From Burkholderiales bacterium (GTDB lineage Bacteria; Pseudomonadota; Gammaproteobacteria; Burkholderiales; JAEUOS01), in NCBI GenBank assembly GCA_947473125.1, contig CANJDH010000015.1, positions 184 through 64,183 on the forward strand: a stretch of DNA of 64,000 bases. Reading direction: 5' to 3'. Both the position numbers and the translations under genes were made by a program. The notes beneath the pieces were generated by a model. It worked only from the letters and a program-made list of their open reading frames with translations, did no database searches and was not told the DNA's origin. Numbering within the stretch: position 1 is the first letter of the stretch; each line of letters starts with the position of its first letter. Below are positions 1 through 64,000 of the stretch, piece after piece.

Positions 1-385
1 CTCGCGCGGCACGCCGCGCATTGCCAACCGCCTGCTGCGCCGCGTGCGCGATTACGCCGAAGTACGCGCCAACGGCAGCGTCGACAAGGCGATTGCCGAC
101 CTCGCCCTGAAGATGCTCGACGTCGACGCGATCGGCCTCGACATGATGGACCGCAAACTGCTCGCCGCGATCATCGAAAAATTCTCCGGCGGCCCGGTCG
201 GGCTCGACAACGTCGCGGCCGCGATCGGCGAAGAGGCTGACACCATCGAAGACGTGCTCGAGCCCTACCTGATCCAGCAGGGCTACCTGCAGCGCACGCC
301 GCGCGGCCGCGTGGCCACTGCGCTGGCGTATCGGCATTTCGGCATCGTGGCGCCGCAGTCCGGACCGGTGCAGGACCTATTTTAG
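1..385 (+). CDS. ruvB: Holliday junction branch migration helicase RuvB, C-terminal part (5' end outside the window)
   Basis: The frame is open from base 2 ([21 protein letters not shown]...). The product matches the RuvB winged-helix C-terminal domain (LDx[23 protein letters not shown]). Confidence 0.9.
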
Positions 386-503
386 GTTTTTCGCACCGCT
401 GTTTCCCGCTGCCGCGAAACCCCCGGGAACCAATGCCTGCCTGGCGCCTCAAAACACCCTGTGACACCGCCTTGTGGCGCTTGCCCTCGGTTAAAATCCT
501 CCC

Positions 504-1181
504 ATGACAGTCACCCAAGACCTTTCGATCCTTTCGCTCATCACTGGCGCCAGCCTGCCGGTGCAAGCGGTGATGACGCTGCTGCTGATCGTCTCGCTGA
601 TGAGCTGGACCTACATCTTTCGCAAGTGGTTCGTGCTCAAGAAGGCGGCACGGCAAACCGAGCAGTTCGAGCGCGACTTCTGGTCGGGAAGCGACCTCAA
701 TGCCCTATATCAGTCCGCTGCCAACGACCGCCACGGCGCCGGCAGCCTTGAGCGCATCTTTGAAGCCGGCATGCGCGAGTATTCAAAATTGAAAGCCTCG
801 CAGCGTGCCGATACCGCAATCCAGCTTGAGGGCGCGCGCCGCGCCATGCGCGCCGCCTATCAGCGCGAGATGGATTTCCTCGAATCGCACCTGGCGTTTC
901 TCGCTTCGGCCGGTTCGGTGTCTCCTTATGTCGGCCTGTTCGGCACCGTGTGGGGCATCATGAATTCGTTCCGCGGCCTCGCCAACGTACAGCAGGCAAC
1001 ACTGGCCAACGTGGCACCGGGTATCGCCGAGGCCCTGGTCGCCACCGCGATCGGCCTGTTCGCGGCGATTCCCGCAGTGGTGGCCTACAACCGCTATTCG
1101 CACGACATCGATCGCCTCGCCAACCGGTTCGAGAGCTTCATCGAGGAGTTCTCGAACATCCTGCAACGGCAGGCGCGCTAG
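504..1181 (+). CDS. tolQ: Tol-Pal system protein TolQ (MotA/ExbB family)
   Basis: 225 aa with three TM segments and a MotA/TolQ/ExbB signature. It is the first gene of a tolQRAB-pal-cpoB series. Confidence 0.93.
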   Translation: MTVTQDLSILSLITGASLPVQAVMTLLLIVSLMSWTYIFRKWFVLKKAARQTEQFERDFWSGSDLNALYQSAANDRHGAGSLERIFEAGMREYSKLKASQRADTAIQLEGARRAMRAAYQREMDFLESHLAFLASAGSVSPYVGLFGTVWGIMNSFRGLANVQQATLANVAPGIAEALVATAIGLFAAIPAVVAYNRYSHDIDRLANRFESFIEEFSNILQRQAR

Positions 1182-1213
1182 CCGTGGCCGGCATGACTTC
1201 CAGAGGCAACGGC

Positions 1214-1630
1214 ATGCGCAGCGGGCGCCGGCGCATGATGAACGAGATCAACGTCGTGCCCTACATCGACGTGATGCTGGTGCTGCTGGTGATTTTCATG
1301 GTGACAGCACCGCTGGTGACGCCGGGGCAGATCGAGCTGCCTTCCGTGGCCAAATCGTCGAACGCGCCGACCCAGCCGATCGAGATCATCATCAACGCTG
1401 ACGGCGGGTTGCGCCTGCGTGAACGCGGCGCGGCACAACTCGACAAGCCGGCCGACCGCGCCGAGATCGTCAAGTATGCAAAAACACGCCAGATGGAAAA
1501 AGCCGATACCCCGATCGTGATCTCGGCCGACAAGAACGTGAAGTACGAGGCCGTTCTCGGCGTGATGGACGAATTGCAGAAGGGCGATGTGAAGCGCATC
1601 GGCCTGTCGGTCAAACCTGCAGGCAAATAG
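1214..1630 (+). CDS. tolR: Tol-Pal system protein TolR (ExbD family)
   Basis: The product has the ExbD/TolR motif NVVPYIDVMLVLLVIFMV. ATG 1214 follows AGAGG; in-frame ATG 1193 is an alternative start. Confidence 0.9.
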   Translation: MRSGRRRMMNEINVVPYIDVMLVLLVIFMVTAPLVTPGQIELPSVAKSSNAPTQPIEIIINADGGLRLRERGAAQLDKPADRAEIVKYAKTRQMEKADTPIVISADKNVKYEAVLGVMDELQKGDVKRIGLSVKPAGK

Positions 1631-1637
1631 CAAACCA

Positions 1638-2372
1638 ATGAGCGCAGCCGCACTCAACCTGCCGTTCTCCCCGGACGCCAATCGCGCCGATTCGATGCGC
1701 TCGTTCGTTCTCGCAGCGCTGGTGCATTGCATGCTGTTCGGCTTCCTCTATTTCGGCATCCGCTGGCAAAGCCAGCCCCCCGCTGCGATTGAAGCGGAGT
1801 TGTGGACGGCGTTGCCGAACGTGACGGTGCCGGCGCCCGCAAAGCCCGAGGAGCCGCGCGTCGAGGTCAAACCTGAACCCAAGCCGGAAATCAGGGAAGA
1901 ACCGAAACTTGTGGCCAAACCCGACATTGCCGAAAAGATCGAAAAGAAAAAGCCGGAGCCGAAAAAGGAAGATCCCAAACCGCGCATCCAGGACGACCCG
2001 ATCAAGCGCGACCTCATGAAAGAGCAGATTGACCGCGACCTGCAGCGCGAAACCACGGCGCAGGCGGCGGCGCGCGATTCTGCATCCCTGGCCGAGCGCA
2101 CGCGCCGGGGTTGGGAAGCGCAGATCGCCGCCAAGGTCCGTTCGCGCGTGCGCCTGCCGGACAACCTCACCGGCAATCCGGAGGCCGTATTCGAGGTGTC
2201 GCTCCTGCCCAACATGGAAATTTTGAGCGTCAAGCTGGTCAAGTCAAGCGGCATTCCCGCCTATGATGAGGCTGCGGAGCGCGCCATCAATGCCTCATCG
2301 CCGCTGCCGCCGCCCCCAGCGGGGGTGGAGCCGGGTCGCGTATTGCGTTTTCCTTTTCGCCCCAAAAACTGA
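1638..2372 (+). CDS. tolA: Tol-Pal system protein TolA
   Basis: The product has an N-terminal TM anchor, a Pro/Glu/Lys-rich spacer (PEPKPEIREEPK...) and a TonB/TolA-like C-terminal domain. It lies between tolR and tolB. Confidence 0.85.
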   Translation: MSAAALNLPFSPDANRADSMRSFVLAALVHCMLFGFLYFGIRWQSQPPAAIEAELWTALPNVTVPAPAKPEEPRVEVKPEPKPEIREEPKLVAKPDIAEKIEKKKPEPKKEDPKPRIQDDPIKRDLMKEQIDRDLQRETTAQAAARDSASLAERTRRGWEAQIAAKVRSRVRLPDNLTGNPEAVFEVSLLPNMEILSVKLVKSSGIPAYDEAAERAINASSPLPPPPAGVEPGRVLRFPFRPKN

Positions 2373-2381
2373 CGAGGCAAG

Positions 2382-3671
2382 ATGAGCTCCCTTCTTTTCC
2401 GTTTTCTGTTGCGCGGCTTGACGGCACTCTGTTTGCCGGTGCTGGCGCTTTCCGCATCGGCCCAAACCACCATCGAGATCATCGGCGGTGGCGCGCAGCA
2501 GTATCCGATCGCGATCACCAACTTTCCTGGCGAGGCGGCACTGCCGCAAGGGATTGCACAGATCGTGCGTGACGACCTCAACCGCAGCGGGCTGTTCAAG
2601 CTGGTCGATGCGTCTAACTTGCCAGTGCCCGCCGAGCCATCCCAAGTGCGTTTTCCGGACTGGAAAGGCCGCAGCGCCGATTTCCTCGCCTTCGGGCGCA
2701 TCCTGCCCGCATCGGACGGCCGGCTGATTACCCGCGTGCATCTGGTGGACGTCGCCAAACAGGTGGAACTGGGCAGTTTCTCGTACACGCTCAACGCGGC
2801 GCAGGCACGTGCCACGGCGCACCGCATTGCAGACGACATTTATGAAAAAGTGACCGGCGAAAAAGGTTTTTTCAATACCAAGATCGCCTATGTGAAAAAG
2901 GCCGGCACGCGCTTTGACCTGATCGTCGCGGACAGCGATGGCCAGAATGAACAATCGGCGCTGACGTCGCGCGAGCCGATCATCTCGCCGCGCTGGTCGC
3001 CCGATGGCGCCAGGCTCGCCTACGTGTCGTTCGAGAACAGAAAGCCGCAAATCTGGGTGCACGAGATTTACACCAGCAAACGCACCCTGGTCGGCAATTT
3101 TCGCGGCAGCAACAGCGCGCCGGCCTGGTCGCCTGACGGCAGCACCCTGGCGATTGCCCTGACACTCTCCGGCGGCACGCAGATCTACGCGATTCCCGCT
3201 ACTGGGGGGGAATCGCGCCGCCTTACCACCTCGGGCGGCATCGACACCGAGCCCTGGTATGCCCCCGACGGCTCGATTTATTTCACCTCGGACCGCGGCG
3301 GCAGCCCGCAGATTTATCGCATGTCGGGGGCGGGCGGCGAGGCCAGGCGCGTCACATTCAAGGGCACCTACAACGTCAGCCCACGGGTCAGCCCGGACGG
3401 CAAGACGCTCGCCTACATCACGCGAAACAACGGCCTGTTCCGGGTTTCCACGCTTGACCTCGCCAATCCAGGCCAGGAACAGATCCTGACCGATACCGAC
3501 AAGGACGAAAGTCCCACATTCGCCCCCAATGGCCGCATGCTGCTGTACGCTACCGAGGTTGGCGGGCGCGGCGTACTGGCTGCAGTGTCCAAGGACGGGC
3601 AAGTCAAGCAACGCATTTCAGTCAGCGCGGCAGATGCACGGGAGCCTGCTTGGGGCCCCTTTAACAAGTAG
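2382..3671 (+). CDS. tolB: Tol-Pal system beta-propeller protein TolB
   Basis: 429 aa with a signal peptide and repeated WD-like SPDG/APDG propeller motifs. Confidence 0.95.
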   Translation: MSSLLFRFLLRGLTALCLPVLALSASAQTTIEIIGGGAQQYPIAITNFPGEAALPQGIAQIVRDDLNRSGLFKLVDASNLPVPAEPSQVRFPDWKGRSADFLAFGRILPASDGRLITRVHLVDVAKQVELGSFSYTLNAAQARATAHRIADDIYEKVTGEKGFFNTKIAYVKKAGTRFDLIVADSDGQNEQSALTSREPIISPRWSPDGARLAYVSFENRKPQIWVHEIYTSKRTLVGNFRGSNSAPAWSPDGSTLAIALTLSGGTQIYAIPATGGESRRLTTSGGIDTEPWYAPDGSIYFTSDRGGSPQIYRMSGAGGEARRVTFKGTYNVSPRVSPDGKTLAYITRNNGLFRVSTLDLANPGQEQILTDTDKDESPTFAPNGRMLLYATEVGGRGVLAAVSKDGQVKQRISVSAADAREPAWGPFNK

Positions 3672-3719
3672 TACAGGTCAGCACCCATAACAACATTACT
3701 CACCAAACCGGAGAACGCC

Positions 3720-4241
3720 ATGAAAATTCAGCTCGCTCTTGCAGTCGCCGCCCTGGCACTTGCCGCGTGTTCGTCCACGCCGACCCAGCCGGCCGCTGAA
3801 ATCAAGGAAGCCGGCGCAAACCCGCCGGCAACGCAAGTGGCGCCTCCGGCAGCAACCCCCGGCGCGATCCCGAATGTGAACCCGGCGGCAGTGGAAACCT
3901 TCAACCCGCTCAAGGAATTCAGCGTCTATTTTGAAGTTGACAAGTACGACGTCGCCGACACGCAAATATCGGTGGTACGCGGGCATGCCAATTATTTGCA
4001 GAAGAATCCGTCCAAGCGGGCCTCCGTGCAGGGCAATACCGACGAGCGCGGCAGTCGTGAATACAACCTTTCGCTGGGGCAAAAGCGCGCTGAAGGGGTG
4101 AAAAAACTGCTGGTCACGATGGGCGCCAAGGATGCCCAGATTGAAGCTGTCAGCTTCGGTGAGGAAAAGCCCAAGGCGCCGGGACACGACGAAGCTGCGT
4201 GGGCGCAAAACCGCCGTAGCGACATTACCTATGCCCCATAA
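3720..4241 (+). CDS. pal: Peptidoglycan-associated lipoprotein Pal (OmpA-like)
   Basis: The product has the lipobox LALAAC and an OmpA C-terminal domain (NTDERGSREYNLSLGQKRA...NRR). Confidence 0.93.
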   Translation: MKIQLALAVAALALAACSSTPTQPAAEIKEAGANPPATQVAPPAATPGAIPNVNPAAVETFNPLKEFSVYFEVDKYDVADTQISVVRGHANYLQKNPSKRASVQGNTDERGSREYNLSLGQKRAEGVKKLLVTMGAKDAQIEAVSFGEEKPKAPGHDEAAWAQNRRSDITYAP

Positions 4242-4259
4242 AACAGTAAAATCTGCCGC

Positions 4260-5054
4260 ATGAACACCATCAAAATCGCCACCATGTCCTCAAGAACCGC
4301 TCTGGGAGCGGTTCTTGGCGTGATGCTTGTTGCGGCGCTGCCGGCCCACGCGCAGCTGTTCAAGGACGAAGAGCATTACAAACGCACCGGCCAGCTTGAG
4401 GCCCAGCGCATCGCCGACCAGAAGCGCACGGACCAGATCGAAGCGCGGGTGGATGCGCGCGCCGAGCAGCAGGGCAAGGTGCTGATCGAATTGACGCAAC
4501 AGATCGAAGCCCTCAAAGGCGAGATCGCCAAATTGCGCGGCCAGATTGAAGTGCTGTCGAACGACATCGAGAACGCGCAAAAGCGCCAGAAGGATTTTTA
4601 CACCGACCTCGATGTCCGCCTGCGCAAGGTCGAACCGCCGCCGCCGCCGACCCCGGGCCAGCCGCCCAAGCCGCCGACGCCGGAAGAACAGAAAGTCTAT
4701 GAGGCCGGCTTGAACCTGGTCAAGATCAGCAATTTCAAGGGTGCGATCGATGCGTTCGGCGCCTTCCTGCGGACCCATCCGAACAGCCAGCTGGCCCCAT
4801 CGGCGCAATACTGGATCGGCAATTCACAATTCGCGCTACGCGACTACAAGGCCGCCATCGCCGCGCAGCAGCGCGTCATCGAATTATGGCCGGACGATGC
4901 GAAAGCGCCCGATGCCCTGCTCAACATTTCGTCAGCGCACACGGAAATGAAGGATGTCAAGTCGGCCCGCGCCACGATTGACGAGCTGATCAAGCGCTAT
5001 CCGCAGAGCGACGCCACCAAGACCGGCGCCGAACGTATCAAGCGCCTGCGCTGA
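4260..5054 (+). CDS. cpoB: Cell division coordinator CpoB (YbgF), coiled coil plus TPR
   Basis: The product has a signal peptide, a coiled-coil N-terminus and a C-terminal TPR domain. It is the last gene of the tol-pal cluster. Confidence 0.88.
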
Positions 5055-5061
5055 AGCGGGC

Positions 5062-5736
5062 ATGCGGCCCGCAGTCATCCTGCTCTCCGGAGGCCTCGAT
5101 TCGGCCACGGTTCTGGCCATTGCGCGCGAACAGGGATATGCCTGCCATACCCTTTCGCTTGATTACGGCCAGCGCCACCGCAGCGAACTTGACGCGGCGG
5201 CAGTGCTATCGCGATCGCTCGGCGCGGCATCCCACAGCATCGTCAAACTCGACCTGACCCTGTTCGGCGGTTCGGCACTGACAGACACGGCGATTGCGAT
5301 CCCTACATCCGGTGCCACGGCTGGCATTCCTGTCACCTACGTCCCGGCACGCAACACCATCATGCTGTCGCTGGCACTCGCCAAGGCGGAAACGCTTGGC
5401 TGCAACGACATTTTTTTCGGCGCCAACGCGGTCGATTACTCCGGCTATCCTGACTGCCGGCCCGAATACGTTGCCGCCTACCAGGCGATGGCGAATCGCG
5501 CCACCAAGGCAGCCGTCGAGGGCGCGCACCTGACCATCCACACCCCGATCATCATGCTCTCGAAAGCGGACATCATCCGCCGCGGCGCAGCCCTCGGCGT
5601 TGACTTTGCGCGCACCGTGTCGTGCTACCAGGCAGACGCGGCAGGCCAGGCTTGCGGCGCATGCGATTCCTGCCGGATCCGCCGCGATGGTTTCGAAGCA
5701 GCAGGTATTCCCGACCCGACGCGCTACCGGCGCTGA
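5062..5736 (+). CDS. queC: 7-cyano-7-deazaguanine synthase QueC
   Basis: The product has the SGGLDS PP-loop and a C-terminal Cys cluster ([17 protein letters not shown]). Confidence 0.93.
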
Positions 5737-5819
5737 TCTGCGGCTAGAATGCCGCGTCCGAACCCTGCCGCCGGTAGCCTGCGCAAGCCGTTGCGCGGCT
5801 ATCTGCCACAACCACCCAC

Positions 5820-6935
5820 ATGAACGATTCCGACATAGCCTCTCTCAGCCTCACCGTCGTGTGGGGCGCCTTTGCCCTCGCCTTCGTGTTTGGCTTCGTC
5901 GCGCAACGCTCCAACTTCTGCACCATGGGCGCGGTCTCCGACATCGTCAACATGGGAGACTGGACGCGCATGCGCATGTGGATCACTGCGGTGGCCGTCG
6001 CCATCCTCGGCGCCAACGGCATGGCCTATCTGGGCATCATTGACCTCTCGAAATCGATCTATCAGACGCCCAATTTCAACTGGCTCTCGTATCTGGTCGG
6101 CGGCCTGTGTTTCGGCTTCGGCATGACGCTCGCCTCCGGCTGCGGCAGCAAAACCCTGCTGCGCATCGGCAGCGGCAGCCTCAAGTCGGTCGTCGTGTTT
6201 CTGGTGTTGGGCATCGCCGCCTACATGACTCTCAAGGGCCTGTTCGGTGTGTTTCGCGTAGCGATGCTAGACCCGGTTCGCATCACGATGGCGGGCACCC
6301 AGGACCTGCCATCGCTGCTGGCGCGTGCCGGGCTCGCCGACAAAAAGACCCTGCAACTGCTGCTCGGTGCGGGATTCGGCGGTGGCCTCCTGGTGTTTGC
6401 CTTGAAGCAGCGCGAATTCCGCACAGCGGAGAATCTGGTGCCCGGCCTGGTCATCGGCCTCGTGATCGCCGGAGGCTGGTACTTGTCCGGCAAGGTCGGC
6501 TACCTGCCGGAGCACCCAAAGACGCTGGAAGAAGCGTTCCTCGCCACCAACAGCGGACGGATGGAATCACTGTCCTACGTATCGCCGATTGCCTACACCC
6601 TCGAATGGCTCATGTTCTGGAGCGACACCAGCAAGGTGGCCACTTTCGGGATTGCCTCCGTGTTCGGGCTGGTGCTCGGATCTTTCGTGTACTCGGTCGC
6701 CACCAAAACGTTTCGCTGGGAAGGCTTCCGCGATTCGGAAGACACCGCCAATCACCTGGTGGGCGGCGCCCTGATGGGCTTCGGCGGCGTGACCGCGCTC
6801 GGCTGTACGGTGGGCCAGGGGCTTACCGGAATTTCAACGCTGGCGCTGGGCTCGTTCCTCGTTCTGGGCGCCATTATTGCCGGTTCGTGGGCCGCGTTCA
6901 AATACCAGATCTGGCGTCTCGAGAAAATTGCCTGA
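5820..6935 (+). CDS. YeeE/YedE family inner-membrane protein (putative sulfur-compound transporter)
   Basis: 371 aa and polytopic. It carries the two characteristic Cys motifs SGCGSKT and LGCTVGQG. Confidence 0.8.
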   Translation: MNDSDIASLSLTVVWGAFALAFVFGFVAQRSNFCTMGAVSDIVNMGDWTRMRMWITAVAVAILGANGMAYLGIIDLSKSIYQTPNFNWLSYLVGGLCFGFGMTLASGCGSKTLLRIGSGSLKSVVVFLVLGIAAYMTLKGLFGVFRVAMLDPVRITMAGTQDLPSLLARAGLADKKTLQLLLGAGFGGGLLVFALKQREFRTAENLVPGLVIGLVIAGGWYLSGKVGYLPEHPKTLEEAFLATNSGRMESLSYVSPIAYTLEWLMFWSDTSKVATFGIASVFGLVLGSFVYSVATKTFRWEGFRDSEDTANHLVGGALMGFGGVTALGCTVGQGLTGISTLALGSFLVLGAIIAGSWAAFKYQIWRLEKIA

Positions 6936-6971
6936 TTCCGAGAATGGAATGCGGTTTTTCATTCGTCTGCA

Positions 6972-7001
6972 TTGACCCGGGCTCGCCAAGTACGCTATAA
7001 T
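6972..7001 (+). promoter_or_regulatory. Sigma-70-like promoter for tRNA-Lys
   Basis: TTGACC (6972-6977), an 18-nt spacer and TATAAT (6996-7001). The -10 element ends 12 nt before the tRNA 5' end. Confidence 0.5.
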
Positions 7002-7013
7002 CTTTGGCTCTAT

Positions 7014-7089
7014 GGGTCGTTAGCTCAGCTGGTAGAGCAGCGGACTTTTAATCCGTTGGTCGACAGTTCGAATCTGTCACGGCCTACCA
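7014..7089 (+). tRNA. tRNA-Lys (anticodon UUU)
   Basis: A cloverleaf folds by hand. The acceptor stem is GGGTCGT/ACGGCCT, the anticodon loop is CTTTTAA, the T-arm is GTTCGAATC and the 3' CCA is encoded. Confidence 0.95.
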
Positions 7090-7120
7090 AAGTTTCAAGA
7101 ATCGTTTCAAGAATCAATCT

Positions 7121-7155
7121 CAAGGGGTTAGCTTCGGCTAGCCCCTTGTTATTTG
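7121..7155 (+). terminator. Rho-independent terminator after tRNA-Lys
   Basis: Hairpin CAAGGGGTTAGC-TTCG-GCTAGCCCCTTG followed by TTATTTG. Confidence 0.6.
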
Positions 7156-7234
7156 TGCACCGTCCGCCAATCGGCGCAGGAATACGCGCATTGATGGTAG
7201 ATTTGCAGGCTAGCCACCAACACAGGAATTTAGC

Positions 7235-8287
7235 GTGCAAACCTACGATGTCACCGAGTGGGGCAAGCCCCTGCAGCTCGCAGTCAAGGAAACGCCGGTA
7301 CCCCAAGGTACCGAAGTGCTGATCAAGCTCAAGTACTGCGGCGTGTGCCACAGCGACGTGCACATCCGCGACGGCTACTTTGATCTGGGCGGGGGCAAGA
7401 GGTTTTACATGAGCGAACGCGGCATGAAGCCGCCGGTCACGCTTGGCCACGAGCCTTACGGCACCGTCGTCAGCGCCGGGCCGGACGCGGGTGACGTGCC
7501 GGTCGGGCAGGATCGCCTGGTATTCCCCTGGACCGGCTGCGGCACCTGCGCACGCTGCCTCGAGGGCAAGGACAACTGGTGCGCGGCACCGCGCTTCATC
7601 GGCATCCAGCGCGCCGGTGGCTATGGCGAGTATCTTCTGGTACCGCATCCGCGCTATCTGGTGGACGCCACCGGCGTGGACCCGGCCTATGCGCCGATTC
7701 TGGCGTGCTCCGGCCTGACAACGTATAGCGCGATCAATAAACTCAAACCTTTCAGCAAGGACGGCTGGACCGTCATCATGGGTGCGGGCGGCCTCGGGTT
7801 GATGGCGGTGGCGATGCTGCGCGCAATGGGGGAGACGCGTATCGTGTGCTGCGACATTGACGCGTCCAAACTCGGCCCGGCCAAGGAGGCCGGTGCGGCA
7901 GAGGTGATGAATCCGGCCGACGCCGACAGCCTCGCCAAACTACAGGCGCTGCCTGGCGGTGTCGCCGGTGTGGTCGACCTGGTCGGGGCGGCGCAAACCG
8001 CGCAACTCGGCCTGGCGGCATTGCGCAAAGGTGGCCGCTATGTCGTGGTCGGATTGTTCGGCGGCGAAATTCCGGTGTCGCTGGTGCCGATGGCGCAGCG
8101 TGCCATCACCTTGCAAGGCTCCTACGTCGGTGATGTGCAGGAGTTGCGTGAAGTGGTCGCCCTGGCGCAGTCGGGCAAGTTAAAACCGATCCCGGTCGAA
8201 ACGCGCCCTGCCAGCGAGATCTCGCGCACGCTCGATGAACTCAAGGCCGGCACGGTGATCGGGCGCGTGGTCGCCGCGATGGCCTGA
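7235..8287 (+). CDS. Zinc-dependent alcohol dehydrogenase family oxidoreductase
   Basis: The product has the GVCHSD zinc motif, the GxGGLG Rossmann motif and a structural-zinc Cys cluster (CGTCARCLEGKDNWC). The start codon is GTG. Confidence 0.85.
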   Translation: MQTYDVTEWGKPLQLAVKETPVPQGTEVLIKLKYCGVCHSDVHIRDGYFDLGGGKRFYMSERGMKPPVTLGHEPYGTVVSAGPDAGDVPVGQDRLVFPWTGCGTCARCLEGKDNWCAAPRFIGIQRAGGYGEYLLVPHPRYLVDATGVDPAYAPILACSGLTTYSAINKLKPFSKDGWTVIMGAGGLGLMAVAMLRAMGETRIVCCDIDASKLGPAKEAGAAEVMNPADADSLAKLQALPGGVAGVVDLVGAAQTAQLGLAALRKGGRYVVVGLFGGEIPVSLVPMAQRAITLQGSYVGDVQELREVVALAQSGKLKPIPVETRPASEISRTLDELKAGTVIGRVVAAMA

Positions 8288-8348
8288 TGGCCACCCTACA
8301 AAACTAGGTCGGAACGCTCCGGACCCCAACGCACTTCGAAAGCACAGC

Positions 8349-9953
8349 ATGGCAAATCCTACTCGCGGCACGCGCGGCATGGCCGTTGCGCCGCATTCAT
8401 TGGCATCCCAATCAGCCCTCGCGGTGTTGCGCGAAGGCGGCAACGCGGTGGAGGCCATGATCGCCGCCACCGCCACCATTGCGGTGGTGTACCCGCACAT
8501 GAACGGCATCGGTGGCGACAGTTTCTGGCTGGTGCGCTCTGCCAAATACGGCGTGATCGGCATCGATGCCTGCGGCGCGGCCGCGGCAAAAGCGTCGCGT
8601 GCCGACTATGCAGGTAAAGCCGCCATCCCGTTTCGCGGCCCGACAGCGGCGATCACCGTCGCCGGCACCATGTCGGGATGGGATGCCGCACACCGCACAT
8701 CGCACGACAAGCTGGCTGGCCGCCTGCCGTTGTCGCGGCTCCTGGAGGATGCGATTCACTACGCCTCGCAAGGCATCGCGGTTACCGCCTCGCAGCACCT
8801 GAACACGTCGAAGAAATACGACGAACTCAAGGACGTGCATGGTTTCGCCGGTGCTTTCCTGCCCAACGGCAAGGCGCCCGAGACCGGTTCCGTATTCAAA
8901 CAGCCACGCATGGCTGCCACCCTGAAATCCTTGGTGGGAGCGGGCCTTGGCGATTTTTACTCGGGCGCGATGGCGCGTGCCATCGCGCACGATCTGCAGG
9001 TCGCCGGCAGCCCGGTGTCCCTGGCCGACTTGCAGAAGCACCAGGGGCTGATCCGTACGCCGCTGCAACTGAAACATTCGCTGGGCATGCTCTACAACAT
9101 GCCACCGCCGACGCAGGGGTTGATCAGCCTGATGATCCTCGGGCAGATGGACCGCATGGGAGTGGGCCGCTACGACCACCTTTCGGCCGATTTTGTGCAT
9201 GCCGCTGTCGAGGCGACCAAGCGCGCGTTCCTGGTACGCGACAAATACATCACCGACCCGGCGGCGATGGCGCAGAACGGCGCGCCGGATGCGCAGTCCT
9301 TCCTCGACGCCACCAACCTCGATGCCAATGTCGCGAAAATCGACATGGCCAAGGCCGCGCCCTGGGGTGCCGGCCGTGGCCCGGCTGACACCATCTGGAT
9401 GGGCGCGATCGACGCCGACGGCAACGCGTGCTCGATCATCCAGTCGATTTATCACGAGTTCGGTTCCGGTGTGGTGCTCGGAGAAACCGGAATCAACTGG
9501 CAGAACCGGGGCGCGTCGTTCTCGCTTGATCCGAAACACATCAATACGCTCGAGCCGGGCAAGAAGCCATTCCACACCCTCAACCCGGCGATGGCGCTGT
9601 TCGATGACGGCCGTGTGATGGTCTACGGCAACATGGGGGGCGACGGCCAGCCGCAGAGCCAGTCGGCGGTGTTCACGCGCGCGGCGATGATGGGATTGAA
9701 TCCGCAGGACGCGGTGGCCGCGCCACGCTGGCTGCTCGGGCGCACCTGGGGCCAGACGTCGGACACCCTGAAACTGGAAGGGCGCTTTCCAGCCGCAACC
9801 GTGGAGGAATTGAAACGACGCGGCCATGACGTCGAGATGTATCCTGATTTTGATGAAACACTGGGCCATGCCGGCTGCGTGATTCGCCATGCCAACGGCA
9901 ATTTTGAAGGCGGGTTCGATCCGCGCTCCGACGGCGGTGTTGCCGCCTGGTAA
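8349..9953 (+). CDS. Gamma-glutamyltransferase family protein
   Basis: 534 aa with a GGT-like pattern, including the autoprocessing region DTIWMGAIDADGN and the GGDGQPQ motif. Confidence 0.88.
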   Translation: MANPTRGTRGMAVAPHSLASQSALAVLREGGNAVEAMIAATATIAVVYPHMNGIGGDSFWLVRSAKYGVIGIDACGAAAAKASRADYAGKAAIPFRGPTAAITVAGTMSGWDAAHRTSHDKLAGRLPLSRLLEDAIHYASQGIAVTASQHLNTSKKYDELKDVHGFAGAFLPNGKAPETGSVFKQPRMAATLKSLVGAGLGDFYSGAMARAIAHDLQVAGSPVSLADLQKHQGLIRTPLQLKHSLGMLYNMPPPTQGLISLMILGQMDRMGVGRYDHLSADFVHAAVEATKRAFLVRDKYITDPAAMAQNGAPDAQSFLDATNLDANVAKIDMAKAAPWGAGRGPADTIWMGAIDADGNACSIIQSIYHEFGSGVVLGETGINWQNRGASFSLDPKHINTLEPGKKPFHTLNPAMALFDDGRVMVYGNMGGDGQPQSQSAVFTRAAMMGLNPQDAVAAPRWLLGRTWGQTSDTLKLEGRFPAATVEELKRRGHDVEMYPDFDETLGHAGCVIRHANGNFEGGFDPRSDGGVAAW

Positions 9954-9978
9954 CCGACATCCACATCTTGCCCGCACG

Positions 9979-10173
9979 ATGCCTCTCTACGAATACAAAT
10001 GCAGCGCCTGCGCCAAGTCATTTGAACTGCTGGTGCGCTCCTCCACCGTGCCCCAATGCCCGCATTGCGGCAGCCGGCAACTCGAAAAGCTGATGTCGAG
10101 CTTCTCGCAAGGATCGCCCGCCCTGACCTCCACGTTCGTGCCCCCCGGCACACGCGGACACCCGGACAATTGA
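9979..10173 (+). CDS. FmdB-family zinc-ribbon protein
   Basis: The product starts MPLYEYKCSAC and continues to CPHCG, the FmdB/CxxC_CxxC_SSSS signature. Confidence 0.8.
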   Translation: MPLYEYKCSACAKSFELLVRSSTVPQCPHCGSRQLEKLMSSFSQGSPALTSTFVPPGTRGHPDN

Positions 10174-10191
10174 TTCGATGGAGCGTCCTTG

Positions 10192-10569
10192 ATGGAACGC
10201 GTGCGCATCGACAAGTGGCTGTGGGCAGCGCGCTTCTTCAAGACCCGCTCGCTCGCCACCGATGCGATTGATGGCGGCAAGGTGGCGCTTAACGGTGAGC
10301 GCGTCAAGCCTGCGAAGGAAGTCAAGACTGGGGATCGGCTGGAGGTGCGCACACCGTCAGGCCGCTTTGCGATCGTCGTCAAAGCAATATCGGACAAGCG
10401 CGGCAACGCCGGCGCTGCGCAACTGTTGTTCGATGAAACGGCCGCGAGCCGTGACGCGCGTGCGCGTGAGACCGAGCACAAAAAGCGCTTCGCCGACCCG
10501 GCAGACGCGATCGCGGCACGACCAACCAAGCGGGACCGACGCGACCTCGACCGGTTTCGCGATGCATAA
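10192..10569 (+). CDS. hslR: S4-domain RNA-binding heat shock protein Hsp15-like
   Basis: RIDKWLWAARFFKTRSLA is the Hsp15 S4 motif. The C-terminal tail is basic. Confidence 0.85.
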   Translation: MERVRIDKWLWAARFFKTRSLATDAIDGGKVALNGERVKPAKEVKTGDRLEVRTPSGRFAIVVKAISDKRGNAGAAQLLFDETAASRDARARETEHKKRFADPADAIAARPTKRDRRDLDRFRDA

Positions 10570-10596
10570 TTGCCCCGATACATGAAGGAGAACCGA

Positions 10597-11562
10597 ATGA
10601 ACCAGATCATCGTCGCTGCGATTGCGGCACTTTTTGCATTCGCTGCACAGCCGGGCCTGGCGCAGCCCTACCCGAACAAGCCGGTGAAGGTCCTGGTGCC
10701 GTTCGTCGCCGGTGGCACCAGCGACATCGTGGCCCGCGCGGTGGCGCAAAAGCTCAATGACGCCGGCTATACCGCATTGGTCGAGAACCGCCCGGGCGCC
10801 AATGGCTCGATTGCCGCAGAAGCGCTGGCCAAATCGCCCGCTGACGGCTACACCATCATGGTTGGCTCGATCGGCACCTTCGCGATCAACATGAGCCTGT
10901 ACAAAAACCCGAAATACGACGTGATGAGGGATTTTGACGCGATCACCGTCGCCGTCAGCACGCCCAATGTGCTGATCACGCCGCCGAATTTTCCGGCCAA
11001 CAACCTTGCGGAATTCATTGCCTACTCGAAGAAGAATCCGGGGAAAATTTCCTACGGTTCGTCGGGCTCGGGATCCAGCGACCATCTCTCCGCGGAGCTG
11101 TTCAAGCAGCAGACCGGGACTTTCGGCGTGCATATTCCGTATCGCGGCGGCGCGGCGGCGCAGACCGACATCATGGGCGGCGTCATCGAAGCATCGTTCC
11201 AGAATTTCGGCACGGTGGTGCCCTACATCAAGGCCGGCAAGATGAAGGCCCTTGCAGTCACCTCGAAGGCGCGCATGCCGCAGTTGCCCGACGTACCGAC
11301 CGTGATCGAGAGCGGCCTGGCAGGTTTTGAAGTCACATCTTGGCAAGCGGTCGCGGCGCCCAAAGGCACGCCAAAGGAAATCATCGCCAAGTTGCAGGCC
11401 GACATCGCCAAAGGATTTCGCGCCCCCGACATCAGCAAGCGTTTTGCCGATCAGGGGTTCGAGGTCGTCGTCAACTCGCCCGAGCAGGCCGGTTCGTTCT
11501 TCAAGCAGGAAATTGAGCGATGGGCCAAGGTCGTGAAGGCCTCCGGCGCATCCGTGGATTAG
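10597..11562 (+). CDS. Bug/TctC-family tripartite tricarboxylate transporter substrate-binding protein
   Basis: The product has a signal peptide followed by QPYPNKPVKVLVPFVAGGTSD, the Bug family signature. AAGGAG precedes ATG 10597. Confidence 0.88.
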   Translation: MNQIIVAAIAALFAFAAQPGLAQPYPNKPVKVLVPFVAGGTSDIVARAVAQKLNDAGYTALVENRPGANGSIAAEALAKSPADGYTIMVGSIGTFAINMSLYKNPKYDVMRDFDAITVAVSTPNVLITPPNFPANNLAEFIAYSKKNPGKISYGSSGSGSSDHLSAELFKQQTGTFGVHIPYRGGAAAQTDIMGGVIEASFQNFGTVVPYIKAGKMKALAVTSKARMPQLPDVPTVIESGLAGFEVTSWQAVAAPKGTPKEIIAKLQADIAKGFRAPDISKRFADQGFEVVVNSPEQAGSFFKQEIERWAKVVKASGASVD

Positions 11563-11811
11563 GCGTGGTCAGCCGCCACAAGGGTGCACCGCCACCGGTA
11601 CCGGATTCGGCTTCCCGGCAAATCGCCGCGCAGGCGGTGTTTTGGCTGCTTGCAGCTGCGGCGGCGTTGGCCGGTTCCGGGGGCGCATTTTTTCTGGTCA
11701 CCGCGTTCAGCGCCGGCAGGATCGCCCCTGTACCCGTCGGTCTGGGTCAGGTGCTGCTGCTGGTCGGCGTGCTGGGTGTTGCCGCCGCATTTTTTCAGCA
11801 GGCCCGCAGCC

Positions 11812-12558
11812 TTACACCGTCATCCCGCCCGACACTTCCAGCACTGCGCCGTTGATGTAGCTGGCGTCGTCCGATGCCAGAAAGGCATACACGCTGGCAA
11901 TTTCTTCGGGTTTGCCCAAACGGCCGAGCGACACGCGGCCTTCGAGCTGTTTCATCACGTTTTCCGGAATGGCATCAAGAATGTGTGTGGCGATGAAGCC
12001 GGGCGCCACCGCGTTGACGCGAATGCCTTTGGGCCCGAGTTCGCGGAACCAGGTCTTGGTAAATCCGATCACGCCGAATTTGGTCGCCGCGTAATTGGTT
12101 TGGCCGAAGTTGCCGTAGAGGCCGACGATCGACGAAGCGTTGAGGATCACGCCGCTGCCCTGTTCAATCATGGTGGGCACCACCGCCTGGGCACAGTTGA
12201 AGACGCCTTTCAGATTCACGTCGATCACCGCGTCGAACTCGACTTCCGTCATCTTGACCAGCCGCGCATCTTTGGTAATGCCGGCGTTGTTGACCAGGAT
12301 GTCAATGCGGCCGCACTGCTGCTTGACTGCGGCTACGAGCGCGTCAACGCTGGCGCGTTGCGTGACATCAACGATCAGGCCAAGCGCATCCGCAGATCCG
12401 CCCAAAGCATTGCATTGGGCGACCGCTGCATCGATTTGGTCACGCCTGAGGTCGGCAATGACGACCCGCGCCCCTTCGGTGACAAATCGCTTGGCCGTTG
12501 CCAGTCCGATACCGTTGGCTGCGCCGGTGATGATGGCTACCTTGTTCTTGAGCCGCAT
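11812..12558 (-). CDS. SDR family oxidoreductase (3-oxoacyl-ACP reductase FabG-like)
   Basis: The product has the TGAANGIG cofactor motif, the NNAG motif and the YxxxK catalytic motif (YAATKFG). Confidence 0.88.
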
Positions 12559-12645
12559 GAATACCCGCCTTGAAAATCAAAAGCCGCGATTGTACGGAAA
12601 AACCCGATGACGCCGCCCGCGACAGACAGCAGCCTCATCTGCCGC

Positions 12646-13239
12646 TTACGGCCCGGACCAGGCGCCTGCGTCGGACGCCGCAAATTCCAAGACCTCGTCG
12701 ATCTGGTCAACGAAGTCTGTCAGGCCATGATCGCTGCCCTGAACAATGCGATGCCGCGCGCCCGGATAGCCCGCCACCATTTCGCGCCAGTCCAGCAACT
12801 CATCGCCCGTAGCGGCGACCAGGAAATACCTTTCCGGGCGCGTGATCCGGCCGACATCCAGCTGCCGCAACTGTTCAAGAAATTCGGCCTTGAACTCAAA
12901 CGCCTCTCCTTCGCCGTGATACGCAGTTTGCGGCCCGACGTGGTTTGCCAGCTTTTCGTAGGCGCGCAGCGCGGGATTGAGCAGAACCGCACGGCACCCC
13001 AGTTCTTCGGCAAGGAAGGTGGCGTAATAGCCACCCAGCGAACTGCCGACCAGTGTGAGCTGCGACGGTGGCGCCTGCCGAGCCAGATCGCGGGCCAAGC
13101 TGATGGCGCTGCGCGGCTCAGGCGGCAATTGCGGGCACGCATAGTCGGCCGCGCGACCCAGCGCCGACATGCGTTGCGCCAGCAGCCGCGCCTTGAACGA
13201 TTGCGGCGAGGAACGAAACCCATGCAGGTAAAGAATCAT
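12646..13239 (-). CDS. YqiA-family alpha/beta hydrolase (esterase)
   Basis: The product starts MILYLHGFRSSPQS and has the nucleophile elbow GSSLGG. The start was chosen at the ILYLHGF methionine, just downstream of the mpl stop. Confidence 0.85.
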   Translation of the reverse strand: MILYLHGFRSSPQSFKARLLAQRMSALGRAADYACPQLPPEPRSAISLARDLARQAPPSQLTLVGSSLGGYYATFLAEELGCRAVLLNPALRAYEKLANHVGPQTAYHGEGEAFEFKAEFLEQLRQLDVGRITRPERYFLVAATGDELLDWREMVAGYPGARHRIVQGSDHGLTDFVDQIDEVLEFAASDAGAWSGP

Positions 13240-13246
13240 GCCCGGA

Positions 13247-14635
13247 TCAACGCCGCTGCAATCCGGCCAGAATTTTTGCATGCACGCCGCCGAAGCTGCC
13301 ATTGCTCATCACCAGCACCTGGTCTCCGGGAGCCGATGCGCCAAGAATGGCTTCCACCAACGGCTCCAGACCATCGTAGGCCGCGGCCCGGGCGCCAAGC
13401 GGTTGCAGCACTTCGGCCAGATTCCAGCCGAGCGCGTCCTTGCCCGATGCGGCACCGTAGCCGAATATCAGGTCGGCGCCGGCGAGACTGCCCGGCAAGG
13501 CCGCTTTCATGGTGCCAAGTTTCATCGTATTGGAACGCGGCTCCAGAACGGCAAGGATGCGAACCCCGTTTCCGACCTTGGCGCGCAACCCGGCGATGGT
13601 GGTCGCGATTGCCGTAGGGTGATGCGCGAAATCGTCATACACCGTGACTCCTGCGACGGTCCCGCGCACTTCCATGCGGCGCTTGACGCTCTTGAATGAC
13701 GCGAGCGCGGCGATGGCCTCGGCCGCGACAACGCCGACATGGCGAGCCGCCGCGATGGCGGCCAGCGCATTCATGCGATTGTGCGGTCCCATTAAATCCC
13801 AGCGCACCCGACCCTGCATCGCGCCGCGATACGACACCTCAAACGACCCGTCCGGATCGGCCTCACCGCCCTGCCATTCGGAGAGCGGACTGCCAAACCG
13901 CTCCAGTTGACTCCAGCAGCCCCGCGCCAACACGCGGTCGAGGCTTGGTTCGGAGCCGTTCACGATCAGGCGCCCGCTGCGCGGTACGGTTCGCACCAGG
14001 TGATGAAACTGCGTTTCGATGGCCCCGACATCGGGAAAGATGTCGGCGTGGTCATACTCAAGATTATTGAGAATCACCGTCCGCGCACGGTAGTGCACAA
14101 ACTTGCTGCGTTTGTCGAAAAACGCGGTGTCGTATTCGTCGGCCTCGATCACGAAGGGTGGCGCTGTCCCTGCAGCGGATTTACCGGAGGCGCGTGCCGA
14201 TACGCCGAAATTTTCAGGAACTCCCCCGATCAGGAAACCAGGTGATTTTCCGGCACTTTCGAGGATCCACGCCAGCATCGAGGTGGTGGTGGTTTTCCCA
14301 TGCGTACCGGCCACTGCAAGCACATGCTGCCGACGCAACAGGTTTTCACCTGCCCACTGCGGCCCGGAGATGTAGGGCGCACCGTCGTCCAGGATGGCTT
14401 CCATCAACGGGTTGCCACGCGAGACCACGTTGCCCACCACGAACAGGTCCGGCTTCAGGGCCAGCTGGCCGGATTCGAATCCTTCAATCAGGTCGATTCC
14501 CAACGCTTCGAGCTGGGTGCTCATCGGCGGGTAGACGTTCGCATCGCAGCCGGTCACGCGGTGGCCGGCGCCGCGCGCAATGGCGGCAATGCCGCCCATG
14601 AAGGTGCCACAAATACCGAGAATATGGATATGCAT
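13247..14635 (-). CDS. mpl: UDP-N-acetylmuramate:L-alanyl-gamma-D-glutamyl-meso-DAP ligase Mpl
   Basis: The product starts MHIHILGICGTFMGG and has Mur ligase motifs (GTHGKTTT). Confidence 0.93.
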   Translation of the reverse strand: MHIHILGICGTFMGGIAAIARGAGHRVTGCDANVYPPMSTQLEALGIDLIEGFESGQLALKPDLFVVGNVVSRGNPLMEAILDDGAPYISGPQWAGENLLRRQHVLAVAGTHGKTTTTSMLAWILESAGKSPGFLIGGVPENFGVSARASGKSAAGTAPPFVIEADEYDTAFFDKRSKFVHYRARTVILNNLEYDHADIFPDVGAIETQFHHLVRTVPRSGRLIVNGSEPSLDRVLARGCWSQLERFGSPLSEWQGGEADPDGSFEVSYRGAMQGRVRWDLMGPHNRMNALAAIAAARHVGVVAAEAIAALASFKSVKRRMEVRGTVAGVTVYDDFAHHPTAIATTIAGLRAKVGNGVRILAVLEPRSNTMKLGTMKAALPGSLAGADLIFGYGAASGKDALGWNLAEVLQPLGARAAAYDGLEPLVEAILGASAPGDQVLVMSNGSFGGVHAKILAGLQRR

Positions 14636-14741
14636 GAGGGGAAGTGGCAAAGCCAAGAGCACGTCGGAGCGGCGCTGATTGTATCGCCCCGACCTGTTGA
14701 CACCACTGACGCCGCACCCGGGGCGACGCTACAATCCGGCC

Positions 14742-15398
14742 ATGGCAAGGCAGACCAAACACGCGACGCACTCGCGACGAGCGATCGCAGCCCACGCCGC
14801 GCGCCTGATGGCCGAGGACGGCGTGAGCGAATTCGGTACAGCCAAGCGCAAAGCCGCACGCCAATTGGGTTTTTCGGAAGCCGATGCGCTGCCGTCAAAT
14901 GATGAGGTCGAGATTGAACTGCGCGCCTACCACGCGCTGTTTCAACACGACGAGCAGCAGGTGCGCCTCGATTGCATGCGCACTGTTGCGATTGATCTGA
15001 TGGATCTGCTCGGCCAGTACCAGCCATGCCTGACAGGACCCGCATTGCACGGCACGGCAGTTCGCGGATCGGCCATTGACATTGACCTTTTTGCCGACAG
15101 CATGAAAAACCCTGAGGTATGGCTCATCGATACGGGCATAAAGTACCGCACGATTGAGCGGCGGCACTTCAATCGGGCCATCGAACGCAAGGTACCAGTG
15201 TTGACGTTCGACTATCGCGGATATACGGTCAATCTGGCCGTATATGAGGTCAACGACCGGCGCGGGGCGCTTGTGCCGGATTCGGATGGCGCCCCGGCAC
15301 GAGGCGACATCGCGGCCGTTCGGCGCCTGCTGGACCCGCCAAGCGGGGAGGCATCGATTGGGCTGATTGGGGGCACTTCAGCTTGGAACCGGAGGTGA
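14742..15398 (+). CDS. Conserved hypothetical protein with a possible minimal nucleotidyltransferase-like motif
   Basis: Clean ORF with TACAAT just upstream. HGTAVRGSAIDIDLF resembles the Pol-beta-type NTase G[ST]...DxD pattern. No confident family assignment. Confidence 0.6.
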   Translation: MARQTKHATHSRRAIAAHAARLMAEDGVSEFGTAKRKAARQLGFSEADALPSNDEVEIELRAYHALFQHDEQQVRLDCMRTVAIDLMDLLGQYQPCLTGPALHGTAVRGSAIDIDLFADSMKNPEVWLIDTGIKYRTIERRHFNRAIERKVPVLTFDYRGYTVNLAVYEVNDRRGALVPDSDGAPARGDIAAVRRLLDPPSGEASIGLIGGTSAWNRR

Positions 15399-15934
15399 CC
15401 CGCGCTCCGGCGGGAATTCGCCGCCCCGCCCTCGCCGGCCTGGTTCTGCTCGTCGGCGCCATTGCGGCGGCGGCGGGCTTTTGGATCCATGCGCAGCGTT
15501 TGGAGGCGATTGCAATGCCGATAGACGCGCTTTGGGCGGCGGAATTCAAGGACCTCGCCGGCCTTCCCGTGAAAATGTCGACTCTGAAGGGTCAACCTCT
15601 GGTGGTAAATTTTTGGGCCACCTGGTGCGGCCCGTGCATTGAGGAAATGCCGGATTTCCAGCGCGCCAGCCAGACCGATCGAGGCAAGAAAGTAAAATTT
15701 GTTGGCATCGGTATTGATTATGCGAAGAACATGAAGCCATTTGCCGACAAAATGGGCATTTCCTACATCTTGCTCGAATCCGGCGCCCAGGGATTGGATA
15801 TTCTCAAGTCTGTGGGGAATACCTCGGGCTCGCTGCCTTTTACGCTGATTATTGACCGTGATGGCAAAGTGCTCCAAACCAAGATGGGCAAGTTGGAATA
15901 CGCCGACCTCATGTCTGCTATCGACAGGTTTTGA
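15383..15934 (+). CDS. TlpA-family thiol:disulfide oxidoreductase (thioredoxin fold, membrane anchored)
   Basis: The product has an N-terminal TM segment and FWATWCGPC (WCxxC active site). The TTG start is uncertain. Confidence 0.85.
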   Translation: MEPEVTRAPAGIRRPALAGLVLLVGAIAAAAGFWIHAQRLEAIAMPIDALWAAEFKDLAGLPVKMSTLKGQPLVVNFWATWCGPCIEEMPDFQRASQTDRGKKVKFVGIGIDYAKNMKPFADKMGISYILLESGAQGLDILKSVGNTSGSLPFTLIIDRDGKVLQTKMGKLEYADLMSAIDRF

Positions 15935-16133
15935 CGCCCGCAATGCGCAAGGCGGCCGCCCATTTTCGGGTAAACTCGTCGTTGCCGACAGGGCTACTGA
16001 ATCGGCCACTCGCCTGGCAGTGGCCGCAAATCGAAGTGAAGCGGCCATTCGCCGTCGCCCAGAAAAACAAGAATAAGCTCCGGTGTTTTAGGCTCTGTTT
16101 TAGCAATTTTCACTGAAATTAGAGGTGATTTGG

Positions 16134-16586
16134 ATGGACTTGAGAAAACTGAAAACATTGATCGAACTCGTTGAGTCGTCCGGGATTAGCGAACTTGAGG
16201 TCACCGAAGGGGAAGAAAAAGTCCGGATCGTGAAATCGGGGCATTTACCTGTAAATTTCGGGAACATGAGCGCGCAATCCCAGATGTTGCCTCCAGCGGC
16301 ACCGCTGCCGAGCGGCGCGGCACCGCCTCCACTAGCACCAGCCCCCCCCGTGGGTCATACGGTCAAGTCGCCGATGGTCGGTACCTTTTATCGTTCTGCT
16401 TCTCCGGGAGCGAAGGTATTCGTCGAAGTCGGCACGGAAGTCAAAGAGGGCGATGTCCTATGCATCATTGAGGCGATGAAGCTGCTCAATGAAATTCCGG
16501 CGGACCGGGGCGGCGTGGTTCGCCAGATTCTGGTCGAGAACGGCCAACCGGTCGAATATGGACAAATTCTGTTTGTCATCGAGTAG
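16134..16586 (+). CDS. accB: Acetyl-CoA carboxylase biotin carboxyl carrier protein AccB
   Basis: The product starts [14 protein letters not shown] and has the biotinylation motif EAMKL. AGAGG lies 8 nt upstream of ATG 16134. Confidence 0.95.
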
Positions 16587-16613
16587 CCAAGTCACTCACC
16601 CGCAAAGTTTCCC

Positions 16614-17972
16614 ATGGCCATGTTTGAAAAGGTACTGATCGCCAATCGCGGCGAAATCGCATTGCGGATCCAGCGCGCTTGCCGCGAAATGGGCATTCGC
16701 ACCGTGGTCGTGCACTCGGAAGTCGATGCCGAGGCCAAATACGTCAAGCTCGCCGACGAATCCGTGTGTATCGGGCCGGCTCCTTCGCCTCTCAGTTACC
16801 TCAACATGGCCGCCATCATCAGCGCAGCGGAAGTGACGGACGCCCAGGCGATTCACCCCGGATACGGGTTCTTGTCCGAGAATGCCGACTTCGCCGAGCG
16901 CGTCGAGAAAAGCGGGTTTGTCTTCATCGGGCCGCGTCCGGAATCGATACGTCTCATGGGTGACAAGGTCTCCGCCAAGCAGGCCATGATCAAGGCCGGA
17001 GTACCTTGCGTTCCCGGTTCCGGGGGTGCACTACCGGATGATTCGAAGGAAATCATCAAGACCGCGCGGGAACTCAAATACCCGGTCATCATCAAGGCTG
17101 CGGGAGGCGGCGGCGGCCGCGGCATGCGCGTCGTCCACACCGAAGCGGCCCTGGTCAACGCGGTGACCATGACGCGCTCGGAGGCGCAGTCTGCATTCGG
17201 CAATCCGATGGTGTACATGGAGAAGTTTCTGGAAAATCCGCGGCACATCGAGATCCAGGTGCTGGCTGACCAGCATCGGCAAGCGGTGTGGCTCGGCGAA
17301 CGCGATTGCTCGATGCAGCGACGCCACCAGAAGGTTATCGAAGAAGCACCAGCACCGGGCATCCCGCGGCGCCTGATAGATCGTATCGGCGAGCGCTGCG
17401 CCGAGGCGTGCCGGAAGATCGCCTATCGCGGTGCCGGCACCTTTGAGTTCCTGTATGAGAACAACGAGTTCTTTTTCATCGAGATGAATACCCGCGTGCA
17501 AGTCGAACACCCCGTGACCGAGCTGATCACCGGGATCGACATTGTGCAGGAGCAGATACGCGTGGCGGCCGGTGAAAAGCTCCGGTTCCGCCAAAAGGAC
17601 ATCGCTCTCAAGGGCCATGCGATCGAATGCCGCATCAACGCGGAGGATCCGTTCAAGTTCACCCCTAGTCCGGGCCGCATCACAAGTTACCACCCACCTG
17701 GTGGCCCCGGGATTCGTGTCGACTCGCATGCCTATAGCGGCTACTTCGTGCCGCCAAACTACGACTCGATGATTGGCAAGGTAATCGCCTATGGCGGTGA
17801 TCGGGCGCAGGCATTGGCGCGCATGCGCATCGCGCTGTCCGAGACGATCATTGAAGGCATCCAGACCAACCTGCCGCTTCATCGCCTGTTGATGGATGAC
17901 ACCAATTTCATGGCGGGGGGAACCAGCATCCACTACCTGGAACAAAAGCTCGCCGCCCGTTCTTCAACCTGA
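16614..17972 (+). CDS. accC: Acetyl-CoA carboxylase biotin carboxylase AccC
   Basis: The product has the [13 protein letters not shown]-terminus and an ATP-grasp fold ([10 protein letters not shown]). Confidence 0.96.
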
Positions 17973-17974
17973 CC

Positions 17975-18874
17975 ATGGCGTGGCGCGAACTGCGTTTTGT
18001 CTGCGACGCCGCGATGGCCGATGCCATCAGTGAGTCGTTGCTCAGCGCTGGCGCCCTCTCGGTGTCGATCGAGGATGCGGACGCCGGGACGCTTGCGGAA
18101 CAACCGCTTTTCGGAGAACCGGGGAGCGCAACCGAGGCGGCGTGGGCACGGAACACCGTGGTCGTGCTTATCAACGAGCAGGATGACGAGAAAGAGGTGT
18201 TGGCCGAGGCGGCGCGCGGTGCCGGGCTTGCGCATCCACCCGCCTACGTTGCGTCCATGGTTCCGGAACAGGATTGGGTGCGCCTCACACAGTCCCAGTT
18301 TGATCCGATTCGCATTTCGGCAAGGCTGTGGATCGTGCCCACCTGGCACACGGCGCCAGATCCGGGCGCCCTGGCGATCAGACTTGACCCAGGCTTGGCA
18401 TTCGGAACCGGAAGCCACCCTACGACGCGCATGTGCCTCGAGTGGCTGGATCACAACCTCAAGCCGCATGACACGCTGCTCGACTACGGCTGCGGCTCTG
18501 GAATTCTGGCAATCGCCGCGGCGATTCTCGGCGCAGAAGAGGTGGCGGCAACGGATATCGACGCCCAGGCATTGGCGGCTACAACCGATAACGCCGCAGC
18601 GAATCATTGCGCAGTTAGCGTTTGCGCCACGGATCAATTACCGACGCGCAGGTACGATGTAGTGGTGGCGAACATCCTCACCAACCCGCTCAAGGTGCTG
18701 GCTCCAGCGCTGGCCGCCCAGGTGCGCGAAGGCGGCAGGCTCACCCTTTCTGGTATTCTGGAATCGCAGGCCGCCGACATCATTGCCACCTACGCCCCGC
18801 TCATTCAACTCGAAGTCTGGCGCCGTGAAGAGGGATGGGTATGCCTCTCGGGCACGAAGCCATGCACTTCCTGA
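17975..18874 (+). CDS. prmA: Ribosomal protein L11 methyltransferase PrmA
   Basis: The product has the SAM-binding motif DYGCGSGILAI and lies in accBC-prmA synteny. Confidence 0.93.
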   Translation: MAWRELRFVCDAAMADAISESLLSAGALSVSIEDADAGTLAEQPLFGEPGSATEAAWARNTVVVLINEQDDEKEVLAEAARGAGLAHPPAYVASMVPEQDWVRLTQSQFDPIRISARLWIVPTWHTAPDPGALAIRLDPGLAFGTGSHPTTRMCLEWLDHNLKPHDTLLDYGCGSGILAIAAAILGAEEVAATDIDAQALAATTDNAAANHCAVSVCATDQLPTRRYDVVVANILTNPLKVLAPALAAQVREGGRLTLSGILESQAADIIATYAPLIQLEVWRREEGWVCLSGTKPCTS

Positions 18875-18889
18875 TATCAACGTAATGCC

Positions 18890-19714
18890 ATGACCATGTT
18901 GACGCGTTGCACTGCCTGCGAGACGGCGTTCCGCATCACCGCGGACCAGCTGGTTTTGCGTCAGGGCAAGGTCAGGTGCGGCAAATGCGGGACGGTATTT
19001 AGCGCCCTGGAGCAGTTGGCCGATGGCGACGACCCCGGCCCGGCAACACCGGTCACGCCAGAATCTGCAATCGGTTCCCCGTCTCCGAGCACCAGCATTC
19101 CTGCGGCAGACTTGACCACGGCTGAAGTGGTGCTCAACGGTCCAGCGCGAGCCGAAAGCACGGCACCGCCGACAAGCGAAGCGCCAACGGCAGTTGACGA
19201 CGCGGCCACGATTTTGCCTCCAACTGAAACTCGCGCAGCCGTCCAAACCGGCAAACGCCACTGGGGCAGCGTTGCCGGCAGCCTGCTGGCCGGCGCGGCG
19301 CTCGTGTTGCAGGTGGGATATTTCTACCGGGATGAAGCTGCGGCCCGCTTCCCTACGGCCAAACCATGGCTCGAACGCATGTGCGTGCACTTGTCATGCG
19401 GGTTTGACGTGCCTCGCGACGTGCAGGCGATTAGCATCGAGTCCCATGACTTGCAAGCGGATCCTGCCAACAAGGCACTTCTGGCACTGGTTGCATTACT
19501 GCGCAATCGCGCCAGCTTTGCCCAAAACCCGCCTCACCTTGAATTGACCCTGACCGACGCGCAGGACGCGCCTATCGCACGACGCGTGCTGGCCCCGCGT
19601 GAATATGGCACCGCATCGCAGATGGGCGCCGGCGCGGAACTGCAGGTTCGGGTACTGATTGATGCCAGTCAGGTCAAGGCGAGCGGCTATCGGCTGTACG
19701 CCTTTTATCCGTGA
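18890..19714 (+). CDS. MJ0042-type zinc-finger / DUF3426-like membrane protein
   Basis: The product has N-terminal CTAC...CGKCG zinc-ribbon motifs, a central TM segment and a C-terminal DUF3426-like region. Confidence 0.8.
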   Translation: MTMLTRCTACETAFRITADQLVLRQGKVRCGKCGTVFSALEQLADGDDPGPATPVTPESAIGSPSPSTSIPAADLTTAEVVLNGPARAESTAPPTSEAPTAVDDAATILPPTETRAAVQTGKRHWGSVAGSLLAGAALVLQVGYFYRDEAAARFPTAKPWLERMCVHLSCGFDVPRDVQAISIESHDLQADPANKALLALVALLRNRASFAQNPPHLELTLTDAQDAPIARRVLAPREYGTASQMGAGAELQVRVLIDASQVKASGYRLYAFYP

Positions 19715-19764
19715 ACAGCACCGTACAATCGCATTCCTCAATCAACTTTTTTACAGGAAACACT

Positions 19765-20712
19765 ATGTCGGTACTGATCTGCGGCTCGATGGCATTCGAC
19801 AACATCATGGTGTTCAAGGGAAAATTCAAGGACCACATCCTGCCCGACCAGGTGCACATCCTCAATGTCGCATTTCTGGTGCCCGACTTGCGACGCGAAT
19901 TCGGCGGATGTGCAGGCAACATCGCGTACAACCTCAAGATGATCGCCGCCAAGGAAGAAGAGGAGCCGATCATCATGGCGGCAGTCGGTGAAGATTGCGA
20001 CATGTATTTCGAGCGTTTGTCAAACCTCGGCCTTCAAGCCGGTCACGTGGCGATGATCCCGGAAACCTTTACGGCCCAGGCGTTCATCACCACCGATCTG
20101 GACGACAACCAGATCACCGCATTCCACCCTGGGGCCATGAATTCATCACAAGTGAATCATGTTTCCGACGCAAAGGATCTCAAGCTCGGCATCGTTGCAC
20201 CAGACGGTCGGGAAGGGATGCTGCAGCATGCGCGCGAGTTTGCCGAGGCCGGCGTTCCGTTCATTTTCGATCCCGGACAGGGACTTCCCATGTTCTCGGG
20301 GGAAGAGTTGATGGATTTCATCAGCATGGCGGACTATGTCGCGGTCAACGACTACGAAGCACGCATGTTGCAGGAGAAAACCGGGCAGTCCGTTGAATCC
20401 ATCGCCAAATTGGTACAGGCTTTGGTCGTCACACGAGGGGTGGAAGGTTCTTATATCTATGCAGACGGTCAACGCCTGGACATTCCGAGCGTTAAAGCAG
20501 AGCAAGTGGTTGATCCCACCGGTTGCGGTGATGCATACCGAGCCGGCCTTTTGTTTGGTATTGTCAACAAGCTCGACTGGGAAGACGTCGGCAGGCTTGC
20601 CAGCATCATGGGGTCAATCAAGATATCTCACAGCGGTGCGCAGAACCACCTGCTCACACGCGATGAAATTGGTGCTCTCTATGCCAAGCATTTCGGGTTC
20701 AGCTTGTGGTGA
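19765..20712 (+). CDS. PfkB-family carbohydrate/nucleoside kinase
   Basis: The product has the PfkB signature DPTGCGDAYRAG near the C-terminus. The start was chosen at MSVLICGSMAFD. Confidence 0.85.
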   Translation: MSVLICGSMAFDNIMVFKGKFKDHILPDQVHILNVAFLVPDLRREFGGCAGNIAYNLKMIAAKEEEEPIIMAAVGEDCDMYFERLSNLGLQAGHVAMIPETFTAQAFITTDLDDNQITAFHPGAMNSSQVNHVSDAKDLKLGIVAPDGREGMLQHAREFAEAGVPFIFDPGQGLPMFSGEELMDFISMADYVAVNDYEARMLQEKTGQSVESIAKLVQALVVTRGVEGSYIYADGQRLDIPSVKAEQVVDPTGCGDAYRAGLLFGIVNKLDWEDVGRLASIMGSIKISHSGAQNHLLTRDEIGALYAKHFGFSLW

Positions 20713-20759
20713 GGCAGCAGGGTGCCGCTGAATCGTGCCACCGTTTCAAGGAGCAGTCA

Positions 20760-21257
20760 GTGTTGCCAATCACCTCCAGATCACGATCACTTCGATCAAT
20801 TGCGCGTGCCTTTTGGCTCACGGTGGTTTGCACTGGCGCGTTGGCTATCGCCGGCTGTGCCACGCCGTCAAATTCAGGGAGCGTGTACACCCCGGGGCAG
20901 GCACAACGGGAGCAAACGGTACGGATGGGCGTGGTAGAAAGCGTGCGCCAGGTCACAATCGAGAAAGCACCTTCCGGCGTTGGGGCACTGGCGGGCGGAG
21001 TGATCGGCGGCGTAGCCGGTAGCAATGTCGGCGGTGGCAAAGGCGCAACCATTGGTTCCGTTCTCGGCGCAGTTGCCGGCGGCGTGGCGGGGCAAGCTAT
21101 CGAAGGCGGCGTGGGCCGAAAATCCGGCCTTGAAATCACAGTCAAACTTGACAATGGCGAACTGCGCGCCATTACCCAGGAAGCGGACGAGTCGTTCAAA
21201 CCGGGTGAGCGAGTCAGACTGTTGTCCGGCAGCGGCGTAACGCGCGTCAGCCACTAA
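20760..21257 (+). CDS. Glycine-zipper (Rick_17kDa/SlyB-like) outer-membrane lipoprotein
   Basis: AAGGAG lies 6 nt before GTG 20760. The product has the lipobox LAIAGC and the glycine zipper GALAGGVIGGVAGSNVGGGKGATIGSVLGAVAGGVAG. Confidence 0.75.
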   Translation: MLPITSRSRSLRSIARAFWLTVVCTGALAIAGCATPSNSGSVYTPGQAQREQTVRMGVVESVRQVTIEKAPSGVGALAGGVIGGVAGSNVGGGKGATIGSVLGAVAGGVAGQAIEGGVGRKSGLEITVKLDNGELRAITQEADESFKPGERVRLLSGSGVTRVSH

Positions 21258-21475
21258 TGATCCCGGCACACAATGTGCCGCAACCTTGTTCCGATGCCGG
21301 GTAACTGAACAGGCTCAGACGCCGACCTCGCGGTCTGTTGCTCTAGGGTTGACGCGGGCAGCATGTTTGCCCGCCCCTTGCCGCGCATCGCGCGACACGC
21401 ATAGGTGTGCTATCGGCGCAGTGCCCACAGGATCTGGCACCGAGATCGGCGTGCAATCGAAGAGGCGCTTTGGAC

Positions 21476-22051
21476 CTATCGCAATGCTATCAGGACATAG
21501 CTCTGTCCCCTTGCAAGCACGAGCAGCGCAATTTGCAAAAGCACAAACAAGGCCAGCGGGGACAGATCGAAACCGCCCACCATGGGCATGCGCCGGCGTA
21601 GCGGCTTGAGCCATGGCGCGGCAATGGCATCAAGAGCATCGGCGACCGGGCTATCCACGCGAATCCACGAGAGCATCGCGCAGGCTACGGTGAGCCAAAG
21701 CATGAGCGTCAGCACGGTTGTCAACAATCCGAACATCCCGCTGACCAACCAACCCGCAATCATCGAACCTGATTGGAACAAGCTGAACTTTCCGGTCACC
21801 ACGGCGAACAAGGCTGAGAGCCCCAATTCCAATATGACCGCCGCGCCTAGACTTGACCAATCAAGTCCAAATCCACTGCCAATAACCCGTCGCAGCGGCA
21901 GCACGATCCAATCGCTGACCGCGCAAATAAACACCCCGACCGGATTTCGAAACGGCACGCGCACCCATTGCATATGAAAGCGCAGCAGCGTGGCGGGGAC
22001 AAGCAACCAGTACGCCGTCTTGAATACGATACCGAGAACTTCATCCAACAT
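21476..22051 (-). CDS. YggT-family integral membrane protein
   Basis: 191 aa with two YggT-like repeats (FRNPVGVFICAVSDWIVLPLRR and SPVADALDAIAAPWLKPLRR). Confidence 0.8.
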   Translation of the reverse strand: MLDEVLGIVFKTAYWLLVPATLLRFHMQWVRVPFRNPVGVFICAVSDWIVLPLRRVIGSGFGLDWSSLGAAVILELGLSALFAVVTGKFSLFQSGSMIAGWLVSGMFGLLTTVLTLMLWLTVACAMLSWIRVDSPVADALDAIAAPWLKPLRRRMPMVGGFDLSPLALFVLLQIALLVLARGQSYVLIALR

Positions 22052-22188
22052 GAGCGCACCATTTCAAAATGAAAAGTCCGCGAACGAGCTGAATGGTTCC
22101 AGACTCGACTCGCGGACTAAAAAACCCGGTCAATTTTCTGCCCGGGGTATCGCGCAAAGCGCGGAGGCAACCCTCCAGGAGAGCCCCG

Positions 22189-22509
22189 TTAGGGGCGGCT
22201 TCCTGTAGGGAATGGCCATGCCGCCGCCGGGTTCAGCGCCGGGCGTACACCCGGTGCTGCCGCAGTCGATGGCTTGGCCGACGCCGCCGGCTTTGCGGCT
22301 GGCTTTGCTTTAGTGGCCTTTTTCTTTGCCGGCTTCTTCGCAGCTTTCTTTTTGGCTGCTTTCTTAGCCGGTTTTTTCGCCGCTTTCTTTTTTGCCGCTT
22401 TTTTTGCAGGCTTTTTCGCCGCTTTCTTCGCCGCTTTCTTGGCTGGCTTTTTGGCTACTTTTTTCACTGCTTTTTTGGCGGCCTTCTTTGCTGGTTTCTT
22501 TGTTGCCAT
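22189..22509 (-). CDS. Lys/Ala-rich histone H1-like nucleoid protein
   Basis: AGGAG lies 7 nt before ATG 22509. The product is MATKKPAKKAAKKAVKKVAKKPAKKAAKK... with iterated AKKPAKKAAKK units and a non-basic tail NPAAAWPFPTGSRP. Confidence 0.8.
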   Translation of the reverse strand: MATKKPAKKAAKKAVKKVAKKPAKKAAKKAAKKPAKKAAKKKAAKKPAKKAAKKKAAKKPAKKKATKAKPAAKPAASAKPSTAAAPGVRPALNPAAAWPFPTGSRP

Positions 22510-22671
22510 GTCGATCTCCTTCATGTGGTTACGAGAAAACAACTGAGCAAAAAACCCGTCTCTGTCAGCCCGGATTATTCATCGGCGCAAGCGGTGCATC
22601 ATTTCTTGCGCTAATGAATGCCTTACGACCGCGCGGCAACTTGTGAAGCGACTGCCCGCGCGATCTCGTTT

Positions 22672-22713
22672 CCAAAAAAAACGCCGGTGCGAAAGCCGCC
22701 CGGCGTTTTTTCT
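22672..22713. terminator. Bidirectional rho-independent terminator downstream of nrdB
   Basis: An A-tract, the stem AACGCCGG ... CCGGCGTT and a T-tract (CCAAAAAAAACGCCGGTGCGAAAGCCGCCCGGCGTTTTTTCTGG). Confidence 0.7.
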
Positions 22714-22906
22714 GGAAACAATGCTGACCTTCGCATCGGCATTTCGGGCCTCGCGACAGAGATGTAATCCCTGGAGCGCCAAACCCGACCCGTGTGTAAA
22801 GGTCGCATTTATGATCAGTCTACTGTGATCCTGCATTCATTCTCTTTTCAGTACGTTGCCTAAAAAGCCCGACTTCGGTTTACGTCAGATTGGCAGTGCC
22901 CCTGCA

Positions 22907-24106
22907 TCACTCCCAATTAAGCGCACCGCCAGTCTGGTATTCGATGACGCGAGTCTCGAAAAAATTGCGCTCCTTCTTGAGGTCAATCATTTCGCTCATC
23001 CACGGAAATGGATTCTCCTCGTTTGCGAACAGCGGGTCAATACCTATTTGCTGGCAGCGGCGATTCGCGATGTAACGCAAGTACCCCTTGAACATCGGGG
23101 CATTGAGCCCAAGCACGCCACGCGGCATCGTGTCTTCGGCGTATTTGTACTCCAGATCGACGGCCTGTCTGAAAAGCGCGCGGATTTCCTCGCGGAACTC
23201 AGCGGTCCAGAGATGCGGATTCTCCATCTTGATGGTGTTCACCAGGTCAATGCCGAAATTGCAGTGCATCGACTCGTCGCGCAGAATGTATTGATACTGC
23301 TCGGCAGCGCCCGTCATCTTGTTCTGGCGGCCAAGCGCAAGAATTTGTGCGAATCCGACGTAAAAAAACAGGCCTTCCATCAAGCACGAGAAAACGATCA
23401 GGCTCTTCAGCAGGCTCTGGTCGTTTTCCATCGTACCTGTCTTGAAGTTCGGATCCGTGAGGGTGTCAATGAACGGGATCAGAAATTCATCCTTGTCGCG
23501 AATCGATGAAACCTCGTGGTAGGCATTGAATATTTCGGCCTCATCAAGCCCCAGGCTCTCGACGATGTATTGGTACGCGTGCGTGTGAATCGCCTCTTCA
23601 AAAGCCTGCCTCAGCAAATACTGCCGGCATTCAGGTGCCGTAATGTGTCGGTAGGTACCCAGCACAATGTTGTTTGCCGCGAGACTGTCCGCAGTCACGA
23701 AAAACCCCAGATTGCGCTTGATTACGCGCCGCTCATCCTCTGTGAGCCCTTTGGGGTCCTTCCAAAGCGCTATGTCGCGATTCATGTTGATCTCCTGCGG
23801 CATCCAGTGATTCGCGCAGGAATCCAGATACTTTTGCCAAGCCCATTTGTACTTGAACGGCACCAACTGGTTGACGTCTGTCGACCCGTTGATGATGCGC
23901 TTGTCTGCAGCGTTTACGCGACGCTCGTCAGGCGCAGCCAATTGACTCAAGGCTGCATGTGCTTCCCGACCACCAGGCATACCCGCCAACGGTGCTGCGG
24001 GAAGTGCCGGCGAAAAAGACTGCAGTCCCAACATTGGAGACATCATGCCCGCACCGGGTCGAGCCCCCGGCATAATGGCCTCATCTTCAAAATTCAACAT
24101 ATCCAC
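22907..24106 (-). CDS. nrdB: Class Ia ribonucleotide reductase beta subunit NrdB
   Basis: The product has di-iron/tyrosyl radical motifs ([14 protein letters not shown]) and lies downstream of nrdA. Confidence 0.96.
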
Positions 24107-24243
24107 TCCTGTCGATTAACTTTGGATTCGTGTTATGGGTGTCAAAAGATTTATTGCTGACAGCTTCCGTTCCAACTTCAGCGACTTTGACGTCCTGTTA
24201 TAGGTGTCGTGCAACAAGGTCCATCAACAACGTGCCAAAGGAA

Positions 24244-27204
24244 TTACTGACAGGCTTCACATTCGTCGAACCCGGGGTCGCCGGGGCGAAGCATGCATGC
24301 CTGACCAACCAACTCTCCTTCTGTCGGTGCAAGTACTGACTGCATGGCCATCGGTGATGCGCTGGCCCCCGTCATCCCTCCATCGCTTGTCACAGCATTC
24401 AGATGGCCGGTCTTGACCGTCGATTTCTCGGCATTCGAAGCGCCCAACGTTCGAAGGTAATAGGTCGTCTTGAGCCCCCTCAACCATGCGAGCTTGTAGG
24501 TATCGTCGAGTCGCTTTCCCGAGGCGCCCGCCATGTAGATATTGAGGGACTGGGCCTGATCAATCCACTTCTGGCGGCGCGCTGCCGCTTCGACGATCCA
24601 TTTCGGATCGACCTCAAATGCGGTCGCATAGAGGTTGCGGATTTCCGGGGGAACGCGATCTATCTTGGCAAGCGAACCGTCGAAATACTTGAGGTCAGCA
24701 ATCATGACCGAATCCCACAAACCGATCCGCTTCAGATCCCTGACCAGATATTCGTTCACAACCGTAAACTCGCCTGACAGGTTCGATTTGACGTAAAGAT
24801 TTTGATAGGTTGGTTCAATGCACGCCGACACGCCGATAATGTTGGAAATGGTTGCGGTCGGAGCGATCGCCACGCAGTTCGAGTTACGCATTCCATGTTG
24901 GCGAATTCGCAACCGCAATGCGTCCCAATCAAGCGTGGTTGATTCGTCTACGTCGACGTAACCGCCGCGTTCATCGCGCAATAGCCGAATCGTGTCATGT
25001 GGAAGGATGTCGCGGTCCCACAGCGATCCCTTGTAGCTTGAATAGCGACCACGCTCCTCGGCCAAATCGGTAGACGCCGTATAAGCGTGATAGCAGACCG
25101 CTTCCATGGAACGATCCGCAAATTCAATCGCCTCCTGAGAGGCATAAGGGATGCGCAGCTCATGCAGGCAATCCTGGAACGACATGATGCCCAGTCCGAC
25201 GGGGCGGTGCTTCGCGTTCGAATTTCGCGCCTTATTGACGGCGTAGTAGTTGATGTCGATGACGTTGTCAAGCATGCGCATCGCGATGCCAATGGTTCTC
25301 TTGAGCTTGGCCTGATCAAGCTTGCCGTCTTTCAAGTGTGCGCGCAGGTTCACCGAGCCCAGATTGCACACCGCGATTTCCTCGCTATTAGTGTTGAGGG
25401 TAATTTCAGTACACAAATTGGAGGAGTGCACCACACCGACATGCGATTGGGGGGAGCGAATGTTGCATGCATCTTTCCAGGTCAACCAGGGGTGCCCGGT
25501 TTCGAACAACATCGACAGCATCTTGCGCCATATCGAAACGGCCGGCACTTTCTTGAAAAGCTTATGCTCCCCGCCGGCGACCTTCGCTTCGTAACCGATG
25601 TAAGCCTTTTCAAACGCCTTGCCGAACTTGTCGTGCAGGTCGGGCACGTCGGATGGGGAAAACAGGGTCCATTCGCCGTTTTCCATCACCCGCTTCATGA
25701 ACAAATCCGGGATCCAGTTTGCGGTGTTCATGTCGTGGGTTCGGCGGCGATCGTCGCCGGTGTTTTTGCGCAGTTCAAGAAACTCTTCAATGTCGAGGTG
25801 CCAGGTCTCGAGATAGGCGCACACCGCCCCTTTGCGCTTGCCGCCCTGATTGACCGCCACCGCCGTGTCATTGACCACTTTAAGGAACGGAACCACGCCC
25901 TGGCTCTTGCCGTTTGTGCCCTTGATGTGGCTGCCGAGCGCACGCACCGGAGTCCAATCATTGCCGAGCCCGCCGGCGAACTTGGACAGCAGGGCATTTT
26001 CCTTGATGGCTTCGTAAATGCCGTCCAGATCGTCTGCCACCGTCGTCAAATAACACGAGGACAACTGCGAACGCAAGGTACCCGAGTTAAACAGGGTCGG
26101 TGTTGACGACATGAAGTCAAAACTCGACATGATTTCGTAAAACTCGATCGCGCGCGCCTCGCGCTCGACTTCATTTAGCGCCAGGCCCATGGCAACCCGC
26201 ATGAAAAACGCCTGCGGGAGTTCAATCCGCTTTTCCTGGATGTGCAGGAAATAGCGATCGTAAAGAGTCTGCAACCCGAGGTATTCGAACTGCTGGTCGC
26301 GCCGTGCTACCAACGCCTTCCCCAACTTCTGCAAGTCATACTGACCCAGCCGTTCGTCAAGCAGCTCCGCATTGATACCGCGCTGGATGAACCCCGGGAA
26401 GTAATCCGCGTACCCCTTTTCCATGTCTGACTGGGACACTTCCTTGCCGAGCACTTCAAGGCGAATGTCGTGCAGCAACAGCCGGGCGGTGGCGTAGCCG
26501 TAGGCAGGATCCGCCTCAATCAAGGTACGCGCCGAAAGTACCAGCGACTTGCGCACCTCTGCGGCGGGTACCCCGTCGTACAGATTCTTGATGGCAGATT
26601 CCAGGATCAGGGCGCCACTGGCCTCGGGCAACCCTTCGCACGCCGAATCAAGTAACGCCTGCAATCTGGCGGCATCAAGCGGCACGCGTCGGCCAGTGTC
26701 ATCCACCATCACCAATCCGGGCTCCAACATGGTTGGCGGCGTACGGTCCTTGGCTTTTGCGCGCTCTTCCGAGCGACGCTCGCGATACAGCACATAGGCA
26801 CGCGCCACCTCATGCTCACCCGATCGCATCAAGGACAGTTCGACTTGATCCTGAACATCCTCGATATGAAAGGTTCCGCCGGCGGGTTGGCGCCGCATCA
26901 GGGCTCCCACGACGTTGTCGGTCAAAGCCGCCACAACTTCGCGAATCCGCGCGGAAGCAGCCCCCTGTCCACCACTGATAGCCAAAAAGGCCTTGGTCAT
27001 TGCAATCGTGATTTTCGACGGCTCGAAAGGGACAACTGCTCCATTCCTCCTGATGACCTTGAATTGGGAGAACTGTGACGCTGCGTCAGTCGAACCCGGC
27101 ACGGCTATCGCGCCATGCGTCATTGGAGCGAGCACGCCGCTCGCCGTACCGCTCGTGAAAGTCGATTGCATGGACCCTGAGTCTCCTATTTTTGATTGAG
27201 CCAA
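24244..27204 (-). CDS. nrdA: Class Ia ribonucleotide reductase alpha subunit NrdA
   Basis: 986 aa with an N-terminal ATP-cone region, the catalytic NLCTEI motif and a C-terminal Cys pair (CEAC). Confidence 0.97.
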   Translation of the reverse strand: MAQSKIGDSGSMQSTFTSGTASGVLAPMTHGAIAVPGSTDAASQFSQFKVIRRNGAVVPFEPSKITIAMTKAFLAISGGQGAASARIREVVAALTDNVVGALMRRQPAGGTFHIEDVQDQVELSLMRSGEHEVARAYVLYRERRSEERAKAKDRTPPTMLEPGLVMVDDTGRRVPLDAARLQALLDSACEGLPEASGALILESAIKNLYDGVPAAEVRKSLVLSARTLIEADPAYGYATARLLLHDIRLEVLGKEVSQSDMEKGYADYFPGFIQRGINAELLDERLGQYDLQKLGKALVARRDQQFEYLGLQTLYDRYFLHIQEKRIELPQAFFMRVAMGLALNEVEREARAIEFYEIMSSFDFMSSTPTLFNSGTLRSQLSSCYLTTVADDLDGIYEAIKENALLSKFAGGLGNDWTPVRALGSHIKGTNGKSQGVVPFLKVVNDTAVAVNQGGKRKGAVCAYLETWHLDIEEFLELRKNTGDDRRRTHDMNTANWIPDLFMKRVMENGEWTLFSPSDVPDLHDKFGKAFEKAYIGYEAKVAGGEHKLFKKVPAVSIWRKMLSMLFETGHPWLTWKDACNIRSPQSHVGVVHSSNLCTEITLNTNSEEIAVCNLGSVNLRAHLKDGKLDQAKLKRTIGIAMRMLDNVIDINYYAVNKARNSNAKHRPVGLGIMSFQDCLHELRIPYASQEAIEFADRSMEAVCYHAYTASTDLAEERGRYSSYKGSLWDRDILPHDTIRLLRDERGGYVDVDESTTLDWDALRLRIRQHGMRNSNCVAIAPTATISNIIGVSACIEPTYQNLYVKSNLSGEFTVVNEYLVRDLKRIGLWDSVMIADLKYFDGSLAKIDRVPPEIRNLYATAFEVDPKWIVEAAARRQKWIDQAQSLNIYMAGASGKRLDDTYKLAWLRGLKTTYYLRTLGASNAEKSTVKTGHLNAVTSDGGMTGASASPMAMQSVLAPTEGELVGQACMLRPGDPGFDECEACQ

Positions 27205-27361
27205 TGGCGCGCGCTGCGCTGGATTCCCAACCTGTCGCGCATGACCACCATATCAGCCATGCTCACCACAACATGTAGTGTTGGTGGCCATACTAAGAAC
27301 TAAGTCTAGTATAGGAAAACCCGACTGGCAAGCGCTTTTGTCATGGGCGGGCGGTTGACTT

Positions 27362-27967
27362 TCAGGCCAATCTGCGAAACCGTTGCGGCAGGCCGCTTTG
27401 CACCATGAAGCGTCGCCAATCAAACGCTTGCCCGGGATCAGTTTTGCGGCCCGGCGCAATCTCGCTGTGCCCGCACACGCCTTGGATCGAAGGATAACGT
27501 CCGATCAAGGCGCGGTTCAATGCCGCAAGACGGCGGTATTGCTTCAGCGTGTACGGATGCTCGTCGGTGCCCTCAAGTTCTATCCCGACGGAAAAATCGT
27601 TGCAGCGCCCACGCCTCCGCCACGAGGAAACGCCCGCATGCCACGCACGGTGGTCGGTACTCACAAATTGGGTCAAGGCGCCGGTGCGGGAAATAAAAAA
27701 ATGTGCGGAGACTTTCAATGCCGCAATGCCTGCGTAGTAGGGATGGTCCATCGCACTTAAGGTGTTGGTAAACAATCGCTCCACCGCATCTCCGCCAAAT
27801 CTTCCGGGCGGCAGGCTGATGTTGTGTATGACGACCAACTCCACCCGAGTCCCCGCAGGTCTGTCATCGGCATTGGGAGAAGGCACGCGCCTGGCACGGG
27901 CATGCCAGCCCGCATCCGTGAACACACCGGTGCGTACCGGTGATATGAAAAGCGCGCCTGAACCCAC
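27362..27967 (-). CDS. ampD: 1,6-anhydro-N-acetylmuramyl-L-alanine amidase AmpD
   Basis: Amidase_2 pattern (VVIHNISLPPGRFGG, RAWHAGVSSW, GHSEIAPGRKTDPG). Confidence 0.9.
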   Translation of the reverse strand: MGSGALFISPVRTGVFTDAGWHARARRVPSPNADDRPAGTRVELVVIHNISLPPGRFGGDAVERLFTNTLSAMDHPYYAGIAALKVSAHFFISRTGALTQFVSTDHRAWHAGVSSWRRRGRCNDFSVGIELEGTDEHPYTLKQYRRLAALNRALIGRYPSIQGVCGHSEIAPGRKTDPGQAFDWRRFMVQSGLPQRFRRLA

Positions 27968-27973
27968 GGCCCG

Positions 27974-29347
27974 CTACTCGATCCCGAGACGCTGCAGCCG
28001 GTAGCGCAGGGATCGAAACGTGACCCCAAGAGAACGGGCGGCGGCCGTACGGTTCTGTCCGGCTCGTTCAAGCGCCTCGTTGATCGCAATGCGCTCCATC
28101 TGATCAAGATATTCCTGCAGGGATATCCCCTGCGCCAACGCACCCTTCCGGCCAATTTCCGGCACTGCGTTCTCCGCCGGGTGCGGCGTCAGCCGCAGAT
28201 CCTCGGGATGAATGACATCTCCGGCGGTCAACGCGAGCGCTCGCTCGAGGATGTTTTCAAGCTCCCTTACGTTGCCTGGGAAGTCATACCCGGCAAGGCA
28301 CGCGAGCGTGTCGTCCGGCAGCGTCGGAAGCCGTCTGCCCGGACCCGACAATCGGCCAAGAATGGCAGCGGCAAGCACGGGGACATCCTCTGGACAATCG
28401 CGCAGAGAAGGCATGTTGACGTCAATTACGTTCAACCGATAGAGCAGATCTTGTCGAAACGTGCCCTCGGACACCCGCCTTTCCAGTCGCTGGTGGGTGG
28501 CGCTCACGATGCGCACGTCCATGGACTCCTCAGCGGTGCTTCCAACTTTGCGTACCCGCCGCTCCTGGATCACCCTGAGCAATTTGACCTGCATCGAGAG
28601 CGGCAGGTCGGCAACTTCGTCCAAAAACAGCGTGCCACCTTCGGCCGCCTGGAAAAAACCATCACGGTCCGCTTCCGCACCGGTGAAGGAACCCTTGCGG
28701 TAGCCAAAAAATTCGCTCTCCATCAGGTTCTCGGGGATGGCGCCGCAATTAACTGGCACAAACATGCCCGAACGCCCGCTCAAGGCATGCAACCGTCGTG
28801 CGGCCAGTTCCTTACCGGTACCCGATTCGCCGCCGATATGCACTGGCGCGGTACCCCGCGCGACGCGATCGATCAAGTTCCGGACTTCGGCAATGGCCGC
28901 GCTTTGCCCGATAAGCTCGCGGCCGCCTTGCGATCCGGGTGCGCCAGCTGCCGTATCAGGCGTTCGCAGTGCTGATTTGACCAGCGCACGCAACTGATCG
29001 AGTCCGACCGGCTTCGCCAGGTAGTCGAACGCGCCTGCCTTCAATGCTGCGATCGCATTGTCGGTACTTCCGTATGCGGTGATCACGGCAACCGGAACAT
29101 TCGTCCCGGTTTCGTGAATGTGTCTGACAAGGTCGAGGCCGTCGCCATCCGACATGCGCATGTCCGTCAAACACAAATCATAGCGATGCGACTTGAGCAG
29201 GGCCTTTGCCGCGAGGACGCCGTCGGCGAGATCCACGCCAAGACCCATGCGAATCAGTGTCAACTCAAGCAGTTCGCGCAAGTCGGCCTCATCGTCGACC
29301 ACAAGCACTCTCGGCGGCGACTTGACAGATCGCGCTTCACTCGCCAT
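27974..29347 (-). CDS. Sigma-54-dependent response regulator (PilR-like, NtrC family)
   Basis: The product has a receiver domain (VLVVDDE...DMRMSDGDG) and an AAA+ domain with GESGTGKE. It also has a GSFTGA variant of the GAFTGA loop and a C-terminal Fis-type HTH. Confidence 0.9.
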   Translation of the reverse strand: MASEARSVKSPPRVLVVDDEADLRELLELTLIRMGLGVDLADGVLAAKALLKSHRYDLCLTDMRMSDGDGLDLVRHIHETGTNVPVAVITAYGSTDNAIAALKAGAFDYLAKPVGLDQLRALVKSALRTPDTAAGAPGSQGGRELIGQSAAIAEVRNLIDRVARGTAPVHIGGESGTGKELAARRLHALSGRSGMFVPVNCGAIPENLMESEFFGYRKGSFTGAEADRDGFFQAAEGGTLFLDEVADLPLSMQVKLLRVIQERRVRKVGSTAEESMDVRIVSATHQRLERRVSEGTFRQDLLYRLNVIDVNMPSLRDCPEDVPVLAAAILGRLSGPGRRLPTLPDDTLACLAGYDFPGNVRELENILERALALTAGDVIHPEDLRLTPHPAENAVPEIGRKGALAQGISLQEYLDQMERIAINEALERAGQNRTAAARSLGVTFRSLRYRLQRLGIE

Positions 29348-31001
29348 TCAAGGAATCCCTGCCAGATTCAAATCGACGCTCCTCAAAGGTCACCCGGAAC
29401 TTGGCTCCAGCAGGCTCAGAGTAGACACTCTCCTCATCACCCCGTTCGCTCGCCGGCACAAACTCAAGCAACGCCTGATTGGCGGCTGCCAGTTCCCTTG
29501 CAATGTAAAGACCCAGTCCAGTACCTTTGGAGTCCGTGGTGAAAAAAGGCTCAAACACCTGCGCCGCGTTGGCTTCCGAAATACCGGGTCCATCATCCAC
29601 CACCCCGAGTTCGACAATTCCGCCCACTCGAGTCAACACGGTCAAGTGTACACATGCCTGACCTTTGCGCGAATGCCTCCAGGCGTTGGTCACCAGGTTC
29701 CAGAGAATCTGGTGCAGGTGCTGACGATCAAAGTACACGCTGGAGTCGAGCGGCAAGTGCAACAGGAAGGCCCCCGCGGGGATCCCTTCGCTGGCACAAA
29801 TCTGCTCGACGAACCCCTGCAGGAAATCCGCAAGCCGAATCGCCTCGGGAGAAGCGCGATCGCGTCGGTTCAACTGCAAGACCTCCCTCACGATGCGATC
29901 AAGCCGGGCCGCATTCTCCACGATGATTCGAGTCAGGCGGGCCGCTGCCGGAGCACTGTCTTCATTGAGCAATTCAGCCGCATGGTTGATGGCCGATAAA
30001 GGATTGCGAATCTCATGCGCGATATTTGCCGTAAGCCGGCCCAATGCTGCCAGCTTGAGTTGCTGCGCCTGCTCCCGCAAGCGTCCCGAGTCTTCGAGGA
30101 AGATCAGACAATCCCCTTGCTCACCGCCGGCCGCATCGAGCAATCGGATCTGGATATCGCGCCCTCCCAGGGTGACTTGCGTGCGTGCCGATCCGACTGA
30201 CGCGCGCCATTGCTGGTTCGCGACTTGGAGTGCCGGCGCCGTGGATTGAAGATAATCTCCCGCCAAAGACTGACGGCCCAATAATCGTTCCGCTTCGGGA
30301 TTGGCCAAACGGACTTTTCCGTGTGCGTCGATGGCAAGCACGCCGGTAGGCATGTCGCGGATGACGAGGCGATTGATCTCAAGCTGGTTACGCAAGTCTG
30401 CGGAGCGCTGGCGCACCAACTGTTCGTTGGCCACCAAGCGACGCGCCAACCGATTGGTGACCAGTGAAACCGCAAAGCAGCCTGCAGCCATCAGCCCCGA
30501 CGGAAGGTAATCAGCAAGCCCAATCTCGTACTGTAGGACCCAGTAGGTATTCTCGACCAGCAGGGCAAACGTGGCGAGCGCGGCAAAGAACATCGACATG
30601 CGCCCGCGGGAAACCGATGCGGCCGCTGCCAGCGGCATCAGCAACAGAATGCCCAATCCCGAGCGGATGCCACCGCTGGCATGCAGCAGCAGTGCCACGA
30701 CGACGATGTCGGTCACCGCCTGCACCGCCAGGTGCGCAGCGAAAACCGTGCGGACTTTCTTGAGCGCCCACCAAAAGCAAAGCGACAGAAGAAAATAGAC
30801 AATTACCGTCTTGTAAAAAAGGCTTGGGTCGGAGGCGCCGAATGCGCGTCCATCGCGATACAGCAGGATCACTGCCAGCAATACCCCGGCGAGGATCATC
30901 CTCGAAATATTGAATAACCCCAACGACTTCCAGAAGGCCTCCGGAACCGGTCCGCCACTGGGTTTGGGAACAACGCTCGAGTTCGCAAGCGCGCCCATCA
31001 T
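29337..31001 (-). CDS. Sensor histidine kinase (PilS-like, polytopic N-terminus)
   Basis: The product has about six N-terminal TM segments, the H-box HEIRNPLSAI and HATPase_c motifs (DDGPGI, GTGLGL). It overlaps the response-regulator gene by 11 nt. Confidence 0.85.
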   Translation of the reverse strand: MMGALANSSVVPKPSGGPVPEAFWKSLGLFNISRMILAGVLLAVILLYRDGRAFGASDPSLFYKTVIVYFLLSLCFWWALKKVRTVFAAHLAVQAVTDIVVVALLLHASGGIRSGLGILLLMPLAAAASVSRGRMSMFFAALATFALLVENTYWVLQYEIGLADYLPSGLMAAGCFAVSLVTNRLARRLVANEQLVRQRSADLRNQLEINRLVIRDMPTGVLAIDAHGKVRLANPEAERLLGRQSLAGDYLQSTAPALQVANQQWRASVGSARTQVTLGGRDIQIRLLDAAGGEQGDCLIFLEDSGRLREQAQQLKLAALGRLTANIAHEIRNPLSAINHAAELLNEDSAPAAARLTRIIVENAARLDRIVREVLQLNRRDRASPEAIRLADFLQGFVEQICASEGIPAGAFLLHLPLDSSVYFDRQHLHQILWNLVTNAWRHSRKGQACVHLTVLTRVGGIVELGVVDDGPGISEANAAQVFEPFFTTDSKGTGLGLYIARELAAANQALLEFVPASERGDEESVYSEPAGAKFRVTFEERRFESGRDSLNGE

Positions 31002-31243
31002 GCTCGGTCATCCCTCGATAAGGTTCGATGACTCGCATCGCAATAATATTTGCCCGAATCACCCATGACGGCATCTTCTGGTGGGATGTGCACGCCGCAT
31101 CGCGCGCAACTAACCATGGTGCCGGCTTGGGGATTCACGGGAGGCACATCTGCAGCGCTGCCTCCGTGTCGGCCGGTAGCCTTGTATCGAAGCCAGCATA
31201 CCAGCGCCACGACAAGCAACGCCACCAAGGCAATCTTGCCCAC
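30998..31243 (-). CDS. Small membrane-anchored Cys-motif protein (PP0621-family-like)
   Basis: GTG 31243 overlaps the upstream stop (TAGTG) and the stop overlaps the kinase start (ATGA). The product has one TM helix (IALVALLVVALVCWL) and CARCGVHIP...YYCDASH. Confidence 0.6.
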   Translation of the reverse strand: MGKIALVALLVVALVCWLRYKATGRHGGSAADVPPVNPQAGTMVSCARCGVHIPPEDAVMGDSGKYYCDASHRTLSRDDRA

Positions 31244-32130
31244 TAGACCCGGCCCAGCATGACTTCGAGGACGAAGCGGCTCCCAACATAGGCCAGCAGC
31301 AGCGCAGCGAATCCCGCAAATGTGCCGTGAAGGGCCGCGCGGCCACGCCACCCGTAGGCTAGGCGCCCGAGAAGCAACACCGCAAAAATGCACCAAGCGA
31401 GCAACCCGAAAATGGTCTTGTGATCAAACGTCAGGGCGCGACCAAATATTTCTTCGGAAAAGACGATGCCGCTGACAACCGTCAGTGACAGAAATGCAAA
31501 CCCGATTCCTAGCACTTGGAACAGCAATCTTTCCATGGTCAGCAGCGGTGGCAGGCCTGATGGCACCTCGCCATCGCGCCCTCCGCTACGGCGAGAATGC
31601 AGACGGCGCTCCATCACTGCCATCATCACCGCGTGAGCCGCTGCGATCGCCATGAACGCGTACGCCAACATCGCAATGAGAACATGAGCAACAAATGCCG
31701 GCGCTTGCGCCTTTGCTGTCATCAACGTGCCGCCAAACAGTGCCGGCAACATGACCGACAGGGCGGCAGGCGGCAACACCAGCGCCGGCATTCCTTCCAA
31801 TGGATGAACCAAACTTTCAACCCCGTAGAAGATCAATGCCAATAGCGCCATCATGGAGAGTGCATGGGCAAATCCGAATCGAAACTGGCCGCTCCCGAAT
31901 GTCGCATAGGCAAGCAAGAACGCATGCAAAACGACCGCCACCGCAAGCAGCAACCGCTCCCACCACTCGAATCCACTTCCCGCCGATAACCCACCGTGGC
32001 GCTCGCCTACCGTTACAGCGCCACCGGAACGCCAGCGCGTAGTCCAGAAATGAACTGCGAGCCCGGCATAAAGAAGTGCGGCAAGGCCGTGGAGTAAAAT
32101 TACCGAAGTCATCCTTTGATTGTAGTGCAA
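31243..32130 (-). CDS. YpjD/CcsA-like cytochrome c assembly family membrane protein
   Basis: 295 aa and polytopic. It is divergent from ffh, as in the classical ffh-ypjD arrangement. Confidence 0.8.
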   Translation of the reverse strand: MHYNQRMTSVILLHGLAALLYAGLAVHFWTTRWRSGGAVTVGERHGGLSAGSGFEWWERLLLAVAVVLHAFLLAYATFGSGQFRFGFAHALSMMALLALIFYGVESLVHPLEGMPALVLPPAALSVMLPALFGGTLMTAKAQAPAFVAHVLIAMLAYAFMAIAAAHAVMMAVMERRLHSRRSGGRDGEVPSGLPPLLTMERLLFQVLGIGFAFLSLTVVSGIVFSEEIFGRALTFDHKTIFGLLAWCIFAVLLLGRLAYGWRGRAALHGTFAGFAALLLAYVGSRFVLEVMLGRV

Positions 32131-32133
32131 GCA

Positions 32134-33501
32134 ATGTTGGAAAACCTGACCGACCGCCTCTCACGGGTGGTGAAAACCCTGCGCGGCGAAGCACGGGTGA
32201 CCGAGGCCAATTCGGCGGAAATGCTGCGGGAAATACGGCTTGCGCTGCTTGAGGCGGACGTTGCGTTGCCCGTAGTGCGGGATTTCATCGCGCGGGTCAA
32301 GGAAAAGGCACAGGGTCAGGACGTCGTCGGGTCCCTCACCCCCGGACAAGCGCTGGTCGGCATCGTCAGTAAAGAGCTTGCCGCAGTGATGGGCGGCGAG
32401 GCGTCGGGACTCAATCTATCGACGACGCCGCCTGCGGTTCTGCTCCTCGCAGGTCTGCAAGGCGCTGGAAAAACCACCACCGCCGGCAAACTTGCCCGCT
32501 GGCTCAAGGAACAGCAAAAGAAGAAGGTGCTTCTGGTGTCTGTGGATATTTATCGCCCAGCCGCCATCAAACAACTCGAAACGGTTGCTGCCCAGGCTGG
32601 CGCCGACTTCTTTCCTTCCACTCCCGAACAAAAGCCCGTCGAAATCGCGCTTGCAGCGGTCCAATGGGGCAAGAGCCACTACCACGATGTGGTGATTGTC
32701 GACACTGCAGGGCGCCTCGGCATTGATGATGCCATGATGCAGGAAATCGCGGCGTTGCACGCCACGGTCAACCCGATCGAAACGCTATTTGTGGTTGACG
32801 CGATGCTGGGTCAGGACGCAGTAAACACAGCCAAGGCGTTTCACGACACCCTCCCGCTTACAGGTGTCATTCTTACCAAACTGGACGGTGATGCGCGCGG
32901 CGGCGCCGCCCTCTCCGTCAGGCAGATCACGGGCGCCCCGATCAAGTTTGCCGGCACCGGCGAGAAGCTCAGCGGATTCGAGGTGTTTCACCCGGACCGG
33001 ATGGCAAGCCGCATTCTTGGCATGGGCGACATCCTCTCCCTGGTCGAAGAGGCGCACGCCAGCATTGACCTCGACGAAGCGCAGAAAATGGCGGACAAGT
33101 TCAAGTCCGGCAAGGGCTTCGATCTTGACGACTTCAAGGCGCAGATTGGCCAGATGCGAAAAATGGGCGGCCTCTCGTCCATGCTCGAAAAACTGCCTGC
33201 GCAACTTGCAAATGCAGCGCAGGGCGCTGATTTGAACAAGGCGGAGCGCGATGTGCGACGCATGGAGGGCATAATCAACTCGATGACTCGCCAGGAACGC
33301 GCCAAACCGGAGTTGATCAAGGCCAAACGCAAGCAGCGTATTGCAAAGGGGGCAGGCGTGCAGGTTCAGGAGGTCAATCGCATGCTCAAGCAGTTTGAGC
33401 AAATGCAGGGCATGATGAAGCAGCTCAAAAAGGGCGGAATGCAGAAGATGATGCGCGGCATGGGTCGCCTCATGGGAGGCGGGATTCCGGGAATCCGCTG
33501 A
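32134..33501 (+). CDS. ffh: Signal recognition particle protein Ffh
   Basis: The product starts MLENLTDRLSRVVKTLRG, has the GTPase motifs GLQGAGKTTT and DTAGR, and has a Met-rich M domain. Confidence 0.96.
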   Translation: MLENLTDRLSRVVKTLRGEARVTEANSAEMLREIRLALLEADVALPVVRDFIARVKEKAQGQDVVGSLTPGQALVGIVSKELAAVMGGEASGLNLSTTPPAVLLLAGLQGAGKTTTAGKLARWLKEQQKKKVLLVSVDIYRPAAIKQLETVAAQAGADFFPSTPEQKPVEIALAAVQWGKSHYHDVVIVDTAGRLGIDDAMMQEIAALHATVNPIETLFVVDAMLGQDAVNTAKAFHDTLPLTGVILTKLDGDARGGAALSVRQITGAPIKFAGTGEKLSGFEVFHPDRMASRILGMGDILSLVEEAHASIDLDEAQKMADKFKSGKGFDLDDFKAQIGQMRKMGGLSSMLEKLPAQLANAAQGADLNKAERDVRRMEGIINSMTRQERAKPELIKAKRKQRIAKGAGVQVQEVNRMLKQFEQMQGMMKQLKKGGMQKMMRGMGRLMGGGIPGIR

Positions 33502-33599
33502 CCCCCGATCAGCCGTGCGTCCGCAGGGGTCCTCCTGTGCGCCCGGGCGCGATGACGAGGGGTTCCACGCTGCCCGCCCTTCCCCTCCATGACCCCCAG

Positions 33600-34406
33600 T
33601 CAGGCCGCGATGGCCAGACTGTTCTGTACCCCTTCAATGCCTGGCACCCGCCAAGCAACCAGTTCACAGCGCGCCTTGAGTTCATTGCTGGACACCTGCC
33701 CGGCAAGCTGGACGATGCGTCCCACTGCAGCGACCTCTATTTCCAAGTTGCGGGTAGGCGGATGCAGTTTTAGCAGTGCCTTCACATGCGCCTCGGTCAT
33801 GAGGCTTTCGAGTTTTCGGTGCGATTCGGCAGTTGCGACGAATCGCGGCTCCTTGGCGAGCGCGACAATTCTGTCAACGCACTTCTGTACGGGTACTTGG
33901 CTTGCGTCCACCGTCAAGTGATACATGGCGTCATCGCGGTAGTCTGCCTTGAAGTGCCGCTTCATGATCGCTGCATGCGCTTCGTCGAACAGGAAGATTT
34001 CCCGCTTCAACGTCTCAATATCCGCCTTGGGAAATTTTTTGTGCAGAACTTTTAGCCGCGCTTCGGCGGGCGCCGTCACACGCACCCGAATCACATGCGA
34101 AACGTCCGCCAGCAGCGCGGTGGCGCCCCAGCCACGCAATAGCGACCCTTCAGGCAATCCCGCCAGTTCCAAAATTTCGTAGGCGGAGAGGATTGAAGGC
34201 AGAGTGTGATCCGGCGTCAATTCGCTTGAGGGATCATCCTTGGCGTCGAGCAATCGCACCACGTGACTGCGCCGCACGCGCGACCTGTCGGAAAGATGAT
34301 CAATCACCTCATAGTGGATCACCGGCAAACCAAGTTTCCTGGCCACACCGTCGGCGATTTTCTTGCCCTGGCTGCCCAATTCCCTGCCCATCGCGATAAC
34401 CGTCAT
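33600..34406 (-). CDS. Cytidylate kinase-like family protein fused to a C-terminal BON domain
   Basis: The N-terminus MTVIAMGRELGSQGKKIADGVARKLGLPV is cytidylate-kinase-like. The C-terminal 60 aa (IEVAAVGRIVQLAGQV...VAWRVPGIEGVQNSLAI) is BON-like. No signal peptide is present. Confidence 0.7.
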   Translation of the reverse strand: MTVIAMGRELGSQGKKIADGVARKLGLPVIHYEVIDHLSDRSRVRRSHVVRLLDAKDDPSSELTPDHTLPSILSAYEILELAGLPEGSLLRGWGATALLADVSHVIRVRVTAPAEARLKVLHKKFPKADIETLKREIFLFDEAHAAIMKRHFKADYRDDAMYHLTVDASQVPVQKCVDRIVALAKEPRFVATAESHRKLESLMTEAHVKALLKLHPPTRNLEIEVAAVGRIVQLAGQVSSNELKARCELVAWRVPGIEGVQNSLAIAA

Positions 34407-34538
34407 GACGCGCTCTTTTCCCTTGCCACAGTGGTGTTTATCATAACCAGAAAGCACCTCGCGCGCTACAATCGGTATCGATGGCGCAGGAGAGTGGCAA
34501 CCCTGCGTCTGTCCACACACTCAACAAGGAGTTTTTAC

Positions 34539-35042
34539 ATGACGATCAAAGTCGGCGATACCATGCCATCCGGCACGCTGAATGAATTTATCGAAGTAGA
34601 GGGCAACGGTTGTTCCATCGGCCCCAATACCTTCAAGGTTGAAGAGTTGCTCAAGGGCAAGAAGATTGCAATCTTCGGCTTGCCTGGAGCTTACACGCCG
34701 ACCTGCTCGGCAAAGCATGTGCCCGGATATCTGGCCAACTACGACGCGCTCAAGGCCAAAGGCGTTGATGAAATTTGGTGCATTTCGGTGAACGACGCGT
34801 TCGTCATGGGGGCCTGGGGACGTGACCAGAAAGCGGGCGGCAAGGTTCGCATGATGGCCGACGGCAGCGCTGACTACGTCACCAAGCTGGGTTTGACACT
34901 GGACTTGACGGCTCGCGGCATGGGAGTTCGGTCAGACCGCTTTTCGATGTATGTCGACAACGGCGTAGTCAAAAGTGTGAACCGCGAAGCGCCCGGCAAA
35001 TTCGAAGTGAGCAACGCGGAAACGCTGATCAAGCAGATTTGA
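34539..35042 (+). CDS. Peroxiredoxin (Prx5/PrxD type)
   Basis: AAGGAG lies upstream of the start. The product has the active-site motif PGAYTPTCS. Confidence 0.92.
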   Translation: MTIKVGDTMPSGTLNEFIEVEGNGCSIGPNTFKVEELLKGKKIAIFGLPGAYTPTCSAKHVPGYLANYDALKAKGVDEIWCISVNDAFVMGAWGRDQKAGGKVRMMADGSADYVTKLGLTLDLTARGMGVRSDRFSMYVDNGVVKSVNREAPGKFEVSNAETLIKQI

Positions 35043-35065
35043 CCGTCACTGGCACGCGCGGTCAC

Positions 35066-35097
35066 AAAAAAGGCCCCGCCGCAAGCGGGGCTTTTTT
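35066..35097. terminator. Bidirectional rho-independent terminator between the peroxiredoxin gene and proB
   Basis: AAAAAAGGCCCCGCCGCAAGCGGGGCTTTTTT: a 7-bp GC stem flanked by an A-tract and a T-tract. Confidence 0.85.
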
Positions 35098-35135
35098 GTC
35101 GGTGTCAGCTGGGAATGGCGAAGGTCCAAGCGGCT

Positions 35136-37285
<2,150 letters not shown>

Positions 37286-37302
37286 CTACCTGAATGTTCC
37301 AA

Positions 37303-37337
37303 TAAAAAAGCCCAACCGGCAATTACCAGTTGGGCTT
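37303..37337 (-). terminator. Rho-independent terminator/attenuator between rpmA and obg
   Basis: The minus strand reads AGAAGCCCAACTGGTAATTGCCGGTTGGGCTTTTTTATT. Confidence 0.7.
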
Positions 37338-37374
37338 CTAGGCGCTGTACTTGGTAACCGGGTGCAGGGCAGGC

Positions 37375-37632
37375 TTAAGCCGGCACCACGCTCAAGGTAC
37401 GGCGTTGCTTTGCTCCTTTGACGGCGAACACCAGACGCCCTTCCGCCGTAGCGAAAAGCGTGTGGTCCTTGCCCATGCCGACGTTGTCGCCGGCGTGGAA
37501 CTCGGTGCCGCGCTGACGCACGAGGATGTTGCCAGGGATGACCAACTCCCCGCCGTATTTTTTGACGCCGAGTCGCTTCGACTCCGATTCACGGCCGTTG
37601 CGCGTAGAGCCGCCGCCTTTTTTGTGTGCCAT
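37375..37632 (-). CDS. rpmA: 50S ribosomal protein L27
   Basis: [24 protein letters not shown]. Confidence 0.97.
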
Positions 37633-37644
37633 GAGGTTCTCTCC

Positions 37645-37956
37645 TTACGCGTTGATCGCCGAGATCTCGATCTCGGTGTAGTTTTGACGATGCCCTTGAT
37701 GCTTCTGATAGTGCTTGCGGCGGCGCAGTTTGAAAATCTTCACCTTGTCCGCACGCCCATGGGAAATGACCTTGACAGTCACCGTCGCCCCGACCACCAA
37801 GGGTGCACCCACTTTCACATCAACGCCTTCACCTACCATCAACACCTGATCGAGAACGATTTCTTGACCGATGTCTGCAGGTATCTGTTCTACCTTTAAT
37901 TTTTCGCCATTGGCAACGCGATACTGCTTGCCTCCGGTTTTTATGACCGCATACAT
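37645..37956 (-). CDS. rplU: 50S ribosomal protein L21
   Basis: [14 protein letters not shown]. The start was chosen at this methionine rather than at the longer ORF. Confidence 0.96.
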
Positions 37957-38147
37957 GGAGTGTGTCCTTGAGAAAAATACCCGCACTTTTTGCGGGGAAC
38001 TTGGAATAATAGCAGAAATCCCCATAAAAGTCAAAGGCTTCCGGCGTTAAAGCAGCCCCTCTGCCACTTACCGCGTCCACCACAACATTCCATTTGATTT
38101 CAGTGTCTGCGAAGACTAGACTCGCCGGGCGCCCACCCATACTCTTC

Positions 38148-39116
38148 ATGCAAATATCCGACCTCACGGCCTCAATTGCGGCCGACATGGCGGCCGTCGA
38201 CACTGTCATTCGGGCCCGCCTGACCTCAGAAGTCCCCCTGATCAACCGGATTGCCGAATACATCATCTCGGCAGGGGGCAAACGCCTGCGGCCGGTCCTT
38301 CTCATTCTTGTCGCAGGGGCGCTCGGACACAAGGGGCCCAAAGCCCATGAACTTGCGGCCGTGGTTGAATTGATCCATACGGCGACGCTGCTGCACGATG
38401 ACGTCGTGGATGAATCCGACTTGCGCCGCGGACGCAGCACGGCCAACGCCATGTTTGGCAATGCCGCAAGCGTTCTGGTGGGCGACTTCCTTTACTCCCG
38501 TTCATTCCAGATGATGGTCGCGGCCGGCAACATGCGGGTGATGGAAGTATTGTCGGAAGCGACCAACGTCATCGCCGAAGGCGAAGTGTTGCAGTTGATG
38601 AACATTGGTGATGCCGACGTTTCGGAGGAGCGTTACCTGCGCGTGATCCGCTACAAGACTGCCAAATTATTTGAGGCGGCTGGCCGGTTGGGCGCCATCG
38701 TTGCCGGGGCAGACGAGCCCACGATCACGCGTATGGCCGAGTTTGGCATGCGTCTGGGCACGGCATTTCAACTCATTGACGATGTGCTTGACTACGCGGG
38801 CACGGCCGAAGACACCGGGAAAAACGTGGGTGACGACCTGGGTGAAGGCAAACCCACTTTGCCCCTTATCCATGTACTCGCCAATGGCTCGGCGGCGCAA
38901 CAAGCAACGGCAAAAAGCGCCATCACCAACCCGGGCGGTATTGAATTTTCGGCCGTGCTGGAAGCCATCGCATCAACCGGGGCGCTTGAATACACCCGCC
39001 GTGTCGCCGTACGGGAAGCGGCGCTTGCAAAGCGCTCGCTGGACGGCTTTGCGCCGTCGAAGCATCTGGAAACTTTGATACAATTGTGCACTGTTGCAGT
39101 TGAGCGCAAGGGTTGA
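38148..39116 (+). CDS. ispB: Octaprenyl diphosphate synthase IspB
   Basis: The product has the polyprenyl synthase DDxxD motifs (LLHDDVVDE, LIDDVLD) and is divergent from rplU. The start is uncertain (38094 or 38148). Confidence 0.9.
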   Translation: MQISDLTASIAADMAAVDTVIRARLTSEVPLINRIAEYIISAGGKRLRPVLLILVAGALGHKGPKAHELAAVVELIHTATLLHDDVVDESDLRRGRSTANAMFGNAASVLVGDFLYSRSFQMMVAAGNMRVMEVLSEATNVIAEGEVLQLMNIGDADVSEERYLRVIRYKTAKLFEAAGRLGAIVAGADEPTITRMAEFGMRLGTAFQLIDDVLDYAGTAEDTGKNVGDDLGEGKPTLPLIHVLANGSAAQQATAKSAITNPGGIEFSAVLEAIASTGALEYTRRVAVREAALAKRSLDGFAPSKHLETLIQLCTVAVERKG

Positions 39117-39177
39117 GGGCAGATTGCCCGCGCATCCGGCCGGTTCGGCGTTTGCACCGCACCAACTGACAAGGCAT

Positions 39178-39254
39178 CGGGGTGTAGCTTAGCCTGGTAG
39201 AGCGCTACGTTCGGGACGTAGAGGCCGGAGGTTCGAATCCTCTCACCCCGACCA
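39178..39254 (+). tRNA. tRNA-Pro (anticodon CGG)
   Basis: The acceptor stem is CGGGGTG/CACCCCG, the anticodon arm is CTACG-TTCGGGA-CGTAG, the T-arm is GGTTCGAATCC and the 3' CCA is encoded. Confidence 0.95.
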
Positions 39255-39272
39255 ACCCGCTCCGACACGAGC

Positions 39273-39301
39273 TTGACACCAGCTGGCAGTATCTTGATAC
39301 T
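39273..39301 (+). promoter_or_regulatory. Sigma-70-like promoter upstream of the CorC/HlyC-family gene
   Basis: TTGACA (39273-39278), a 17-nt spacer and GATACT (39296-39301). Confidence 0.4.
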
Positions 39302-39330
39302 CGGGCGATGCCCCTGCTAAAAGTTCCGGC

Positions 39331-40596
39331 TTGAACGCAATCCCCCTGTTTGCTCAAATTGGTGCGTTGGTCGCGCTTCTGCTGTTTTCGGCTTTTTTTT
39401 CGATTGCCGAAACGAGCATGATGGCGCTCAATCGGTACCGGCTCAAAGCCCTGGTCGGTCAGGGCAAACGCGGCGCGATCCAAGCCTCCGAGCTTCTGGC
39501 GCGCACCGACCGCCTGCTCTCGGTCATCTTGATCGGCAACAATCTGATCAATGCGGGCATTTCGGCTCTCGTCACGGCCATGGCCATCGTGCATTTCGGC
39601 AACAATGAGATCGTGCTGGCAGCGACCACGGGGGTCGTCGCATTTCTGATCATCGTATTTTCGGAGATCACGCCCAAGGTCATCGGTGCGACCTACCCGG
39701 AACGCGTGGCCTTCCCGGCGAGCTACATCCTCAAACCGCTCATCGTTGTCGCCTATCCGGCGTATTGGTTTGTGAACCTGTTCGTCAGCGCGTTGCTCAA
39801 GGTCTTCCGGATCGACATGCACGCTGCCAGCGAGTCGCAACGAATCAGCCCGGAGGAGTTGCGCACGCTGGTACTTGAATCGGCGCACTTCATTCCCCAG
39901 AAACACATGAGTATCCTGCTCAACCTGTTCGAGCTCGAACAGATCAGCGTCGACGACGTCATGGTGCCGCGAGCACACCTGGAATCGCTGAACCTGGAGG
40001 ACGAGCCGGGCGTGATCGCCCGCAAGCTTACGACCAGCAATCATCGGCGCCTGATCGTGCACGATGGCGATATCAACAATATCAAGGGCGTACTCCTGGT
40101 CCGCAAGGCTACGGCGCTGTTCGCGGAGGGCGAGGTCAGCCGGGAACGCATTCTTGAACTCGTAACCGAACCTTATTTTGTGCCCGCTGCCACACCGGTA
40201 TTCCAGCAGCTGCAACTGTTCCAGGAGAATCGCCAGCGCATGGCGCTGGTGGTCGACGAGTATGGCGAGCTGCAGGGCCTGGTCACGCTTGAAGACATTG
40301 TCGAGGAGATGATCGGGGAATTCACCACGGGCGCCCCGTTGGCGCGATCCCACCCCACAGCATGGGACGAAAAGGGGGCGGCGCTAATTGAAGGCGGCGC
40401 CTTGCTGCGTGACCTCAACCGCCACCTCGGTCTCGATTTCCCCCTCGAAGGACCGAAAACGCTGAACGGATTGATCCTCGAACACCTGCGCGACATACCG
40501 GAAGTCGGCGTAAGCGTCAAAATAAGCGGGTGCGCCATGGATATCGTACAGACCGAGGATCGCGTCATCCGTACGGTTCGTCTGCTGCGCCCTTGA
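39331..40596 (+). CDS. HlyC/CorC (CNNM) family transporter: DUF21, CBS pair and CorC_HlyC domains
   Basis: The product has four N-terminal TM segments with FFSIAETS, a CBS pair and a C-terminal transporter-associated domain. The start codon is TTG. Confidence 0.88.
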   Translation: MNAIPLFAQIGALVALLLFSAFFSIAETSMMALNRYRLKALVGQGKRGAIQASELLARTDRLLSVILIGNNLINAGISALVTAMAIVHFGNNEIVLAATTGVVAFLIIVFSEITPKVIGATYPERVAFPASYILKPLIVVAYPAYWFVNLFVSALLKVFRIDMHAASESQRISPEELRTLVLESAHFIPQKHMSILLNLFELEQISVDDVMVPRAHLESLNLEDEPGVIARKLTTSNHRRLIVHDGDINNIKGVLLVRKATALFAEGEVSRERILELVTEPYFVPAATPVFQQLQLFQENRQRMALVVDEYGELQGLVTLEDIVEEMIGEFTTGAPLARSHPTAWDEKGAALIEGGALLRDLNRHLGLDFPLEGPKTLNGLILEHLRDIPEVGVSVKISGCAMDIVQTEDRVIRTVRLLRP

Positions 40597-40691
40597 CAGG
40601 CAAGCCCGACTTTGCCGTCAGGCTGCCTTTACACTATCGCGGTTTCGATGCCTGATCCACAACTGATGCGCTAGCCAACTTCCTGCCCGCC

Positions 40692-41147
40692 ATGGCCACC
40701 ATGAACACCAATGATGCGCCCACCGCGCTCACGCGCATGATGAACATGGGAGTGGCGCCGTTCAACATCGCGACCGCGGTCATCCTGATCACCGCGCAAC
40801 GGCTGACCCGCCGCCTGTGCAACTGCAAAGAGCCGACCGCCATACCCGAACAGGCACTGGTCGAGGCAGGATTCCGGGACAGCAATCTGGACGGATCGTG
40901 GCAGCCATTCAAGCCGGTTGGCTGCGAGCGCTGCAAGGGGTTCGGCTACAAAGGGCGGGTCGGAATCTGCCAGGTGATACCGATTTCCGAAGAAATTGAG
41001 CGTATCATATTGGAGCACGGTACCGCGATCGATATCGTGGATCAGGCTGCTCGCGAGGGAGTGCGTAGGCTGCGACAGTCGAGACTGGTCAAGGTCATGC
41101 AGGGCCTGACCTCCGTAGAAGAAGTACTGGGCTGCACCAACGAATAA
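40692..41147 (+). pseudogene. pilB: 5'-truncated type IV pilus ATPase PilB (C-terminal ~150 aa only)
   Basis: The translation matches only the GspE/PilB C-terminus (TNDAPTALTRMMNMGVAPFNIATAVILITAQRLTRRLCNC...CERCKGFGYKGRVGICQV). An in-frame TGA lies at 40653-40655. Only 96 bp separate it from the upstream gene, so the Walker A/B, Asp-box and most of the His-box are absent. Confidence 0.8.
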
Positions 41148-41167
41148 CTTCCACAGGAGGGGAGCGC

Positions 41168-42382
41168 ATGGCGACCGCTGCTAAGGGACCAAAAGAGTTT
41201 ACGTTTGTCTGGGAAGGTAAGGACAAATCGGGCAAAACCGTCCGCGGCGAAATGCGTTCGACCGGCGACGCCGTCGTACGGGCCACGCTGCGCCGCCAGG
41301 GCGTGCTGGTCAACAAGATCAAGAAGCAGGGCTTAGGCAAGGGTGGCAAGGTCTCGGACAAGGACATTACCCTGTTCACCCGGCAGCTGGCGACCATGAT
41401 GAAAGCCGGTGTGCCGCTGCTGCAGTCGTTCGACATTGTCGGCAAAGGCCATTCGAACCCTGCCGTGGCGCGCCTCCTGATGGAACTCAAGACCGAAGTA
41501 GAGACCGGCTCAAGCCTGACCAATGCGTTTCGCAAGTATCCGCTGTATTTTGATCCGCTGTTCTGCAACCTGGTCGGCGCGGGCGAGCAAGCCGGTATTC
41601 TGGAAACACTGCTGGACCGGCTGGCGTCGTACAAGGAAAAGATCCTCGCGATCAAGAGCAAGATCAAATCCGCCCTGTTCTACCCGATCTCGATCATCGT
41701 GGTGGCTTTCGTGATCACTGCGGTGATCATGATTTTCGTGATCCCGGCATTCAAGCAGGTGTTCACCAGCTTCGGTGCGGACCTGCCCACCCCAACCTTG
41801 ATAGTGATGGGCATTTCCGACTTTTTTGTGCAGTGGTGGTGGGCAATTTTTGGCGCCATCGGGGGCGGGTTCTACTACTTCATGGAGGCCTGGAAGCGGT
41901 CCTTTGCAATGCAGGTTTTCATGGACAAACTGGCGTTGAAGGTACCCGTGTTCGGTGACCTCATCCGCAAGGCCACGATCGCGCGCTGGACCCGTACGTT
42001 GTCGACCATGTTTGCCGCTGGCGTGCCGCTGGTGGAAGCGCTTGATTCGGTCGGCGGCGCATCCGGCAACCAAGTCTATGTCCAAGCCACCAAGCGCATA
42101 CAAAACGAAGTCTCCACGGGTACCAGCCTTACGGTAGCGATGCAAAACGCGAACGTGTTTCCGTCCATGGTGATCCAGATGTGTTCGATCGGTGAAGAGT
42201 CGGGCGCACTCGACGGCATGTTGTCCAAAGTGGCCGATTTTTTTGAGGCCGAAGTGGACGATGCGGTCGAAGCGCTTTCCAGCCTGATGGAGCCGATGAT
42301 CATGGTGGTATTGGGCACCCTGATTGGCGGCATGGTGGTGGCCATGTACTTGCCGATCTTCAAGCTCGGCGCCGCCGTGTAA
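41168..42382 (+). CDS. pilC: Type IV pilus platform protein PilC (GspF family)
   Basis: 404 aa with two GspF repeats and three TM segments. It lies 20 bp after the pilB remnant. Confidence 0.95.
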   Translation: MATAAKGPKEFTFVWEGKDKSGKTVRGEMRSTGDAVVRATLRRQGVLVNKIKKQGLGKGGKVSDKDITLFTRQLATMMKAGVPLLQSFDIVGKGHSNPAVARLLMELKTEVETGSSLTNAFRKYPLYFDPLFCNLVGAGEQAGILETLLDRLASYKEKILAIKSKIKSALFYPISIIVVAFVITAVIMIFVIPAFKQVFTSFGADLPTPTLIVMGISDFFVQWWWAIFGAIGGGFYYFMEAWKRSFAMQVFMDKLALKVPVFGDLIRKATIARWTRTLSTMFAAGVPLVEALDSVGGASGNQVYVQATKRIQNEVSTGTSLTVAMQNANVFPSMVIQMCSIGEESGALDGMLSKVADFFEAEVDDAVEALSSLMEPMIMVVLGTLIGGMVVAMYLPIFKLGAAV

Positions 42383-42442
42383 GTAGCCGGCGCGCCTTAA
42401 CCCTCTTGCTGGCGGCGCCTTGATGGCGCCGCCTTTGCTTTC

Positions 42443-43297
42443 ATGCTCCTGACGCTACAAGCCTACCCTGCCGTGTTCCTGACCATTTGCCTGCTGGTCG
42501 GCTTGTCGGTGGGCAGTTTTCTGAACGTCGTCATTCACCGTCTCCCCAAAATGATGGAGGCCGAATGGCAAGCGCAGGCGGCCGAACTGCAAGGTCAAGC
42601 GCCGATTACAGCGCCACGCTACGACCTGATTTCGCCGGGCTCGCATTGCCCTGGCTGTCGCCACGCCATCACTGCCACGGAAAACATCCCGCTGCTGAGC
42701 TGGGCCTGGCTGCGCGGGCGCTGCTCCGCCTGCAGGATGCCCATATCGGCACGCTACCCGGCGGTGGAACTCATCACCGGCCTTTTGTCGGTACTGGTGG
42801 GCTGGCGCTTTGGCCCGACGATCGCCTGTGCCGGCGCCCTGCTGTTGACCTGGAGCCTGGTCGCCCTGGCCTTCATTGACTTCGATACCACCCTGCTTCC
42901 CGATGCGATCACGCTGCCGCTTGTATGGGCTGGCCTGGCACTGAACCTGTTTGGCACTTTTGCACCCCTCTCCGCCGCCGTCATCGGCGCGATGGCCGGC
43001 TATCTGACATTGTGGAGCGTCTACTGGCTCTTCAAACTGGCCACCGGCAAGGAAGGCATGGGCTACGGCGACTTCAAGCTGCTCGGCGCGCTGGGTGCTT
43101 TTCTCGGCTGGCAAATGCTCCCCCTGATCGTCCTGGCCTCGTCGGTGGTCGGTGCCGTATTCGGCATCGCCCTGATCATCCTGGCTCGACGCGGTCGCGA
43201 GGTGCCGATGCCGTTCGGGCCCTACCTGGCCTGCGCCGGTTTCATTGCCTTGATCTGGGGGAATGAACTGACGCGGATGTACCTCGGTCTGCTCTGA
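42443..43297 (+). CDS. pilD: Prepilin peptidase / N-methyltransferase PilD
   Basis: The product has a Cys-rich methyltransferase loop (CPGCRH...CSACRM) and A24 peptidase motifs (GMGYGDFKL). Confidence 0.95.
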   Translation: MLLTLQAYPAVFLTICLLVGLSVGSFLNVVIHRLPKMMEAEWQAQAAELQGQAPITAPRYDLISPGSHCPGCRHAITATENIPLLSWAWLRGRCSACRMPISARYPAVELITGLLSVLVGWRFGPTIACAGALLLTWSLVALAFIDFDTTLLPDAITLPLVWAGLALNLFGTFAPLSAAVIGAMAGYLTLWSVYWLFKLATGKEGMGYGDFKLLGALGAFLGWQMLPLIVLASSVVGAVFGIALIILARRGREVPMPFGPYLACAGFIALIWGNELTRMYLGLL

Positions 43298-43938
43298 TGA
43301 TGTTCACTATCGGCCTCACCGGTGGCATCGGCAGCGGCAAATCGACGGTGGCGCAGCAATTCCAGTTGCGCGGCATCACCGTGGTGGATGCCGACGCGAT
43401 TGCCCACCAGCTGACTGCCCCCGGGGGCGCTGCCATCGCGGCGATTCGCTCCGCCTTTGGCGCGGCATTCATCGAGCCTGAAGGCGCGCTGGATCGCGCC
43501 AGAATGCGTGCTCACGTCTTCGCACAACCGACGGAGCGCCAGCGCCTCGAGGCTATCCTGCACCCCCTGATCCGACAGGAGACCGCGCGCCAGGCGGATG
43601 CTGCGCAGTCGCCGTATCGCATCCTGATGATCCCCCTGCTGGTCGAAGCCGGGAATAACGACCCGGCGTGGCGAACCCGATTCGACCGGATTCTGGTTGT
43701 CGATTGCAGTGAAGCTACCCAGATCAGCCGGGTGATGGCACGAAGCCGCCTCACCGATGCCGCAGTACGCGCGATCATGGCGACGCAGGCGCCGCGCGAA
43801 GTGCGCAGCGCAGCGGCTGACGACATCATCAGCAACGACGGTGACGTTGATTCGCTGCCGGCACGGGTCGAGGCGCTACATCGGCAATACCTCGCACTCG
43901 CCGCGCAAGCGGCATCGCCAACCATGCCAAAGACATAA
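43297..43938 (+). CDS. coaE: Dephospho-CoA kinase CoaE
   Basis: The product has the P-loop GLTGGIGSGKST. Its start overlaps the pilD stop (TGATG). Confidence 0.92.
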   Translation: MMFTIGLTGGIGSGKSTVAQQFQLRGITVVDADAIAHQLTAPGGAAIAAIRSAFGAAFIEPEGALDRARMRAHVFAQPTERQRLEAILHPLIRQETARQADAAQSPYRILMIPLLVEAGNNDPAWRTRFDRILVVDCSEATQISRVMARSRLTDAAVRAIMATQAPREVRSAAADDIISNDGDVDSLPARVEALHRQYLALAAQAASPTMPKT

Positions 43939-44009
43939 TCTGATTGTCAAAGGGTTGGCCATGCTTCACAATCCGCCATCCGATTGAACCGGTCTTGCCG
44001 CAGCCTACG

Positions 44010-44777
44010 GTGATCGTCTACGAATATCCCCTCTCCGAGCGCATCCGCACATTTCTGCGGCTGGAGGATCTGTTCGACAAGGCCAGTCATTTTGTCGCGA
44101 TGCAACACTCCCTTGAGCACCACGCTGCGCTGGTATCGATTTTCGACATCCTGGATGTGGCCGGCCGTGCCGACCTCAAATCCGATCTGATGCAGGAGTT
44201 GGAGCGCCAGCGCCAAGTGCTCAATTCGTTTCGCGGCAGCCCCGATGTGGCACAGGAAACGCTGGAAAAAATCCTCGGCGAAATCGAAGCGACCCATGCC
44301 GCGCTGGCGGCCAATACCGTCAAGACCGGCCAGCACCTGCGCGAAAACGAATGGCTCATGAGCATCAAGAACCGCACCGGCATTCCAGGCGGCGCATGCG
44401 AGTTCGATTTGCCGTCTTACCACTACTGGCTGCACCGCCCGCCCGAAATGCGCCAGGCCGACCTCCATGGATGGATGGCCCCGATGCTGCCCTTGCATGA
44501 CGGTCTCGGGATCGTCCTGAAAATCTTGCGCGACAGCGGCAAGCCGGCCTCCTACACCGCAGTTCAAGGGCAGTTCCAGCAAATGCTTGCCGGGCGCGTC
44601 GCGCAACTGGTGCGCATCCGGCTCGACGACGCGGTTGCAGCAACGCCGGAAATCAGCGCGAACAAATATGCGCTGATGGTGCGTTTTACTTCGCCCGGCA
44701 ATGAATGGGCAGGTCACGCCAAGGCGCGCCAGGCGGATGGCAATGTCCCGTTCGAGCTGACGTTCTGCAACTTGTAG
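44010..44777 (+). CDS. zapD: Cell division protein ZapD
   Basis: VIVYEYPLSERIRTFLRLEDLF is a ZapD N-terminus. The GTG 44010 start is preferred; the ORF is open from 43944. Confidence 0.88.
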   Translation: MIVYEYPLSERIRTFLRLEDLFDKASHFVAMQHSLEHHAALVSIFDILDVAGRADLKSDLMQELERQRQVLNSFRGSPDVAQETLEKILGEIEATHAALAANTVKTGQHLRENEWLMSIKNRTGIPGGACEFDLPSYHYWLHRPPEMRQADLHGWMAPMLPLHDGLGIVLKILRDSGKPASYTAVQGQFQQMLAGRVAQLVRIRLDDAVAATPEISANKYALMVRFTSPGNEWAGHAKARQADGNVPFELTFCNL

Positions 44778-44795
44778 GATCGCGCCTCGATTGCC

Positions 44796-44978
44796 ATGGC
44801 CGCCATCGTCGCTTGCCCCACGTGCGCTGCAGAAGTCGAATGGTCGCCGGCAAACCCGTTCCGGCCGTTTTGCAGCGAGCGCTGCAAGCTGATCGACCTC
44901 GGCGCGTGGGCGGACGAGCGCTATCGGGTACCGGTCAAGGATGAGCCGGATCCCGGCAGCGGCAACCCACCGACCTGA
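44796..44978 (+). CDS. yacG: DNA gyrase inhibitor YacG (zinc finger)
   Basis: CPTC...[22 protein letters not shown]. Confidence 0.9.
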
Positions 44979-45011
44979 AACCCGCTCCCACCAAGGGTTT
45001 AGGCCAAGTGA

Positions 45012-45635
45012 TCAGCCGAAATCGTCTTCGGCGGCAGGCAAGTGGGAAACATCGCCCCACCCCAAGAGGCGCCACCTTCCGGCGTCAATCTCGATTTCGT
45101 TGATGCTCGAATTGAGCAGTTGCCAAGTGCGCGGTGCGTCCAGTGCCAGGTTTGCCGCGATCCGATACATCGCATCGAGCACGCCGCCGTGGGTCACGAT
45201 GATCACCTTGCCTGCGGTGTCGGACGCGATCGACTCGAGGCAGGCGCGGACACGATCAGACAATCGCAGCAAACTCTCGCCATCCTGCATCGCCCAGGCC
45301 GGATCCCGTGTTTGCCAGCGCTCAAAAGCCTGTGTGTCGTGCACCTGAATCTGCTCGCGCGTCATTCCCTCGAACACCCCAAAACAACGCTCGCGCAGGC
45401 GCTGATCCGTCTCCACGGCAAGCCCGGTCGCGGCCACAATCGGGCGTGCCGTCTGCAGGGTGCGGCCAAGGTCGCTCGCCACCAAACGATCACACATGAC
45501 ATCGCGCAGCCGCTCGGCAGTGGCCTGTACCTGACGCTCGCCGACCGGCGACAGCTCGCTATTTTTCTGCCCCTGGATCCGATGCTCGCGATTCCACATG
45601 GTTTCCCCGTGGCGGATGATCACAAAGTGCGTCAT
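45012..45635 (-). CDS. Histidine phosphatase family protein (GpmB/CobC-like)
   Basis: The product has the RHGET catalytic motif (IIRHGETMWN) and a downstream VTHGGV motif. It lies 37 nt downstream of the radical SAM gene. Confidence 0.85.
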   Translation of the reverse strand: MTHFVIIRHGETMWNREHRIQGQKNSELSPVGERQVQATAERLRDVMCDRLVASDLGRTLQTARPIVAATGLAVETDQRLRERCFGVFEGMTREQIQVHDTQAFERWQTRDPAWAMQDGESLLRLSDRVRACLESIASDTAGKVIIVTHGGVLDAMYRIAANLALDAPRTWQLLNSSINEIEIDAGRWRLLGWGDVSHLPAAEDDFG

Positions 45636-45672
45636 GCACCGTGCCCCATGCGCGGCGCCAGCAAGCGGCGCC

Positions 45673-46737
45673 TCATTGCAATGTCACCGGGATGCGCTTG
45701 CGCCCAAACGGCCGCTCGAATACGCCGAAGCGCCCGGCCACATGGGTGCCGCACTGGGCGCAGCGCTGCGCCTCGTTAATCCGGTAATCACCCGCTTCGT
45801 ACCAGTCGCGCCGCACCAGCCCGGCGCCACACCCGGGACACCAGGTCGACCCGCCCTCGGGGTCATGGATGTTGCCGGTGTAGACAAAATGCAGGCCTTC
45901 CTCTTGCGCGATGCGGCGCGCATGCCTGATCGTGGCAGGCGGCGTCGCTGCCTTGTCGGTCATCTTGAAATCGGGATGGAACGCCGTAAAGTGCAGCGGT
46001 ACGTCGGGCCCGAGTTCCGCGCGGATCCAGCGCGACAGCGCCCGCACTTCGTCATCCGAATCGTTTTCGCCAGGGATCAACAGCGTGGTGATCTCAAGCC
46101 AGCATGCAGTCTCGTTCTTTACATATGAGAGGGTGTCAAGAACGTCGGCAAGGCGCGCCGCGCACAGGTCTGCGTAGAACCTCTCGGTAAACCCCTTGAG
46201 ATCGATGTTGGCCGCATCCATTTTCGCGTAGAACTCGGCACGCGGGGCTGCGTGGATGTACCCCGCCGTCACCGCCACCGTTTGCACATCGACGGCATGG
46301 CACGCATCGGCCACATCCATCGCGTACTCGGCGAAGATCACCGGGTCGTTGTAGGTAAACGCCACCGAGCGTGCGCCGGCTGCCTGCGCAGCGCGCGCAA
46401 TCACTTCTGGCGACGCTGCGGCGCCCAGCTTGTCCATGTCGCGCGATTTCGAGATATCCCAGTTCTGGCAGAACTTGCAGGCCAGGTTGCAGCCGGCCGT
46501 GCCGAACGACAGCACGCTGGACCCGGGATAAAAATGATTCAACGGCTTTTTCTCGATCGGGTCGATGCAAAAACCCGACGACCTGCCGTAGGTGGTCAGC
46601 TGCATCGCATTGCCCTCGCGCTGGCGCACGAAACACGCGCCGCGCTGGCCTTCGTGCAGCTTGCAGTCACGCGGACACAGGTCGCACTGCACGCGTCCGT
46701 CGGGCAGTGCGTGCCACCAGCGCGCCGGATGGTTCAT
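45673..46737 (-). CDS. AmmeMemoRadiSam system radical SAM enzyme
   Basis: The N-terminus has the extra Cys motif CDLCPRDC. The product has the CNLACKFC radical SAM cluster motif and overall PFL-activase-like features. Its start overlaps the upstream stop (ATGA). Confidence 0.9.
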   Translation of the reverse strand: MNHPARWWHALPDGRVQCDLCPRDCKLHEGQRGACFVRQREGNAMQLTTYGRSSGFCIDPIEKKPLNHFYPGSSVLSFGTAGCNLACKFCQNWDISKSRDMDKLGAAASPEVIARAAQAAGARSVAFTYNDPVIFAEYAMDVADACHAVDVQTVAVTAGYIHAAPRAEFYAKMDAANIDLKGFTERFYADLCAARLADVLDTLSYVKNETACWLEITTLLIPGENDSDDEVRALSRWIRAELGPDVPLHFTAFHPDFKMTDKAATPPATIRHARRIAQEEGLHFVYTGNIHDPEGGSTWCPGCGAGLVRRDWYEAGDYRINEAQRCAQCGTHVAGRFGVFERPFGRKRIPVTLQ

Positions 46738-48170
46738 TCCGAAAATTTGGCCACGGCGTAGCGCAACACCCTAACGTCCTCCGACCAATAGGCGGCATCA
46801 AGCCCGGCCTTTTGCTTGAGCGCCGCGAGAAACGCACGCGGCTGCGGGATCTGCTCCCACACCTGGGGCAGAAAAGTCGAGCGCCGTCCCGCCGCCTCGA
46901 AAATCAGGCCATCCTGCAGCGGCGCCAGTTGTGCGGCCAGATCCGCCTCATCCGCGAACACCAGCGGTACGGGCGCGCTCAGCAAGGACACCTCGACCTG
47001 AATCGATGGCAGGTCCTGTGCCGTCACTGCGGCGAAACGCGGATCGCGTGATGCGGCCGCCACCGCATTCTCTGTGACGTCGACACCCAGCGCGCGATGC
47101 GCCGCAAGCGAACCGATGCAGCCACGCAGCGCGCCGTGTTGGGTCAGCGTGACAAAGGTGGCTGCGGCATTTTCGAGCCAGGGCACGGCCGCGAAAGGTG
47201 TGGCCGGCAGCCCCAGAAATCGCTCGATCGAAGCGCGCGCGAGGTGCACCAGCACCGCACCACCATCGGCTGGAAACCATTGCGGGACAACGGTTGCTGG
47301 CACATCTGCAGCCGCGGTGCCGGCTCCCTCGCGCGTTTCGGAGAGCGCGAATGCCGCGTAACCGACGACGCGATCGCGTCCGCCGGCGGTGTCGCCGGAG
47401 TTGCACTGGTCGATCAACTCGACTGCCATGCCGCGCCTGCGTACTACCTGCATCAAGGCGTTGACCGGCGTGGCGCCGCACGCCTGCTCATGGCTGATGC
47501 GCGCATCACCCGCGAGGACTGCCGCAACAGTGGCATTGTCGATACGCACCGCCTCCCGATACGGGTGGTAATGTGACAAGTCGCTGCTCACCACAATCAG
47601 GGTCTCCGCGCCGCCCCAGAGCAGGTCCAGTACCTCGGCCACCATGTCGGGAGTCGCCTCGCCCACCACCAGCGGCACCAATCTGAAATCACCCAGCGCT
47701 TCAACCAGAAACGGCAGCTGCACTTCGAGCGCATGCTCAGCCGCGTGGACCGGTCGCGCCGCCACCACCTGGCGCAGCGCGGCCAGCGCGCGCACCGCGT
47801 CGCGATCCACGGCGACCTGACCCAAAGGCGTTTCGAACGCATCGGCCTCAGGCAAGGCCAGGCCGCGCACATGGACCCGGTGCGCCGGCCCGAGCAACAC
47901 CACGCGGCGAATCGTGCCGCGCAGCGCACCCAGCCGCGCATAGGCGCGCGCCGCCGTCTGGCCCGAGTACACATACCCCGCGTGCGGCACGATCAGCGCT
48001 TTGGGCGGCGCGGGTTCCGGGCCTTCGGCCAACTCGGCGCGTGCCATGCGCAGCAATGCCTGCACGTTGTCCCGCAGGCGCCCCGGCTCTGCCGGATAAA
48101 ACGAGCCCGCCACGGCAGCGGGGCGCACCTCGGAGAGCCGCGCATCGCGGGCGTCAGCCAACGGCATCAT
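46734..48170 (-). CDS. Fused AmmeMemoRadiSam system protein B (Memo-like) and protein A (AMMECR1 domain)
   Basis: The N-terminal half has Memo motifs (VAGSFYP, IVPHAGYVYSG, DLSHY). The C-terminal half has the AMMECR1 motif GALRGCIGS. ATG 48170 overlaps the upstream stop (ATGA). Confidence 0.88.
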   Translation of the reverse strand: MMPLADARDARLSEVRPAAVAGSFYPAEPGRLRDNVQALLRMARAELAEGPEPAPPKALIVPHAGYVYSGQTAARAYARLGALRGTIRRVVLLGPAHRVHVRGLALPEADAFETPLGQVAVDRDAVRALAALRQVVAARPVHAAEHALEVQLPFLVEALGDFRLVPLVVGEATPDMVAEVLDLLWGGAETLIVVSSDLSHYHPYREAVRIDNATVAAVLAGDARISHEQACGATPVNALMQVVRRRGMAVELIDQCNSGDTAGGRDRVVGYAAFALSETREGAGTAAADVPATVVPQWFPADGGAVLVHLARASIERFLGLPATPFAAVPWLENAAATFVTLTQHGALRGCIGSLAAHRALGVDVTENAVAAASRDPRFAAVTAQDLPSIQVEVSLLSAPVPLVFADEADLAAQLAPLQDGLIFEAAGRRSTFLPQVWEQIPQPRAFLAALKQKAGLDAAYWSEDVRVLRYAVAKFSE

Positions 48171-49726
48171 GCCTTGACCTCGCGCCGCAGTTCCTTCCTG
48201 ACCTGGGCCACTACCGCATCCCAATCATTGAGCCCGGGTTGCCTGAACAGGCGCGCAGAGGGATACCACTCGCACGCGTCGCCATGGTCATGCCAGCGCC
48301 AATCCGCTTGCCACGGCAACAGTATCCACACCGGTCGGCCAAGGGCGCCGGCCAGATGCGCCACCGAGGTATCGACCGTGATGATCAGGTCGAGGTTCAT
48401 CATCAACGCCGCCGTGTCGGAAAAATCCTGAAGATCGCCGCTGACGTCAAGGATGCGCGCACGCGTACCCGGCGCGGCATCGGCCACCTGTCGCGCCGCC
48501 TCCCAGGTTTGCAGGGAGACGAATTGCATCCCCGACGCGTCGAGCAACGGTTCGAGCACTTGCAGGACCAGGCTCTTTTTGCGCGAGCGCCGCGCCGCCA
48601 CCGCATCTTGAATCGCCGGATTGGCCGCCCAGCACAAGCCGACGCGCTTGCCCGACACATGGCCCAGCTTGCCGGCCCAGACCGCCACCTTCGCCGCATC
48701 CGCCTTGAGATAGCCCTGCAACGGAGGAAAGCTGTCCCGCGAACGACGCCGCAAGCGCGGCAGGCTGCCGAACGGCACTTGATAGTGAATCGGCGCAGTC
48801 GTGTTCAACCACGGTACCGGCCGCCTGGTCCAGGCGTCCTCATCGGCGCGCAGTTGGTCGTGGATCGTGGCGCCGGGAAACGACGTGCGAAACAGCGGCG
48901 CCAGGTGCGGCTGGCAGCAGATGATCGCGTGGTGCGCCTCGGCAATCACTTCGGCATAGATCGACGCAAACATGATTTCGTCTCCCAAACCCTGCTCTCC
49001 GTGCAGGATGATGGTCTTGCCCGCCAGCGGCTCGCCCTCCCAGCGCGGAAACGGGTAGGGATAGTTCCAGACGTTCGAACCGACCGCGTCGAAGCGATAC
49101 TCGTACTCCTCCCAGCCGCGCTCAAAATTCCCCGTCATCAACAACCAGTGCGCATACTCCCAATGCGCACGCGCATCGGCGGAGGCCAGCGCAACGCTCC
49201 TCTCGTAGTGCGGTTTGGCCAAATCAAAGCGCCGCGCCGAATACAGCGCGATGGCCAGCGCCAGGGTCGCCGCCGCATCGTTCGGCTTCACCTGCAGGTG
49301 CTGCTGGTAGGCGGCAATGGCCTCGTCGAGCCGGTCGTTCTCGAGCAGGCCGTTACCGAGGTTGAGCCATGCCGACGCATGGGTCGGCTCCAGGCGCGCC
49401 GCCTCACGGTAGGCTGCCAGCGCGGCATCGGTACGCCTGAGCGCCCCGTACACCACGCCGAGGTTGTACTGAAACTGCGCCTGGACCGGATGGAGGCGTA
49501 CCGCCTTTTCAATCAAGGCGAGGGCAATCCCGTGCTTCCCGGCAAGATGCGCCAGCACCCCGGTCAAATGCAATGCATCCGGATTCTCCGGCTCGACCTC
49601 CATGATCTTCAGGCACAGGCTCTCGACCTCGGCCCGATTGCCTGCCTGAAACTGGCTCAGCGCCAATTGCACCGCGTCGGCGACCGACACCGCGGTGGGT
49701 TGCATGTTGCCTGCAGCGCGCTCCAT
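48167..49726 (-). CDS. TPR-repeat protein with C-terminal glycosyltransferase family 9 (heptosyltransferase)-like domain
   Basis: The N-terminus has about six TPR units. The C-terminal domain has GEQGLGDEIMFASIY and ITVDTSVAHLAGALGRPVW, which are typical of GT9-like folds. Confidence 0.8.
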   Translation of the reverse strand: MERAAGNMQPTAVSVADAVQLALSQFQAGNRAEVESLCLKIMEVEPENPDALHLTGVLAHLAGKHGIALALIEKAVRLHPVQAQFQYNLGVVYGALRRTDAALAAYREAARLEPTHASAWLNLGNGLLENDRLDEAIAAYQQHLQVKPNDAAATLALAIALYSARRFDLAKPHYERSVALASADARAHWEYAHWLLMTGNFERGWEEYEYRFDAVGSNVWNYPYPFPRWEGEPLAGKTIILHGEQGLGDEIMFASIYAEVIAEAHHAIICCQPHLAPLFRTSFPGATIHDQLRADEDAWTRRPVPWLNTTAPIHYQVPFGSLPRLRRRSRDSFPPLQGYLKADAAKVAVWAGKLGHVSGKRVGLCWAANPAIQDAVAARRSRKKSLVLQVLEPLLDASGMQFVSLQTWEAARQVADAAPGTRARILDVSGDLQDFSDTAALMMNLDLIITVDTSVAHLAGALGRPVWILLPWQADWRWHDHGDACEWYPSARLFRQPGLNDWDAVVAQVRKELRREVKA

Positions 49727-49849
49727 GGAAGAATTGTAGCGTTGGGCAGCGATTGCGCGGCAGCCGGGCGCACAACCATCGCGCTGCGGCCGTGCTACCC
49801 TTACGCTCCAGAATTCGGGGACATTTGAACGTCTGATTCAGGGAACCCT

Positions 49850-52789
49850 ATGGACAACCGCAGCATCTTCTCCAAGACCGGCAAAGGCTCACTGGAGATC
49901 ACCAAGAAAAGCATCAAGCTTTCCAGCGAAGAACGTCAGGCGTTGATCCTGGTCGATGGCAAGACCGCCTACGGCGAGTTGCAGGAAAAACTCAGCCGCG
50001 TCCCCCCGATGAAGCTGCGCGTGGTGTTTGACAAACTGGTCGAACTGGAATTGATTCGGGAATTTGTAGCAAAGGCCGAGCCGCCTGCGGCCGCGCCGGC
50101 GGTGGCCGTGGCAGCGAATTCGGTGCGCGCTCTTGATGGCGGCAGTGACCTCGATTTCACTGCACTGATTTCGCCTGCCAAACCCGCTCCTTCGGCGACT
50201 CCCGCTCCCCGCGCTCCCGCACCTGCCCCCGCGCCGGCACAGCCGGCCGTGGCGACGCCGAAGTCGACTGCGGACGCGGACGAGGAAGCGCGAAAATTCC
50301 ACGAACTGATGTTTGGCACTCCCAATGCAAGTACCGGCGCCGAAGCGGAAGCCACGCGCAAGGTGGAAGCCGACCGCGCCGCGCAGGAACAAGCCGCTCG
50401 CCAAGCCGCCGAGGCTGAAGCGCGCCGCCAAGCCGCTGCCGAAGCCGAGGAAGAAACACGCAAGGTGCGTGAAGAAATCCTCCGCAAGGAACAGGAACGC
50501 AAGGCTGCCGAACAGGCTGCCCAGGCTCGCGCCGCCGAAGAAGCAGCACGCCGCAAGGCCGAAGCCGAACGCCTCGCACGCGAGCAGCGCGAGCGCGAAG
50601 AGCGTGAACGCCTGGAGCGCGAGCGTGCCGAAAAGGAACGCCTCGAACGCGAGGAAGAAGCACGCCGCAAGGCCGAGGCCGAACGCATTGCCCGCGAGCA
50701 GCGCGAACGCGAAGAGCGTGAACGTCTGGAACGCGAACGCGCCGAAAAGGAACGCCAGGAGCGTGAAGAAGCGCAGCGCCGTGCCGCCGAAGAAGAGGTG
50801 CGTCGCAAGGCCGAGGCCGAACGCCTCGCCCGTGAGCAGCGCGAACGCGAAGAGCGTGAACGTCTGGAACGCGAACGCGCCGAAAAAGAACGCCAGGAGC
50901 GTGAACAAGCACAGCGCCGTGCCGCCGAGGAAGAGGCGCGCCGCAAGGCCGCCGCCGAGCAACATGCCCGCGAAGAGCAGGAGCTTGAGGCGCGCCATCG
51001 TGAAGAGCGCGAGAAGCTCGAGCGCAGTCGGCTCGCAAGGGGGCGGGAGGAACAGGAGCGCGCCGCAGCCGCCGCGCAGGCTGCTGCATCGTTGTCCGCT
51101 CCGCTTGCTTCGGCCGCACCTGCGATTGCGCTGGTTGAGCCCGCACCCGCGCCTGCGCCACCTGTACCGGCAGCGGCGACTGAAATTTCACCCCCGGCCC
51201 CGACTCCGGCGCCGGCCGCCGCAGATACAGGTTCACTTGATTTCAACGCCGAAGCCAAGGCGGCATTCGACGCCGACCTTGATTTCGCACCGGCTTCTTC
51301 CGAGCAGCGACGCAAGGCCGAAGTTGATCAGTTGCTCTCCAACACCGGCGGCGTGCCCCTGGACGGCGCTACCCCGTTGACCGGCGGCGGACCGGATACC
51401 TTCGGCGATACCGGGTCGGTGATCGATCCGTTCACCGATGACAGCACCGGCACCACCAAGGAACAGGAAGCCGCCTCGCGCAAGGAGATCGAGCAGGAGG
51501 CCAAGGAACGCGCCAAGGCGGAAGCCAAGGCGCAAAAGGAGGCGGAGCGCGAAGCCAAGCGCCTCGCCAAGGAAAATCGCGTCAAGGTGCCGGGCCGCGG
51601 GCCGTCGATCGGCGTCATCATTGCCGTGCTGCTGGTGTTCGGCCTGGTCGGCGGTGTCGGCTACCTGATGTTCAAGCCAATCGACAAAGCCGCGATCGAG
51701 CAAACGCTGAGCGAACGCCTGGGCGAGCCGGTCACGGTAGCCAGCGCCAAATTCTCGCCGTTCCCGCCGGAGCTCACCTTGGGCGGCATGACAGTCGGCG
51801 CACTCAAGCTCGGCAACGTGGTTGCGCGGCCCGACCCCTCTTCCCTGATTTCCGACCACAAGGTCTGGAAATCGGTCGAGGTCAGCGGCCTCTCGCTGAG
51901 CGCCGAAGCGGCGCGCGGCATACTCGCGCTAGCGACACGCGATGCCCCCAAGATCGCGGCCAGCCGCACCGAAATCCAGAAGGTACGCATCACCGACATG
52001 GAGATCACCGGGCTACCGGTGAGCGTCCCGAAATTCAACATCGACGCCCTGCTCAGCGCGTCTGGCGGCCTCAAGCAGGTCACCCTGGCGACAACCGATG
52101 ACAAAGTGCGGGCGCTGCTGCAACCCGACGAGAAAGGCTGGCTGGTCGACTTCGAATCACGCGGCCTACTGTGGCCGGTCGGGCCCAAGGTGGCCTGGGA
52201 ATCGATTCGCGGCAAGGGTGTCGCCAGCGCGCAAGGCATCAAGTTCGAGGACTACAGCATCACCCAATTCGGCGGCACCAGCCGCGGCGCGGGCGAGTTG
52301 AGCTGGAACGACGGCTGGAAGTTCAACGGCAACCTCGATACCGGCGGCCTTGAATCCGAACTCATCGCCAAGGCGTTTTACGACGCCACACCGGTGTCGG
52401 GCGGGATTGAAGGCAAACTGGCCATTTCGATGAGCGGCACCAGCCTCGCGCGCATGCTGCAAACGCCGCAGATCGACGGCGTGGTGAGCGTCAACAAGGC
52501 CATCGTCAAGGGTGTGGACCTGGCGCGCACCGCACAGACCGGCGCTGCCGCACCCGGCTCGACGCGCTTCTCCGATTTTTCGGCAACCATTGCCGCCAGC
52601 GGCGGCAGGCTGCAACTCAAGGACATCAAGGGCGTGTCCGGGCTGCTCACCGTGAGCGGACTGGCCGAAGTCGGGTCGGACAAAGCGCTCGGCGGCGCGC
52701 TCACGGTAGAGCTGGGCGTGGGCGGGTCGCGCGCCAAGGCCAATATCAAACTCTCGGGCACCGTGACTGACCCGAAGCTGAGCAAGTAA
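49850..52789 (+). CDS. 979-aa bitopic membrane protein with a long cytoplasmic E/R/K-rich region and an AsmA-like periplasmic domain
   Basis: Uninterrupted ORF with no signal peptide. Domain order is a small N-terminal domain, Pro/Ala-rich linkers, an E/R/K-rich repeat helix, one TM helix and an AsmA-like C-terminal domain. The single TM helix is IGVIIAVLLVFGLVGGVGYLMF. The C-terminal part contains FSPFPPELTLGGMTVG and TRFSDFSATIAASGGRLQLKDIKGVSGLLTVSGLAEV, which resemble AsmA-family N- and C-terminal motifs. Confidence 0.85.
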   Translation: MDNRSIFSKTGKGSLEITKKSIKLSSEERQALILVDGKTAYGELQEKLSRVPPMKLRVVFDKLVELELIREFVAKAEPPAAAPAVAVAANSVRALDGGSDLDFTALISPAKPAPSATPAPRAPAPAPAPAQPAVATPKSTADADEEARKFHELMFGTPNASTGAEAEATRKVEADRAAQEQAARQAAEAEARRQAAAEAEEETRKVREEILRKEQERKAAEQAAQARAAEEAARRKAEAERLAREQREREERERLERERAEKERLEREEEARRKAEAERIAREQREREERERLERERAEKERQEREEAQRRAAEEEVRRKAEAERLAREQREREERERLERERAEKERQEREQAQRRAAEEEARRKAAAEQHAREEQELEARHREEREKLERSRLARGREEQERAAAAAQAAASLSAPLASAAPAIALVEPAPAPAPPVPAAATEISPPAPTPAPAAADTGSLDFNAEAKAAFDADLDFAPASSEQRRKAEVDQLLSNTGGVPLDGATPLTGGGPDTFGDTGSVIDPFTDDSTGTTKEQEAASRKEIEQEAKERAKAEAKAQKEAEREAKRLAKENRVKVPGRGPSIGVIIAVLLVFGLVGGVGYLMFKPIDKAAIEQTLSERLGEPVTVASAKFSPFPPELTLGGMTVGALKLGNVVARPDPSSLISDHKVWKSVEVSGLSLSAEAARGILALATRDAPKIAASRTEIQKVRITDMEITGLPVSVPKFNIDALLSASGGLKQVTLATTDDKVRALLQPDEKGWLVDFESRGLLWPVGPKVAWESIRGKGVASAQGIKFEDYSITQFGGTSRGAGELSWNDGWKFNGNLDTGGLESELIAKAFYDATPVSGGIEGKLAISMSGTSLARMLQTPQIDGVVSVNKAIVKGVDLARTAQTGAAAPGSTRFSDFSATIAASGGRLQLKDIKGVSGLLTVSGLAEVGSDKALGGALTVELGVGGSRAKANIKLSGTVTDPKLSK
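50549..51076 (+). repeat. In-frame tandem DNA repeats (114, 138 and 138 bp plus one degenerate unit) encoding RRKAEAERLAREQREREERERLERERAEKER...
   Basis: Units start at 50549, 50663, 50801 and 50939 (CG[CT]CGCAAGGCCGA...). Units 2 and 3 are near-identical at the DNA level. Confidence 0.85.
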
Positions 52790-52874
52790 GCACAAGGCCT
52801 GCAGTAGCGTACGATTACCGACTTCAACCGCTGCCGGCTGGTCCTGGCTCAGAGGCAGGCACCTTGAGCAGCAA

Positions 52875-52907
52875 TAAAAAACGCGCTCCTTGGAGCGCGT
52901 TTTGTTT
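52875..52907. terminator. Bidirectional rho-independent terminator between convergent genes
   Basis: AAAAAACGCGCTCCTTGGAGCGCGTTTTGTTT. Confidence 0.8.
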
Positions 52908-52919
52908 GGGCCTGGCTGA

Positions 52920-53945
52920 TCAGAGCTTGCGGTCGCGCGATGCCGGCAAAAAGTTCGAATTGAAAATGCCGTCCGGGCTCACCGAATTCTTGATGCCGAA
53001 GGCGGTGACAACACGGTCGATGGTGTTGTCAAAGCGCAGCTTGTTGATGGCGCCGAGGCCCTCGCGGCGCGCCACCGGGGTATCGACAAACTCAAGCATC
53101 ATTTTCAGGCGCTTCAGTTCGGTCGCCTCGGTGACCAGCGGGTCCTTCTGCTTGACCAGGCCGATGAAGGCCTCAGGGTTGGCCACCACATCCTTGATGG
53201 CACGATTGACCGCGCGCAGGAAACCGCGCACCGCCTCGGGGTTCTCGGCGGCAAATTTCGGGTTGACGATGATCGCGTTGCCATACAGCTCGGCGCCAAA
53301 GTCGTTGTACTTCATCATCACGATGTCTTCTTCCTTGATGCCGCGCGCCGTAAGGCCGATGTAGCTCGTAAAGGTAAAGCCGGTAATGGCGTCGACCTCG
53401 CCACGCTGCAACATGGTTTCGCGCAATTGCGGGTCCATCGACTTCCAGCTCACTTTGGCAAGGTCGAGCTTGTTGGCGCGCGCCAAAATCGGAAACGCCT
53501 TGCGGCCAGCGTCAAACGACGGCGCCCCCAGGGTCTTGCCCGCAAGGTCGGCCGGGGTCTTGATGCCCGATTTCTTGAGCGCCAGCACGGCAGCCGGGGT
53601 CGACTCATACACCATGTAAATCGCCTGCGGCTTCGATTGCGCACCAGGATTGTTGCCGATGAACTCAATCAGTGCGCTCAGGTCGGCGAATCCCAATTCA
53701 TACGCGCCGGTCGCCACCCGGCCAACCGAGGCGCCCGAGCCGGTGCCCGAGTCGATCGTGACGTCGAGTTTTTCCTGCTTGAAATACCCCTTCGATGCCG
53801 CAGCCAGAAACAGCGCGGACGGGCCCTCAAAGCGCCAGTCGAGGGTGAATTTGATCTTGGTGTCTTGCGCCGCAGCCGAGAAAGACGCTGCGACAAGGGT
53901 CGCACCGACAAGGGCGCGAATGAGTTTACCTGCACGAATCAACAT
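52920..53945 (-). CDS. ABC transporter substrate-binding protein (NMT1/THI5-like, nitrate/sulfonate/bicarbonate type)
   Basis: The product has a signal peptide (LVAASFSAAAQD) and an NMT1-like periplasmic binding fold pattern. No permease or ATPase gene is adjacent. Confidence 0.85.
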   Translation of the reverse strand: MLIRAGKLIRALVGATLVAASFSAAAQDTKIKFTLDWRFEGPSALFLAAASKGYFKQEKLDVTIDSGTGSGASVGRVATGAYELGFADLSALIEFIGNNPGAQSKPQAIYMVYESTPAAVLALKKSGIKTPADLAGKTLGAPSFDAGRKAFPILARANKLDLAKVSWKSMDPQLRETMLQRGEVDAITGFTFTSYIGLTARGIKEEDIVMMKYNDFGAELYGNAIIVNPKFAAENPEAVRGFLRAVNRAIKDVVANPEAFIGLVKQKDPLVTEATELKRLKMMLEFVDTPVARREGLGAINKLRFDNTIDRVVTAFGIKNSVSPDGIFNSNFLPASRDRKL

Positions 53946-54116
53946 GAGACCTCCGGTTGGTCAATCAGACGAAAATACTGCTCTTCGGGTACAAGCGAGA
54001 AGTGTACCAAAGCGCCACACGCCTGCCATCAGCGCCTGTCGCTGCACCCTTCTGCACCGCCAAGAACCGCTCCCACCAACGGTTTCGGAGCATCTTCGGC
54101 GACGCTCACAGTAGCA

Positions 54117-57100
54117 TCACTGAATGGTCACGGTGAAAGTTACAATGCCGGTCGCCTGGGGGTTCAACTGGCCGCTGAAATTCCAGACAAAAGCACCGCT
54201 CGCTCCGGCTCCCGGGTCGGTCAGGGCACCCGTCACGAGGCCGCCGGGAGTGGTGTTGAAAGCCGGAATGTCGGGTGCCGAGCCATTGTTGGTACGCACC
54301 GTAAACGGCGGCGTCGAGTCACGAATCACCAGCGAGGTCAAGCGCTCGCTGCTGGCGTTGGTGTAGATGATGCGGTATTGCAGTCGGTCGCCCACCTTGC
54401 CGCTGTTGTTGGTGCCGAATCCGGCGCCGCTGCTGGCCACGCACGCCGCCCCGCCCGGGTTCGCCGCAGCATTGTCGAGATTGCACACCTCTTTTTGCAG
54501 CCGCAAGCCATCGCCTCCCGTGGCCGAGCCCGACAGCGTCGTATCGACGACGGTGAGCGTGGTGCTCAGCGCCGGCAATGAGTTCGTGTAGCTGAAGGTC
54601 CCGGTCACTGTCGCCTGATTCTGCGCCCCGAACGGCGCACTTGGCGGGATTGACTCCTTGACGATGATACACAGGCGCCGTCCGCTCGGGTCACCTGCAA
54701 TGGTGTCGTTTGGATCGAGAAGCACGGTGCTGCCTGCCACGCCCGAGCCGCCGATGACCAGTGCGGTTTCGGCCGGATCAATCGTGCCGTTGCAATTCGA
54801 ATCCCGGTAAATCACCTCGCCCCAGCCGGTCATGTTCGGCCGGGCTACCGCATTGACGCTGAACACCACGCCGCCAACCGACCCCGGCACGTAGGTGTGC
54901 GGGTAGAACACCACCTCGCCGGGCGGCGCCTGTTTGGTCTGGTCAGCTGTAAAGCGGTTGATCGGTACGTCGCCAAAGTTAAGACTTTGATAGCTCGTAT
55001 TGGCCGCAGGCGCAAAGCTGATCGAATCCGCCGGGCGACTGGCGCACGTGGTGCCGGTAGCGGTACGGCAATAGGTATACCCACTGTTCGGAATATCGGA
55101 AATGAGCTGTGTAGCCCCCGCGCTGCCACCGGTCGACAGATGACCTTGCGGGTTGGTTTCGATGACACACAAAAGCGCCGGCGGCCCGGCCGGTACCGCA
55201 AAACGATAGTCACCACTGACGTCGGTAGTAGTGGTCGCATAGATGGTCGCGGCGCAGTTAGTCAATTGCACCGTCACACCCTGGATGCCCTGCCCCAGGT
55301 TGGCGGGTTGCTGCGGATTGGCAGGCGCCTCGACCCCCTGGAGAACACCATCATTGGCGGTGGCGCCGGCCCCGCCGGTATCCCTGAACACCTTGCCCGA
55401 AATCAACGCACCTGAGCGCAGGCCGATATTCCAGTTCGACGATGGAACCAGCCCGATGCTCACCGTGGCGTAACCACCGCTTGCCGGCGCCCGGAAGAAC
55501 CACGCCGTCGGCGCAACCGCCACCGCGTTGATGGCGCTGTTGGTCACGACGATCTGGTAATTGCCGGGATCCACGTTATTGAACGTAAAGTCACCAGTCC
55601 CCGGCGTTAGCGCGACCGACTGCACCACCAGCCCGCCGGTACCCACGAGGTTGACAAAGACGTTGACGCCGGTCGCCCAGGTCTCGCCGGGTGCGCCCAG
55701 GTCAAGCACGCCGTTATCGTTGGAATCCACATACACCCTGCCGCTCACCGGCACACCGGCGCTGTACACGATCAGGTAGGCCACGTTCGACTGCGAGCCT
55801 GCGGTCGGTGTTTGCGTGGTGGTCACGCCCGACGCGAAGTTGGGCCAGCCCAGCGCCGGACTGACCGAGCTGCTGGTCACGTCCACCGTGACGCTACACG
55901 AACCGCCGCCCGGAATATCGCCGCCGGTCACGGTAAACGAGGTGTTGCCGCCGCTGGCAGTGCTGCTCACGCTGGCGCAGGTGCCGCGCACGTTGGGCAC
56001 CGCCGCCAGTTGCATGTTGGTCAGGCCATCGGTAAACGACATGCCGGTGAGCGTCACGCTATTCGGGTTGGTCACCGTAAAGGTCATGCTCGCCACCCCT
56101 CCAACGGGAATCGACGGCACACCAAACGCCTTGCTGATCGAAGGCGCTGCCGCGTTCACGGTCAGGTTGGCAACGTTGCTGGGCGACCCGGTGACGCCGG
56201 GGGTCACGACATTGGCGGTGACGCCAGTGGTCGAATTGGGCAAGGTGCCCGGCGTATCGGACGTCACCGGCACATCGATCCGGCAGGTGCCGGGCGTTGC
56301 ACTGACGCGCGCCGGCACCACCGCACTGGTGCTGCCGGTGCCGCTTAACCGGACGCCGATTGCCCCGCCTTGCGTGCCGGACCAGACCCCGGTACCTGCC
56401 AGGAACTGGACGGTGCTCACACCGCAGGTGTTGACCACGGTCCCGCTGGTCGTCACGCGCATGTTGGAGAACGGGTCGCTAAACATGACTGTCGCGCCCG
56501 AAGTTGCGATCGATGCATTGAGGTTGCTCAGCACAAACGACATGGTTGCCACGCCGCCGGCGGAAATGGTTGACGGCGTGAACGACTTGGTGATCTCGAC
56601 GGCCGATGGCGGCAACGGCGCTACCGTCAGGGTTGCATTGGTCAGGTTGCCGGTGCCGCTTGAGGCGCTCACGGTGCCGGTCACGTTGTTGAACGTGCCC
56701 GATCTGGTCGCCTGGACGTTGACGGTGATAGTGCAGGTGGTCGGCGAGCCGAGCGAACCGGCGCCGAGCAGGCCGTTGACCAGGCTGATGACATTGGTGC
56801 CGGGCGTGGCTGTCAGCGTACCGTTGCAGTTGTTGATTGCGCCCGACGGGCTGTCGATCACCATCCCTGCGGGCATGGTATCGGTGAAGGCAAGGGTGTC
56901 AATTTCGACCGTGTGCCGATTTTGGATCGTGAAGGTCAGCGCAGTGGTCTGGCCGATGGTGACGCTGCTCGGGCTGAAGGATTTCGCAATCGTCGGCGGA
57001 GCGGTCACGATCAGGGTTGCAGTGGCATTGTTGCCGACGTGGGTGCTCGATGTGATCGGGGTCGTACTGTTGTTGAACGCTCCCGGAACACTGGTTGTGA

Positions 57101-60100
57101 CCCTGACCGTTACCGTGCACACAGTACCGATCGCCGCAGCGCCTGCGAACGCACCGAGGGTCGCAATCACGCCGGTATCACCCGCAGAAATCGCGCCGCC
57201 GAACAAATCGGTGCGAGTGAACCCACACCCGCCGGCTTGGGCGGAAGTATTGTCGAACAGGGTCATGCCAGCGGGGAACACATCACGAAACGTCATGTTC
57301 GCTTGTGCGGCAAGCGAATTCTTGGTGATACTAAACACCAGGTCTGACTGCCCCCCCACCGCTATCGGGTTGGTGCTGAACGCCTTGGTAATCGACATCG
57401 GTCGTGTTGCCGTGCCGACCGACAATGTGGCGCTGGCCGGCGCGATCGGGCTGCCGGCATTGGTGGTCGTCACGCCGCTCGTCGCCACCGTATTGGTGAT
57501 ATTGACGTTGTTGACCGTGCTTTCTACGTTCACGGAAATAGTGCAACTCCCCGATGCCGGAATCGCCCCGCCGGTCAGGGTAAGCGAGGTGGCCAGTGCT
57601 GCAGAAGTTGCCGTTCCGGCACATCCGTTCACCAAATTCGGCGTCGCGGTGGTGCGCAGATTTGCCGGGTAGGCATCGGTGAGATCCACGCCTGTGATGG
57701 GCACGCCATTCGGATTGATCAAGGTCAACGTCATAACGGTGGCGGTGACAGCAGCGCCAACCGTCGAGGGTGTGAAGGACTTGCTGATCGATGGAGGCGC
57801 CATCACCGTCAATTGCGCCGTCGCCTGCGTTCCGCTGGCGCCGGCAGGTTGGGCCAGCGTGATTGCGCCGGTAGAGTTGGTGTACAGGCCCATGGCGCTG
57901 GCCGTCACTTGCCGGGTGTAGACGCAGGTGCCGCCGGCGGGGATCACAAAGTTGGTGCCCCCGGTACCAAGTGCGGCAAACGAGTTGCCGTTGGCGGCCG
58001 CCGTAAACGATTGCACCACGCAGCCGGCGCCCGTGACCGTGCCGCCCGCCGCTGCGGTGTTGGTAATGCCTGTCGGGTAGGTATCGGTAAACACGGTGGC
58101 CGCACTGGTGGCAGCAACGCTGTTCGGGTTGAATACCGATATCGACAAGGTACTCACGCCCCCTGCCGCAATGGTCGAGGGAGTAAACGTCTTGGTGGCG
58201 ATCACCGGCGCGGTGGTGCTTGCCGGCGGGTTGACCACCAAGGTGCCTGAGGTACTTGCCGTGCTGCCGGCGTTACCCGTCGTGGTGATGCCCGTGCTGT
58301 TGAGGAACACGCCACCGGTGTTGGATGTCACGTTCACGGTCAGCGTACACGTGGTATTTGCCGGCACGGTGCCGCTGTAGCTCAACTGGTTGTCGTTCGC
58401 AATGCCGGTAATCGTGCCCGCAGCCGCACACCCCGCGCCGCCAATGGCAGGTGTCGGCGTCGCGGTGTTGATCATCCCCGACGGATACACGTCCGTCAGG
58501 GCGACGCCGGTAACGTTCGCGCCTGCGGTCGGGTTGGGATTGAACAAGCTGATTGTCATCACCGATGCCACACCGGCGTTCACCGTAGTGGGCAAGAAGC
58601 TCTTGCTCACCCGCAGCGGTTGCAGCACGGTCAATGCGCTGCTCGCTGCCGCACCGCTGGGCGCATTGCTCGCGGTGATCGTGCCGGTACTGTTGAGGTA
58701 GATTCCTGCCGCGCTTGCCTGCACATTGACGCTGACCGTGCATGACCCGTTTGCCGGGATGGTGCCACCGCTGAGGGCCACGAGCGACCCGTTGTTGGCT
58801 GCGCTCACCGAACCTCCGCTGCAGGTGGTGGTGCCGGCCGGCGACGCGGTGTTGGTCATGTTCGCCGGGTAGTTGTCGGTAAACGCCCCTCCGGTGATCG
58901 CAAATCCGTTCGAGTTGCTCAAGGTAATCGTCAACACCGATGCGACGTTGGCACCCACAGTGGCTGGGCTGAAGCTTTTCACGACCGTCGGGGCGGCCAT
59001 GGCGCGCAAGATGTCGGTCGCGGTATTGCCGACGGTCGCCCCGGAGGTCACCGCGTTCGTCACGTTCACGTAGCTGCCAGCGGATGCTCCCGCAGCCACC
59101 GCGACGCTGAACACACAGGTGCCGGAAGTCGCCACGGTCGCGTTATTGAGGCGGATGGTTGCCGGTCCGTTTGAGGTCGTCAGCGTGCCGCCGCACATCG
59201 CAGTGCTTGCCGGCGTAACCACTGTCATGGTTGCAGGAACCGTCGGCAACAGGTCAGTCAACCCCACCTGGGTCATCGGTGCGGCATTCGGATTGGTAAT
59301 CGTGAAGGTCAGCGTCGAGGTGCCGCTGGGCTGCACCGGGTTGACGGTAAATACCTTGCTCACAAACGGTCGCGCAACGCTGAGTGAACTGTTTGCCGCC
59401 GCAGCGTTGCTGCCCGCATTCGACGTCGTCACCGCGCCGGCGCCTATGGTGTTGTTATACGAGCCCGCTGTCGCCGAAGCCCTGATGTTGACGGTGACTG
59501 TACAGGTGCTGTTGGGAGAGATTGTGCCGCCGGACAGCGCTATCGACGCGCCTGCATTTGCGGATGTCACGGTACCACCGGCGCAGGTAGTGGCGCCGTT
59601 GTCCGGCGTATCGTTGGTGTAAATGCCCGCGACCACCGGGTAGGTATCAGTGAACCCGACGCCGGTGATCGGCGTGGTGTTCGGGTTGGTGAGCGAAATA
59701 ATCAAGGTCGACGCGCCATTCGCCGCGACCGCGGGAGGAACAAACACCTTCGACACGGTCGGGGGCAGCAGTACGGTCAGGGTCGCGCTGGCCGGCAAAT
59801 TGTTGGCGCCGCCGGTCGACGTCAGGGCGCCAGCCGGCACCGTATTCACATAGGGTCCCGCCGCCGCCGCAGTAACCCGCACCGTGAGAATGCAATTGCC
59901 GTTGCTAGGCAAATAGAGATTTGTGGCGCTGAGGTTGGCCGCCCCCGCAGTGGCTGTCAGCGTGGGTGCTGCCGTCAATGGCACGCCATTGCAGGTGGTC
60001 GCCGCGTTCGACGGGTTCGCATTGACCATCCCTGCCGGATAGCTGTCCACCAGCGCACCGGCGCTGGCCGCAATGCTGCTCGGATTGAGAATCGTGAAGG

Positions 60101-63100
60101 TGATGGTCGCCACCCCGCCTTGCGCGATCACGCTGGGCGCAAACGATTTGCTGATCAACGGCGTCGGCAGCACATTGAGCACCGCAGTGCCCGAGGTTGC
60201 GCCGGTTCCACCGCCACCGGTCACGCCGGTGGTGAAATTCAGGTTGGCCCCGGACACCGAGGTGGTGACAGAGAATGTGATCGTGCAACTGCCCGCCGCC
60301 GGCACGCTGCCGGCATTGATGCTGATGCTGGACGCCCCGGCTGCCGCCGTGGGCGCGGTGGTCACCCCGGTGCAGGTGCCGCCGACAACTGGTGACGCGA
60401 GCACCATGCCGGATGGAAAGGTGTCGGTGAAGCTGATCGGCGAGACGGCTCCCGCCTGCGAGTTGGACAAGGTCAAGGTAACCAACGACGTCCCGCCGGC
60501 CGTGATCGACACCGGCGAAAAGGCCTTGCTGATGCCGATCAAGCCTGCCGTAAGGACCGCGCTCGTCGCATTACCGGTCCCGCCGTTGGTGGAGGTGACG
60601 CGCACACCGGCGGCGCCGGTGCCGGCGCCAGTATCGATGGTGTTGGTATAACTGCCCGCAACCGCTGTTTGCACGTTAACGGTGATCACACATTGCCCGC
60701 CAACGGCCAGCGTCAACCCGGCGCCGCCCACGGCGACCTGCGTACCACCGGCCGCTGCGGTGATGGTTCCTGCCAGAAGCGATCCCGCCGTACAGTTGGC
60801 AACCGCACCGGGTGTCGCGGTATTGACCAGATTTGCGGGATAGCTGTCGGTAAACGTCACGCCGGTCAGTGTCGACCCATTGAACGCCGGGTTGCTCACC
60901 GTGATCGACAGTACCGTCGCCGTGCTCAGCGCCACCGTCGAAGGAGTGAAGACCTTCGAGATTACCGGCGGCACGACCCCGATCAGGCTGGCAGTGGCCG
61001 CCGTGCCGATGCCGGCATTGCTGGTGGTGACCTGGCTGGTTGAGTTGAGGTGCGAACCGACCGTGGTGGTGGTCACGCCGGGAACGTTGATGGTGCAACT
61101 ACCCCCGGCCGGCACCGTCAACCCGGATACCGAGAAGGCCGTCACCGAAGGCGAAGAAGTGACGCCGTTGAACCCCCCGGCAGTGCAGGTACCCGTGATC
61201 GTGGTGGCCGCAAACGTCATGCTGGTCGCACCGGGGAACGTATCGGAGAAACTGGCACCGGTAACGGCTGATCCGTTCGAGTTCGAGATCGTGAAACTCA
61301 TCGTCGACAGCCCGCCAACCGGAATCGTCGAGGGCGTAAAGGTTTTAGCGAGGGTCGGCACGGCCAGGCCGCTTCGGTTGAGAGTGCCCGAACCCACCGA
61401 GGCGGGCGCATTGGCCCAGCTGGCACTGGCAGTGTTGATGTAGTCTCCGTTGGCGGCGGTAGTGACGCTAATGGTGAGGGTACAACTGCCCAAAGGCGCC
61501 AGCGTCACCGCCGACAGAGACACGCTGCCCGCCGCGCTGGTCGCGGTCGCACTCGAACCGGAGGTGCAATTGATGGTGCGGTTGGGCGAGCCCGCGGTGG
61601 TCATCGCTCCTGGAGCAACCGGATAGGTATCGCTCAGAGTGCCGCCGGTGAGCGTGGTGGTGGTGTTGGGGTTGGTGACGACGATCGTAAGCGTCGAGAT
61701 GCCGGCACCCGTGACCGAGACCGGATTGAAACTTTTGGCGATGGTGGCCGCACCGATCACCGTCAACTGCGCGACATTGGAACCGTTGCCCGCCGTGGTG
61801 TTGCCCTGATACTGCGCACCGCTGGTCTGGTTGTTGTAAATCTTCGCACCGGTGGTGACGGTACTGCCGACATTGACCGTGATCGTGCAGGTGGCGCCGG
61901 CGGCGATAGTCACGGCATTTGCGGCCCGCACGATCACGCCGCTGGTCGCGGCAGTGGTGTTGACCGGAATGGCGGGCACATTCGTAGCCGCGCCACAGCC
62001 GCTGAAACTCACCGACGGGGTCGCAGCGTTGAGCAAACCGGATGGGTAGGTGTCGCTGAACGTCACCTGATTGACAGCCACCGCATTCGGGTTGGTAATG
62101 GCGATCGACATGGTCGATGTCGGCGTGTTGGTTCCGGTCGTGCCCAGCGGCGGCACGTTGCCCGGCACGGTATTGGCCGACGCCTGGATCGCACCTGGGC
62201 TGAACGATTTCACGATGCTCAACTGGGCCACGCCCAATACAGCAGCCCCGGAAGTGCCGGTACCACCGTTGGCCGAGGTGACCGGGTTGGTCAGGTTCGA
62301 AAGATTAGTCGGCCCGGTAACGCTGCTGTTGTGGGTGACGGCGACGGTGATGGTGCATGAGCCGTTCGGCGCGATTGTCGCCCCCGGGTTCATGCCGATG
62401 GTATTGCCGCCGGCCACTCCGCCGGTCAGCGTGCCCGGGGTCGAGCCCGCAGTACACACTACTGAAGAATTGGACGGCGTGGCGTTGATCATCCCGGTCG
62501 GATAGGTATCTGCAATGACCACACCGTTCAGGTTGGACGGGTTGGTGGACGGATTGGTCAGCACCAGGCTGAGCGTCGAGGTGCCGTTGAGCGGGATCGA
62601 TGACGGCGAAAAGGTCTTGACGATGTCCGGCGGCCCGATCACGTTTCCCGTGGCGGCCGAACTCGATGTACCGAATTGCGTCTGGATCGTCTGCCCGCTG
62701 TACGAGATGCTGGCCGTGTTGGTAATCAGGGTGCCGGCCGGTGGCGCTGCGGGGCGACCGCTCAAGCCGTCGTTCAGGATGGTGTCAAACGCAACTGCCG
62801 TGGCTTCGCCGAAGTTGAGCGTGCCGCCTAACGTACCGTTGGCGCCGTGTCCAAGACGGAAGCGCACGCACGGCGCCGCCGAAGGGGCGCACGAAGGCGC
62901 CGAAGTGATGTATTCAGCGACGTCGGCATCCACCGTGTCGCTGTAGGTGGCCACTGCTGGGGCGACGGGCGAACCGACCGGCGTAGCGGTCACGCGCAGA
63001 CTGCCCGGCACATACGTGGTATTGGCGGGGATCGGGTCCGTGACCGTCAGGAACGTACCGGCGTCGATGCCCGTATTCGCCATCGAAATGTTCCAGCGAA

Positions 63101-64000
63101 TCGTGTCGCCCGGCGTCAAGGCGCCACCATTCAGGTCAGTGAGCGTCTTGACCACGTTGGGCGTGATGATCGGCACGTAGATATCGGTAGCCCAGGTCAC
63201 CACCTGCGGATAATAAAACTCGCCGTTGGTAATGAGCGAAAGTGTCGCCGACGTGGCGCCGTTGCCTACGATGCCCGTAGCCAGGTTGAACCGGTCCAGC
63301 TCGAAGCCGTAGTTGTTGTTGTAGGCAGGATTCCGGGAGGTAACCATGGTTCCCAAATCGGAGATGGTCGAGTTGTAGAAATTGTTGCCCGGGTTGTTGG
63401 CGTCCGAGATCGTGGTCGGCGACGGATTGGTGGACGAGCTGATCTGAAGCGTGTCGCCCTGATAGATGGTGGTACCGCGATCACCGTCGTAACCGACGGT
63501 GCCGACGCGCGTGGTGACGGTGCCGGAGTACGGTGTCAAAAAGCCGCTGACGGGAATATTGACCCCCAGGGTTCCGGTACCCTGAACAAGAGCGTAGCCG
63601 TCGTACACCACCAGGTTTCGCAAGGGCAAGGAATTATTGGCGTAGACAATCACCAGCGCCCAGCCGCCGAAATATCCGGGCACGGTGGGAGTCGCTCCGG
63701 TATTCGCCTGCAGGTTTGCGCCCCAGTAGGTTCCACTACCTCCGGCTTGAACCAGTGCGGTAACGTCCGCAAACGCAGCGTAGACATTGCCGCTTGCATC
63801 GATTTGCGTCGCATTGACCGCCGTATACCCCCCCATGGCGGGCGTGCGCAGCAATATGCTGCCGCGCTGGGCATTGGCCGAGTTCGCGCCCCAGTACATC
63901 CCCGCCCAGAGAATCGTCGACCCGCTCGCAAGATTGAGATCCGCACTCGACGAGTTGGTCAAGCCAAGTGAGGCCGCGCTGGGGTCGACATTGATCGCCG
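54117..64000 (-). CDS. Giant repetitive surface/adhesin-like protein (more than 3,290 codons in the window; 5' end beyond 64,000)
   Basis: The single frame stays open to the window edge: codons upstream of the TTG at 63962 read AINVDPSAASLG with no stop. The ORF contains an N-terminal region, 17 tandem DUF11-like domains, two SdrD-B/prealbumin-like domains and a terminal DUF11-like domain. Confidence 0.9.
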   Translation of the reverse strand, partial: AINVDPSAASLGLTNSSSADLNLASGSTILWAGMYWGANSANAQRGSILLRTPAMGGYTAVNATQIDASGNVYAAFADVTALVQAGGSGTYWGANLQANTGATPTVPGYFGGWALVIVYANNSLPLRNLVVYDGYALVQGTGTLGVNIPVSGFLTPYSGTVTTRVGTVGYDGDRGTTIYQGDTLQISSSTNPSPTTISDANNPGNNFYNSTISDLGTMVTSRNPAYNNNYGFELDRFNLATGIVGNGATSATLSLITNGEFYYPQVVTWATDIYVPIITPNVVKTLTDLNGGALTPGDTIRWNISMANTGIDAGTFLTVTDPIPANTTYVPGSLRVTATPVGSPVAPAVATYSDTVDADVAEYITSAPSCAPSAAPCVRFRLGHGANGTLGGTLNFGEATAVAFDTILNDGLSGRPAAPPAGTLITNTASISYSGQTIQTQFGTSSSAATGNVIGPPDIVKTFSPSSIPLNGTSTLSLVLTNPSTNPSNLNGVVIADTYPTGMINATPSNSSVVCTAGSTPGTLTGGVAGGNTIGMNPGATIAPNGSCTITVAVTHNSSVTGPTNLSNLTNPVTSANGGTGTSGAAVLGVAQLSIVKSFSPGAIQASANTVPGNVPPLGTTGTNTPTSTMSIAITNPNAVAVNQVTFSDTYPSGLLNAATPSVSFSGCGAATNVPAIPVNTTAATSGVIVRAANAVTIAAGATCTITVNVGSTVTTGAKIYNNQTSGAQYQGNTTAGNGSNVAQLTVIGAATIAKSFNPVSVTGAGISTLTIVVTNPNTTTTLTGGTLSDTYPVAPGAMTTAGSPNRTINCTSGSSATATSAAGSVSLSAVTLAPLGSCTLTISVTTAANGDYINTASASWANAPASVGSGTLNRSGLAVPTLAKTFTPSTIPVGGLSTMSFTISNSNGSAVTGASFSDTFPGATSMTFAATTITGTCTAGGFNGVTSSPSVTAFSVSGLTVPAGGSCTINVPGVTTTTVGSHLNSTSQVTTSNAGIGTAATASLIGVVPPVISKVFTPSTVALSTATVLSITVSNPAFNGSTLTGVTFTDSYPANLVNTATPGAVANCTAGSLLAGTITAAAGGTQVAVGGAGLTLAVGGQCVITVNVQTAVAGSYTNTIDTGAGTGAAGVRVTSTNGGTGNATSAVLTAGLIGISKAFSPVSITAGGTSLVTLTLSNSQAGAVSPISFTDTFPSGMVLASPVVGGTCTGVTTAPTAAAGASSISINAGSVPAAGSCTITFSVTTSVSGANLNFTTGVTGGGGTGATSGTAVLNVLPTPLISKSFAPSVIAQGGVATITFTILNPSSIAASAGALVDSYPAGMVNANPSNAATTCNGVPLTAAPTLTATAGAANLSATNLYLPSNGNCILTVRVTAAAAGPYVNTVPAGALTSTGGANNLPASATLTVLLPPTVSKVFVPPAVAANGASTLIISLTNPNTTPITGVGFTDTYPVVAGIYTNDTPDNGATTCAGGTVTSANAGASIALSGGTISPNSTCTVTVNIRASATAGSYNNTIGAGAVTTSNAGSNAAAANSSLSVARPFVSKVFTVNPVQPSGTSTLTFTITNPNAAPMTQVGLTDLLPTVPATMTVVTPASTAMCGGTLTTSNGPATIRLNNATVATSGTCVFSVAVAAGASAGSYVNVTNAVTSGATVGNTATDILRAMAAPTVVKSFSPATVGANVASVLTITLSNSNGFAITGGAFTDNYPANMTNTASPAGTTTCSGGSVSAANNGSLVALSGGTIPANGSCTVSVNVQASAAGIYLNSTGTITASNAPSGAAASSALTVLQPLRVSKSFLPTTVNAGVASVMTISLFNPNPTAGANVTGVALTDVYPSGMINTATPTPAIGGAGCAAAGTITGIANDNQLSYSGTVPANTTCTLTVNVTSNTGGVFLNSTGITTTGNAGSTASTSGTLVVNPPASTTAPVIATKTFTPSTIAAGGVSTLSISVFNPNSVAATSAATVFTDTYPTGITNTAAAGGTVTGAGCVVQSFTAAANGNSFAALGTGGTNFVIPAGGTCVYTRQVTASAMGLYTNSTGAITLAQPAGASGTQATAQLTVMAPPSISKSFTPSTVGAAVTATVMTLTLINPNGVPITGVDLTDAYPANLRTTATPNLVNGCAGTATSAALATSLTLTGGAIPASGSCTISVNVESTVNNVNITNTVATSGVTTTNAGSPIAPASATLSVGTATRPMSITKAFSTNPIAVGGQSDLVFSITKNSLAAQANMTFRDVFPAGMTLFDNTSAQAGGCGFTRTDLFGGAISAGDTGVIATLGAFAGAAAIGTVCTVTVRVTTSVPGAFNNSTTPITSSTHVGNNATATLIVTAPPTIAKSFSPSSVTIGQTTALTFTIQNRHTVEIDTLAFTDTMPAGMVIDSPSGAINNCNGTLTATPGTNVISLVNGLLGAGSLGSPTTCTITVNVQATRSGTFNNVTGTVSASSGTGNLTNATLTVAPLPPSAVEITKSFTPSTISAGGVATMSFVLSNLNASIATSGATVMFSDPFSNMRVTTSGTVVNTCGVSTVQFLAGTGVWSGTQGGAIGVRLSGTGSTSAVVPARVSATPGTCRIDVPVTSDTPGTLPNSTTGVTANVVTPGVTGSPSNVANLTVNAAAPSISKAFGVPSIPVGGVASMTFTVTNPNSVTLTGMSFTDGLTNMQLAAVPNVRGTCASVSSTASGGNTSFTVTGGDIPGGGSCSVTVDVTSSSVSPALGWPNFASGVTTTQTPTAGSQSNVAYLIVYSAGVPVSGRVYVDSNDNGVLDLGAPGETWATGVNVFVNLVGTGGLVVQSVALTPGTGDFTFNNVDPGNYQIVVTNSAINAVAVAPTAWFFRAPASGGYATVSIGLVPSSNWNIGLRSGALISGKVFRDTGGAGATANDGVLQGVEAPANPQQPANLGQGIQGVTVQLTNCAATIYATTTTDVSGDYRFAVPAGPPALLCVIETNPQGHLSTGGSAGATQLISDIPNSGYTYCRTATGTTCASRPADSISFAPAANTSYQSLNFGDVPINRFTADQTKQAPPGEVVFYPHTYVPGSVGGVVFSVNAVARPNMTGWGEVIYRDSNCNGTIDPAETALVIGGSGVAGSTVLLDPNDTIAGDPSGRRLCIIVKESIPPSAPFGAQNQATVTGTFSYTNSLPALSTTLTVVDTTLSGSATGGDGLRLQKEVCNLDNAAANPGGAACVASSGAGFGTNNSGKVGDRLQYRIIYTNASSERLTSLVIRDSTPPFTVRTNNGSAPDIPAFNTTPGGLVTGALTDPGAGASGAFVWNFSGQLNPQATGIVTFTVTIQ
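55800..62640 (-). repeat. Array of 17 tandem ~125-155-aa DUF11-like domain repeats inside the giant ORF
   Basis: Each unit starts I/V-x-K-x-F-x-P and contains T(L/I)xN(P/S)N...FTDxYP. Each unit also has exactly two Cys: xxC(T/A/S)GG and G(S/T)CT(I/V)TV. Confidence 0.85.

What the first reader, a model, noticed from the sequence alone, without database searches (positions are those of the whole stretch)
45012..49726. AmmeMemoRadiSam module with a fused B-A protein, translationally coupled to a TPR/GT9-like protein
Seen in sequence: three minus-strand genes are chained by ATGA start/stop overlaps at 48167-48170 and 46734-46737. They encode a TPR plus GT9-like protein, a single polypeptide combining Memo-like and AMMECR1 domains, and a radical SAM enzyme with CNLACKFC. 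A histidine phosphatase gene (RHGET) follows after 37 nt. Established: the AMMECR1 / Memo-like / radical SAM trio is a recognised conserved gene system whose substrate and function remain unknown, and it has eukaryotic homologs (AMMECR1, MEMO1). Inference: tight coupling to a TPR protein with a glycosyltransferase-like fold, plus a phosphatase, suggests a candidate partner or substrate-delivery component. The set may work as a 4-5 gene pathway rather than a trio.
Basis: partly seen in the sequence, partly recalled or inferred. Interest (0 to 1): 0.65.

Follow-up and report, generated by a model that had tools for sequence, protein, structure and literature searches.

The report
AmmeMemoRadiSam operon beside unrelated neighbours
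This is an ordinary copy of a known but functionally unsolved three-domain enzyme system (Memo-like, AMMECR1, radical SAM); in one small group of uncultured Burkholderiales it has landed between a TPR-glycosyltransferase gene and a phosphatase gene, and comparison with other genomes gives no sign that those two neighbours are part of the system.

Summary
Four minus-strand genes lie at the stated coordinates: TPR + GT9-like, a Memo–AMMECR1 fusion, a radical SAM enzyme, and a histidine phosphatase. The ATGA overlaps are at 48167-48170 and 46734-46737, and a 37-nt spacer precedes the phosphatase.

The middle two genes are a textbook AmmeMemoRadiSam (AMRS) system. All three NCBIfam models score above cut-off. 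The B-A fusion is not special: 16 of 55 comparable loci have it, and it was reported in 2007.

The inference that the TPR/GT9 protein and the phosphatase are partners is not supported.
- None of the 80 closest AMRS loci from other species has either gene within 8 kb.
- All nine TPR/GT9-linked radical SAM genes form one clade, so the linkage arose once.
- That linkage travels with a wider synteny block of unrelated genes.
- The nearest outgroup TPR/GT9 genes sit in tyrS–dtd–TPR/GT9–phosphatase, with no AMRS.
- Phosphatase orthologs belong to a tyrS–dtd … glyA–nrdR neighbourhood.
- In two sister genomes the phosphatase lies 15 and 24 kb downstream of the radical SAM gene.

Most likely the AMRS cassette sits between two older neighbours and is co-transcribed with them. 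What AMRS does remains unknown. Interest is low.

The parts
48167..49726 (-). TPR + GT9-like glycosyltransferase-fold protein, 519 aa (alternative start at 49705 gives 512 aa). It is a neighbour, probably co-transcribed, and there is no evidence that it belongs to the AMRS system.
   Evidence: Pfam finds TPR families and a partial Glyco_transf_9 hit. The AF2 model has pLDDT 89.5. The whole protein resembles the TPR+GT-B enzymes SPINDLY and OGT. Orthologs at 42-49% identity lie in tyrS-dtd-TPR/GT9-HisPhos loci without AMRS.
49091..49684 (-). TPR superhelix, residues about 15-212, twelve helices.
   Evidence: Secondary structure of the AF2 model. TPR_1, TPR_2 and TPR_16 hits.
48170..49084 (-). 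GT-B, GT9-like domain, residues 215-519. It carries the invariant motifs HGEQGLGDE (residues 242-250) and VDTSVAHLAGALG (residues 451-463).
   Evidence: Alignment A1 invariant columns. The domain-only AF2 model matches WaaF 1psw, WaaC 2h1h/2gt1, 3tov, then TibC. No solved homolog is detectable by sequence.
46734..48170 (-). AmmeMemoRadiSam B-A fusion protein, 478 aa. The Memo-like domain is residues 18-273 (47352-48119). The AMMECR1 domain is residues 308-476 (46743-47249).
   Evidence: PF01875 173 bits, PF01871 140 bits, TIGR04336 266 bits and TIGR04335 176 bits. Nearest solved proteins are MEMO1 and the archaeal AMMECR1 homologs MM0484 and PH0010. The translation contains RGCIG and DPRF, the AMMECR1 motifs named in PMC2034487.
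45673..46737 (-). AmmeMemoRadiSam radical SAM enzyme, 354 aa. CNLACKFC lies at 46468-46491. Extra conserved Cys groups are C18/C21/C25/C35 and C300/C303/C326/C329.
   Evidence: TIGR04337 618 bits against a cut-off of 220. Invariant cysteines in alignment A2. The nearest solved relative is PflA.
45012..45635 (-). Branch-1 histidine phosphatase, 207 aa, with the RHGET motif. It is a neighbour. Its orthologs belong to the tyrS-dtd ... glyA-nrdR neighbourhood.
   Evidence: PF00300 194 bits; no NCBIfam equivalog reaches its cut-off. Ortholog contexts are shown.
48167..48170 (-). ATGA stop/start overlap between TPR/GT9 and B-A.
   Evidence: Sequence. The same 4-nt overlap is present in L001 and L175. 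It is replaced by gaps of 79 nt in L176 and 130 nt in L002 in the gene calls, and by roughly 345 nt in L102 as estimated from tblastn hit ends.
46734..46737 (-). ATGA stop/start overlap between B-A and the radical SAM gene.
   Evidence: Sequence.
45636..45672 (-). 37-nt spacer between the radical SAM gene and the phosphatase. It contains the hairpin GGCGCC-N7-GGCGCC (45654-45672) with no T-run after it.
   Evidence: Sequence. No terminator-like or promoter-like site was called here.

Best explanation
The locus holds a canonical AmmeMemoRadiSam system of the Burkholderiales type: a Memo-like/AMMECR1 fusion plus its dedicated radical SAM enzyme, in the order B, A, rSAM.

In one narrow, uncultured Burkholderiales lineage this two-gene cassette lies between a TPR/GT9-like gene and a histidine phosphatase gene. 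In related lineages those two genes are direct neighbours in a variable stretch of the housekeeping tyrS-dtd ... glyA-nrdR neighbourhood. In this organism the four genes are most likely read as one transcript from a promoter upstream of the TPR/GT9 gene. That is an inference from the overlaps, the 37-nt gap, and the absence of predicted terminators.

The TPR/GT9 protein and the phosphatase are bystanders inherited from the insertion site, not components of the system.

Mechanism of the AMRS core, inferred from family knowledge and not shown here:
- The PflA-related radical SAM enzyme cleaves SAM at its CX3CX2C cluster and starts radical chemistry on a substrate.
- The same substrate is handled by the metal site of the Memo-like domain (PHAG, GPAH, SDLSH and CG motifs present) and by the conserved cysteine of AMMECR1 (RGCIG).
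- The three act as one modification enzyme on a still unidentified substrate. Aravind and co-workers have proposed an RNA base.
For: Shown here:
- Family assignments are above the curated cut-offs.
- B, A, rSAM order on one strand is the norm in 33 of the 80 sampled loci, and B-A fusion occurs in 16 of 55.
- 0 of 80 nearest AMRS loci from other species have a GT9-like or His_Phos homolog within 8 kb, even at E<=0.01.
- All nine TPR/GT9-linked rSAM sequences form one NJ clade, with Roseateles as sister.
- The linkage travels with a larger synteny block: the divergent 890-1054-aa protein and the giant DUF7933 protein in all four long-contig relatives, and NMT1 in three of the four.
- Five distinct loci with TPR/GT9 at 42-49% identity are arranged tyrS-dtd-TPR/GT9-HisPhos without AMRS.
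- HisPhos at 47% identity occurs in tyrS-dtd-PBP-HisPhos ... glyA-nrdR with neither TPR/GT9 nor AMRS.
- In sister genomes the order is TPR/GT9, B-A, rSAM, then 24 kb or 15 kb, then HisPhos, TerC, glyA, nrdR, all on the same strand.
- Clustering the neighbours of the 80 AMRS loci found no accessory family in more than 12 loci.
- No terminator or promoter was predicted between the genes.
Against: - Within the clade the TPR/GT9, B-A, rSAM order is kept down to about 56% TPR/GT9 identity. Three members keep the 4-nt overlap (window, L001, L175). Some selective value of co-expression cannot be excluded.
- Phyletic co-occurrence across whole genomes was not tested. I could not check whether genomes with the dtd-linked TPR/GT9 carry AMRS elsewhere.
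- The 80 comparison loci are the best-scoring ones (60-72% rSAM identity), not a random sample of all AMRS systems.
- The direction of the rearrangements (insertion versus relocation) is inferred from a handful of contigs.
- The biochemical mechanism of AMRS is untested anywhere, as far as the searched literature shows.
Confidence: 0.75

Rival explanations
1. The TPR/GT9-like protein, and possibly the phosphatase, is a true accessory of AMRS in this lineage. The TPR domain would present a protein substrate, or the GT domain would glycosylate the AMRS substrate or product, giving a 4-gene pathway.
For: - ATGA overlaps at both junctions.
- Gene order conserved in nine related contigs spanning 56-100% TPR/GT9 identity.
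- TPR+GT-B architecture resembles protein glycosyltransferases such as OGT and SPINDLY, and the GT domain also matches TibC. A protein-directed activity is therefore plausible.
Against: - Single evolutionary origin.
- 0 of 80 other AMRS loci have it.
- The linkage is no better conserved than that to the unrelated upstream genes: the 890-1054-aa protein and the giant repeat protein in all four long-contig relatives, NMT1 in three of four.
- The overlap is lost in L002, L176 and L102.
- Orthologs of both flanking genes function elsewhere without adjacent AMRS.
- The phosphatase is 15-24 kb away in sister genomes.
Confidence: 0.12
2. The TPR/GT9-like protein and the histidine phosphatase form their own two-gene functional module, for example a protein or glycan heptosyl-type transferase with a phosphatase that processes donor or acceptor. 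The AMRS cassette merely split that module. This is compatible with the best explanation for AMRS, but it assigns meaning to the flanking pair.
For: - TPR/GT9 and HisPhos are directly adjacent in five distinct loci, overlapping in three (L004, L008, L010) and separated by 7 nt in L009 (L004/5, L008, L009/10, L099, L100).
- They still bracket AMRS in the window and in L095.
- TPR/GT9 and HisPhos show similar divergence between the clades, 42-49% against 39-43%.
Against: - HisPhos orthologs sit in the same tyrS-dtd ... glyA neighbourhood without any TPR/GT9.
- TPR/GT9 occurs without HisPhos next to it in L006/7, L001, L002, L175 and L176.
- No known GT9 pathway uses a branch-1 histidine phosphatase (own knowledge).
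- All the examples come from related Burkholderiales.
Confidence: 0.25

Closest known systems
AmmeMemoRadiSam system (NCBIfam TIGR04335 protein A / TIGR04336 protein B / TIGR04337 radical SAM enzyme)
   Same: All three models are matched above cut-off. The genes are adjacent in the usual B, A, rSAM order. The CX3CX2C cluster, the AMMECR1 RGCxG and DxRF motifs and the Memo metal-site motifs are all present.
   Different: Nothing of substance. B and A are fused, as in about 29% of comparable loci and as already noted by Balaji & Aravind 2007 (PMC2034487). The only peculiarity is the lineage-specific position between a TPR/GT9 gene and a phosphatase gene.
GT9 heptosyltransferases (WaaC/WaaF) and the protein heptosyltransferase TibC
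   Same: The GT-B fold of residues 215-519 matches them best. There is a G-x-G-D motif at the start of the N-terminal Rossmann half and a D-T-S-x-x-H-L-A-x-A-x-G motif in the C-terminal half. These resemble the GT9 signature (own knowledge), and Pfam gives a partial PF01075 hit.
   Different: Sequence similarity is marginal. The Pfam hit covers only 53 of 247 profile positions. NCBIfam heptosyltransferase I scores 19 bits against a cut-off of 185. No PDB hit is found by profile. The protein also carries an N-terminal 12-helix TPR domain that LPS heptosyltransferases lack. Donor and acceptor are unknown.
TPR + GT-B protein glycosyltransferases (OGT, SPINDLY; GT41)
   Same: The overall architecture is the same: an N-terminal TPR superhelix followed by a GT-B catalytic domain. 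These are the top whole-chain Foldseek matches.
   Different: The catalytic domain is GT9-like, not GT41. Global TM scores are low (0.3-0.4), so the resemblance is one of architecture, not orthology.
Pyruvate formate-lyase activating enzyme (PflA) family of radical SAM activases
   Same: This is the nearest solved and named relative of the radical SAM protein.
   Different: The scores are far below the PflA cut-offs (47 against 232 bits). The AMRS enzyme has extra N- and C-terminal cysteine groups. No glycyl-radical enzyme partner lies in the neighbourhood.

Membership tests
AmmeMemoRadiSam system | Radical SAM enzyme matching TIGR04337 above cut-off, with a CX3CX2C motif | tested here: met
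   618 bits against a cut-off of 220. CNLACKFC is at residues 83-90.
AmmeMemoRadiSam system | Memo-like protein B (TIGR04336 / PF01875) | tested here: met
   266 bits against a cut-off of 26; PF01875 173 bits.
AmmeMemoRadiSam system | AMMECR1-like protein A (TIGR04335 / PF01871) with the RGCxG and DxR-aromatic motifs | tested here: met
   176 bits against a cut-off of 99; PF01871 140 bits. RGCIG and DPRF are in the translation. The motif definition comes from PMC2034487.
AmmeMemoRadiSam system | The three components are encoded together | tested here: met
   B-A is fused and overlaps the rSAM start by 4 nt. The same order is seen in 33 of 80 other loci.
   0 of 80 loci. Single-origin clade. 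Both flanking genes occur elsewhere without AMRS.
Glycosyltransferase family 9 | Sequence match to PF01075 or the heptosyltransferase models over the domain | tested here: inconclusive
   PF01075 scores 26.7 bits, above the cut-off of 22, but covers only profile positions 153-205 of 247. TIGR02193 scores 19 bits against 185. There is no PDB hit by profile.
Glycosyltransferase family 9 | GT-B fold closest to WaaC/WaaF | tested here: met
   Foldseek top hits are 1psw, 2h1h, 2gt1, 6dfe and 3tov, with probability 1.0 and TM 0.56-0.62, using a model with pLDDT 85.
Glycosyltransferase family 9 | ADP-heptose donor use and transferase activity | not testable with these tools
   Needs biochemistry.
Histidine phosphatase superfamily, branch 1 | PF00300 match with the N-terminal RHG catalytic motif | tested here: met
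   194.5 bits against a cut-off of 21.7. RHGET is at residues 8-12. No specific equivalog (CobC, GpmB, PspA) reaches its cut-off.
TPR proteins | Multiple TPR repeats forming a superhelix | tested here: met
   TPR_1, TPR_2 and TPR_16 are above cut-off. Twelve helices span residues 15-212 in the AF2 model.

The most novel reading that the evidence does not exclude
In this one Burkholderiales clade the TPR/GT9-like protein has been recruited as a real accessory of the AmmeMemoRadiSam enzymes. It might bind a protein substrate through its TPR domain, or glycosylate the substrate or product. If so, this operon would point to the long-sought substrate class of the Memo/AMMECR1/radical SAM trio.
Probability: 0.1. 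Interest if true: 0.55.

Novelty: new member of a known kind. Interest (0 to 1): 0.2.

Why it matters
AMMECR1 and MEMO1 are human disease-linked proteins whose biochemistry is unknown. A bacterial operon that reliably added a substrate-handling partner would therefore be a valuable lead. The comparative data here indicate that this locus is not such a lead. The extra genes come with the chromosomal site, not with the system. The practical value of the result is negative: this neighbourhood should not be used to infer AMRS function. The uncharacterised TPR + GT9-like family deserves study on its own terms.

Tried and rejected
- Literature. Searches for AmmeMemoRadiSam, AMMECR1 + radical SAM, AMMECR1 + Memo + dioxygenase, and AMMECR1 + MEMO1 found no functional characterisation. 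Burroughs et al. 2019 (JBC) is not held; what I say about it rests on memory. A search for TPR + 'glycosyltransferase family 9' found nothing relevant.
- Sequence search of the PDB. The whole TPR/GT9 profile returned only TPR matches. The GT-domain-only profile returned nothing significant. Only the fold comparison was informative.
- Promoter and terminator scan. It gave counts no different from shuffled sequence, and no site between the four genes. This is weak evidence either way.
- Rfam and tRNA scans. Nothing was found in or near the locus.
- Neighbour clustering around the 80 AMRS loci. The largest clusters were the AMRS genes themselves and their antisense ORFs. Only lineage-restricted neighbours recurred (ispD/ispF, a hydrolase-like ORF, mfd, a LigT-like ORF; annotated from sequence motifs, not by a domain search).
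- A low-GC stretch at 22-26 kb was considered as a possible island. It encodes nrdA/nrdB, so I dropped the idea.
- Mobile-element scars around the B-A/rSAM cassette were considered. Both junctions are clean 4-nt overlaps, so there is nothing to examine.
Full report
**1. What is in the sequence**

Four minus-strand genes occupy 45012-49726.
- A 519-aa protein at 49726..48167. Public gene calls on identical contigs start it at 49705, giving 512 aa.
- A 478-aa protein at 48170..46734.
- A 354-aa protein at 46737..45673.
- A 207-aa protein at 45635..45012.

Both upstream junctions are ATGA stop/start overlaps, at 48167-48170 and 46734-46737. The last gap is 37 nt. It contains a GGCGCC-N7-GGCGCC hairpin with no T-run after it.

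Downstream, the plus-strand pilC-pilD-coaE-zapD-yacG genes converge on the phosphatase (domains identified for ZapD and YacG; the others from their translations). yacG ends at 44978. Upstream, a divergent 979-aa Glu/Arg-rich repeat protein starts at 49850.

A simple consensus scan finds no promoter-like or terminator-like site between the four genes. Its counts do not differ from shuffled sequence.

**2. Identities**

The second protein carries Memo (173 bits) and AMMECR1 (140 bits). It matches AmmeMemoRadiSam protein B (266 bits, cut-off 26) and protein A (176 bits, cut-off 99).

The third protein matches the system's radical SAM enzyme at 618 bits (cut-off 220). It has CNLACKFC and two further conserved cysteine groups.

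The nearest solved relatives are MEMO1, the archaeal AMMECR1 homologs, and PflA. The AMMECR1 part has the RGCIG and DPRF motifs that Balaji & Aravind proposed as the active site (PMC2034487).

The fourth protein is a branch-1 histidine phosphatase (194 bits). No specific equivalog reaches its cut-off.

The first protein has about six TPR pairs, then a domain with only a partial Pfam GT9 hit (26.7 bits).
- An AF2 model of the whole protein (pLDDT 89.5) resembles TPR+GT-B enzymes such as SPINDLY and OGT in architecture.
- A model of residues 215-519 alone (pLDDT 85) matches the GT9 heptosyltransferases WaaF and WaaC and 3tov best, then the protein heptosyltransferase TibC.
- The motifs HGEQGLGDE and VDTSVAHLAGALG are invariant or nearly so across 26 homologs.

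**3. Is the B-A fusion unusual?**

No. Among the 80 best AMRS loci from different GTDB species, 55 show both domains. In 16 of these, B and A lie in one open frame. The fusion was reported in 2007.

**4. Do the flanking genes belong to the system? Starting from AMRS**

I scanned one genome per species with an alignment of diverse radical SAM sequences and kept the 80 best loci. Their rSAM identity is 60-72%. They come from Burkholderiales, Nitrosomonas, Zoogloea, Thauera, many Gammaproteobacteria, Thermoanaerobaculia, Nitrospiraceae, actinobacteria and others.
- tblastn with the GT9-like domain and with the phosphatase found no hit within ±8 kb in any of them at E<=1e-6.
- The same was true at E<=0.01.
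- Clustering all neighbouring ORFs gave no accessory family in more than 12 loci. The recurring families were lineage-restricted, such as ispD/ispF (annotated from sequence motifs).

**5. Starting from the TPR/GT9 protein**

Homologs fall into three tiers.
- **Tier (a), 56-100% identity.** Nine distinct contigs including the window have TPR/GT9, B-A, rSAM.
- **Tier (b), 42-49% identity.** Five distinct loci have tyrS, dtd, TPR/GT9, HisPhos with no AMRS. Stop/start overlaps occur at the dtd/TPR-GT9 junction (4-11 nt) and, in three of them, at the TPR-GT9/HisPhos junction (4-8 nt). One further locus has tyrS, PBP, TPR/GT9 and two unknown genes.
- **Tier (c), 30-43% identity.** Seventy-two loci of paralogs have neither AMRS nor the phosphatase. 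Several are tandem arrays, and L104 has eight copies.

The radical SAM sequences of tier (a) form a single clade in an NJ tree, with Roseateles as sister. The linkage therefore arose once.

In tier (a) the upstream genes are conserved as well: the divergent 890-1054-aa protein and the giant DUF7933 protein in all four long-contig relatives, and NMT1 in three of the four. The TPR/GT9-AMRS adjacency is thus no better conserved than adjacency to obviously unrelated genes.

The 4-nt overlap between TPR/GT9 and B-A is kept in L001 and L175. It is replaced by gaps of 79 nt (L176) and 130 nt (L002) in the gene calls, and by roughly 345 nt (L102) as estimated from tblastn hit ends.

**6. The phosphatase**

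- Orthologs at 47% identity lie in tyrS, dtd, PBP, HisPhos ... glyA, nrdR, without TPR/GT9 or AMRS.
- In two tier-(a) genomes the ortholog (59% and 53% identity) is on the same contig and strand as the AMRS genes. It lies 24 kb and 15 kb downstream of rSAM, next to TerC-glyA-nrdR.
- Direct adjacency to rSAM is seen only in the window, its near-identical contigs and L095.
- Adjacency is likely on several short contigs that carry both a TPR/GT9 homolog of at least 78% identity and a phosphatase homolog. This is an inference from matching contig lengths.
- None of tyrS, dtd, glyA or nrdR is in the window.

**7. Synthesis**

The simplest history has three steps.
- TPR/GT9 and HisPhos were neighbours in a variable stretch between dtd and glyA.
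- In one lineage the B-A/rSAM cassette came to lie between them.
- Further genes accumulated between rSAM and HisPhos in some descendants, while the window's sub-lineage kept the compact form and lost the tyrS/dtd and glyA flanks.

The four genes are probably co-transcribed here. Co-transcription by inheritance of an insertion site is not evidence of shared function. I give the bystander model 0.75, and true recruitment of TPR/GT9 about 0.1. Separately, and compatibly with the bystander model, I give about 0.25 to the TPR/GT9-HisPhos pair being a module of its own.

**8. Mechanism**

For the AMRS core I commit to the family-level model.
- The PflA-related radical SAM enzyme generates a 5'-deoxyadenosyl radical.
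- The Memo-like metal site and the AMMECR1 cysteine act on the same substrate as a single modification machine.
- Contextual work from the Aravind group pointed to RNA base modification (PMC2034487). From my memory of Burroughs et al. 2019, which is not held, it also pointed to isoprenoid modification.

Nothing in this window tests that model. The searched literature holds no biochemical characterisation.

For the TPR/GT9 protein, the architecture and the match to TibC suggest a sugar-nucleotide-dependent transferase acting on a protein or other macromolecular acceptor bound by the TPR domain. This is inference only.

**9. Verdict**

The identification is correct. The proposed extension of the system is not supported. 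This is a new member of a known kind, of low interest.

Noticed in passing
L104 (1229-13183); also L124, L146, L122, L170: The TPR + GT9-like family is large and often occurs as tandem arrays of paralogs. L104 has eight GT9-like domains in a row within 13 kb. The GT domain has no solved homolog detectable by sequence, and the family appears uncharacterised.
   Followed up: partly
window 49850-52789 (+), repeats at 50536-51012: The divergent 979-aa protein has a Glu/Arg/Ala-rich core built from 114-138-nt tandem repeats. Otherwise identical public contigs encode 979-aa or 1025-aa versions, so repeat number varies. It has only weak DUF748/TIGR03545-like similarity at the C-terminal part. It is conserved next to the TPR/GT9 gene in all relatives.
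   Followed up: partly
window 54117-63962 (-): A giant 3281-aa ORF carries 15 DUF7933 repeats plus SdrD_B and DUF11 domains. It runs almost to the end of the window. It is syntenic in L001, L002, L175 and L176.
   Followed up: no
one search hit list (P0122, P0124-P0126, P0129-P0131, P0134, P0137, P0138 and others): Many representatives at 55-60% identity to the AMRS radical SAM enzyme are 900-1150 aa long, with the rSAM domain at the N-terminus. One 823-aa protein has it at the C-terminus and may be a B-A-rSAM triple fusion. The architectures were not examined.
   Followed up: no
L051-L053, L057, L060, L062, L064-L066, L068, L070, L084, L087-L089, L093, L094, L044: In 18 of 80 loci (Thermoanaerobaculia, Nitrospiraceae, some Proteobacteria) the AMRS-type radical SAM gene has no Memo or AMMECR1 homolog within ±8 kb. 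The trio is therefore not always clustered.
   Followed up: no
L019, L023, L039-L042 and other Rhodocyclales/Burkholderiales loci: ORFs that look like ispD and ispF by sequence motif recur a few kb upstream of AMRS in 10-12 of the 80 loci. This is probably lineage synteny. It is worth noting because an isoprenoid link has been proposed for Memo (own memory of Burroughs et al. 2019).
   Followed up: no
L015 (contig JABDRC010000180.1, 4.6 kb): A contig labelled 'Halobacteria archaeon' MAG carries B, A and rSAM genes 54-72% identical to this betaproteobacterial locus, making it the best rSAM hit of all. It is likely a mis-binned bacterial contig.
   Followed up: no
hits 9grx_1 and 7wff_a: The GT9-like domain model also matches a subunit of the chloroplast NDH-PSI supercomplex with TM about 0.6. 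A GT9-like fold seems to be used there as a structural subunit.
   Followed up: no
window 45654-45672 (-): A perfect 6-bp GC hairpin (GGCGCC gcttgct GGCGCC) begins at the first base after the rSAM stop codon, in the 37-nt spacer before the phosphatase. No T-run follows, so it is not a canonical terminator.
   Followed up: no

What the first reader, a model, noticed from the sequence alone, without database searches (positions are those of the whole stretch)
49850..52789. Bitopic protein joining a long cytoplasmic E/R/K-rich helix to an AsmA-like periplasmic domain
Seen in sequence: the 979-aa ORF has no signal peptide. It starts with a ~75-aa globular-looking domain (MDNRSIFSKTGKGSLEITKKSIKLSSEERQALILVDGKTAYGELQ...). 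A Pro/Ala-rich linker follows, then ~240 aa made almost only of E, R, K, A and Q. After a second Pro/Ala linker and a short K/E-rich segment comes a single TM helix near codons 586-608. The last ~370 aa begin and end with AsmA-like motifs. Established: AsmA-family proteins (AsmA, YhdP, TamB, YdbH) normally start directly with their membrane anchor and act in the periplasm in outer-membrane lipid homeostasis. E/R/K-rich sequences can form stable single alpha helices used as rigid spacers. Inference: with basic residues before the TM helix and no signal peptide, the charged helix should be cytoplasmic. That would put a long ruler- or tether-like element on the inner face of an AsmA-like envelope protein. 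I do not recognise this architecture as described.
Basis: partly seen in the sequence, partly recalled or inferred. Interest (0 to 1): 0.72.

Follow-up and report, generated by a model that had tools for sequence, protein, structure and literature searches.

The report
Mini-AsmA protein with long cytoplasmic stalk
This is a real, conserved inner-membrane protein that joins a small periplasmic AsmA-type (lipid-groove) domain to a long charged cytoplasmic stalk ending in a winged-helix-like head. The layout is common in environmental bacteria, I found no description of it, and it suggests that some AsmA-like envelope proteins connect directly to the cytoplasm.

Summary
The last ~395 aa (one TM helix plus a beta-rich domain) are a shortened AsmA-family module. 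Direct Pfam hits are below threshold (DUF748 25 bits), but an exhaustive profile search finds 1473 relatives. Several of those pass Pfam's AsmA cut-off, and an iterated profile aligns colinearly with E. coli AsmA. The 585 aa before the TM helix are almost certainly cytoplasmic. There is no other hydrophobic segment, the N-side flank is basic, the head resembles winged-helix domains, and a sister subfamily has a class III nucleotide cyclase domain at the same place. The E/R-rich stretch (aa 166-410) has 0 Pro and 1 Gly, no heptad hydrophobic seam, and strong i/i+3 and i/i+4 charge pairing (z=7), as in single alpha helices. The architecture is a large unnamed family: 69 of 148 top representatives and at least 372 metagenome loci. 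The stalk length varies and a conserved DLDF peptide motif follows the head. Searches of the held literature found no description. The function is inferred only: most likely a trans-membrane tether or scaffold linking a cytoplasmic partner to an envelope lipid-handling site. I rate it a new variant of a known kind.

The parts
49727..49849 (+). Divergent intergenic region with an AGGGA Shine-Dalgarno-like box about 7 nt before the ATG
   Evidence: Sequence read. No sigma-70 consensus was found. The upstream gene 48167-49726 is on the minus strand.
49850..52789 (+). Whole gene: 979 codons plus stop
   Evidence: It is the only ORF in the window that matches the family's N-domain and C-domain profiles.
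49850..50074 (+). N-terminal head, aa 1-75: winged-helix-like domain with a conserved basic N-terminal hairpin (K9, T10, K12, G13, E16)
   Evidence: It is the most conserved part of the protein (0.81-0.91 identity over aa 1-40). A profile of 43 N-domains hits solved winged-helix regulators at E 1.6e-4 to 3.4e-4. Per-member Pfam hits are nearly all wHTH families. The AF2 model has low confidence: beta-hairpin plus 4 helices, pLDDT 54.
50075..50344 (+). Pro/Ala-rich linker 1, aa 76-165
   Evidence: Composition A 32%, P 19%. Conservation is low.
50147..50158 (+). DLDF short linear motif, aa 100-103 (family consensus [DE]DLDF[TS])
   Evidence: Present 80-117 aa from the N-terminus in 39 of 65 family representatives, against 0.3% of shuffled regions.
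50345..51079 (+). E/R/A-rich stalk, aa 166-410: predicted single alpha helix, about 37 nm if fully helical
   Evidence: It has 76 E, 61 R, 12 K, 0 P, 1 G and net charge -4. The i/i+3 plus i/i+4 opposite-charge score is 99 against 0.4 +/- 13.9 in 2000 shuffles (z=7.1). The best-phase a/d hydrophobic fraction is 0.09.
50536..51012 (+). Tandem DNA repeats (periods 114 and 138 nt, 2.1-2.6 copies, 81-87% matches) encoding three copies of RRKAEAER...REQREREERERLERERAEKER
   Evidence: The pre-TM length varies from 457 to 674 aa among close relatives.
51080..51469 (+). Pro/Ala-rich and Gly/Thr/Asp-rich linker 2, aa 411-540, with further acidic-Phe motifs (SLDF 462-465, DLDF 476-479, DTF, DPF)
   Evidence: Part of it is absent from more distant family members (gap fraction 0.6-0.7 over aa 421-500).
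51470..51604 (+). Conserved K/E-rich juxtamembrane segment, aa 541-585, net charge +5
   Evidence: Identity 0.59-0.68 across the close family. Charge. The basic N-side flank is RLAKENRVKVPGRGP.
51605..51673 (+). Single transmembrane helix, S586-F608
   Evidence: It is the only strong hydropathy peak (2.57). It is helical in the AF2 model. It aligns with the N-terminal anchor of E. coli AsmA (AsmA 9-112 to profile positions 4-100).
51674..52786 (+). Periplasmic shortened AsmA-type domain, aa 609-979, about 26 beta-strands with a conserved C-terminal GT(V/L)(T/A)(D/E)PK end
   Evidence: AF2 pLDDT 79, pTM 0.70, almost all beta. The length is constant at 367-371 aa in all relatives.
52878..52903 (.). 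Palindromic terminator-like hairpin (11 pairs, A-run before, T-run after) between this gene and the convergent NMT1-type gene

Best explanation
The gene encodes a bitopic inner-membrane protein with its N-terminus in the cytoplasm and its C-terminus in the periplasm.

Shown in silico:
- The TM helix plus the last ~370 aa are a shortened member of the AsmA family. They keep the N-terminal (chorein-like) start and the C-terminal end of AsmA and lack about 240 aa of its middle.
- The 585 aa before the TM helix consist of a ~75-aa winged-helix-like head, a conserved DLDF peptide motif, Pro/Ala linkers, a ~245-aa E/R-rich stretch with the sequence signature of a stable single alpha helix, and a conserved basic juxtamembrane segment.

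Inferred:
- At ~370 aa the periplasmic domain is too short to bridge to the outer membrane alone. It would act as an inner-membrane-anchored lipid- or acyl-chain-binding groove, or as the first segment of a bridge completed by an unknown partner.
- The cytoplasmic part works as a long tether of evolvable length whose head and DLDF motif dock a cytoplasmic partner. That partner is more likely a protein than DNA.
- The protein would therefore physically couple a cytoplasmic component to an envelope lipid-handling site, as a scaffold, positioning or regulatory link.

My probability for the architecture and topology is about 0.85. My probability for the tether/scaffold function is about 0.35.
For: AsmA identity:
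- Sub-threshold but consistent AsmA-clan hits: DUF748 in 12/12 close homologues and YhdP in 9/12.
- The exhaustive profile search found 1473 relatives. Of the ten scanned, seven pass Pfam AsmA's 29.8-bit cut-off: P0054 68, P0160 67, P0058 58, P0123 49, P0116 46, P0065 41 and P0098 38 bits. P0106 also passes at 30.6 bits.
- The iterated profile scores 38.6 bits on E. coli AsmA, colinearly.
- The AF2 model is almost all beta, pLDDT 79.

Topology:
- One TM helix, no signal peptide, N-flank +5.
- Winged-helix-like head.
- A class III cyclase domain with retained metal-binding and catalytic motifs sits in the pre-TM region of subfamily members P0037, P0080, P0084, P0090 and P0174.

Stalk: charge-pair z=7.1, 0 Pro, 1 Gly, no heptad seam. 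Its length varies from 457 to 674 aa in close relatives and from about 240 to 980 aa in the wider family, while the C-domain stays at 367-371 aa.

Head as the functional end: it is the best-conserved segment. It occurs almost only in this architecture (57/62 ORFs). The DLDF motif is present in 39/65 representatives against 0.3% of shuffles.

Independent unit: the gene stands alone between a divergent and a convergent gene with a terminator hairpin. No functionally telling neighbour is conserved.
Against: - No experiment exists, and topology is only predicted.
- The window protein itself does not reach any curated AsmA-clan threshold.
- hhalign against the single E. coli AsmA sequence gives only 3.8% probability.
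- Foldseek of the C-domain model against PDB finds nothing (best E 0.014, TM 0.16), so the beta-taco fold and hydrophobic groove are not verified.
- The N-domain model has low confidence (pLDDT 54) and its fold search is not significant.
- A polyampholyte such as (E/R)n could be disordered rather than a rigid helix.
- No partner is identified, so 'tether/scaffold' describes the shape more than it demonstrates a mechanism.
Confidence: 0.55

Rival explanations
1. Membrane-tethered transcription factor of the ToxR/CadC type. The winged-helix head binds DNA and the periplasmic AsmA-like domain senses envelope lipid status. The long stalk lets the head reach the nucleoid, or the head is released by regulated proteolysis.
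For: The N-domain profile's best solved relatives are DNA-binding winged-helix regulators of the Lrp/AsnC, HxlR and MarR types (E 1.6e-4 to 3e-3). Pfam sub-threshold hits are to HTH_24, TrmB, HTH_47 and MarR. The first 40 aa are basic, with mean net charge +3.8.
Against: The predicted recognition helix (aa 53-66) is the least conserved part. It is neutral to acidic (aa 41-75 mean net charge -0.8), and its conserved positions are buried hydrophobics. The invariant surface residues sit in the N-terminal hairpin instead. No candidate target gene or operon is conserved next to the gene. The head is not an OmpR-type wHTH as in ToxR and CadC. RRE/PqqD peptide-binding winged helices are also among the hits.
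Confidence: 0.15
2. Signal receptor. The shortened AsmA domain is a periplasmic lipid sensor, and the cytoplasmic region is the output or adaptor of a signalling pathway, as suggested by relatives that carry a nucleotide cyclase.
For: Subfamily members of 1340-1380 aa have a class III cyclase domain above Pfam threshold (30-34 bits against GA 21.9) with FxDvvGYT, DTGDGAA and GDGINDAQR motifs, placed between the charged helix and the TM helix.
Against: The window protein has no enzymatic or known output domain. In the cyclase subfamily about 200 aa of low-complexity linker separate the cyclase from the TM helix. Conformational signalling across the membrane is therefore unlikely, and the AsmA part looks more like an anchor. 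A single TM helix followed by flexible linkers is a poor transducer.
Confidence: 0.15
3. Landmark or hub protein comparable to FimV/HubP. The periplasmic domain fixes the protein at a particular envelope site such as a pole or septum. The long charged, repeat-rich cytoplasmic region with its SLiMs recruits several client proteins.
For: There is a large, low-complexity, repeat-bearing, net acidic (-13) cytoplasmic region with several acidic-Phe motifs. The repeat number is variable. The gene stands alone.
Against: There is no LysM or other peptidoglycan-binding domain, and no TPR or FimV C-terminal motif. No localisation data exist. This reading overlaps with the best explanation rather than excluding it.
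Confidence: 0.12
4. TolA-like arrangement, in which the charged helix is a periplasmic spacer.
For: The composition resembles TolA domain II (E/K/A-rich). This comparison is from my own knowledge.
Against: The charged region is N-terminal to the only TM helix, and there is no signal peptide or second hydrophobic segment. Exporting 585 highly charged residues as an N-tail is implausible. It would also put the AsmA domain in the cytoplasm. Homologues carry a cyclase domain in the same region.
Confidence: 0.02
5. Artefact: a chimeric ORF created by mis-assembly across a repeat, or two genes fused by a sequencing error.
For: The repeat region does break metagenome assemblies. Many database gene calls start inside it, and L001 has a scaffold gap there.
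Against: The same continuous head-stalk-TM-AsmA ORF occurs in a complete 6.9-Mb chromosome (L009) and five other loci. It also occurs in 69 cluster representatives and in 57 of 62 metagenome ORFs.
Confidence: 0.01

Closest known systems
Short E. coli AsmA-like proteins (AsmA 617 aa, YicH, YhjG; Pfam PF05170, clan CL0401)
   Same: A single TM anchor is directly followed by a beta-rich periplasmic domain. The iterated profile aligns the TM plus start with AsmA 9-112 and the distal part with AsmA 354-524. Relatives pass the PF05170 threshold. Like these proteins, it is probably too short to span the periplasm alone (PMC10345924).
   Different: The periplasmic domain is shorter still (~370 aa), lacking about 240 aa of AsmA's middle. 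It is preceded by 585 cytoplasmic residues, whereas all described bacterial AsmA-like proteins begin with the TM helix (PMC10345924; PMC10900882).
Small AsmA-like proteins GspN/PulN (T2SS) and P. aeruginosa PA2708
   Same: They are small inner-membrane-anchored beta-taco proteins that cannot bridge the envelope (PMC12802150; PMC10900882). Two of 12 close homologues give weak T2SSN hits.
   Different: There are no T2SS genes nearby. GspN and PA2708 have no cytoplasmic extension.
ZipA and RodZ (bitopic division/elongation tethers; comparison from my own knowledge)
   Same: They are bitopic proteins in which a globular cytoplasmic binding domain is joined to the membrane by charged and Pro-rich linkers. 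RodZ has an N-terminal cytoplasmic HTH, one TM helix and a periplasmic domain.
   Different: No sequence relationship was detected. RodZ's HTH is Xre-type and its periplasmic part is not AsmA-like. ZipA has the opposite orientation.
FimV/HubP polar hubs (comparison from my own knowledge)
   Same: A periplasmic anchoring domain, one TM helix and a very long acidic, repeat-containing cytoplasmic region that recruits partners.
   Different: There is no LysM domain and no FimV C-terminal motif. The periplasmic domain here is a lipid-groove type, not a peptidoglycan binder.
ToxR/CadC membrane-bound transcription factors (comparison from my own knowledge)
   Same: An N-terminal cytoplasmic winged-helix domain, a linker, a single TM helix and a periplasmic domain.
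   Different: The head is not OmpR-type and its recognition helix is not conserved. The linker is about 10 times longer. The periplasmic domain is AsmA-like.
E/R/K-rich single alpha helices (e.g. the KER region of CAF-1, bioRxiv 10.1101/2022.10.11.511754, listed; myosin-type SAHs from my own knowledge)
   Same: The composition and the i/i+4 charge pattern match, with no hydrophobic seam and no helix breakers.
   Different: This is a bacterial, membrane-tethered protein, and at ~245 aa the stretch is very long. It is R-rich rather than K-rich. The helical state is untested.

Membership tests
AsmA-like family (Pfam clan CL0401) | Match to a clan HMM at the curated threshold, tested on the window protein itself | tested here: inconclusive
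   DUF748 gives 25.3 bits (GA 50, E 5e-6), YhdP 16.7 bits (GA 46) and TIGR03545 26.5 bits (cut-off 173), all over aa 590-738. The hits are below threshold but consistent: DUF748 in 12/12 and YhdP in 9/12 close homologues.
AsmA-like family (Pfam clan CL0401) | Homology to bona fide AsmA proteins through intermediates or an iterated profile | tested here: met
   Relatives found at E 1e-44 to 1e-55 pass the PF05170 GA of 29.8 bits: P0054 68.2, P0160 66.9, P0058 58, P0123 49.2, P0116 46.4, P0065 40.7 and P0098 37.7 bits. A second-iteration profile of 125 C-domains scores 38.6 bits on E. coli AsmA, colinearly. Sources name the relatives 'AsmA family protein' and 'uncharacterized protein involved in outer membrane biogenesis'.
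AsmA-like family (Pfam clan CL0401) | A single TM helix immediately before the periplasmic domain, serving as the inner-membrane anchor | tested here: met
   TM helix S586-F608 is followed directly by the beta-rich domain. It aligns with the AsmA anchor. The difference is that it is internal rather than N-terminal.
AsmA-like family (Pfam clan CL0401) | Repeating beta-groove (beta-taco) fold with a hydrophobic groove | tested here: inconclusive
   The AF2 model (pLDDT 79) has about 26 strands in groups of 4-6 separated by short helices, as expected. Foldseek against PDB found no match (best E 0.014, TM 0.16).
AsmA-like family (Pfam clan CL0401) | Periplasmic location of the beta-rich domain | not testable with these tools
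   This is predicted only, from the absence of a signal peptide, a single TM helix, a basic N-side flank and cytoplasm-type domains N-terminal to the TM helix. It needs PhoA/LacZ fusions.
AsmA-like family (Pfam clan CL0401) | Lipid transfer or outer-membrane homeostasis function, with an intermembrane bridge (alone or with an outer-membrane partner) | not testable with these tools
   At ~370 aa the domain is well below YdbH (869 residues as given in that review), which needs a partner to reach the outer membrane (PMC10345924). No YnbE- or TamA-like gene lies nearby.
Single alpha helix (SAH) domains | High E/K/R content with enriched opposite charges at i/i+3 and i/i+4 | tested here: met
   aa 166-410 score 99 against 0.4 +/- 13.9 in shuffles, z=7.1, with 0 of 2000 shuffles reaching the observed value.
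Single alpha helix (SAH) domains | No heptad hydrophobic seam and no helix breakers | tested here: met
   The best-phase a/d hydrophobic fraction is 0.09 overall and at most 0.25 locally. There are 0 Pro and 1 Gly in 245 aa.
Single alpha helix (SAH) domains | A stable monomeric helix in solution | not testable with these tools
   This needs CD, AUC or SAXS.
Winged helix-turn-helix domains | Profile similarity to known wHTH domains | tested here: met
   The profile of 43 N-domains against PDB gives top hits that are nearly all wHTH regulators (7fby 1.6e-4, 9w4v 3.2e-4, 1yyv 3.4e-4, MarR/AdcR types). Per-member Pfam hits: TrmB in 14/43, HTH_47 in 9 and HTH_24 in 6 (best 5.4e-6), all below or near GA.
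Winged helix-turn-helix domains | Three-helix bundle plus beta wing in a confident model | tested here: inconclusive
   The AF2 model has pLDDT 53.7, with a hairpin at 14-23 and helices at 26-34, 41-50, 55-65 and 68-74. The Foldseek best hit has E 2.0.
Winged helix-turn-helix domains | A conserved, basic or polar recognition helix, as expected for DNA binding | tested here: not met
   Columns 53-66 are variable and neutral to acidic apart from buried Leu residues. The conserved charged residues lie at K9, K12, E16, K20, D36 and K38.
TolA-like periplasmic spacers | An N-terminal TM anchor followed by the charged helix on the periplasmic side | tested here: not met
   The charged helix precedes the only TM helix.
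FimV/HubP | A periplasmic LysM peptidoglycan-binding domain | tested here: not met
   There is no LysM or FimV hit in Pfam or NCBIfam at E<=1.

The most novel reading that the evidence does not exclude
The shortened AsmA domain is not a lipid conduit. It is an envelope lipid-sensing or site-marking module that is wired directly to cytoplasmic machinery. The output would be a nucleotide cyclase in one subfamily and a winged-helix/DLDF docking head on a ~40-nm stalk in the window type. That would be the first case of a bridge-like-lipid-transfer-type domain used for trans-membrane signalling or positioning, with stalk length acting as a molecular ruler between the inner membrane and a cytoplasmic target such as the nucleoid or a cytoskeletal or division protein.
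Probability: 0.2. Interest if true: 0.8.

Novelty: new variant of a known kind. Interest (0 to 1): 0.6.

Why it matters
Bacterial AsmA-like proteins (YhdP, TamB, YdbH and others) are the leading candidates for phospholipid transport to the outer membrane. It is not known how they are regulated, positioned or coupled to the cytoplasm. All described members have only a bare N-terminal anchor.

A large family in which a shortened AsmA module is covalently joined to a conserved cytoplasmic head, a peptide motif, a stalk of variable length and, in a sister subfamily, a nucleotide cyclase, provides a concrete handle. The head can be used as bait to find the first cytoplasmic partner of an AsmA-type protein. 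It would also be an unusually long bacterial single-alpha-helix candidate. The weakness is that every member found so far comes from uncultured organisms, and the function is inferred only from architecture.

Tried and rejected
- Foldseek of the C-domain model against PDB gave no meaningful hit. It therefore neither supports nor refutes the beta-taco fold.
- A PDB sequence-profile search with A1 gave only low-complexity noise.
- hhalign of the family alignment against the single E. coli AsmA sequence gave 3.8% probability. I replaced it with an iterated HMM.
- The N-domain AF2 model had low confidence, and its Foldseek search was not significant.
- The first PDB profile search with the 8 close N-domains was dominated by summed repeat hits to designer PPR proteins, which I reject as noise.
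- Word-index searches with the N-domain found only fragments.
I redid it with subgroup alignment A6.
- Two Pfam calls exceeded the residue limit.
- The neighbourhood analysis found only lineage-specific synteny with housekeeping genes: the NMT1-type gene in the close family, and oxoprolinase-like and purL genes in another subgroup. No functional partner emerged.
- tblastn against PLSDB plasmids found no match.
- Seven literature searches found nothing on this architecture or on a DLDF motif: AsmA-like with cytoplasmic or N-terminal extension, DUF748, winged helix/SAH, cytoplasmic domain, RBG domain architecture, adenylate cyclase, and DLDF.
- I rejected the TolA-like, ToxR-like-membership and assembly-artefact readings. 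The reasons are given under the rival explanations.
- From memory, I noticed that [DE]DLDF[TS]A[LF] loosely resembles the FtsZ C-terminal peptide (D-[IY]-LDIPAFL). A six-residue likeness cannot be tested here, so I keep it only as a lead.

Full report
**1. The observation**

The ORF at 49850-52789 (+) exists as described: ATG start, 979 codons, the longest ORF at this position. An AGGGA box lies about 7 nt upstream of the ATG. The gene sits between a divergent minus-strand gene (48167-49726, TPR repeats plus a weak Glyco_transf_9 hit) and a convergent minus-strand NMT1-type binding-protein gene (52920-53945). A palindromic terminator-like hairpin lies in the convergent gap at 52878-52903. It therefore looks like a stand-alone transcription unit.

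- aa 1-75: mixed composition.
- aa 76-150: A 32%, P 19%.
- aa 176-425: E 30%, R 24%, A 24%, Q 8%, K 4%.
- aa 426-500: A/P-rich.
- aa 501-545: G/T/D-rich.
- aa 546-585: E/A/K/R-rich.
- A single strong hydropathy peak, giving a TM helix at S586-F608.
- No N-terminal hydrophobic segment.

The DNA encoding aa ~230-388 contains tandem repeats of 114 and 138 nt at 81-87% identity. These encode three copies of RRKAEAER...REQREREERERLERERAEKER.

**2. It is a real, conserved gene**

The C-terminal 409 aa find 19 database proteins at 44-75% identity. All are metagenomic and unnamed. Most of those gene calls start inside the charged repeat, because the repeat breaks assemblies or misleads start calling. 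In locus L001 the called 668-aa protein is really part of an ORF of at least 924 aa. That ORF has a scaffold gap in the repeat and the same N-terminal domain.

A scan of one genome per GTDB species found 11 loci, all in uncultured Burkholderiales MAGs. One of them is a complete 6.9-Mb chromosome. Every locus with an intact 5' end (6 loci, plus the window) has the full head-stalk-TM-C-domain ORF. The pre-TM part varies from 457 to 674 aa, while the post-TM part is fixed at 367-371 aa.

Across nine close full-length sequences the best-conserved segment is the first 40 aa (0.81-0.91 identity). Next come the K/E-rich juxtamembrane segment and parts of the C-domain. The linkers and the stalk are poorly conserved in sequence.

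**3. The C-terminal module is a shortened AsmA**

Direct scans give only sub-threshold hits over aa ~590-738: DUF748 at 25 bits, YhdP at 17 bits and TIGR03545 at 26.5 bits. They are consistent, however. DUF748 hits 12/12 close homologues and YhdP 9/12, with occasional TamB, T2SSN and AsmA hits. All these families are AsmA-like.

An exhaustive profile search with the TM helix plus C-domain (12 sequences) found 1473 cluster representatives at E<=1e-3 and 457 at E<=1e-30. Relatives at E 1e-44 to 1e-55 pass Pfam's curated AsmA cut-off:
- P0054, P0058, P0160, P0116 and P0123 pass.
- P0065 and P0098, which have the same full architecture as the window protein, also pass.
- NCBI names P0054 'AsmA family protein', and JGI names another relative 'uncharacterized protein involved in outer membrane biogenesis'.

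A second-iteration profile built from 125 C-domains scores 38.6 bits on E. coli AsmA. The TM helix and start align to AsmA 9-112, and the distal part aligns to AsmA 354-524. The domain therefore keeps both ends of AsmA and lacks about 240 residues of its middle.

AlphaFold2 with the family alignment gives pLDDT 79 and pTM 0.70. The model has a TM helix followed by about 26 beta-strands in groups separated by short helices. Foldseek against PDB found nothing and I had no access to the coordinates. The beta-taco fold and hydrophobic groove are therefore expected but not verified. hhalign against the single AsmA sequence was weak.

**4. Topology**

- There is only one TM helix and no signal peptide.
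- The 15 residues before the helix carry five basic residues and one acidic residue. The 15 after it are net neutral.
- The TM helix is homologous to the N-in anchor of AsmA.
- The pre-TM region contains domain types that work in the cytoplasm.
- The head is winged-helix-like (see section 5).
- Family members of 1340-1380 aa (P0037, P0080, P0084, P0090, P0174) carry a class III adenylate/guanylate cyclase domain above Pfam threshold between the charged helix and the TM helix.
- That cyclase domain retains the FxDvvGYT, DTGDGAA and GDGINDAQR motifs.

Exporting 585 highly charged residues as an N-tail is implausible. I therefore accept N-in/C-out with about 0.9 probability. It remains a prediction.

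**5. The cytoplasmic part**

(a) Head, aa 1-75.
- Pfam and NCBIfam have no model for it.
- A profile of 43 diverse N-domains hits solved winged-helix regulators of the Lrp/AsnC, HxlR and MarR/AdcR types at E 1.6e-4 to 3e-3. It also hits RRE/PqqD-type peptide-binding winged helices more weakly.
- Individual members give sub-threshold hits almost exclusively to wHTH families: TrmB in 14/43, HTH_47 in 9 and HTH_24 in 6, with a best E of 5e-6.
- The AF2 model has low confidence (pLDDT 54): a hairpin and then four helices.
- Column statistics show that the invariant surface residues lie in the N-terminal hairpin and helix 1 (K9, T10, K12, G13, E16, K20, D36-G37-K38). The would-be recognition helix is variable and neutral to acidic.
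- I therefore favour protein or peptide binding over sequence-specific DNA binding.

(b) DLDF motif. A motif [DE]DLDF[TS] follows the head at 80-117 aa in 39 of 65 representatives, against 0.3% of shuffled regions. The window has it at aa 100-103, and it has related SLDF, DLDF, DTF and DPF motifs in linker 2.

(c) Stalk, aa 166-410.
- It has 76 E, 61 R, 12 K, no Pro and one Gly, with net charge -4.
- Its i/i+3 plus i/i+4 opposite-charge score lies 7.1 SD above shuffles.
- Hydrophobic residues at a/d positions never exceed 0.25 locally.
- This is the signature of a single alpha helix rather than a coiled coil. Fully helical, it would be about 37 nm long.

(d) Juxtamembrane segment. A conserved basic K/E-rich segment of +5 net charge precedes the TM helix.

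**6. How widespread it is**

Of the 148 best representatives from the exhaustive search:
- 69 have the N-domain at residue 1, an extension with a median of about 557 aa, a single TM helix and one C-domain.
- 41 have an extension but no detectable head. Many of these start inside the charged repeat, so they are probably truncated gene calls.
- 30 start with the TM helix, as ordinary short or longer AsmA proteins do.

A metagenome scan with a subgroup N-domain alignment found 372 loci. Of the 80 loci retrieved, 57 of the 62 ORFs whose ends could be determined carry the C-domain. The five exceptions are short ORFs, most on short contigs, and probably frameshifts.

The head is thus essentially dedicated to this architecture. 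Gene neighbourhoods are lineage-specific and housekeeping. No plasmid homologue exists in PLSDB.

**7. Mechanism**

What is shown is the architecture. What follows is inferred.

The ~370-aa AsmA module is much shorter than YdbH, which already needs YnbE to reach the outer membrane (PMC10345924; PMC11126948, listed). It is similar in scale to GspN and PA2708, small AsmA-like proteins that do not bridge the envelope (PMC12802150; PMC10900882). The window protein's module probably acts at or near the inner membrane as a lipid- or acyl-binding groove, or as the base of a bridge completed by a partner.

The cytoplasmic part has the anatomy of a tether. It has a conserved docking end (head plus DLDF), a spacer whose length evolves freely through repeat gain and loss, and a conserved membrane-proximal segment. 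My best reading (about 0.35) is a scaffold that couples a cytoplasmic partner to an envelope lipid-handling site.

The rivals are:
- a ToxR-like membrane-tethered regulator (0.15);
- a receptor-type signalling protein (0.15);
- a FimV/HubP-like landmark hub (0.12);
- a TolA-like periplasmic spacer (0.02);
- an assembly artefact (0.01).

**8. Comparison and novelty**

Membership in the AsmA family is supported by transitive and iterated profile evidence, but not by any curated threshold on the window protein itself.

In the papers I read, bacterial AsmA-like proteins are described as having an N-terminal TM helix and nothing on the cytoplasmic side. Seven full-text searches found no description of this extension, of an AsmA-cyclase fusion, or of the DLDF motif. 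Absence from the held library is not proof of absence from the literature.

I classify it as a new variant of a known kind. Interest is 0.6. The architecture is solid, widespread and unexpected for the field, and it gives a testable entry point, using the head as bait. However, no function is shown and no cultured carrier was identified.

Noticed in passing
window 54117-63962 (-): A giant 3281-aa ORF with 16 DUF7933 repeats (924 bits) plus SdrD_B and DUF11 domains, which looks like a large surface or adhesin-type repeat protein. Related giant ORFs lie at the same relative position in L002 and L003.
   Followed up: partly
window 45673-48224 (-): A radical SAM gene (45673-46737) followed by a Memo-AMMECR1 fusion gene (46734-48224), together resembling the 'AmmeMemoRadiSam' trio. 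It is conserved next to the family gene only in L004 and L010.
   Followed up: no
window 48167-49726 (-): A TPR-repeat protein with a weak C-terminal Glyco_transf_9 (heptosyltransferase family) hit, transcribed divergently from the target gene with a 123-bp gap. It is envelope-related, but it is a neighbour only in part of the close family.
   Followed up: partly
window 52920-53945 (-) and 52878-52903: An NMT1/THI5-type binding-protein gene lies convergent to the target. It is 80-85% identical in 10 of the 11 loci with a hit and partly matched in the eleventh (L002). A palindromic hairpin that could terminate both genes lies between them.
   Followed up: partly
related proteins P0037, P0080, P0084, P0090, P0174: A sister subfamily (1340-1380 aa) has a class III adenylate/guanylate cyclase domain, with metal-binding and catalytic motifs retained, inserted between a ~500-aa K/A/E-rich helix and the TM helix of the shortened AsmA. 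I found no description of an AsmA-anchored cyclase.
   Followed up: partly
window 50147-50158 (aa 100-103); also aa 462-465 and 476-479: A conserved short linear motif [DE]DLDF[TS] follows the head domain in 39/65 family representatives, against 0.3% of shuffles. From memory it loosely resembles the FtsZ C-terminal peptide (LDIPAFL). That resemblance is untested.
   Followed up: partly
P0001-P0019, L001 7233-10007: Public gene calls for this family are systematically truncated. Starts are placed inside the charged repeat, or contigs break there, and L001 has a run of N inside the repeat. Database lengths of 384-714 aa therefore understate the true ~850-1060 aa. P0010 (513 aa) joins the first 18 aa of the head directly to linker 2, which is probably an assembly collapse.
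   Followed up: partly
L014 and about 38 other metagenome loci (L016-L095): In the 'TKTAKG' subgroup of the family the gene is flanked on the same strand by an oxoprolinase/hydantoinase-like gene upstream and by purL downstream. This is conserved synteny with housekeeping genes and has no obvious functional link.
   Followed up: partly
window 49889-52795, minus strand and other frames: Many long overlapping ORFs (up to 448 aa) lie on the opposite strand and in other frames of the target gene. This is expected for 65-70% GC DNA and for repeats that are free of stop codons. None of them matched the family profiles.
   Followed up: yes

What the first reader, a model, noticed from the sequence alone, without database searches (positions are those of the whole stretch)
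55800..62640. Seventeen tandem DUF11-like domains, each with exactly one conserved cysteine pair
Seen in sequence: 17 consecutive units of ~125-155 aa share the frame (I/V)xKxFxP...T(L/I)xNPN...(F/L)TDxYP...C(T/A/S)GG...G(S/T)CT(I/V)TV. Each unit holds exactly two Cys, about 30-45 residues apart. Established: DUF11 (conserved repeat domain) is found in the Chlamydia cysteine-rich outer-membrane protein OmcB and in archaeal surface proteins. Inference: one disulfide per domain would give 17 intradomain staples, which implies folding in an oxidising periplasm or extracellular space. That fits poorly with a classical RTX/T1SS adhesin route, and no GGxGxD repeats occur at the C-terminus. The units are diverged at the DNA level, so this is an old, maintained array rather than a recent amplification.
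Basis: partly seen in the sequence, partly recalled or inferred. Interest (0 to 1): 0.6.

Follow-up and report, generated by a model that had tools for sequence, protein, structure and literature searches.

The report
Cross-linked stalk of giant surface fibre
The 17 repeats are real and form the stalk of a 3,410-residue secreted surface protein; they belong to a domain family (DUF7933) that a 2025 paper already predicted to lock itself with an isopeptide bond and a disulfide, so the finding is an ordinary new member, though the gene sits in a poorly described fibre-plus-giant-barrel gene cluster.

Summary
One intact minus-strand gene (window 54117 to 64349, starting 349 nt beyond the window) encodes a 3,410-aa protein with 17 tandem units of 125-158 aa. 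Each unit has exactly two Cys, 26-47 residues apart.

The units are Pfam DUF7933 (PF25564; 17 stretches, E 2.7e-283), a sister family of DUF11/CLIPPER. The K of IxKxF, the D of FTDxYP and a later N are invariant in all 17 units. They match the Lys/Asp/Asn triad that a 2025 survey (PMC12617251) gives for a predicted DUF7933 isopeptide bond. That survey also predicts a disulfide in 97.2% of such domains, so "one disulfide per domain" is a known family trait.

The array is old: it has 1:1 positional orthology with a 17-unit homologue.

New context: the gene closes an operon with two tag- or catcher-bearing DUF11 proteins, an OmpA-like protein and a 2,353-aa protein ending in a large barrel-like module. 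The giant's last domain lacks its Asn-bearing strands, and the barrel protein starts with them. Earlier notes of this scan described the same cassette on other DNA.

The parts
54117..64000 (-). Giant surface-protein gene (3,410 aa). The true start ATG is at window coordinate 64349, 349 nt past the window end. The signal peptide (aa 1-48, ...LLAVAPDAQA|QTV) lies outside the window.
   Evidence: An identical 3,398-aa product (start called at M13) is on an ENA metagenome contig.
63156..64000 (-). In-window part of the N-terminal head domain (aa 49-398), a divergent DUF3344-like module of unknown function.
   Evidence: It has no Pfam or PDB sequence hit itself. 13 of 36 aligned homologous heads match Pfam DUF3344. 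The AF2 model has pLDDT 88.9 and pTM 0.91, but no PDB fold match exceeds TM 0.25. At least 535 related loci occur across many phyla.
62637..63155 (-). Complete CLIPPER/DUF11-type domain (aa 399-571) with a Lys, an Asp and an 'ITNTASISY' Asn strand, plus the Cys pair 487/494.
   Evidence: TIGR01451 scores 37.5 bits against a cut-off of 24 at aa 411-453. The residues are read from the sequence. The tag HMM hits aa 538-551.
55749..62636 (-). Array of 17 DUF7933 stalk domains (aa 572-2867). Window spans of units 1-17: 62229-62636, 61755-62228, 61365-61754, 60975-61364, 60546-60974, 60168-60545, 59769-60167, 59376-59768, 58998-59375, 58623-58997, 58212-58622, 57801-58211, 57405-57800, 57003-57404, 56607-57002, 56151-56606, 55749-56150.
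   Evidence: Pfam PF25564 gives 17 stretches at E 2.7e-283. Each unit has two Cys. K7, D41 and N102 are invariant. The AF2 model of unit 10 has pLDDT 97.6. The top Foldseek hit is 9IFR, a CLIPPER domain, at TM 0.74.
54528..55748 (-). C-proximal region (aa 2868-3274) with two SdrD_B/CnaB-like domains and three further Cys pairs.
   Evidence: Pfam SdrD_B at E 9.5e-16 with two stretches, and CarboxypepD_reg.
54120..54527 (-). C-terminal cut-short CLIPPER-like domain ('catcher', aa 3275-3410). It keeps a Lys (LRLQKEV) and an Asp (VIRDSTPP) but ends at ...GIVTFTVTIQ, before the Asn-bearing last two strands.
   Evidence: Pfam local matches stop at DUF11 position 51/114 and DUF7927 position 95/132. 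30 diderm homologues all end 0-3 aa after the same strand, with an invariant Asp and no conserved Asn after it.

Best explanation
The region encodes the stalk of a Sec-exported, 3,410-residue fibrillar surface (adhesin-like) protein of an uncultured Burkholderiales bacterium.

The layout, N to C, is: signal peptide; DUF3344-like head (presumed binding tip, ligand unknown); one complete CLIPPER/DUF11 domain; 17 DUF7933 Ig-like (CnaA-type) stalk domains; two SdrD_B-type domains; and a cut-short CLIPPER-like end domain.

I infer that each DUF7933 unit, once in the oxidising periplasm, locks itself twice. One lock is a spontaneous Lys-Asn isopeptide bond helped by the invariant Asp (K7/D41/N102 of the unit). 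The other is a DsbA/DsbB-dependent disulfide between its two Cys (unit positions about 59 and 86, the second lying in the strand before the Asn strand). The result would be a long stalk resistant to protease, heat and pulling.

A further inference, at about even odds: the protein has no anchor signal of its own, and its unfinished last domain is completed, possibly covalently, by the N-terminal two-strand 'tag' of a partner from the same operon. The partner would be the 993-aa protein or the 2,353-aa protein, whose roughly 850-aa C-terminal module looks like a very large outer-membrane barrel. That link would root the fibre in the outer membrane.

Shown: the domain architecture, the conserved residues, the fold class and the gene neighbourhood. 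Inferred: both bonds, surface exposure and the inter-chain joint.
For: Architecture and family.

Isopeptide triad: K, D and N are invariant in 17 of 17 units. They lie at the spacing of the published DUF7933 triad Lys973/Asp1008/Asn1068 (PMC12617251).

Fold: AF2 pLDDT is 97.6 with nine strands. The best PDB match is the CLIPPER crystal structure 9IFR (TM 0.74), followed by CNA and Gram-positive pilins.

Disulfide:
- Every unit has exactly two Cys.
- In 15 homologues, 165 of 176 full-length DUF7933 units have two Cys; eight have four, two have three and one has none.
- The survey predicts a disulfide in 240 of 247 isopeptide-positive DUF7933 domains.
- The signal peptide and DsbB in the genome give the oxidising route.

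Not T1SS: Pfam lists no RTX family, and no ABC/MFP/TolC genes lie within about 10 kb on either side.

Old array: units are 1:1 orthologous with the 17-unit P0006 (50-82% identity against 35-54% for the next-best unit, apart from unit 14 at 36% against 35%).

Operon: contig C15's end joins C1's start. The gene order is small DUF11 protein, 993-aa DUF11 protein, 2,353-aa protein, OmpA-like protein, giant. The same order occurs in a JGI contig.

Joint:
- A homologue of the barrel module lies directly upstream, on the same strand, in 51 of 80 head-domain loci from many phyla.
- 30 of 30 diderm homologues end right after the same strand, keeping Asp (30 of 30) and Lys (21 of 21 that reach that far).
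- 35 of 45 barrel proteins carry [IVLF]xNxA just after the signal-like segment.
- A tag HMM built without this locus hits the mature N-terminus of the 993-aa protein (i-E 3e-6) and strand 8 of the giant's complete CLIPPER domain.
- Monoderm homologues carry LPXTG plus a membrane anchor instead.
- One Gemmatimonadales genome fuses head, stalk and barrel in a single ORF.
Against: - No bond was observed. The structure tool gives no coordinates, so neither the Cys-Cys nor the Lys-Asn distance was measured.
- The barrel is inferred only from sequence features. These are the C-terminal ...YVRLRYKF signal-like strand, a weak OMP_b-brl hit at E 0.0078, and period-2 amphipathicity 3.7 times that of shuffles. 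There is no PDB relative and I had no model of it.
- In the closest relative with the full operon (L011), the barrel protein's tag reads I-R-A-T-A, without the Asn. A covalent joint at that position is therefore not universal.
- The operon has three catcher-type ends (small protein, 993-aa protein, giant) but only two tags, so the order of subunits is unresolved.
- A more distant homologue (P0016) stands alone among housekeeping genes, with no barrel gene within 10 kb.
- How a folded, cross-linked 340-kDa chain would cross the outer membrane is unexplained.
- There are no expression or localisation data.
Confidence: 0.8

Rival explanations
1. The Cys pairs mainly form intermolecular disulfides that knit many copies into a cross-linked envelope layer, as in the chlamydial cysteine-rich outer-membrane complex (OmcB), rather than one intradomain staple each.
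For: From my own knowledge: OmcB carries DUF11-type repeats and is disulfide cross-linked. The protein here is encoded beside a peptidoglycan-binding OmpA-like protein. No coordinates were available to prove that the two Cys of a unit are close together.
Against: Cys occur strictly in twos at two fixed positions per unit, in this protein and in 165 of 176 homologous units. This is the signature of a paired, intradomain bond. The AFDB-based survey finds the two sulfurs in contact in 97.2% of isopeptide-positive DUF7933 domains. The unit model is very confident and compact.
Confidence: 0.07
2. It is a free-standing secreted or loosely attached adhesin. It would leave the periplasm by a general route (for example type II secretion) and would not be joined to the neighbouring barrel protein. 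The short last domain would simply be a compact seven-strand Ig variant.
For: The genome has at least five secretin genes. Homologue P0016 has no barrel gene within 10 kb. CLIPPER_2 domains are described as compact seven-strand folds (PMC12617251). L011's barrel tag lacks the Asn.
Against: The barrel gene is the immediate upstream neighbour in 51 of 80 loci across phyla. The end domain keeps Lys and Asp but never an Asn, while the partner's N-terminus carries the matching I-x-N-x-A hairpin. Monoderm homologues replace this end with LPXTG anchors. A natural head-stalk-barrel fusion exists.
Confidence: 0.3
3. It is a classical RTX/T1SS adhesin whose Cys pairs oxidise only after export.
For: So Cys pairs alone do not exclude T1SS.
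Against: There is an N-terminal Sec-type signal peptide with an AQA|Q cleavage-type site. Pfam lists no RTX/HemolysinCabind match. The C-terminus is an Ig-like domain ending in a beta-strand. No T1SS genes flank the operon.
Confidence: 0.02
4. The long ORF is an assembly artefact or a decaying gene (collapsed or chimeric repeats).
For: The genome is a 209-contig MAG. The contig breaks 237 nt upstream of the gene.
Against: The frame is open for 10.2 kb, with every unit keeping K, D, N and two Cys. The units are too diverged in DNA to collapse. A 55%-identical homologue from another data set has the same 17 units in the same order. An identical product is recorded on an ENA contig seen in two samples.
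Confidence: 0.03

Closest known systems
DUF7933 (Pfam PF25564), a predicted CnaA-like intramolecular-isopeptide domain family defined in 'A global survey of intramolecular isopeptide bonds' (Protein Sci 2025, PMC12617251)
   Same: All 17 units match the model above its cut-off. They share the Lys/Asp/Asn triad spacing and have a co-occurring Cys pair, which the survey predicts to be a disulfide in 97.2% of isopeptide-positive members. They are tandem stalk units in a long signal-peptide protein of a Gram-negative bacterium.
   Different: Nothing essential differs. This copy has 17 units and a DUF3344-like head. The family has no experimental structure or bond verification, here or in the paper.
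CLIPPER (DUF11, PF01345), crystal structure 9IFR from Acinetobacter silvestris fibrillar adhesin B9T28_05395
   Same: It is the best structural match of the unit model (TM 0.74). It has the same CnaA-like Ig fold, the same Lys-Asp-Asn logic, and an isopeptide plus a disulfide in one domain. The giant also contains one complete and one cut-short CLIPPER-type domain.
   Different: Sequence identity is about 16%. The DUF11 HMM does not resolve the 17 units (no stretches passing on their own). In 9IFR the disulfide is a CTTC motif in the last strand. Here the Cys lie about 27-47 residues apart, the second in the strand before the Asn strand.
Fibrillar adhesins with DUF3344-type N-terminal domains (Monzon & Bateman 2022, PMC9210967, cluster 23, 'ambiguous function')
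   Same: The plan is the same: signal peptide, N-terminal non-repeat head, long Ig-like stalk. 13 of 36 homologous heads hit DUF3344.
   Different: This head falls below Pfam detection. No binding function is known, and no PDB fold match was found.
Fibres built by donor-strand complementation with intermolecular isopeptide bonds: Clostridium perfringens BsaA 'exchange and lock' (PMC11580942); archaeal threads (PMC9715654); and, without covalent bonds, chaperone-usher pili
   Same: The proposed joint works the same way. An N-terminal strand or hairpin of one chain completes the incomplete Ig-like domain of another, and a Lys-Asn bond may lock it. A tip adhesin, a middle subunit and a membrane-embedded base would parallel FimH, FimA and FimD.
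   Different: The fold family differs (CLIPPER versus TasA-like or pilin). No chaperone or usher homologue is present. The base is a roughly 850-aa barrel-like module fused to its own Ig-domain passenger. None of this has been tested experimentally.
Chlamydia OmcB
   Same: DUF11-type repeats, many cysteines, and a location in the envelope of a diderm.
   Different: By my own knowledge, OmcB is a small protein with irregular, numerous Cys used for intermolecular cross-linking. Here there is exactly one positionally fixed pair per domain plus an isopeptide triad.

Membership tests
DUF7933 (PF25564) | Match to the Pfam HMM above the gathering score | tested here: met
   922.3 bits against a cut-off of 26.5, with 17 stretches. 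A whole-genome scan finds 16 of the units, and only in this gene.
DUF7933 (PF25564) | Lys (first strand), Asp and Asn triad at the published spacing (K973/D1008/N1068: +35, +95) | tested here: met
   K7, D41 and N102 are invariant in 17 of 17 units (+34, +95). The published triad is from PMC12617251.
DUF7933 (PF25564) | CnaA-like Ig beta-sandwich fold | tested here: met
   AF2 pLDDT is 97.6 with nine strands. Foldseek's top hit is 9IFR at TM 0.74; CNA 1amx and the pilins EbpB and LrpA also match.
DUF7933 (PF25564) | Isopeptide bond and intradomain disulfide actually formed (atoms within bonding distance) | not testable with these tools
   Structure prediction returns no coordinates. The only support is indirect: paired Cys conservation and the survey's 97.2% figure.
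   DUF11 scores 44 bits for the whole protein with no stretch passing on its own, against 922 bits for DUF7933. DUF11-type signatures (TIGR01451) appear only at aa 411-453 and weakly in the last domain.
RTX / type I secreted adhesin | C-terminal GGxGxD repeats and secretion signal, no N-terminal Sec signal, adjacent ABC/MFP/TolC genes | tested here: not met
   Pfam reports no RTX family. A Sec-type signal peptide is present. Neighbouring genes are NMT1-like, AsmA-like, OmpA-like, DUF11 proteins, a histidine kinase and a Wzy_C protein.
Fibrillar adhesin (signal peptide + head + repeated stalk + anchor) | Signal peptide, non-repeat N-terminal head, tandem stalk domains | tested here: met
Fibrillar adhesin (signal peptide + head + repeated stalk + anchor) | Recognisable anchor or sorting signal (LPXTG, T9SS CTD, PEP-CTERM, barrel) | tested here: not met
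   No such family appears in the Pfam or NCBIfam results. The chain ends in a beta-strand...TFTVTIQ. Monoderm homologues do have LPXTG.
Barrel-anchored split-CLIPPER fibre cassette (undescribed in the papers I searched; noted repeatedly by this scan) | Gene for a giant protein with the conserved ~850-aa barrel-like C-terminal module next to the fibre gene | tested here: met
   It is present in this operon. It is the upstream neighbour in 51 of 80 related loci. The module family has more than 1,034 proteins.
Barrel-anchored split-CLIPPER fibre cassette (undescribed in the papers I searched; noted repeatedly by this scan) | Fibre protein ends in a CLIPPER-like domain that lacks the last two strands; the partner starts with them | tested here: met
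   At sequence level only: ends; tags.
Barrel-anchored split-CLIPPER fibre cassette (undescribed in the papers I searched; noted repeatedly by this scan) | The tag really completes the end domain between chains, and the module is a membrane barrel | not testable with these tools
There is only heuristic amphipathicity and a weak OMP_b-brl hit.

The most novel reading that the evidence does not exclude
The DUF7933 giant is the distal (tip and stalk) subunit of an undescribed kind of Gram-negative surface fibre. Its unfinished C-terminal CLIPPER domain (Lys and Asp present, Asn strands missing) would be completed, and in many lineages covalently locked, by the N-terminal Asn-bearing hairpin of the next subunit. 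The chain would end in a protein whose roughly 850-aa C-terminal module forms an unusually large outer-membrane barrel serving as anchor and perhaps as export pore. Diderms would thus use a split isopeptide domain where monoderm homologues use sortase and LPXTG.
Probability: 0.5. Interest if true: 0.75.

Novelty: new member of a known kind. Interest (0 to 1): 0.4.

Why it matters
The 17 doubly stapled domains are a textbook-size example of a family (DUF7933) whose isopeptide and disulfide bonds are so far only predicted. Unit 10 models at pLDDT 97.6 and would be a convenient construct for the first experimental proof.

The wider value lies in the context. The protein has no anchor of its own, and the comparative data tie it to a giant, unannotated barrel-type protein through complementary "cut-short domain" and "leading hairpin" features. 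It would also describe a fibre-assembly principle for Gram-negative bacteria that I did not find in the papers searched.

Tried and rejected
1. I rejected filing the units as DUF11, because DUF7933 outscores it by far.
2. I rejected the T1SS/RTX route.
3. Sequence searches of the PDB found nothing for the whole protein, the head profile, the barrel region or the barrel profile.
4. The fold search of the head model gave only TM of about 0.2 to jelly-roll proteins (PNGase F, PHM, Cry toxins), so no function can be assigned.
5. hhalign of the unit profile against the last domain was not significant. The truncation argument therefore rests on Pfam local coordinates and the 30-sequence alignment.
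6. The first genome-contig scan, with the single head sequence, confirmed no relative. The alignment-based scan worked.
7. I looked for model coordinates in the Python box to measure Cys-Cys and Lys-Asn distances, but none are provided.
9. The ORF at L009:12349-13056 (P0004) has no family hit and an odd composition, and I treated it as probably spurious.
10. Literature searches for a described barrel-plus-split-CLIPPER fibre returned only analogues: BsaA, archaeal threads and type V pili. The apparent 'DUF11' hit in the tafi paper was DUF1102.

Full report
**Observation.** The region 55800-62640 lies inside one minus-strand ORF that runs from 54117 to the end of the window.
- The window is G000:C15:184-64183, and the contig continues for 586 nt.
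- The ORF reaches an ATG at window coordinate 64349 and encodes 3,410 aa, held as P0002.
- The N-terminus has a positively charged stretch, a hydrophobic core (RVAVLLVAALGSLLAV) and APDAQA|QTV. I read this as a Sec-type signal peptide from the sequence; no dedicated predictor was available.
- Seventeen units of 125-158 aa start at aa 576 ... 2738 (window 55749-62636). Each holds exactly two Cys, 26-47 residues apart.
- The protein has 46 Cys in all. By position they form 23 neighbouring pairs; I did not test bonding for the six pairs outside the units.

**Family.** Pfam assigns all 17 units to DUF7933 (PF25564; 922 bits, E 2.7e-283). DUF11 scores only 44 bits with no separate stretch. Other matches are:
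- a TIGR01451/DUF11-type domain at aa about 399-571;
- two SdrD_B (CnaB-like) domains near aa 2890-3090;
- a weak DUF11-type signature in the last 136 aa.

In the genome, DUF7933 occurs only in this gene.

The alignment of the 17 units has invariant K7, F9, D41, C86 and N102.
- The only paper in the library that names DUF7933 is PMC12617251 (Protein Sci 2025). It created the family from AlphaFold-database hits of a detector for intramolecular isopeptide bonds.
- That paper gives the triad as Lys973/Asp1008/Asn1068 of its reference protein, which is the same spacing as here.
- The K of "IxKxF", the D of "FTDxYP" and the N before the last strand are therefore the predicted isopeptide triad.
- Its Table S4 reports a predicted disulfide in 240 of 247 (97.2%) isopeptide-positive DUF7933 domains. 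One disulfide per domain is thus a published family trait, though it is predicted and not measured.

**Structure.**
- An AF2 model of unit 10, built on the 17-unit alignment, is very confident (pLDDT 97.6, nine strands).
- Its best PDB match is 9IFR, the CLIPPER (DUF11) crystal structure, at TM 0.74. The S. aureus collagen adhesin and Gram-positive pilins follow.
- K7, D41 and N102 fall in strands 1, 3 and 8. The second Cys (C86) lies in strand 7.

**Comparative support for a paired bond.** In 15 homologues, 165 of 176 full-length DUF7933 units have two Cys. Eight have four, two have three and one has none.

**Age and integrity of the array.**
- TRF finds no long-period repeat, and shared DNA segments are only 60-75% identical.
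- A homologue with a 55%-identical head (P0006, 3,390 aa) has 17 units in one-to-one positional orthology. Identities are 50-82% against 35-54% for the next-best unit, apart from unit 14 (36% against 35%).
- The array therefore predates the split of these lineages, and the ORF is not a collapsed repeat.
- An identical product is recorded on an ENA contig seen in two samples.

**Head.**
- Residues 49-398 have no Pfam or PDB sequence match.
- A scan of species genomes with a five-sequence profile confirmed at least 535 related loci in many phyla, both diderm and monoderm. The nearest relative is an uncultured Burkholderiales MAG.
- Thirteen of 36 aligned heads match Pfam DUF3344. A 2022 adhesin survey lists that domain among N-terminal modules of "ambiguous function" (PMC9210967).
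- The AF2 model is good (pLDDT 88.9), but no PDB fold match exceeds TM 0.25. The ligand is unknown.

**Surroundings.** The 78-codon fragment upstream of the gene is the end of an OmpA-like gene whose first 394 codons open contig C1. The two pieces overlap in ...SQR. Reading C1 then C15 on the minus strand gives one tight same-strand cluster:
1. a small signal-peptide DUF11 protein;
2. a 993-aa DUF11 protein;
3. a 2,353-aa DUF11/SdrD_B/RrgB-like protein;
4. the OmpA-like protein;
5. the giant;
6. an NMT1-type binding protein.

The order from the roughly 1,000-aa DUF11 protein through to the NMT1-type gene recurs in a JGI contig; the small protein lies outside the stretch fetched there. The same order up to the giant also recurs in genome G001.

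**The barrel-like module.** The last roughly 850 aa of the 2,353-aa protein have no Pfam model.
- They end in ...GFYVRLRYKF plus a short tail.
- They give a weak OMP_b-brl hit (E 0.0078).
- Their period-2 amphipathicity is 3.7 times that of shuffled controls, in some 40 segments.
- The module is very conserved (47-50% identity at E about 1e-245) in more than 1,034 database proteins. Those that carry a name at all are labelled only "DUF11 domain-containing", "SdrD B-like" or "uncharacterized repeat protein".
- It has no PDB relative.

I read it as a very large outer-membrane barrel. This is an inference from sequence features only.

**Link between the giant and the barrel protein.** I took this idea from earlier notes of this scan and tested it here.
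1. A homologue of the module lies on the same strand immediately upstream of the head-domain gene in 51 of 80 loci. These come from Burkholderiales, Eisenbacteria, Pyrinomonadaceae, Gemmatimonadota, Luteimonas, Pedobacter, Moraxellaceae and others.
2. Thirty diderm homologues, including this protein, all stop 0-3 residues after a G-x-V-x-F-x-V-x-V strand. The Asp of the last domain is invariant, and the Lys is present in all 21 sequences that my window reached. No Asn is conserved after the Asp. Pfam local matches to the last domain stop before the Asn position.
3. In 35 of 45 barrel proteins with an intact 5' end, an [IVLF]xNxA hairpin follows directly after the signal-like hydrophobic run. 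A typical example is AGTPIDNTATA...SNTVRVVV. Chance expectation is about 0.05 per window. In this operon the barrel protein starts with GTAISNTAYITY...SNTVVA.
4. An HMM of 33 such tags, built without this locus, hits the mature N-terminus of the 993-aa protein (aa 45-82, i-E 3e-6). It also hits strand 8 of the giant's own complete CLIPPER domain (aa 538-551, i-E 0.011). The tag is therefore the piece that the cut-short domain lacks.
5. Homologues from Actinoplanes and its relatives end in LPXTG-type signals followed by a membrane-anchor segment instead.
6. In one Gemmatimonadales genome the head, about 24 Ig-like units and the start of the barrel module lie in one ORF of more than 3,703 aa. 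This natural fusion has the topology the split model predicts.

**Caveats on the link.**
- The tag of the closest full-operon relative lacks the Asn (I-R-A-T-A).
- There are three catcher-type ends for two tags in this operon.
- A distant homologue has no barrel gene nearby.
- Nothing shows how the chain crosses the outer membrane.
- I had no multimer model.
- Precedents for "exchange and lock" exist in other folds: BsaA (PMC11580942) and archaeal threads (PMC9715654).
- Two literature searches found no description of this cassette. That shows only that I did not find one.

**Verdict.** The finding itself is a new member of a known kind.

The more interesting point is that this giant appears to be the distal subunit of a widespread, unannotated barrel-anchored fibre cassette. 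Earlier notes of this scan described that cassette on other DNA. Here it gains three independent comparative supports: adjacency in 51 of 80 loci, the LPXTG swap in monoderms, and a natural fusion.

Noticed in passing
L009:1249-8310 (-) = G000:C1, just beyond the window's right end: A 2,353-aa protein whose last roughly 850 aa form a highly conserved, barrel-like module with no Pfam model and no PDB relative. More than 1,034 database proteins share it at 47-50% identity, and those that are named at all are called only DUF11, SdrD_B or 'repeat protein'.
   Followed up: partly
Window 63815-64000 and beyond (C15:64535-64769) plus L009:1-1182 (-): An OmpA-like peptidoglycan-binding protein gene (about 470 aa: signal peptide, Ala/Pro-rich linker, helical region, OmpA domain) is split across the contig break between C15 and C1. 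It sits between the barrel gene and the giant only in this genus-level group. In most other loci the barrel gene directly abuts the head gene.
   Followed up: partly
L024:9826-20936 (+) (uncultured Gemmatimonadales MAG, contig of 3.5 Mb): One uninterrupted ORF of more than 3,703 aa joins the DUF3344-like head, about 24 Ig-like units and the first 250 aa of the barrel module. This is a natural fusion of what are separate genes here.
   Followed up: partly
L011:1401-8357 (+) (JGI metagenome contig, closest full-operon relative): The barrel protein's N-terminal hairpin reads GTVIRATAYVSY, with Ala where other loci have the Asn. Any covalent lock at that joint would be lost in this lineage.
   Followed up: no
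L067, L081, L088, L089, L091 (Actinoplanes / Paractinoplanes): Proteins with the same DUF3344-like head end in a hydrophobic membrane segment with a basic tail; the LPXTG motif itself (LPTTG) is visible only in L091. The diderm homologues carry the cut-short CLIPPER end instead.
   Followed up: partly
control genomes: Among 14 well-known control genomes, DUF7933 matches above the cut-off only in Thermus thermophilus and Deinococcus radiodurans.
   Followed up: no
L009:11510-12193 (-): A small secreted protein (about 190 aa mature) with a single DUF11-like domain that ends before the Asn position (profile 6-93 of 114), followed by a Pro-rich tail. It has no N-terminal tag, so it may be a cap or an alternative tip.
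   Followed up: no
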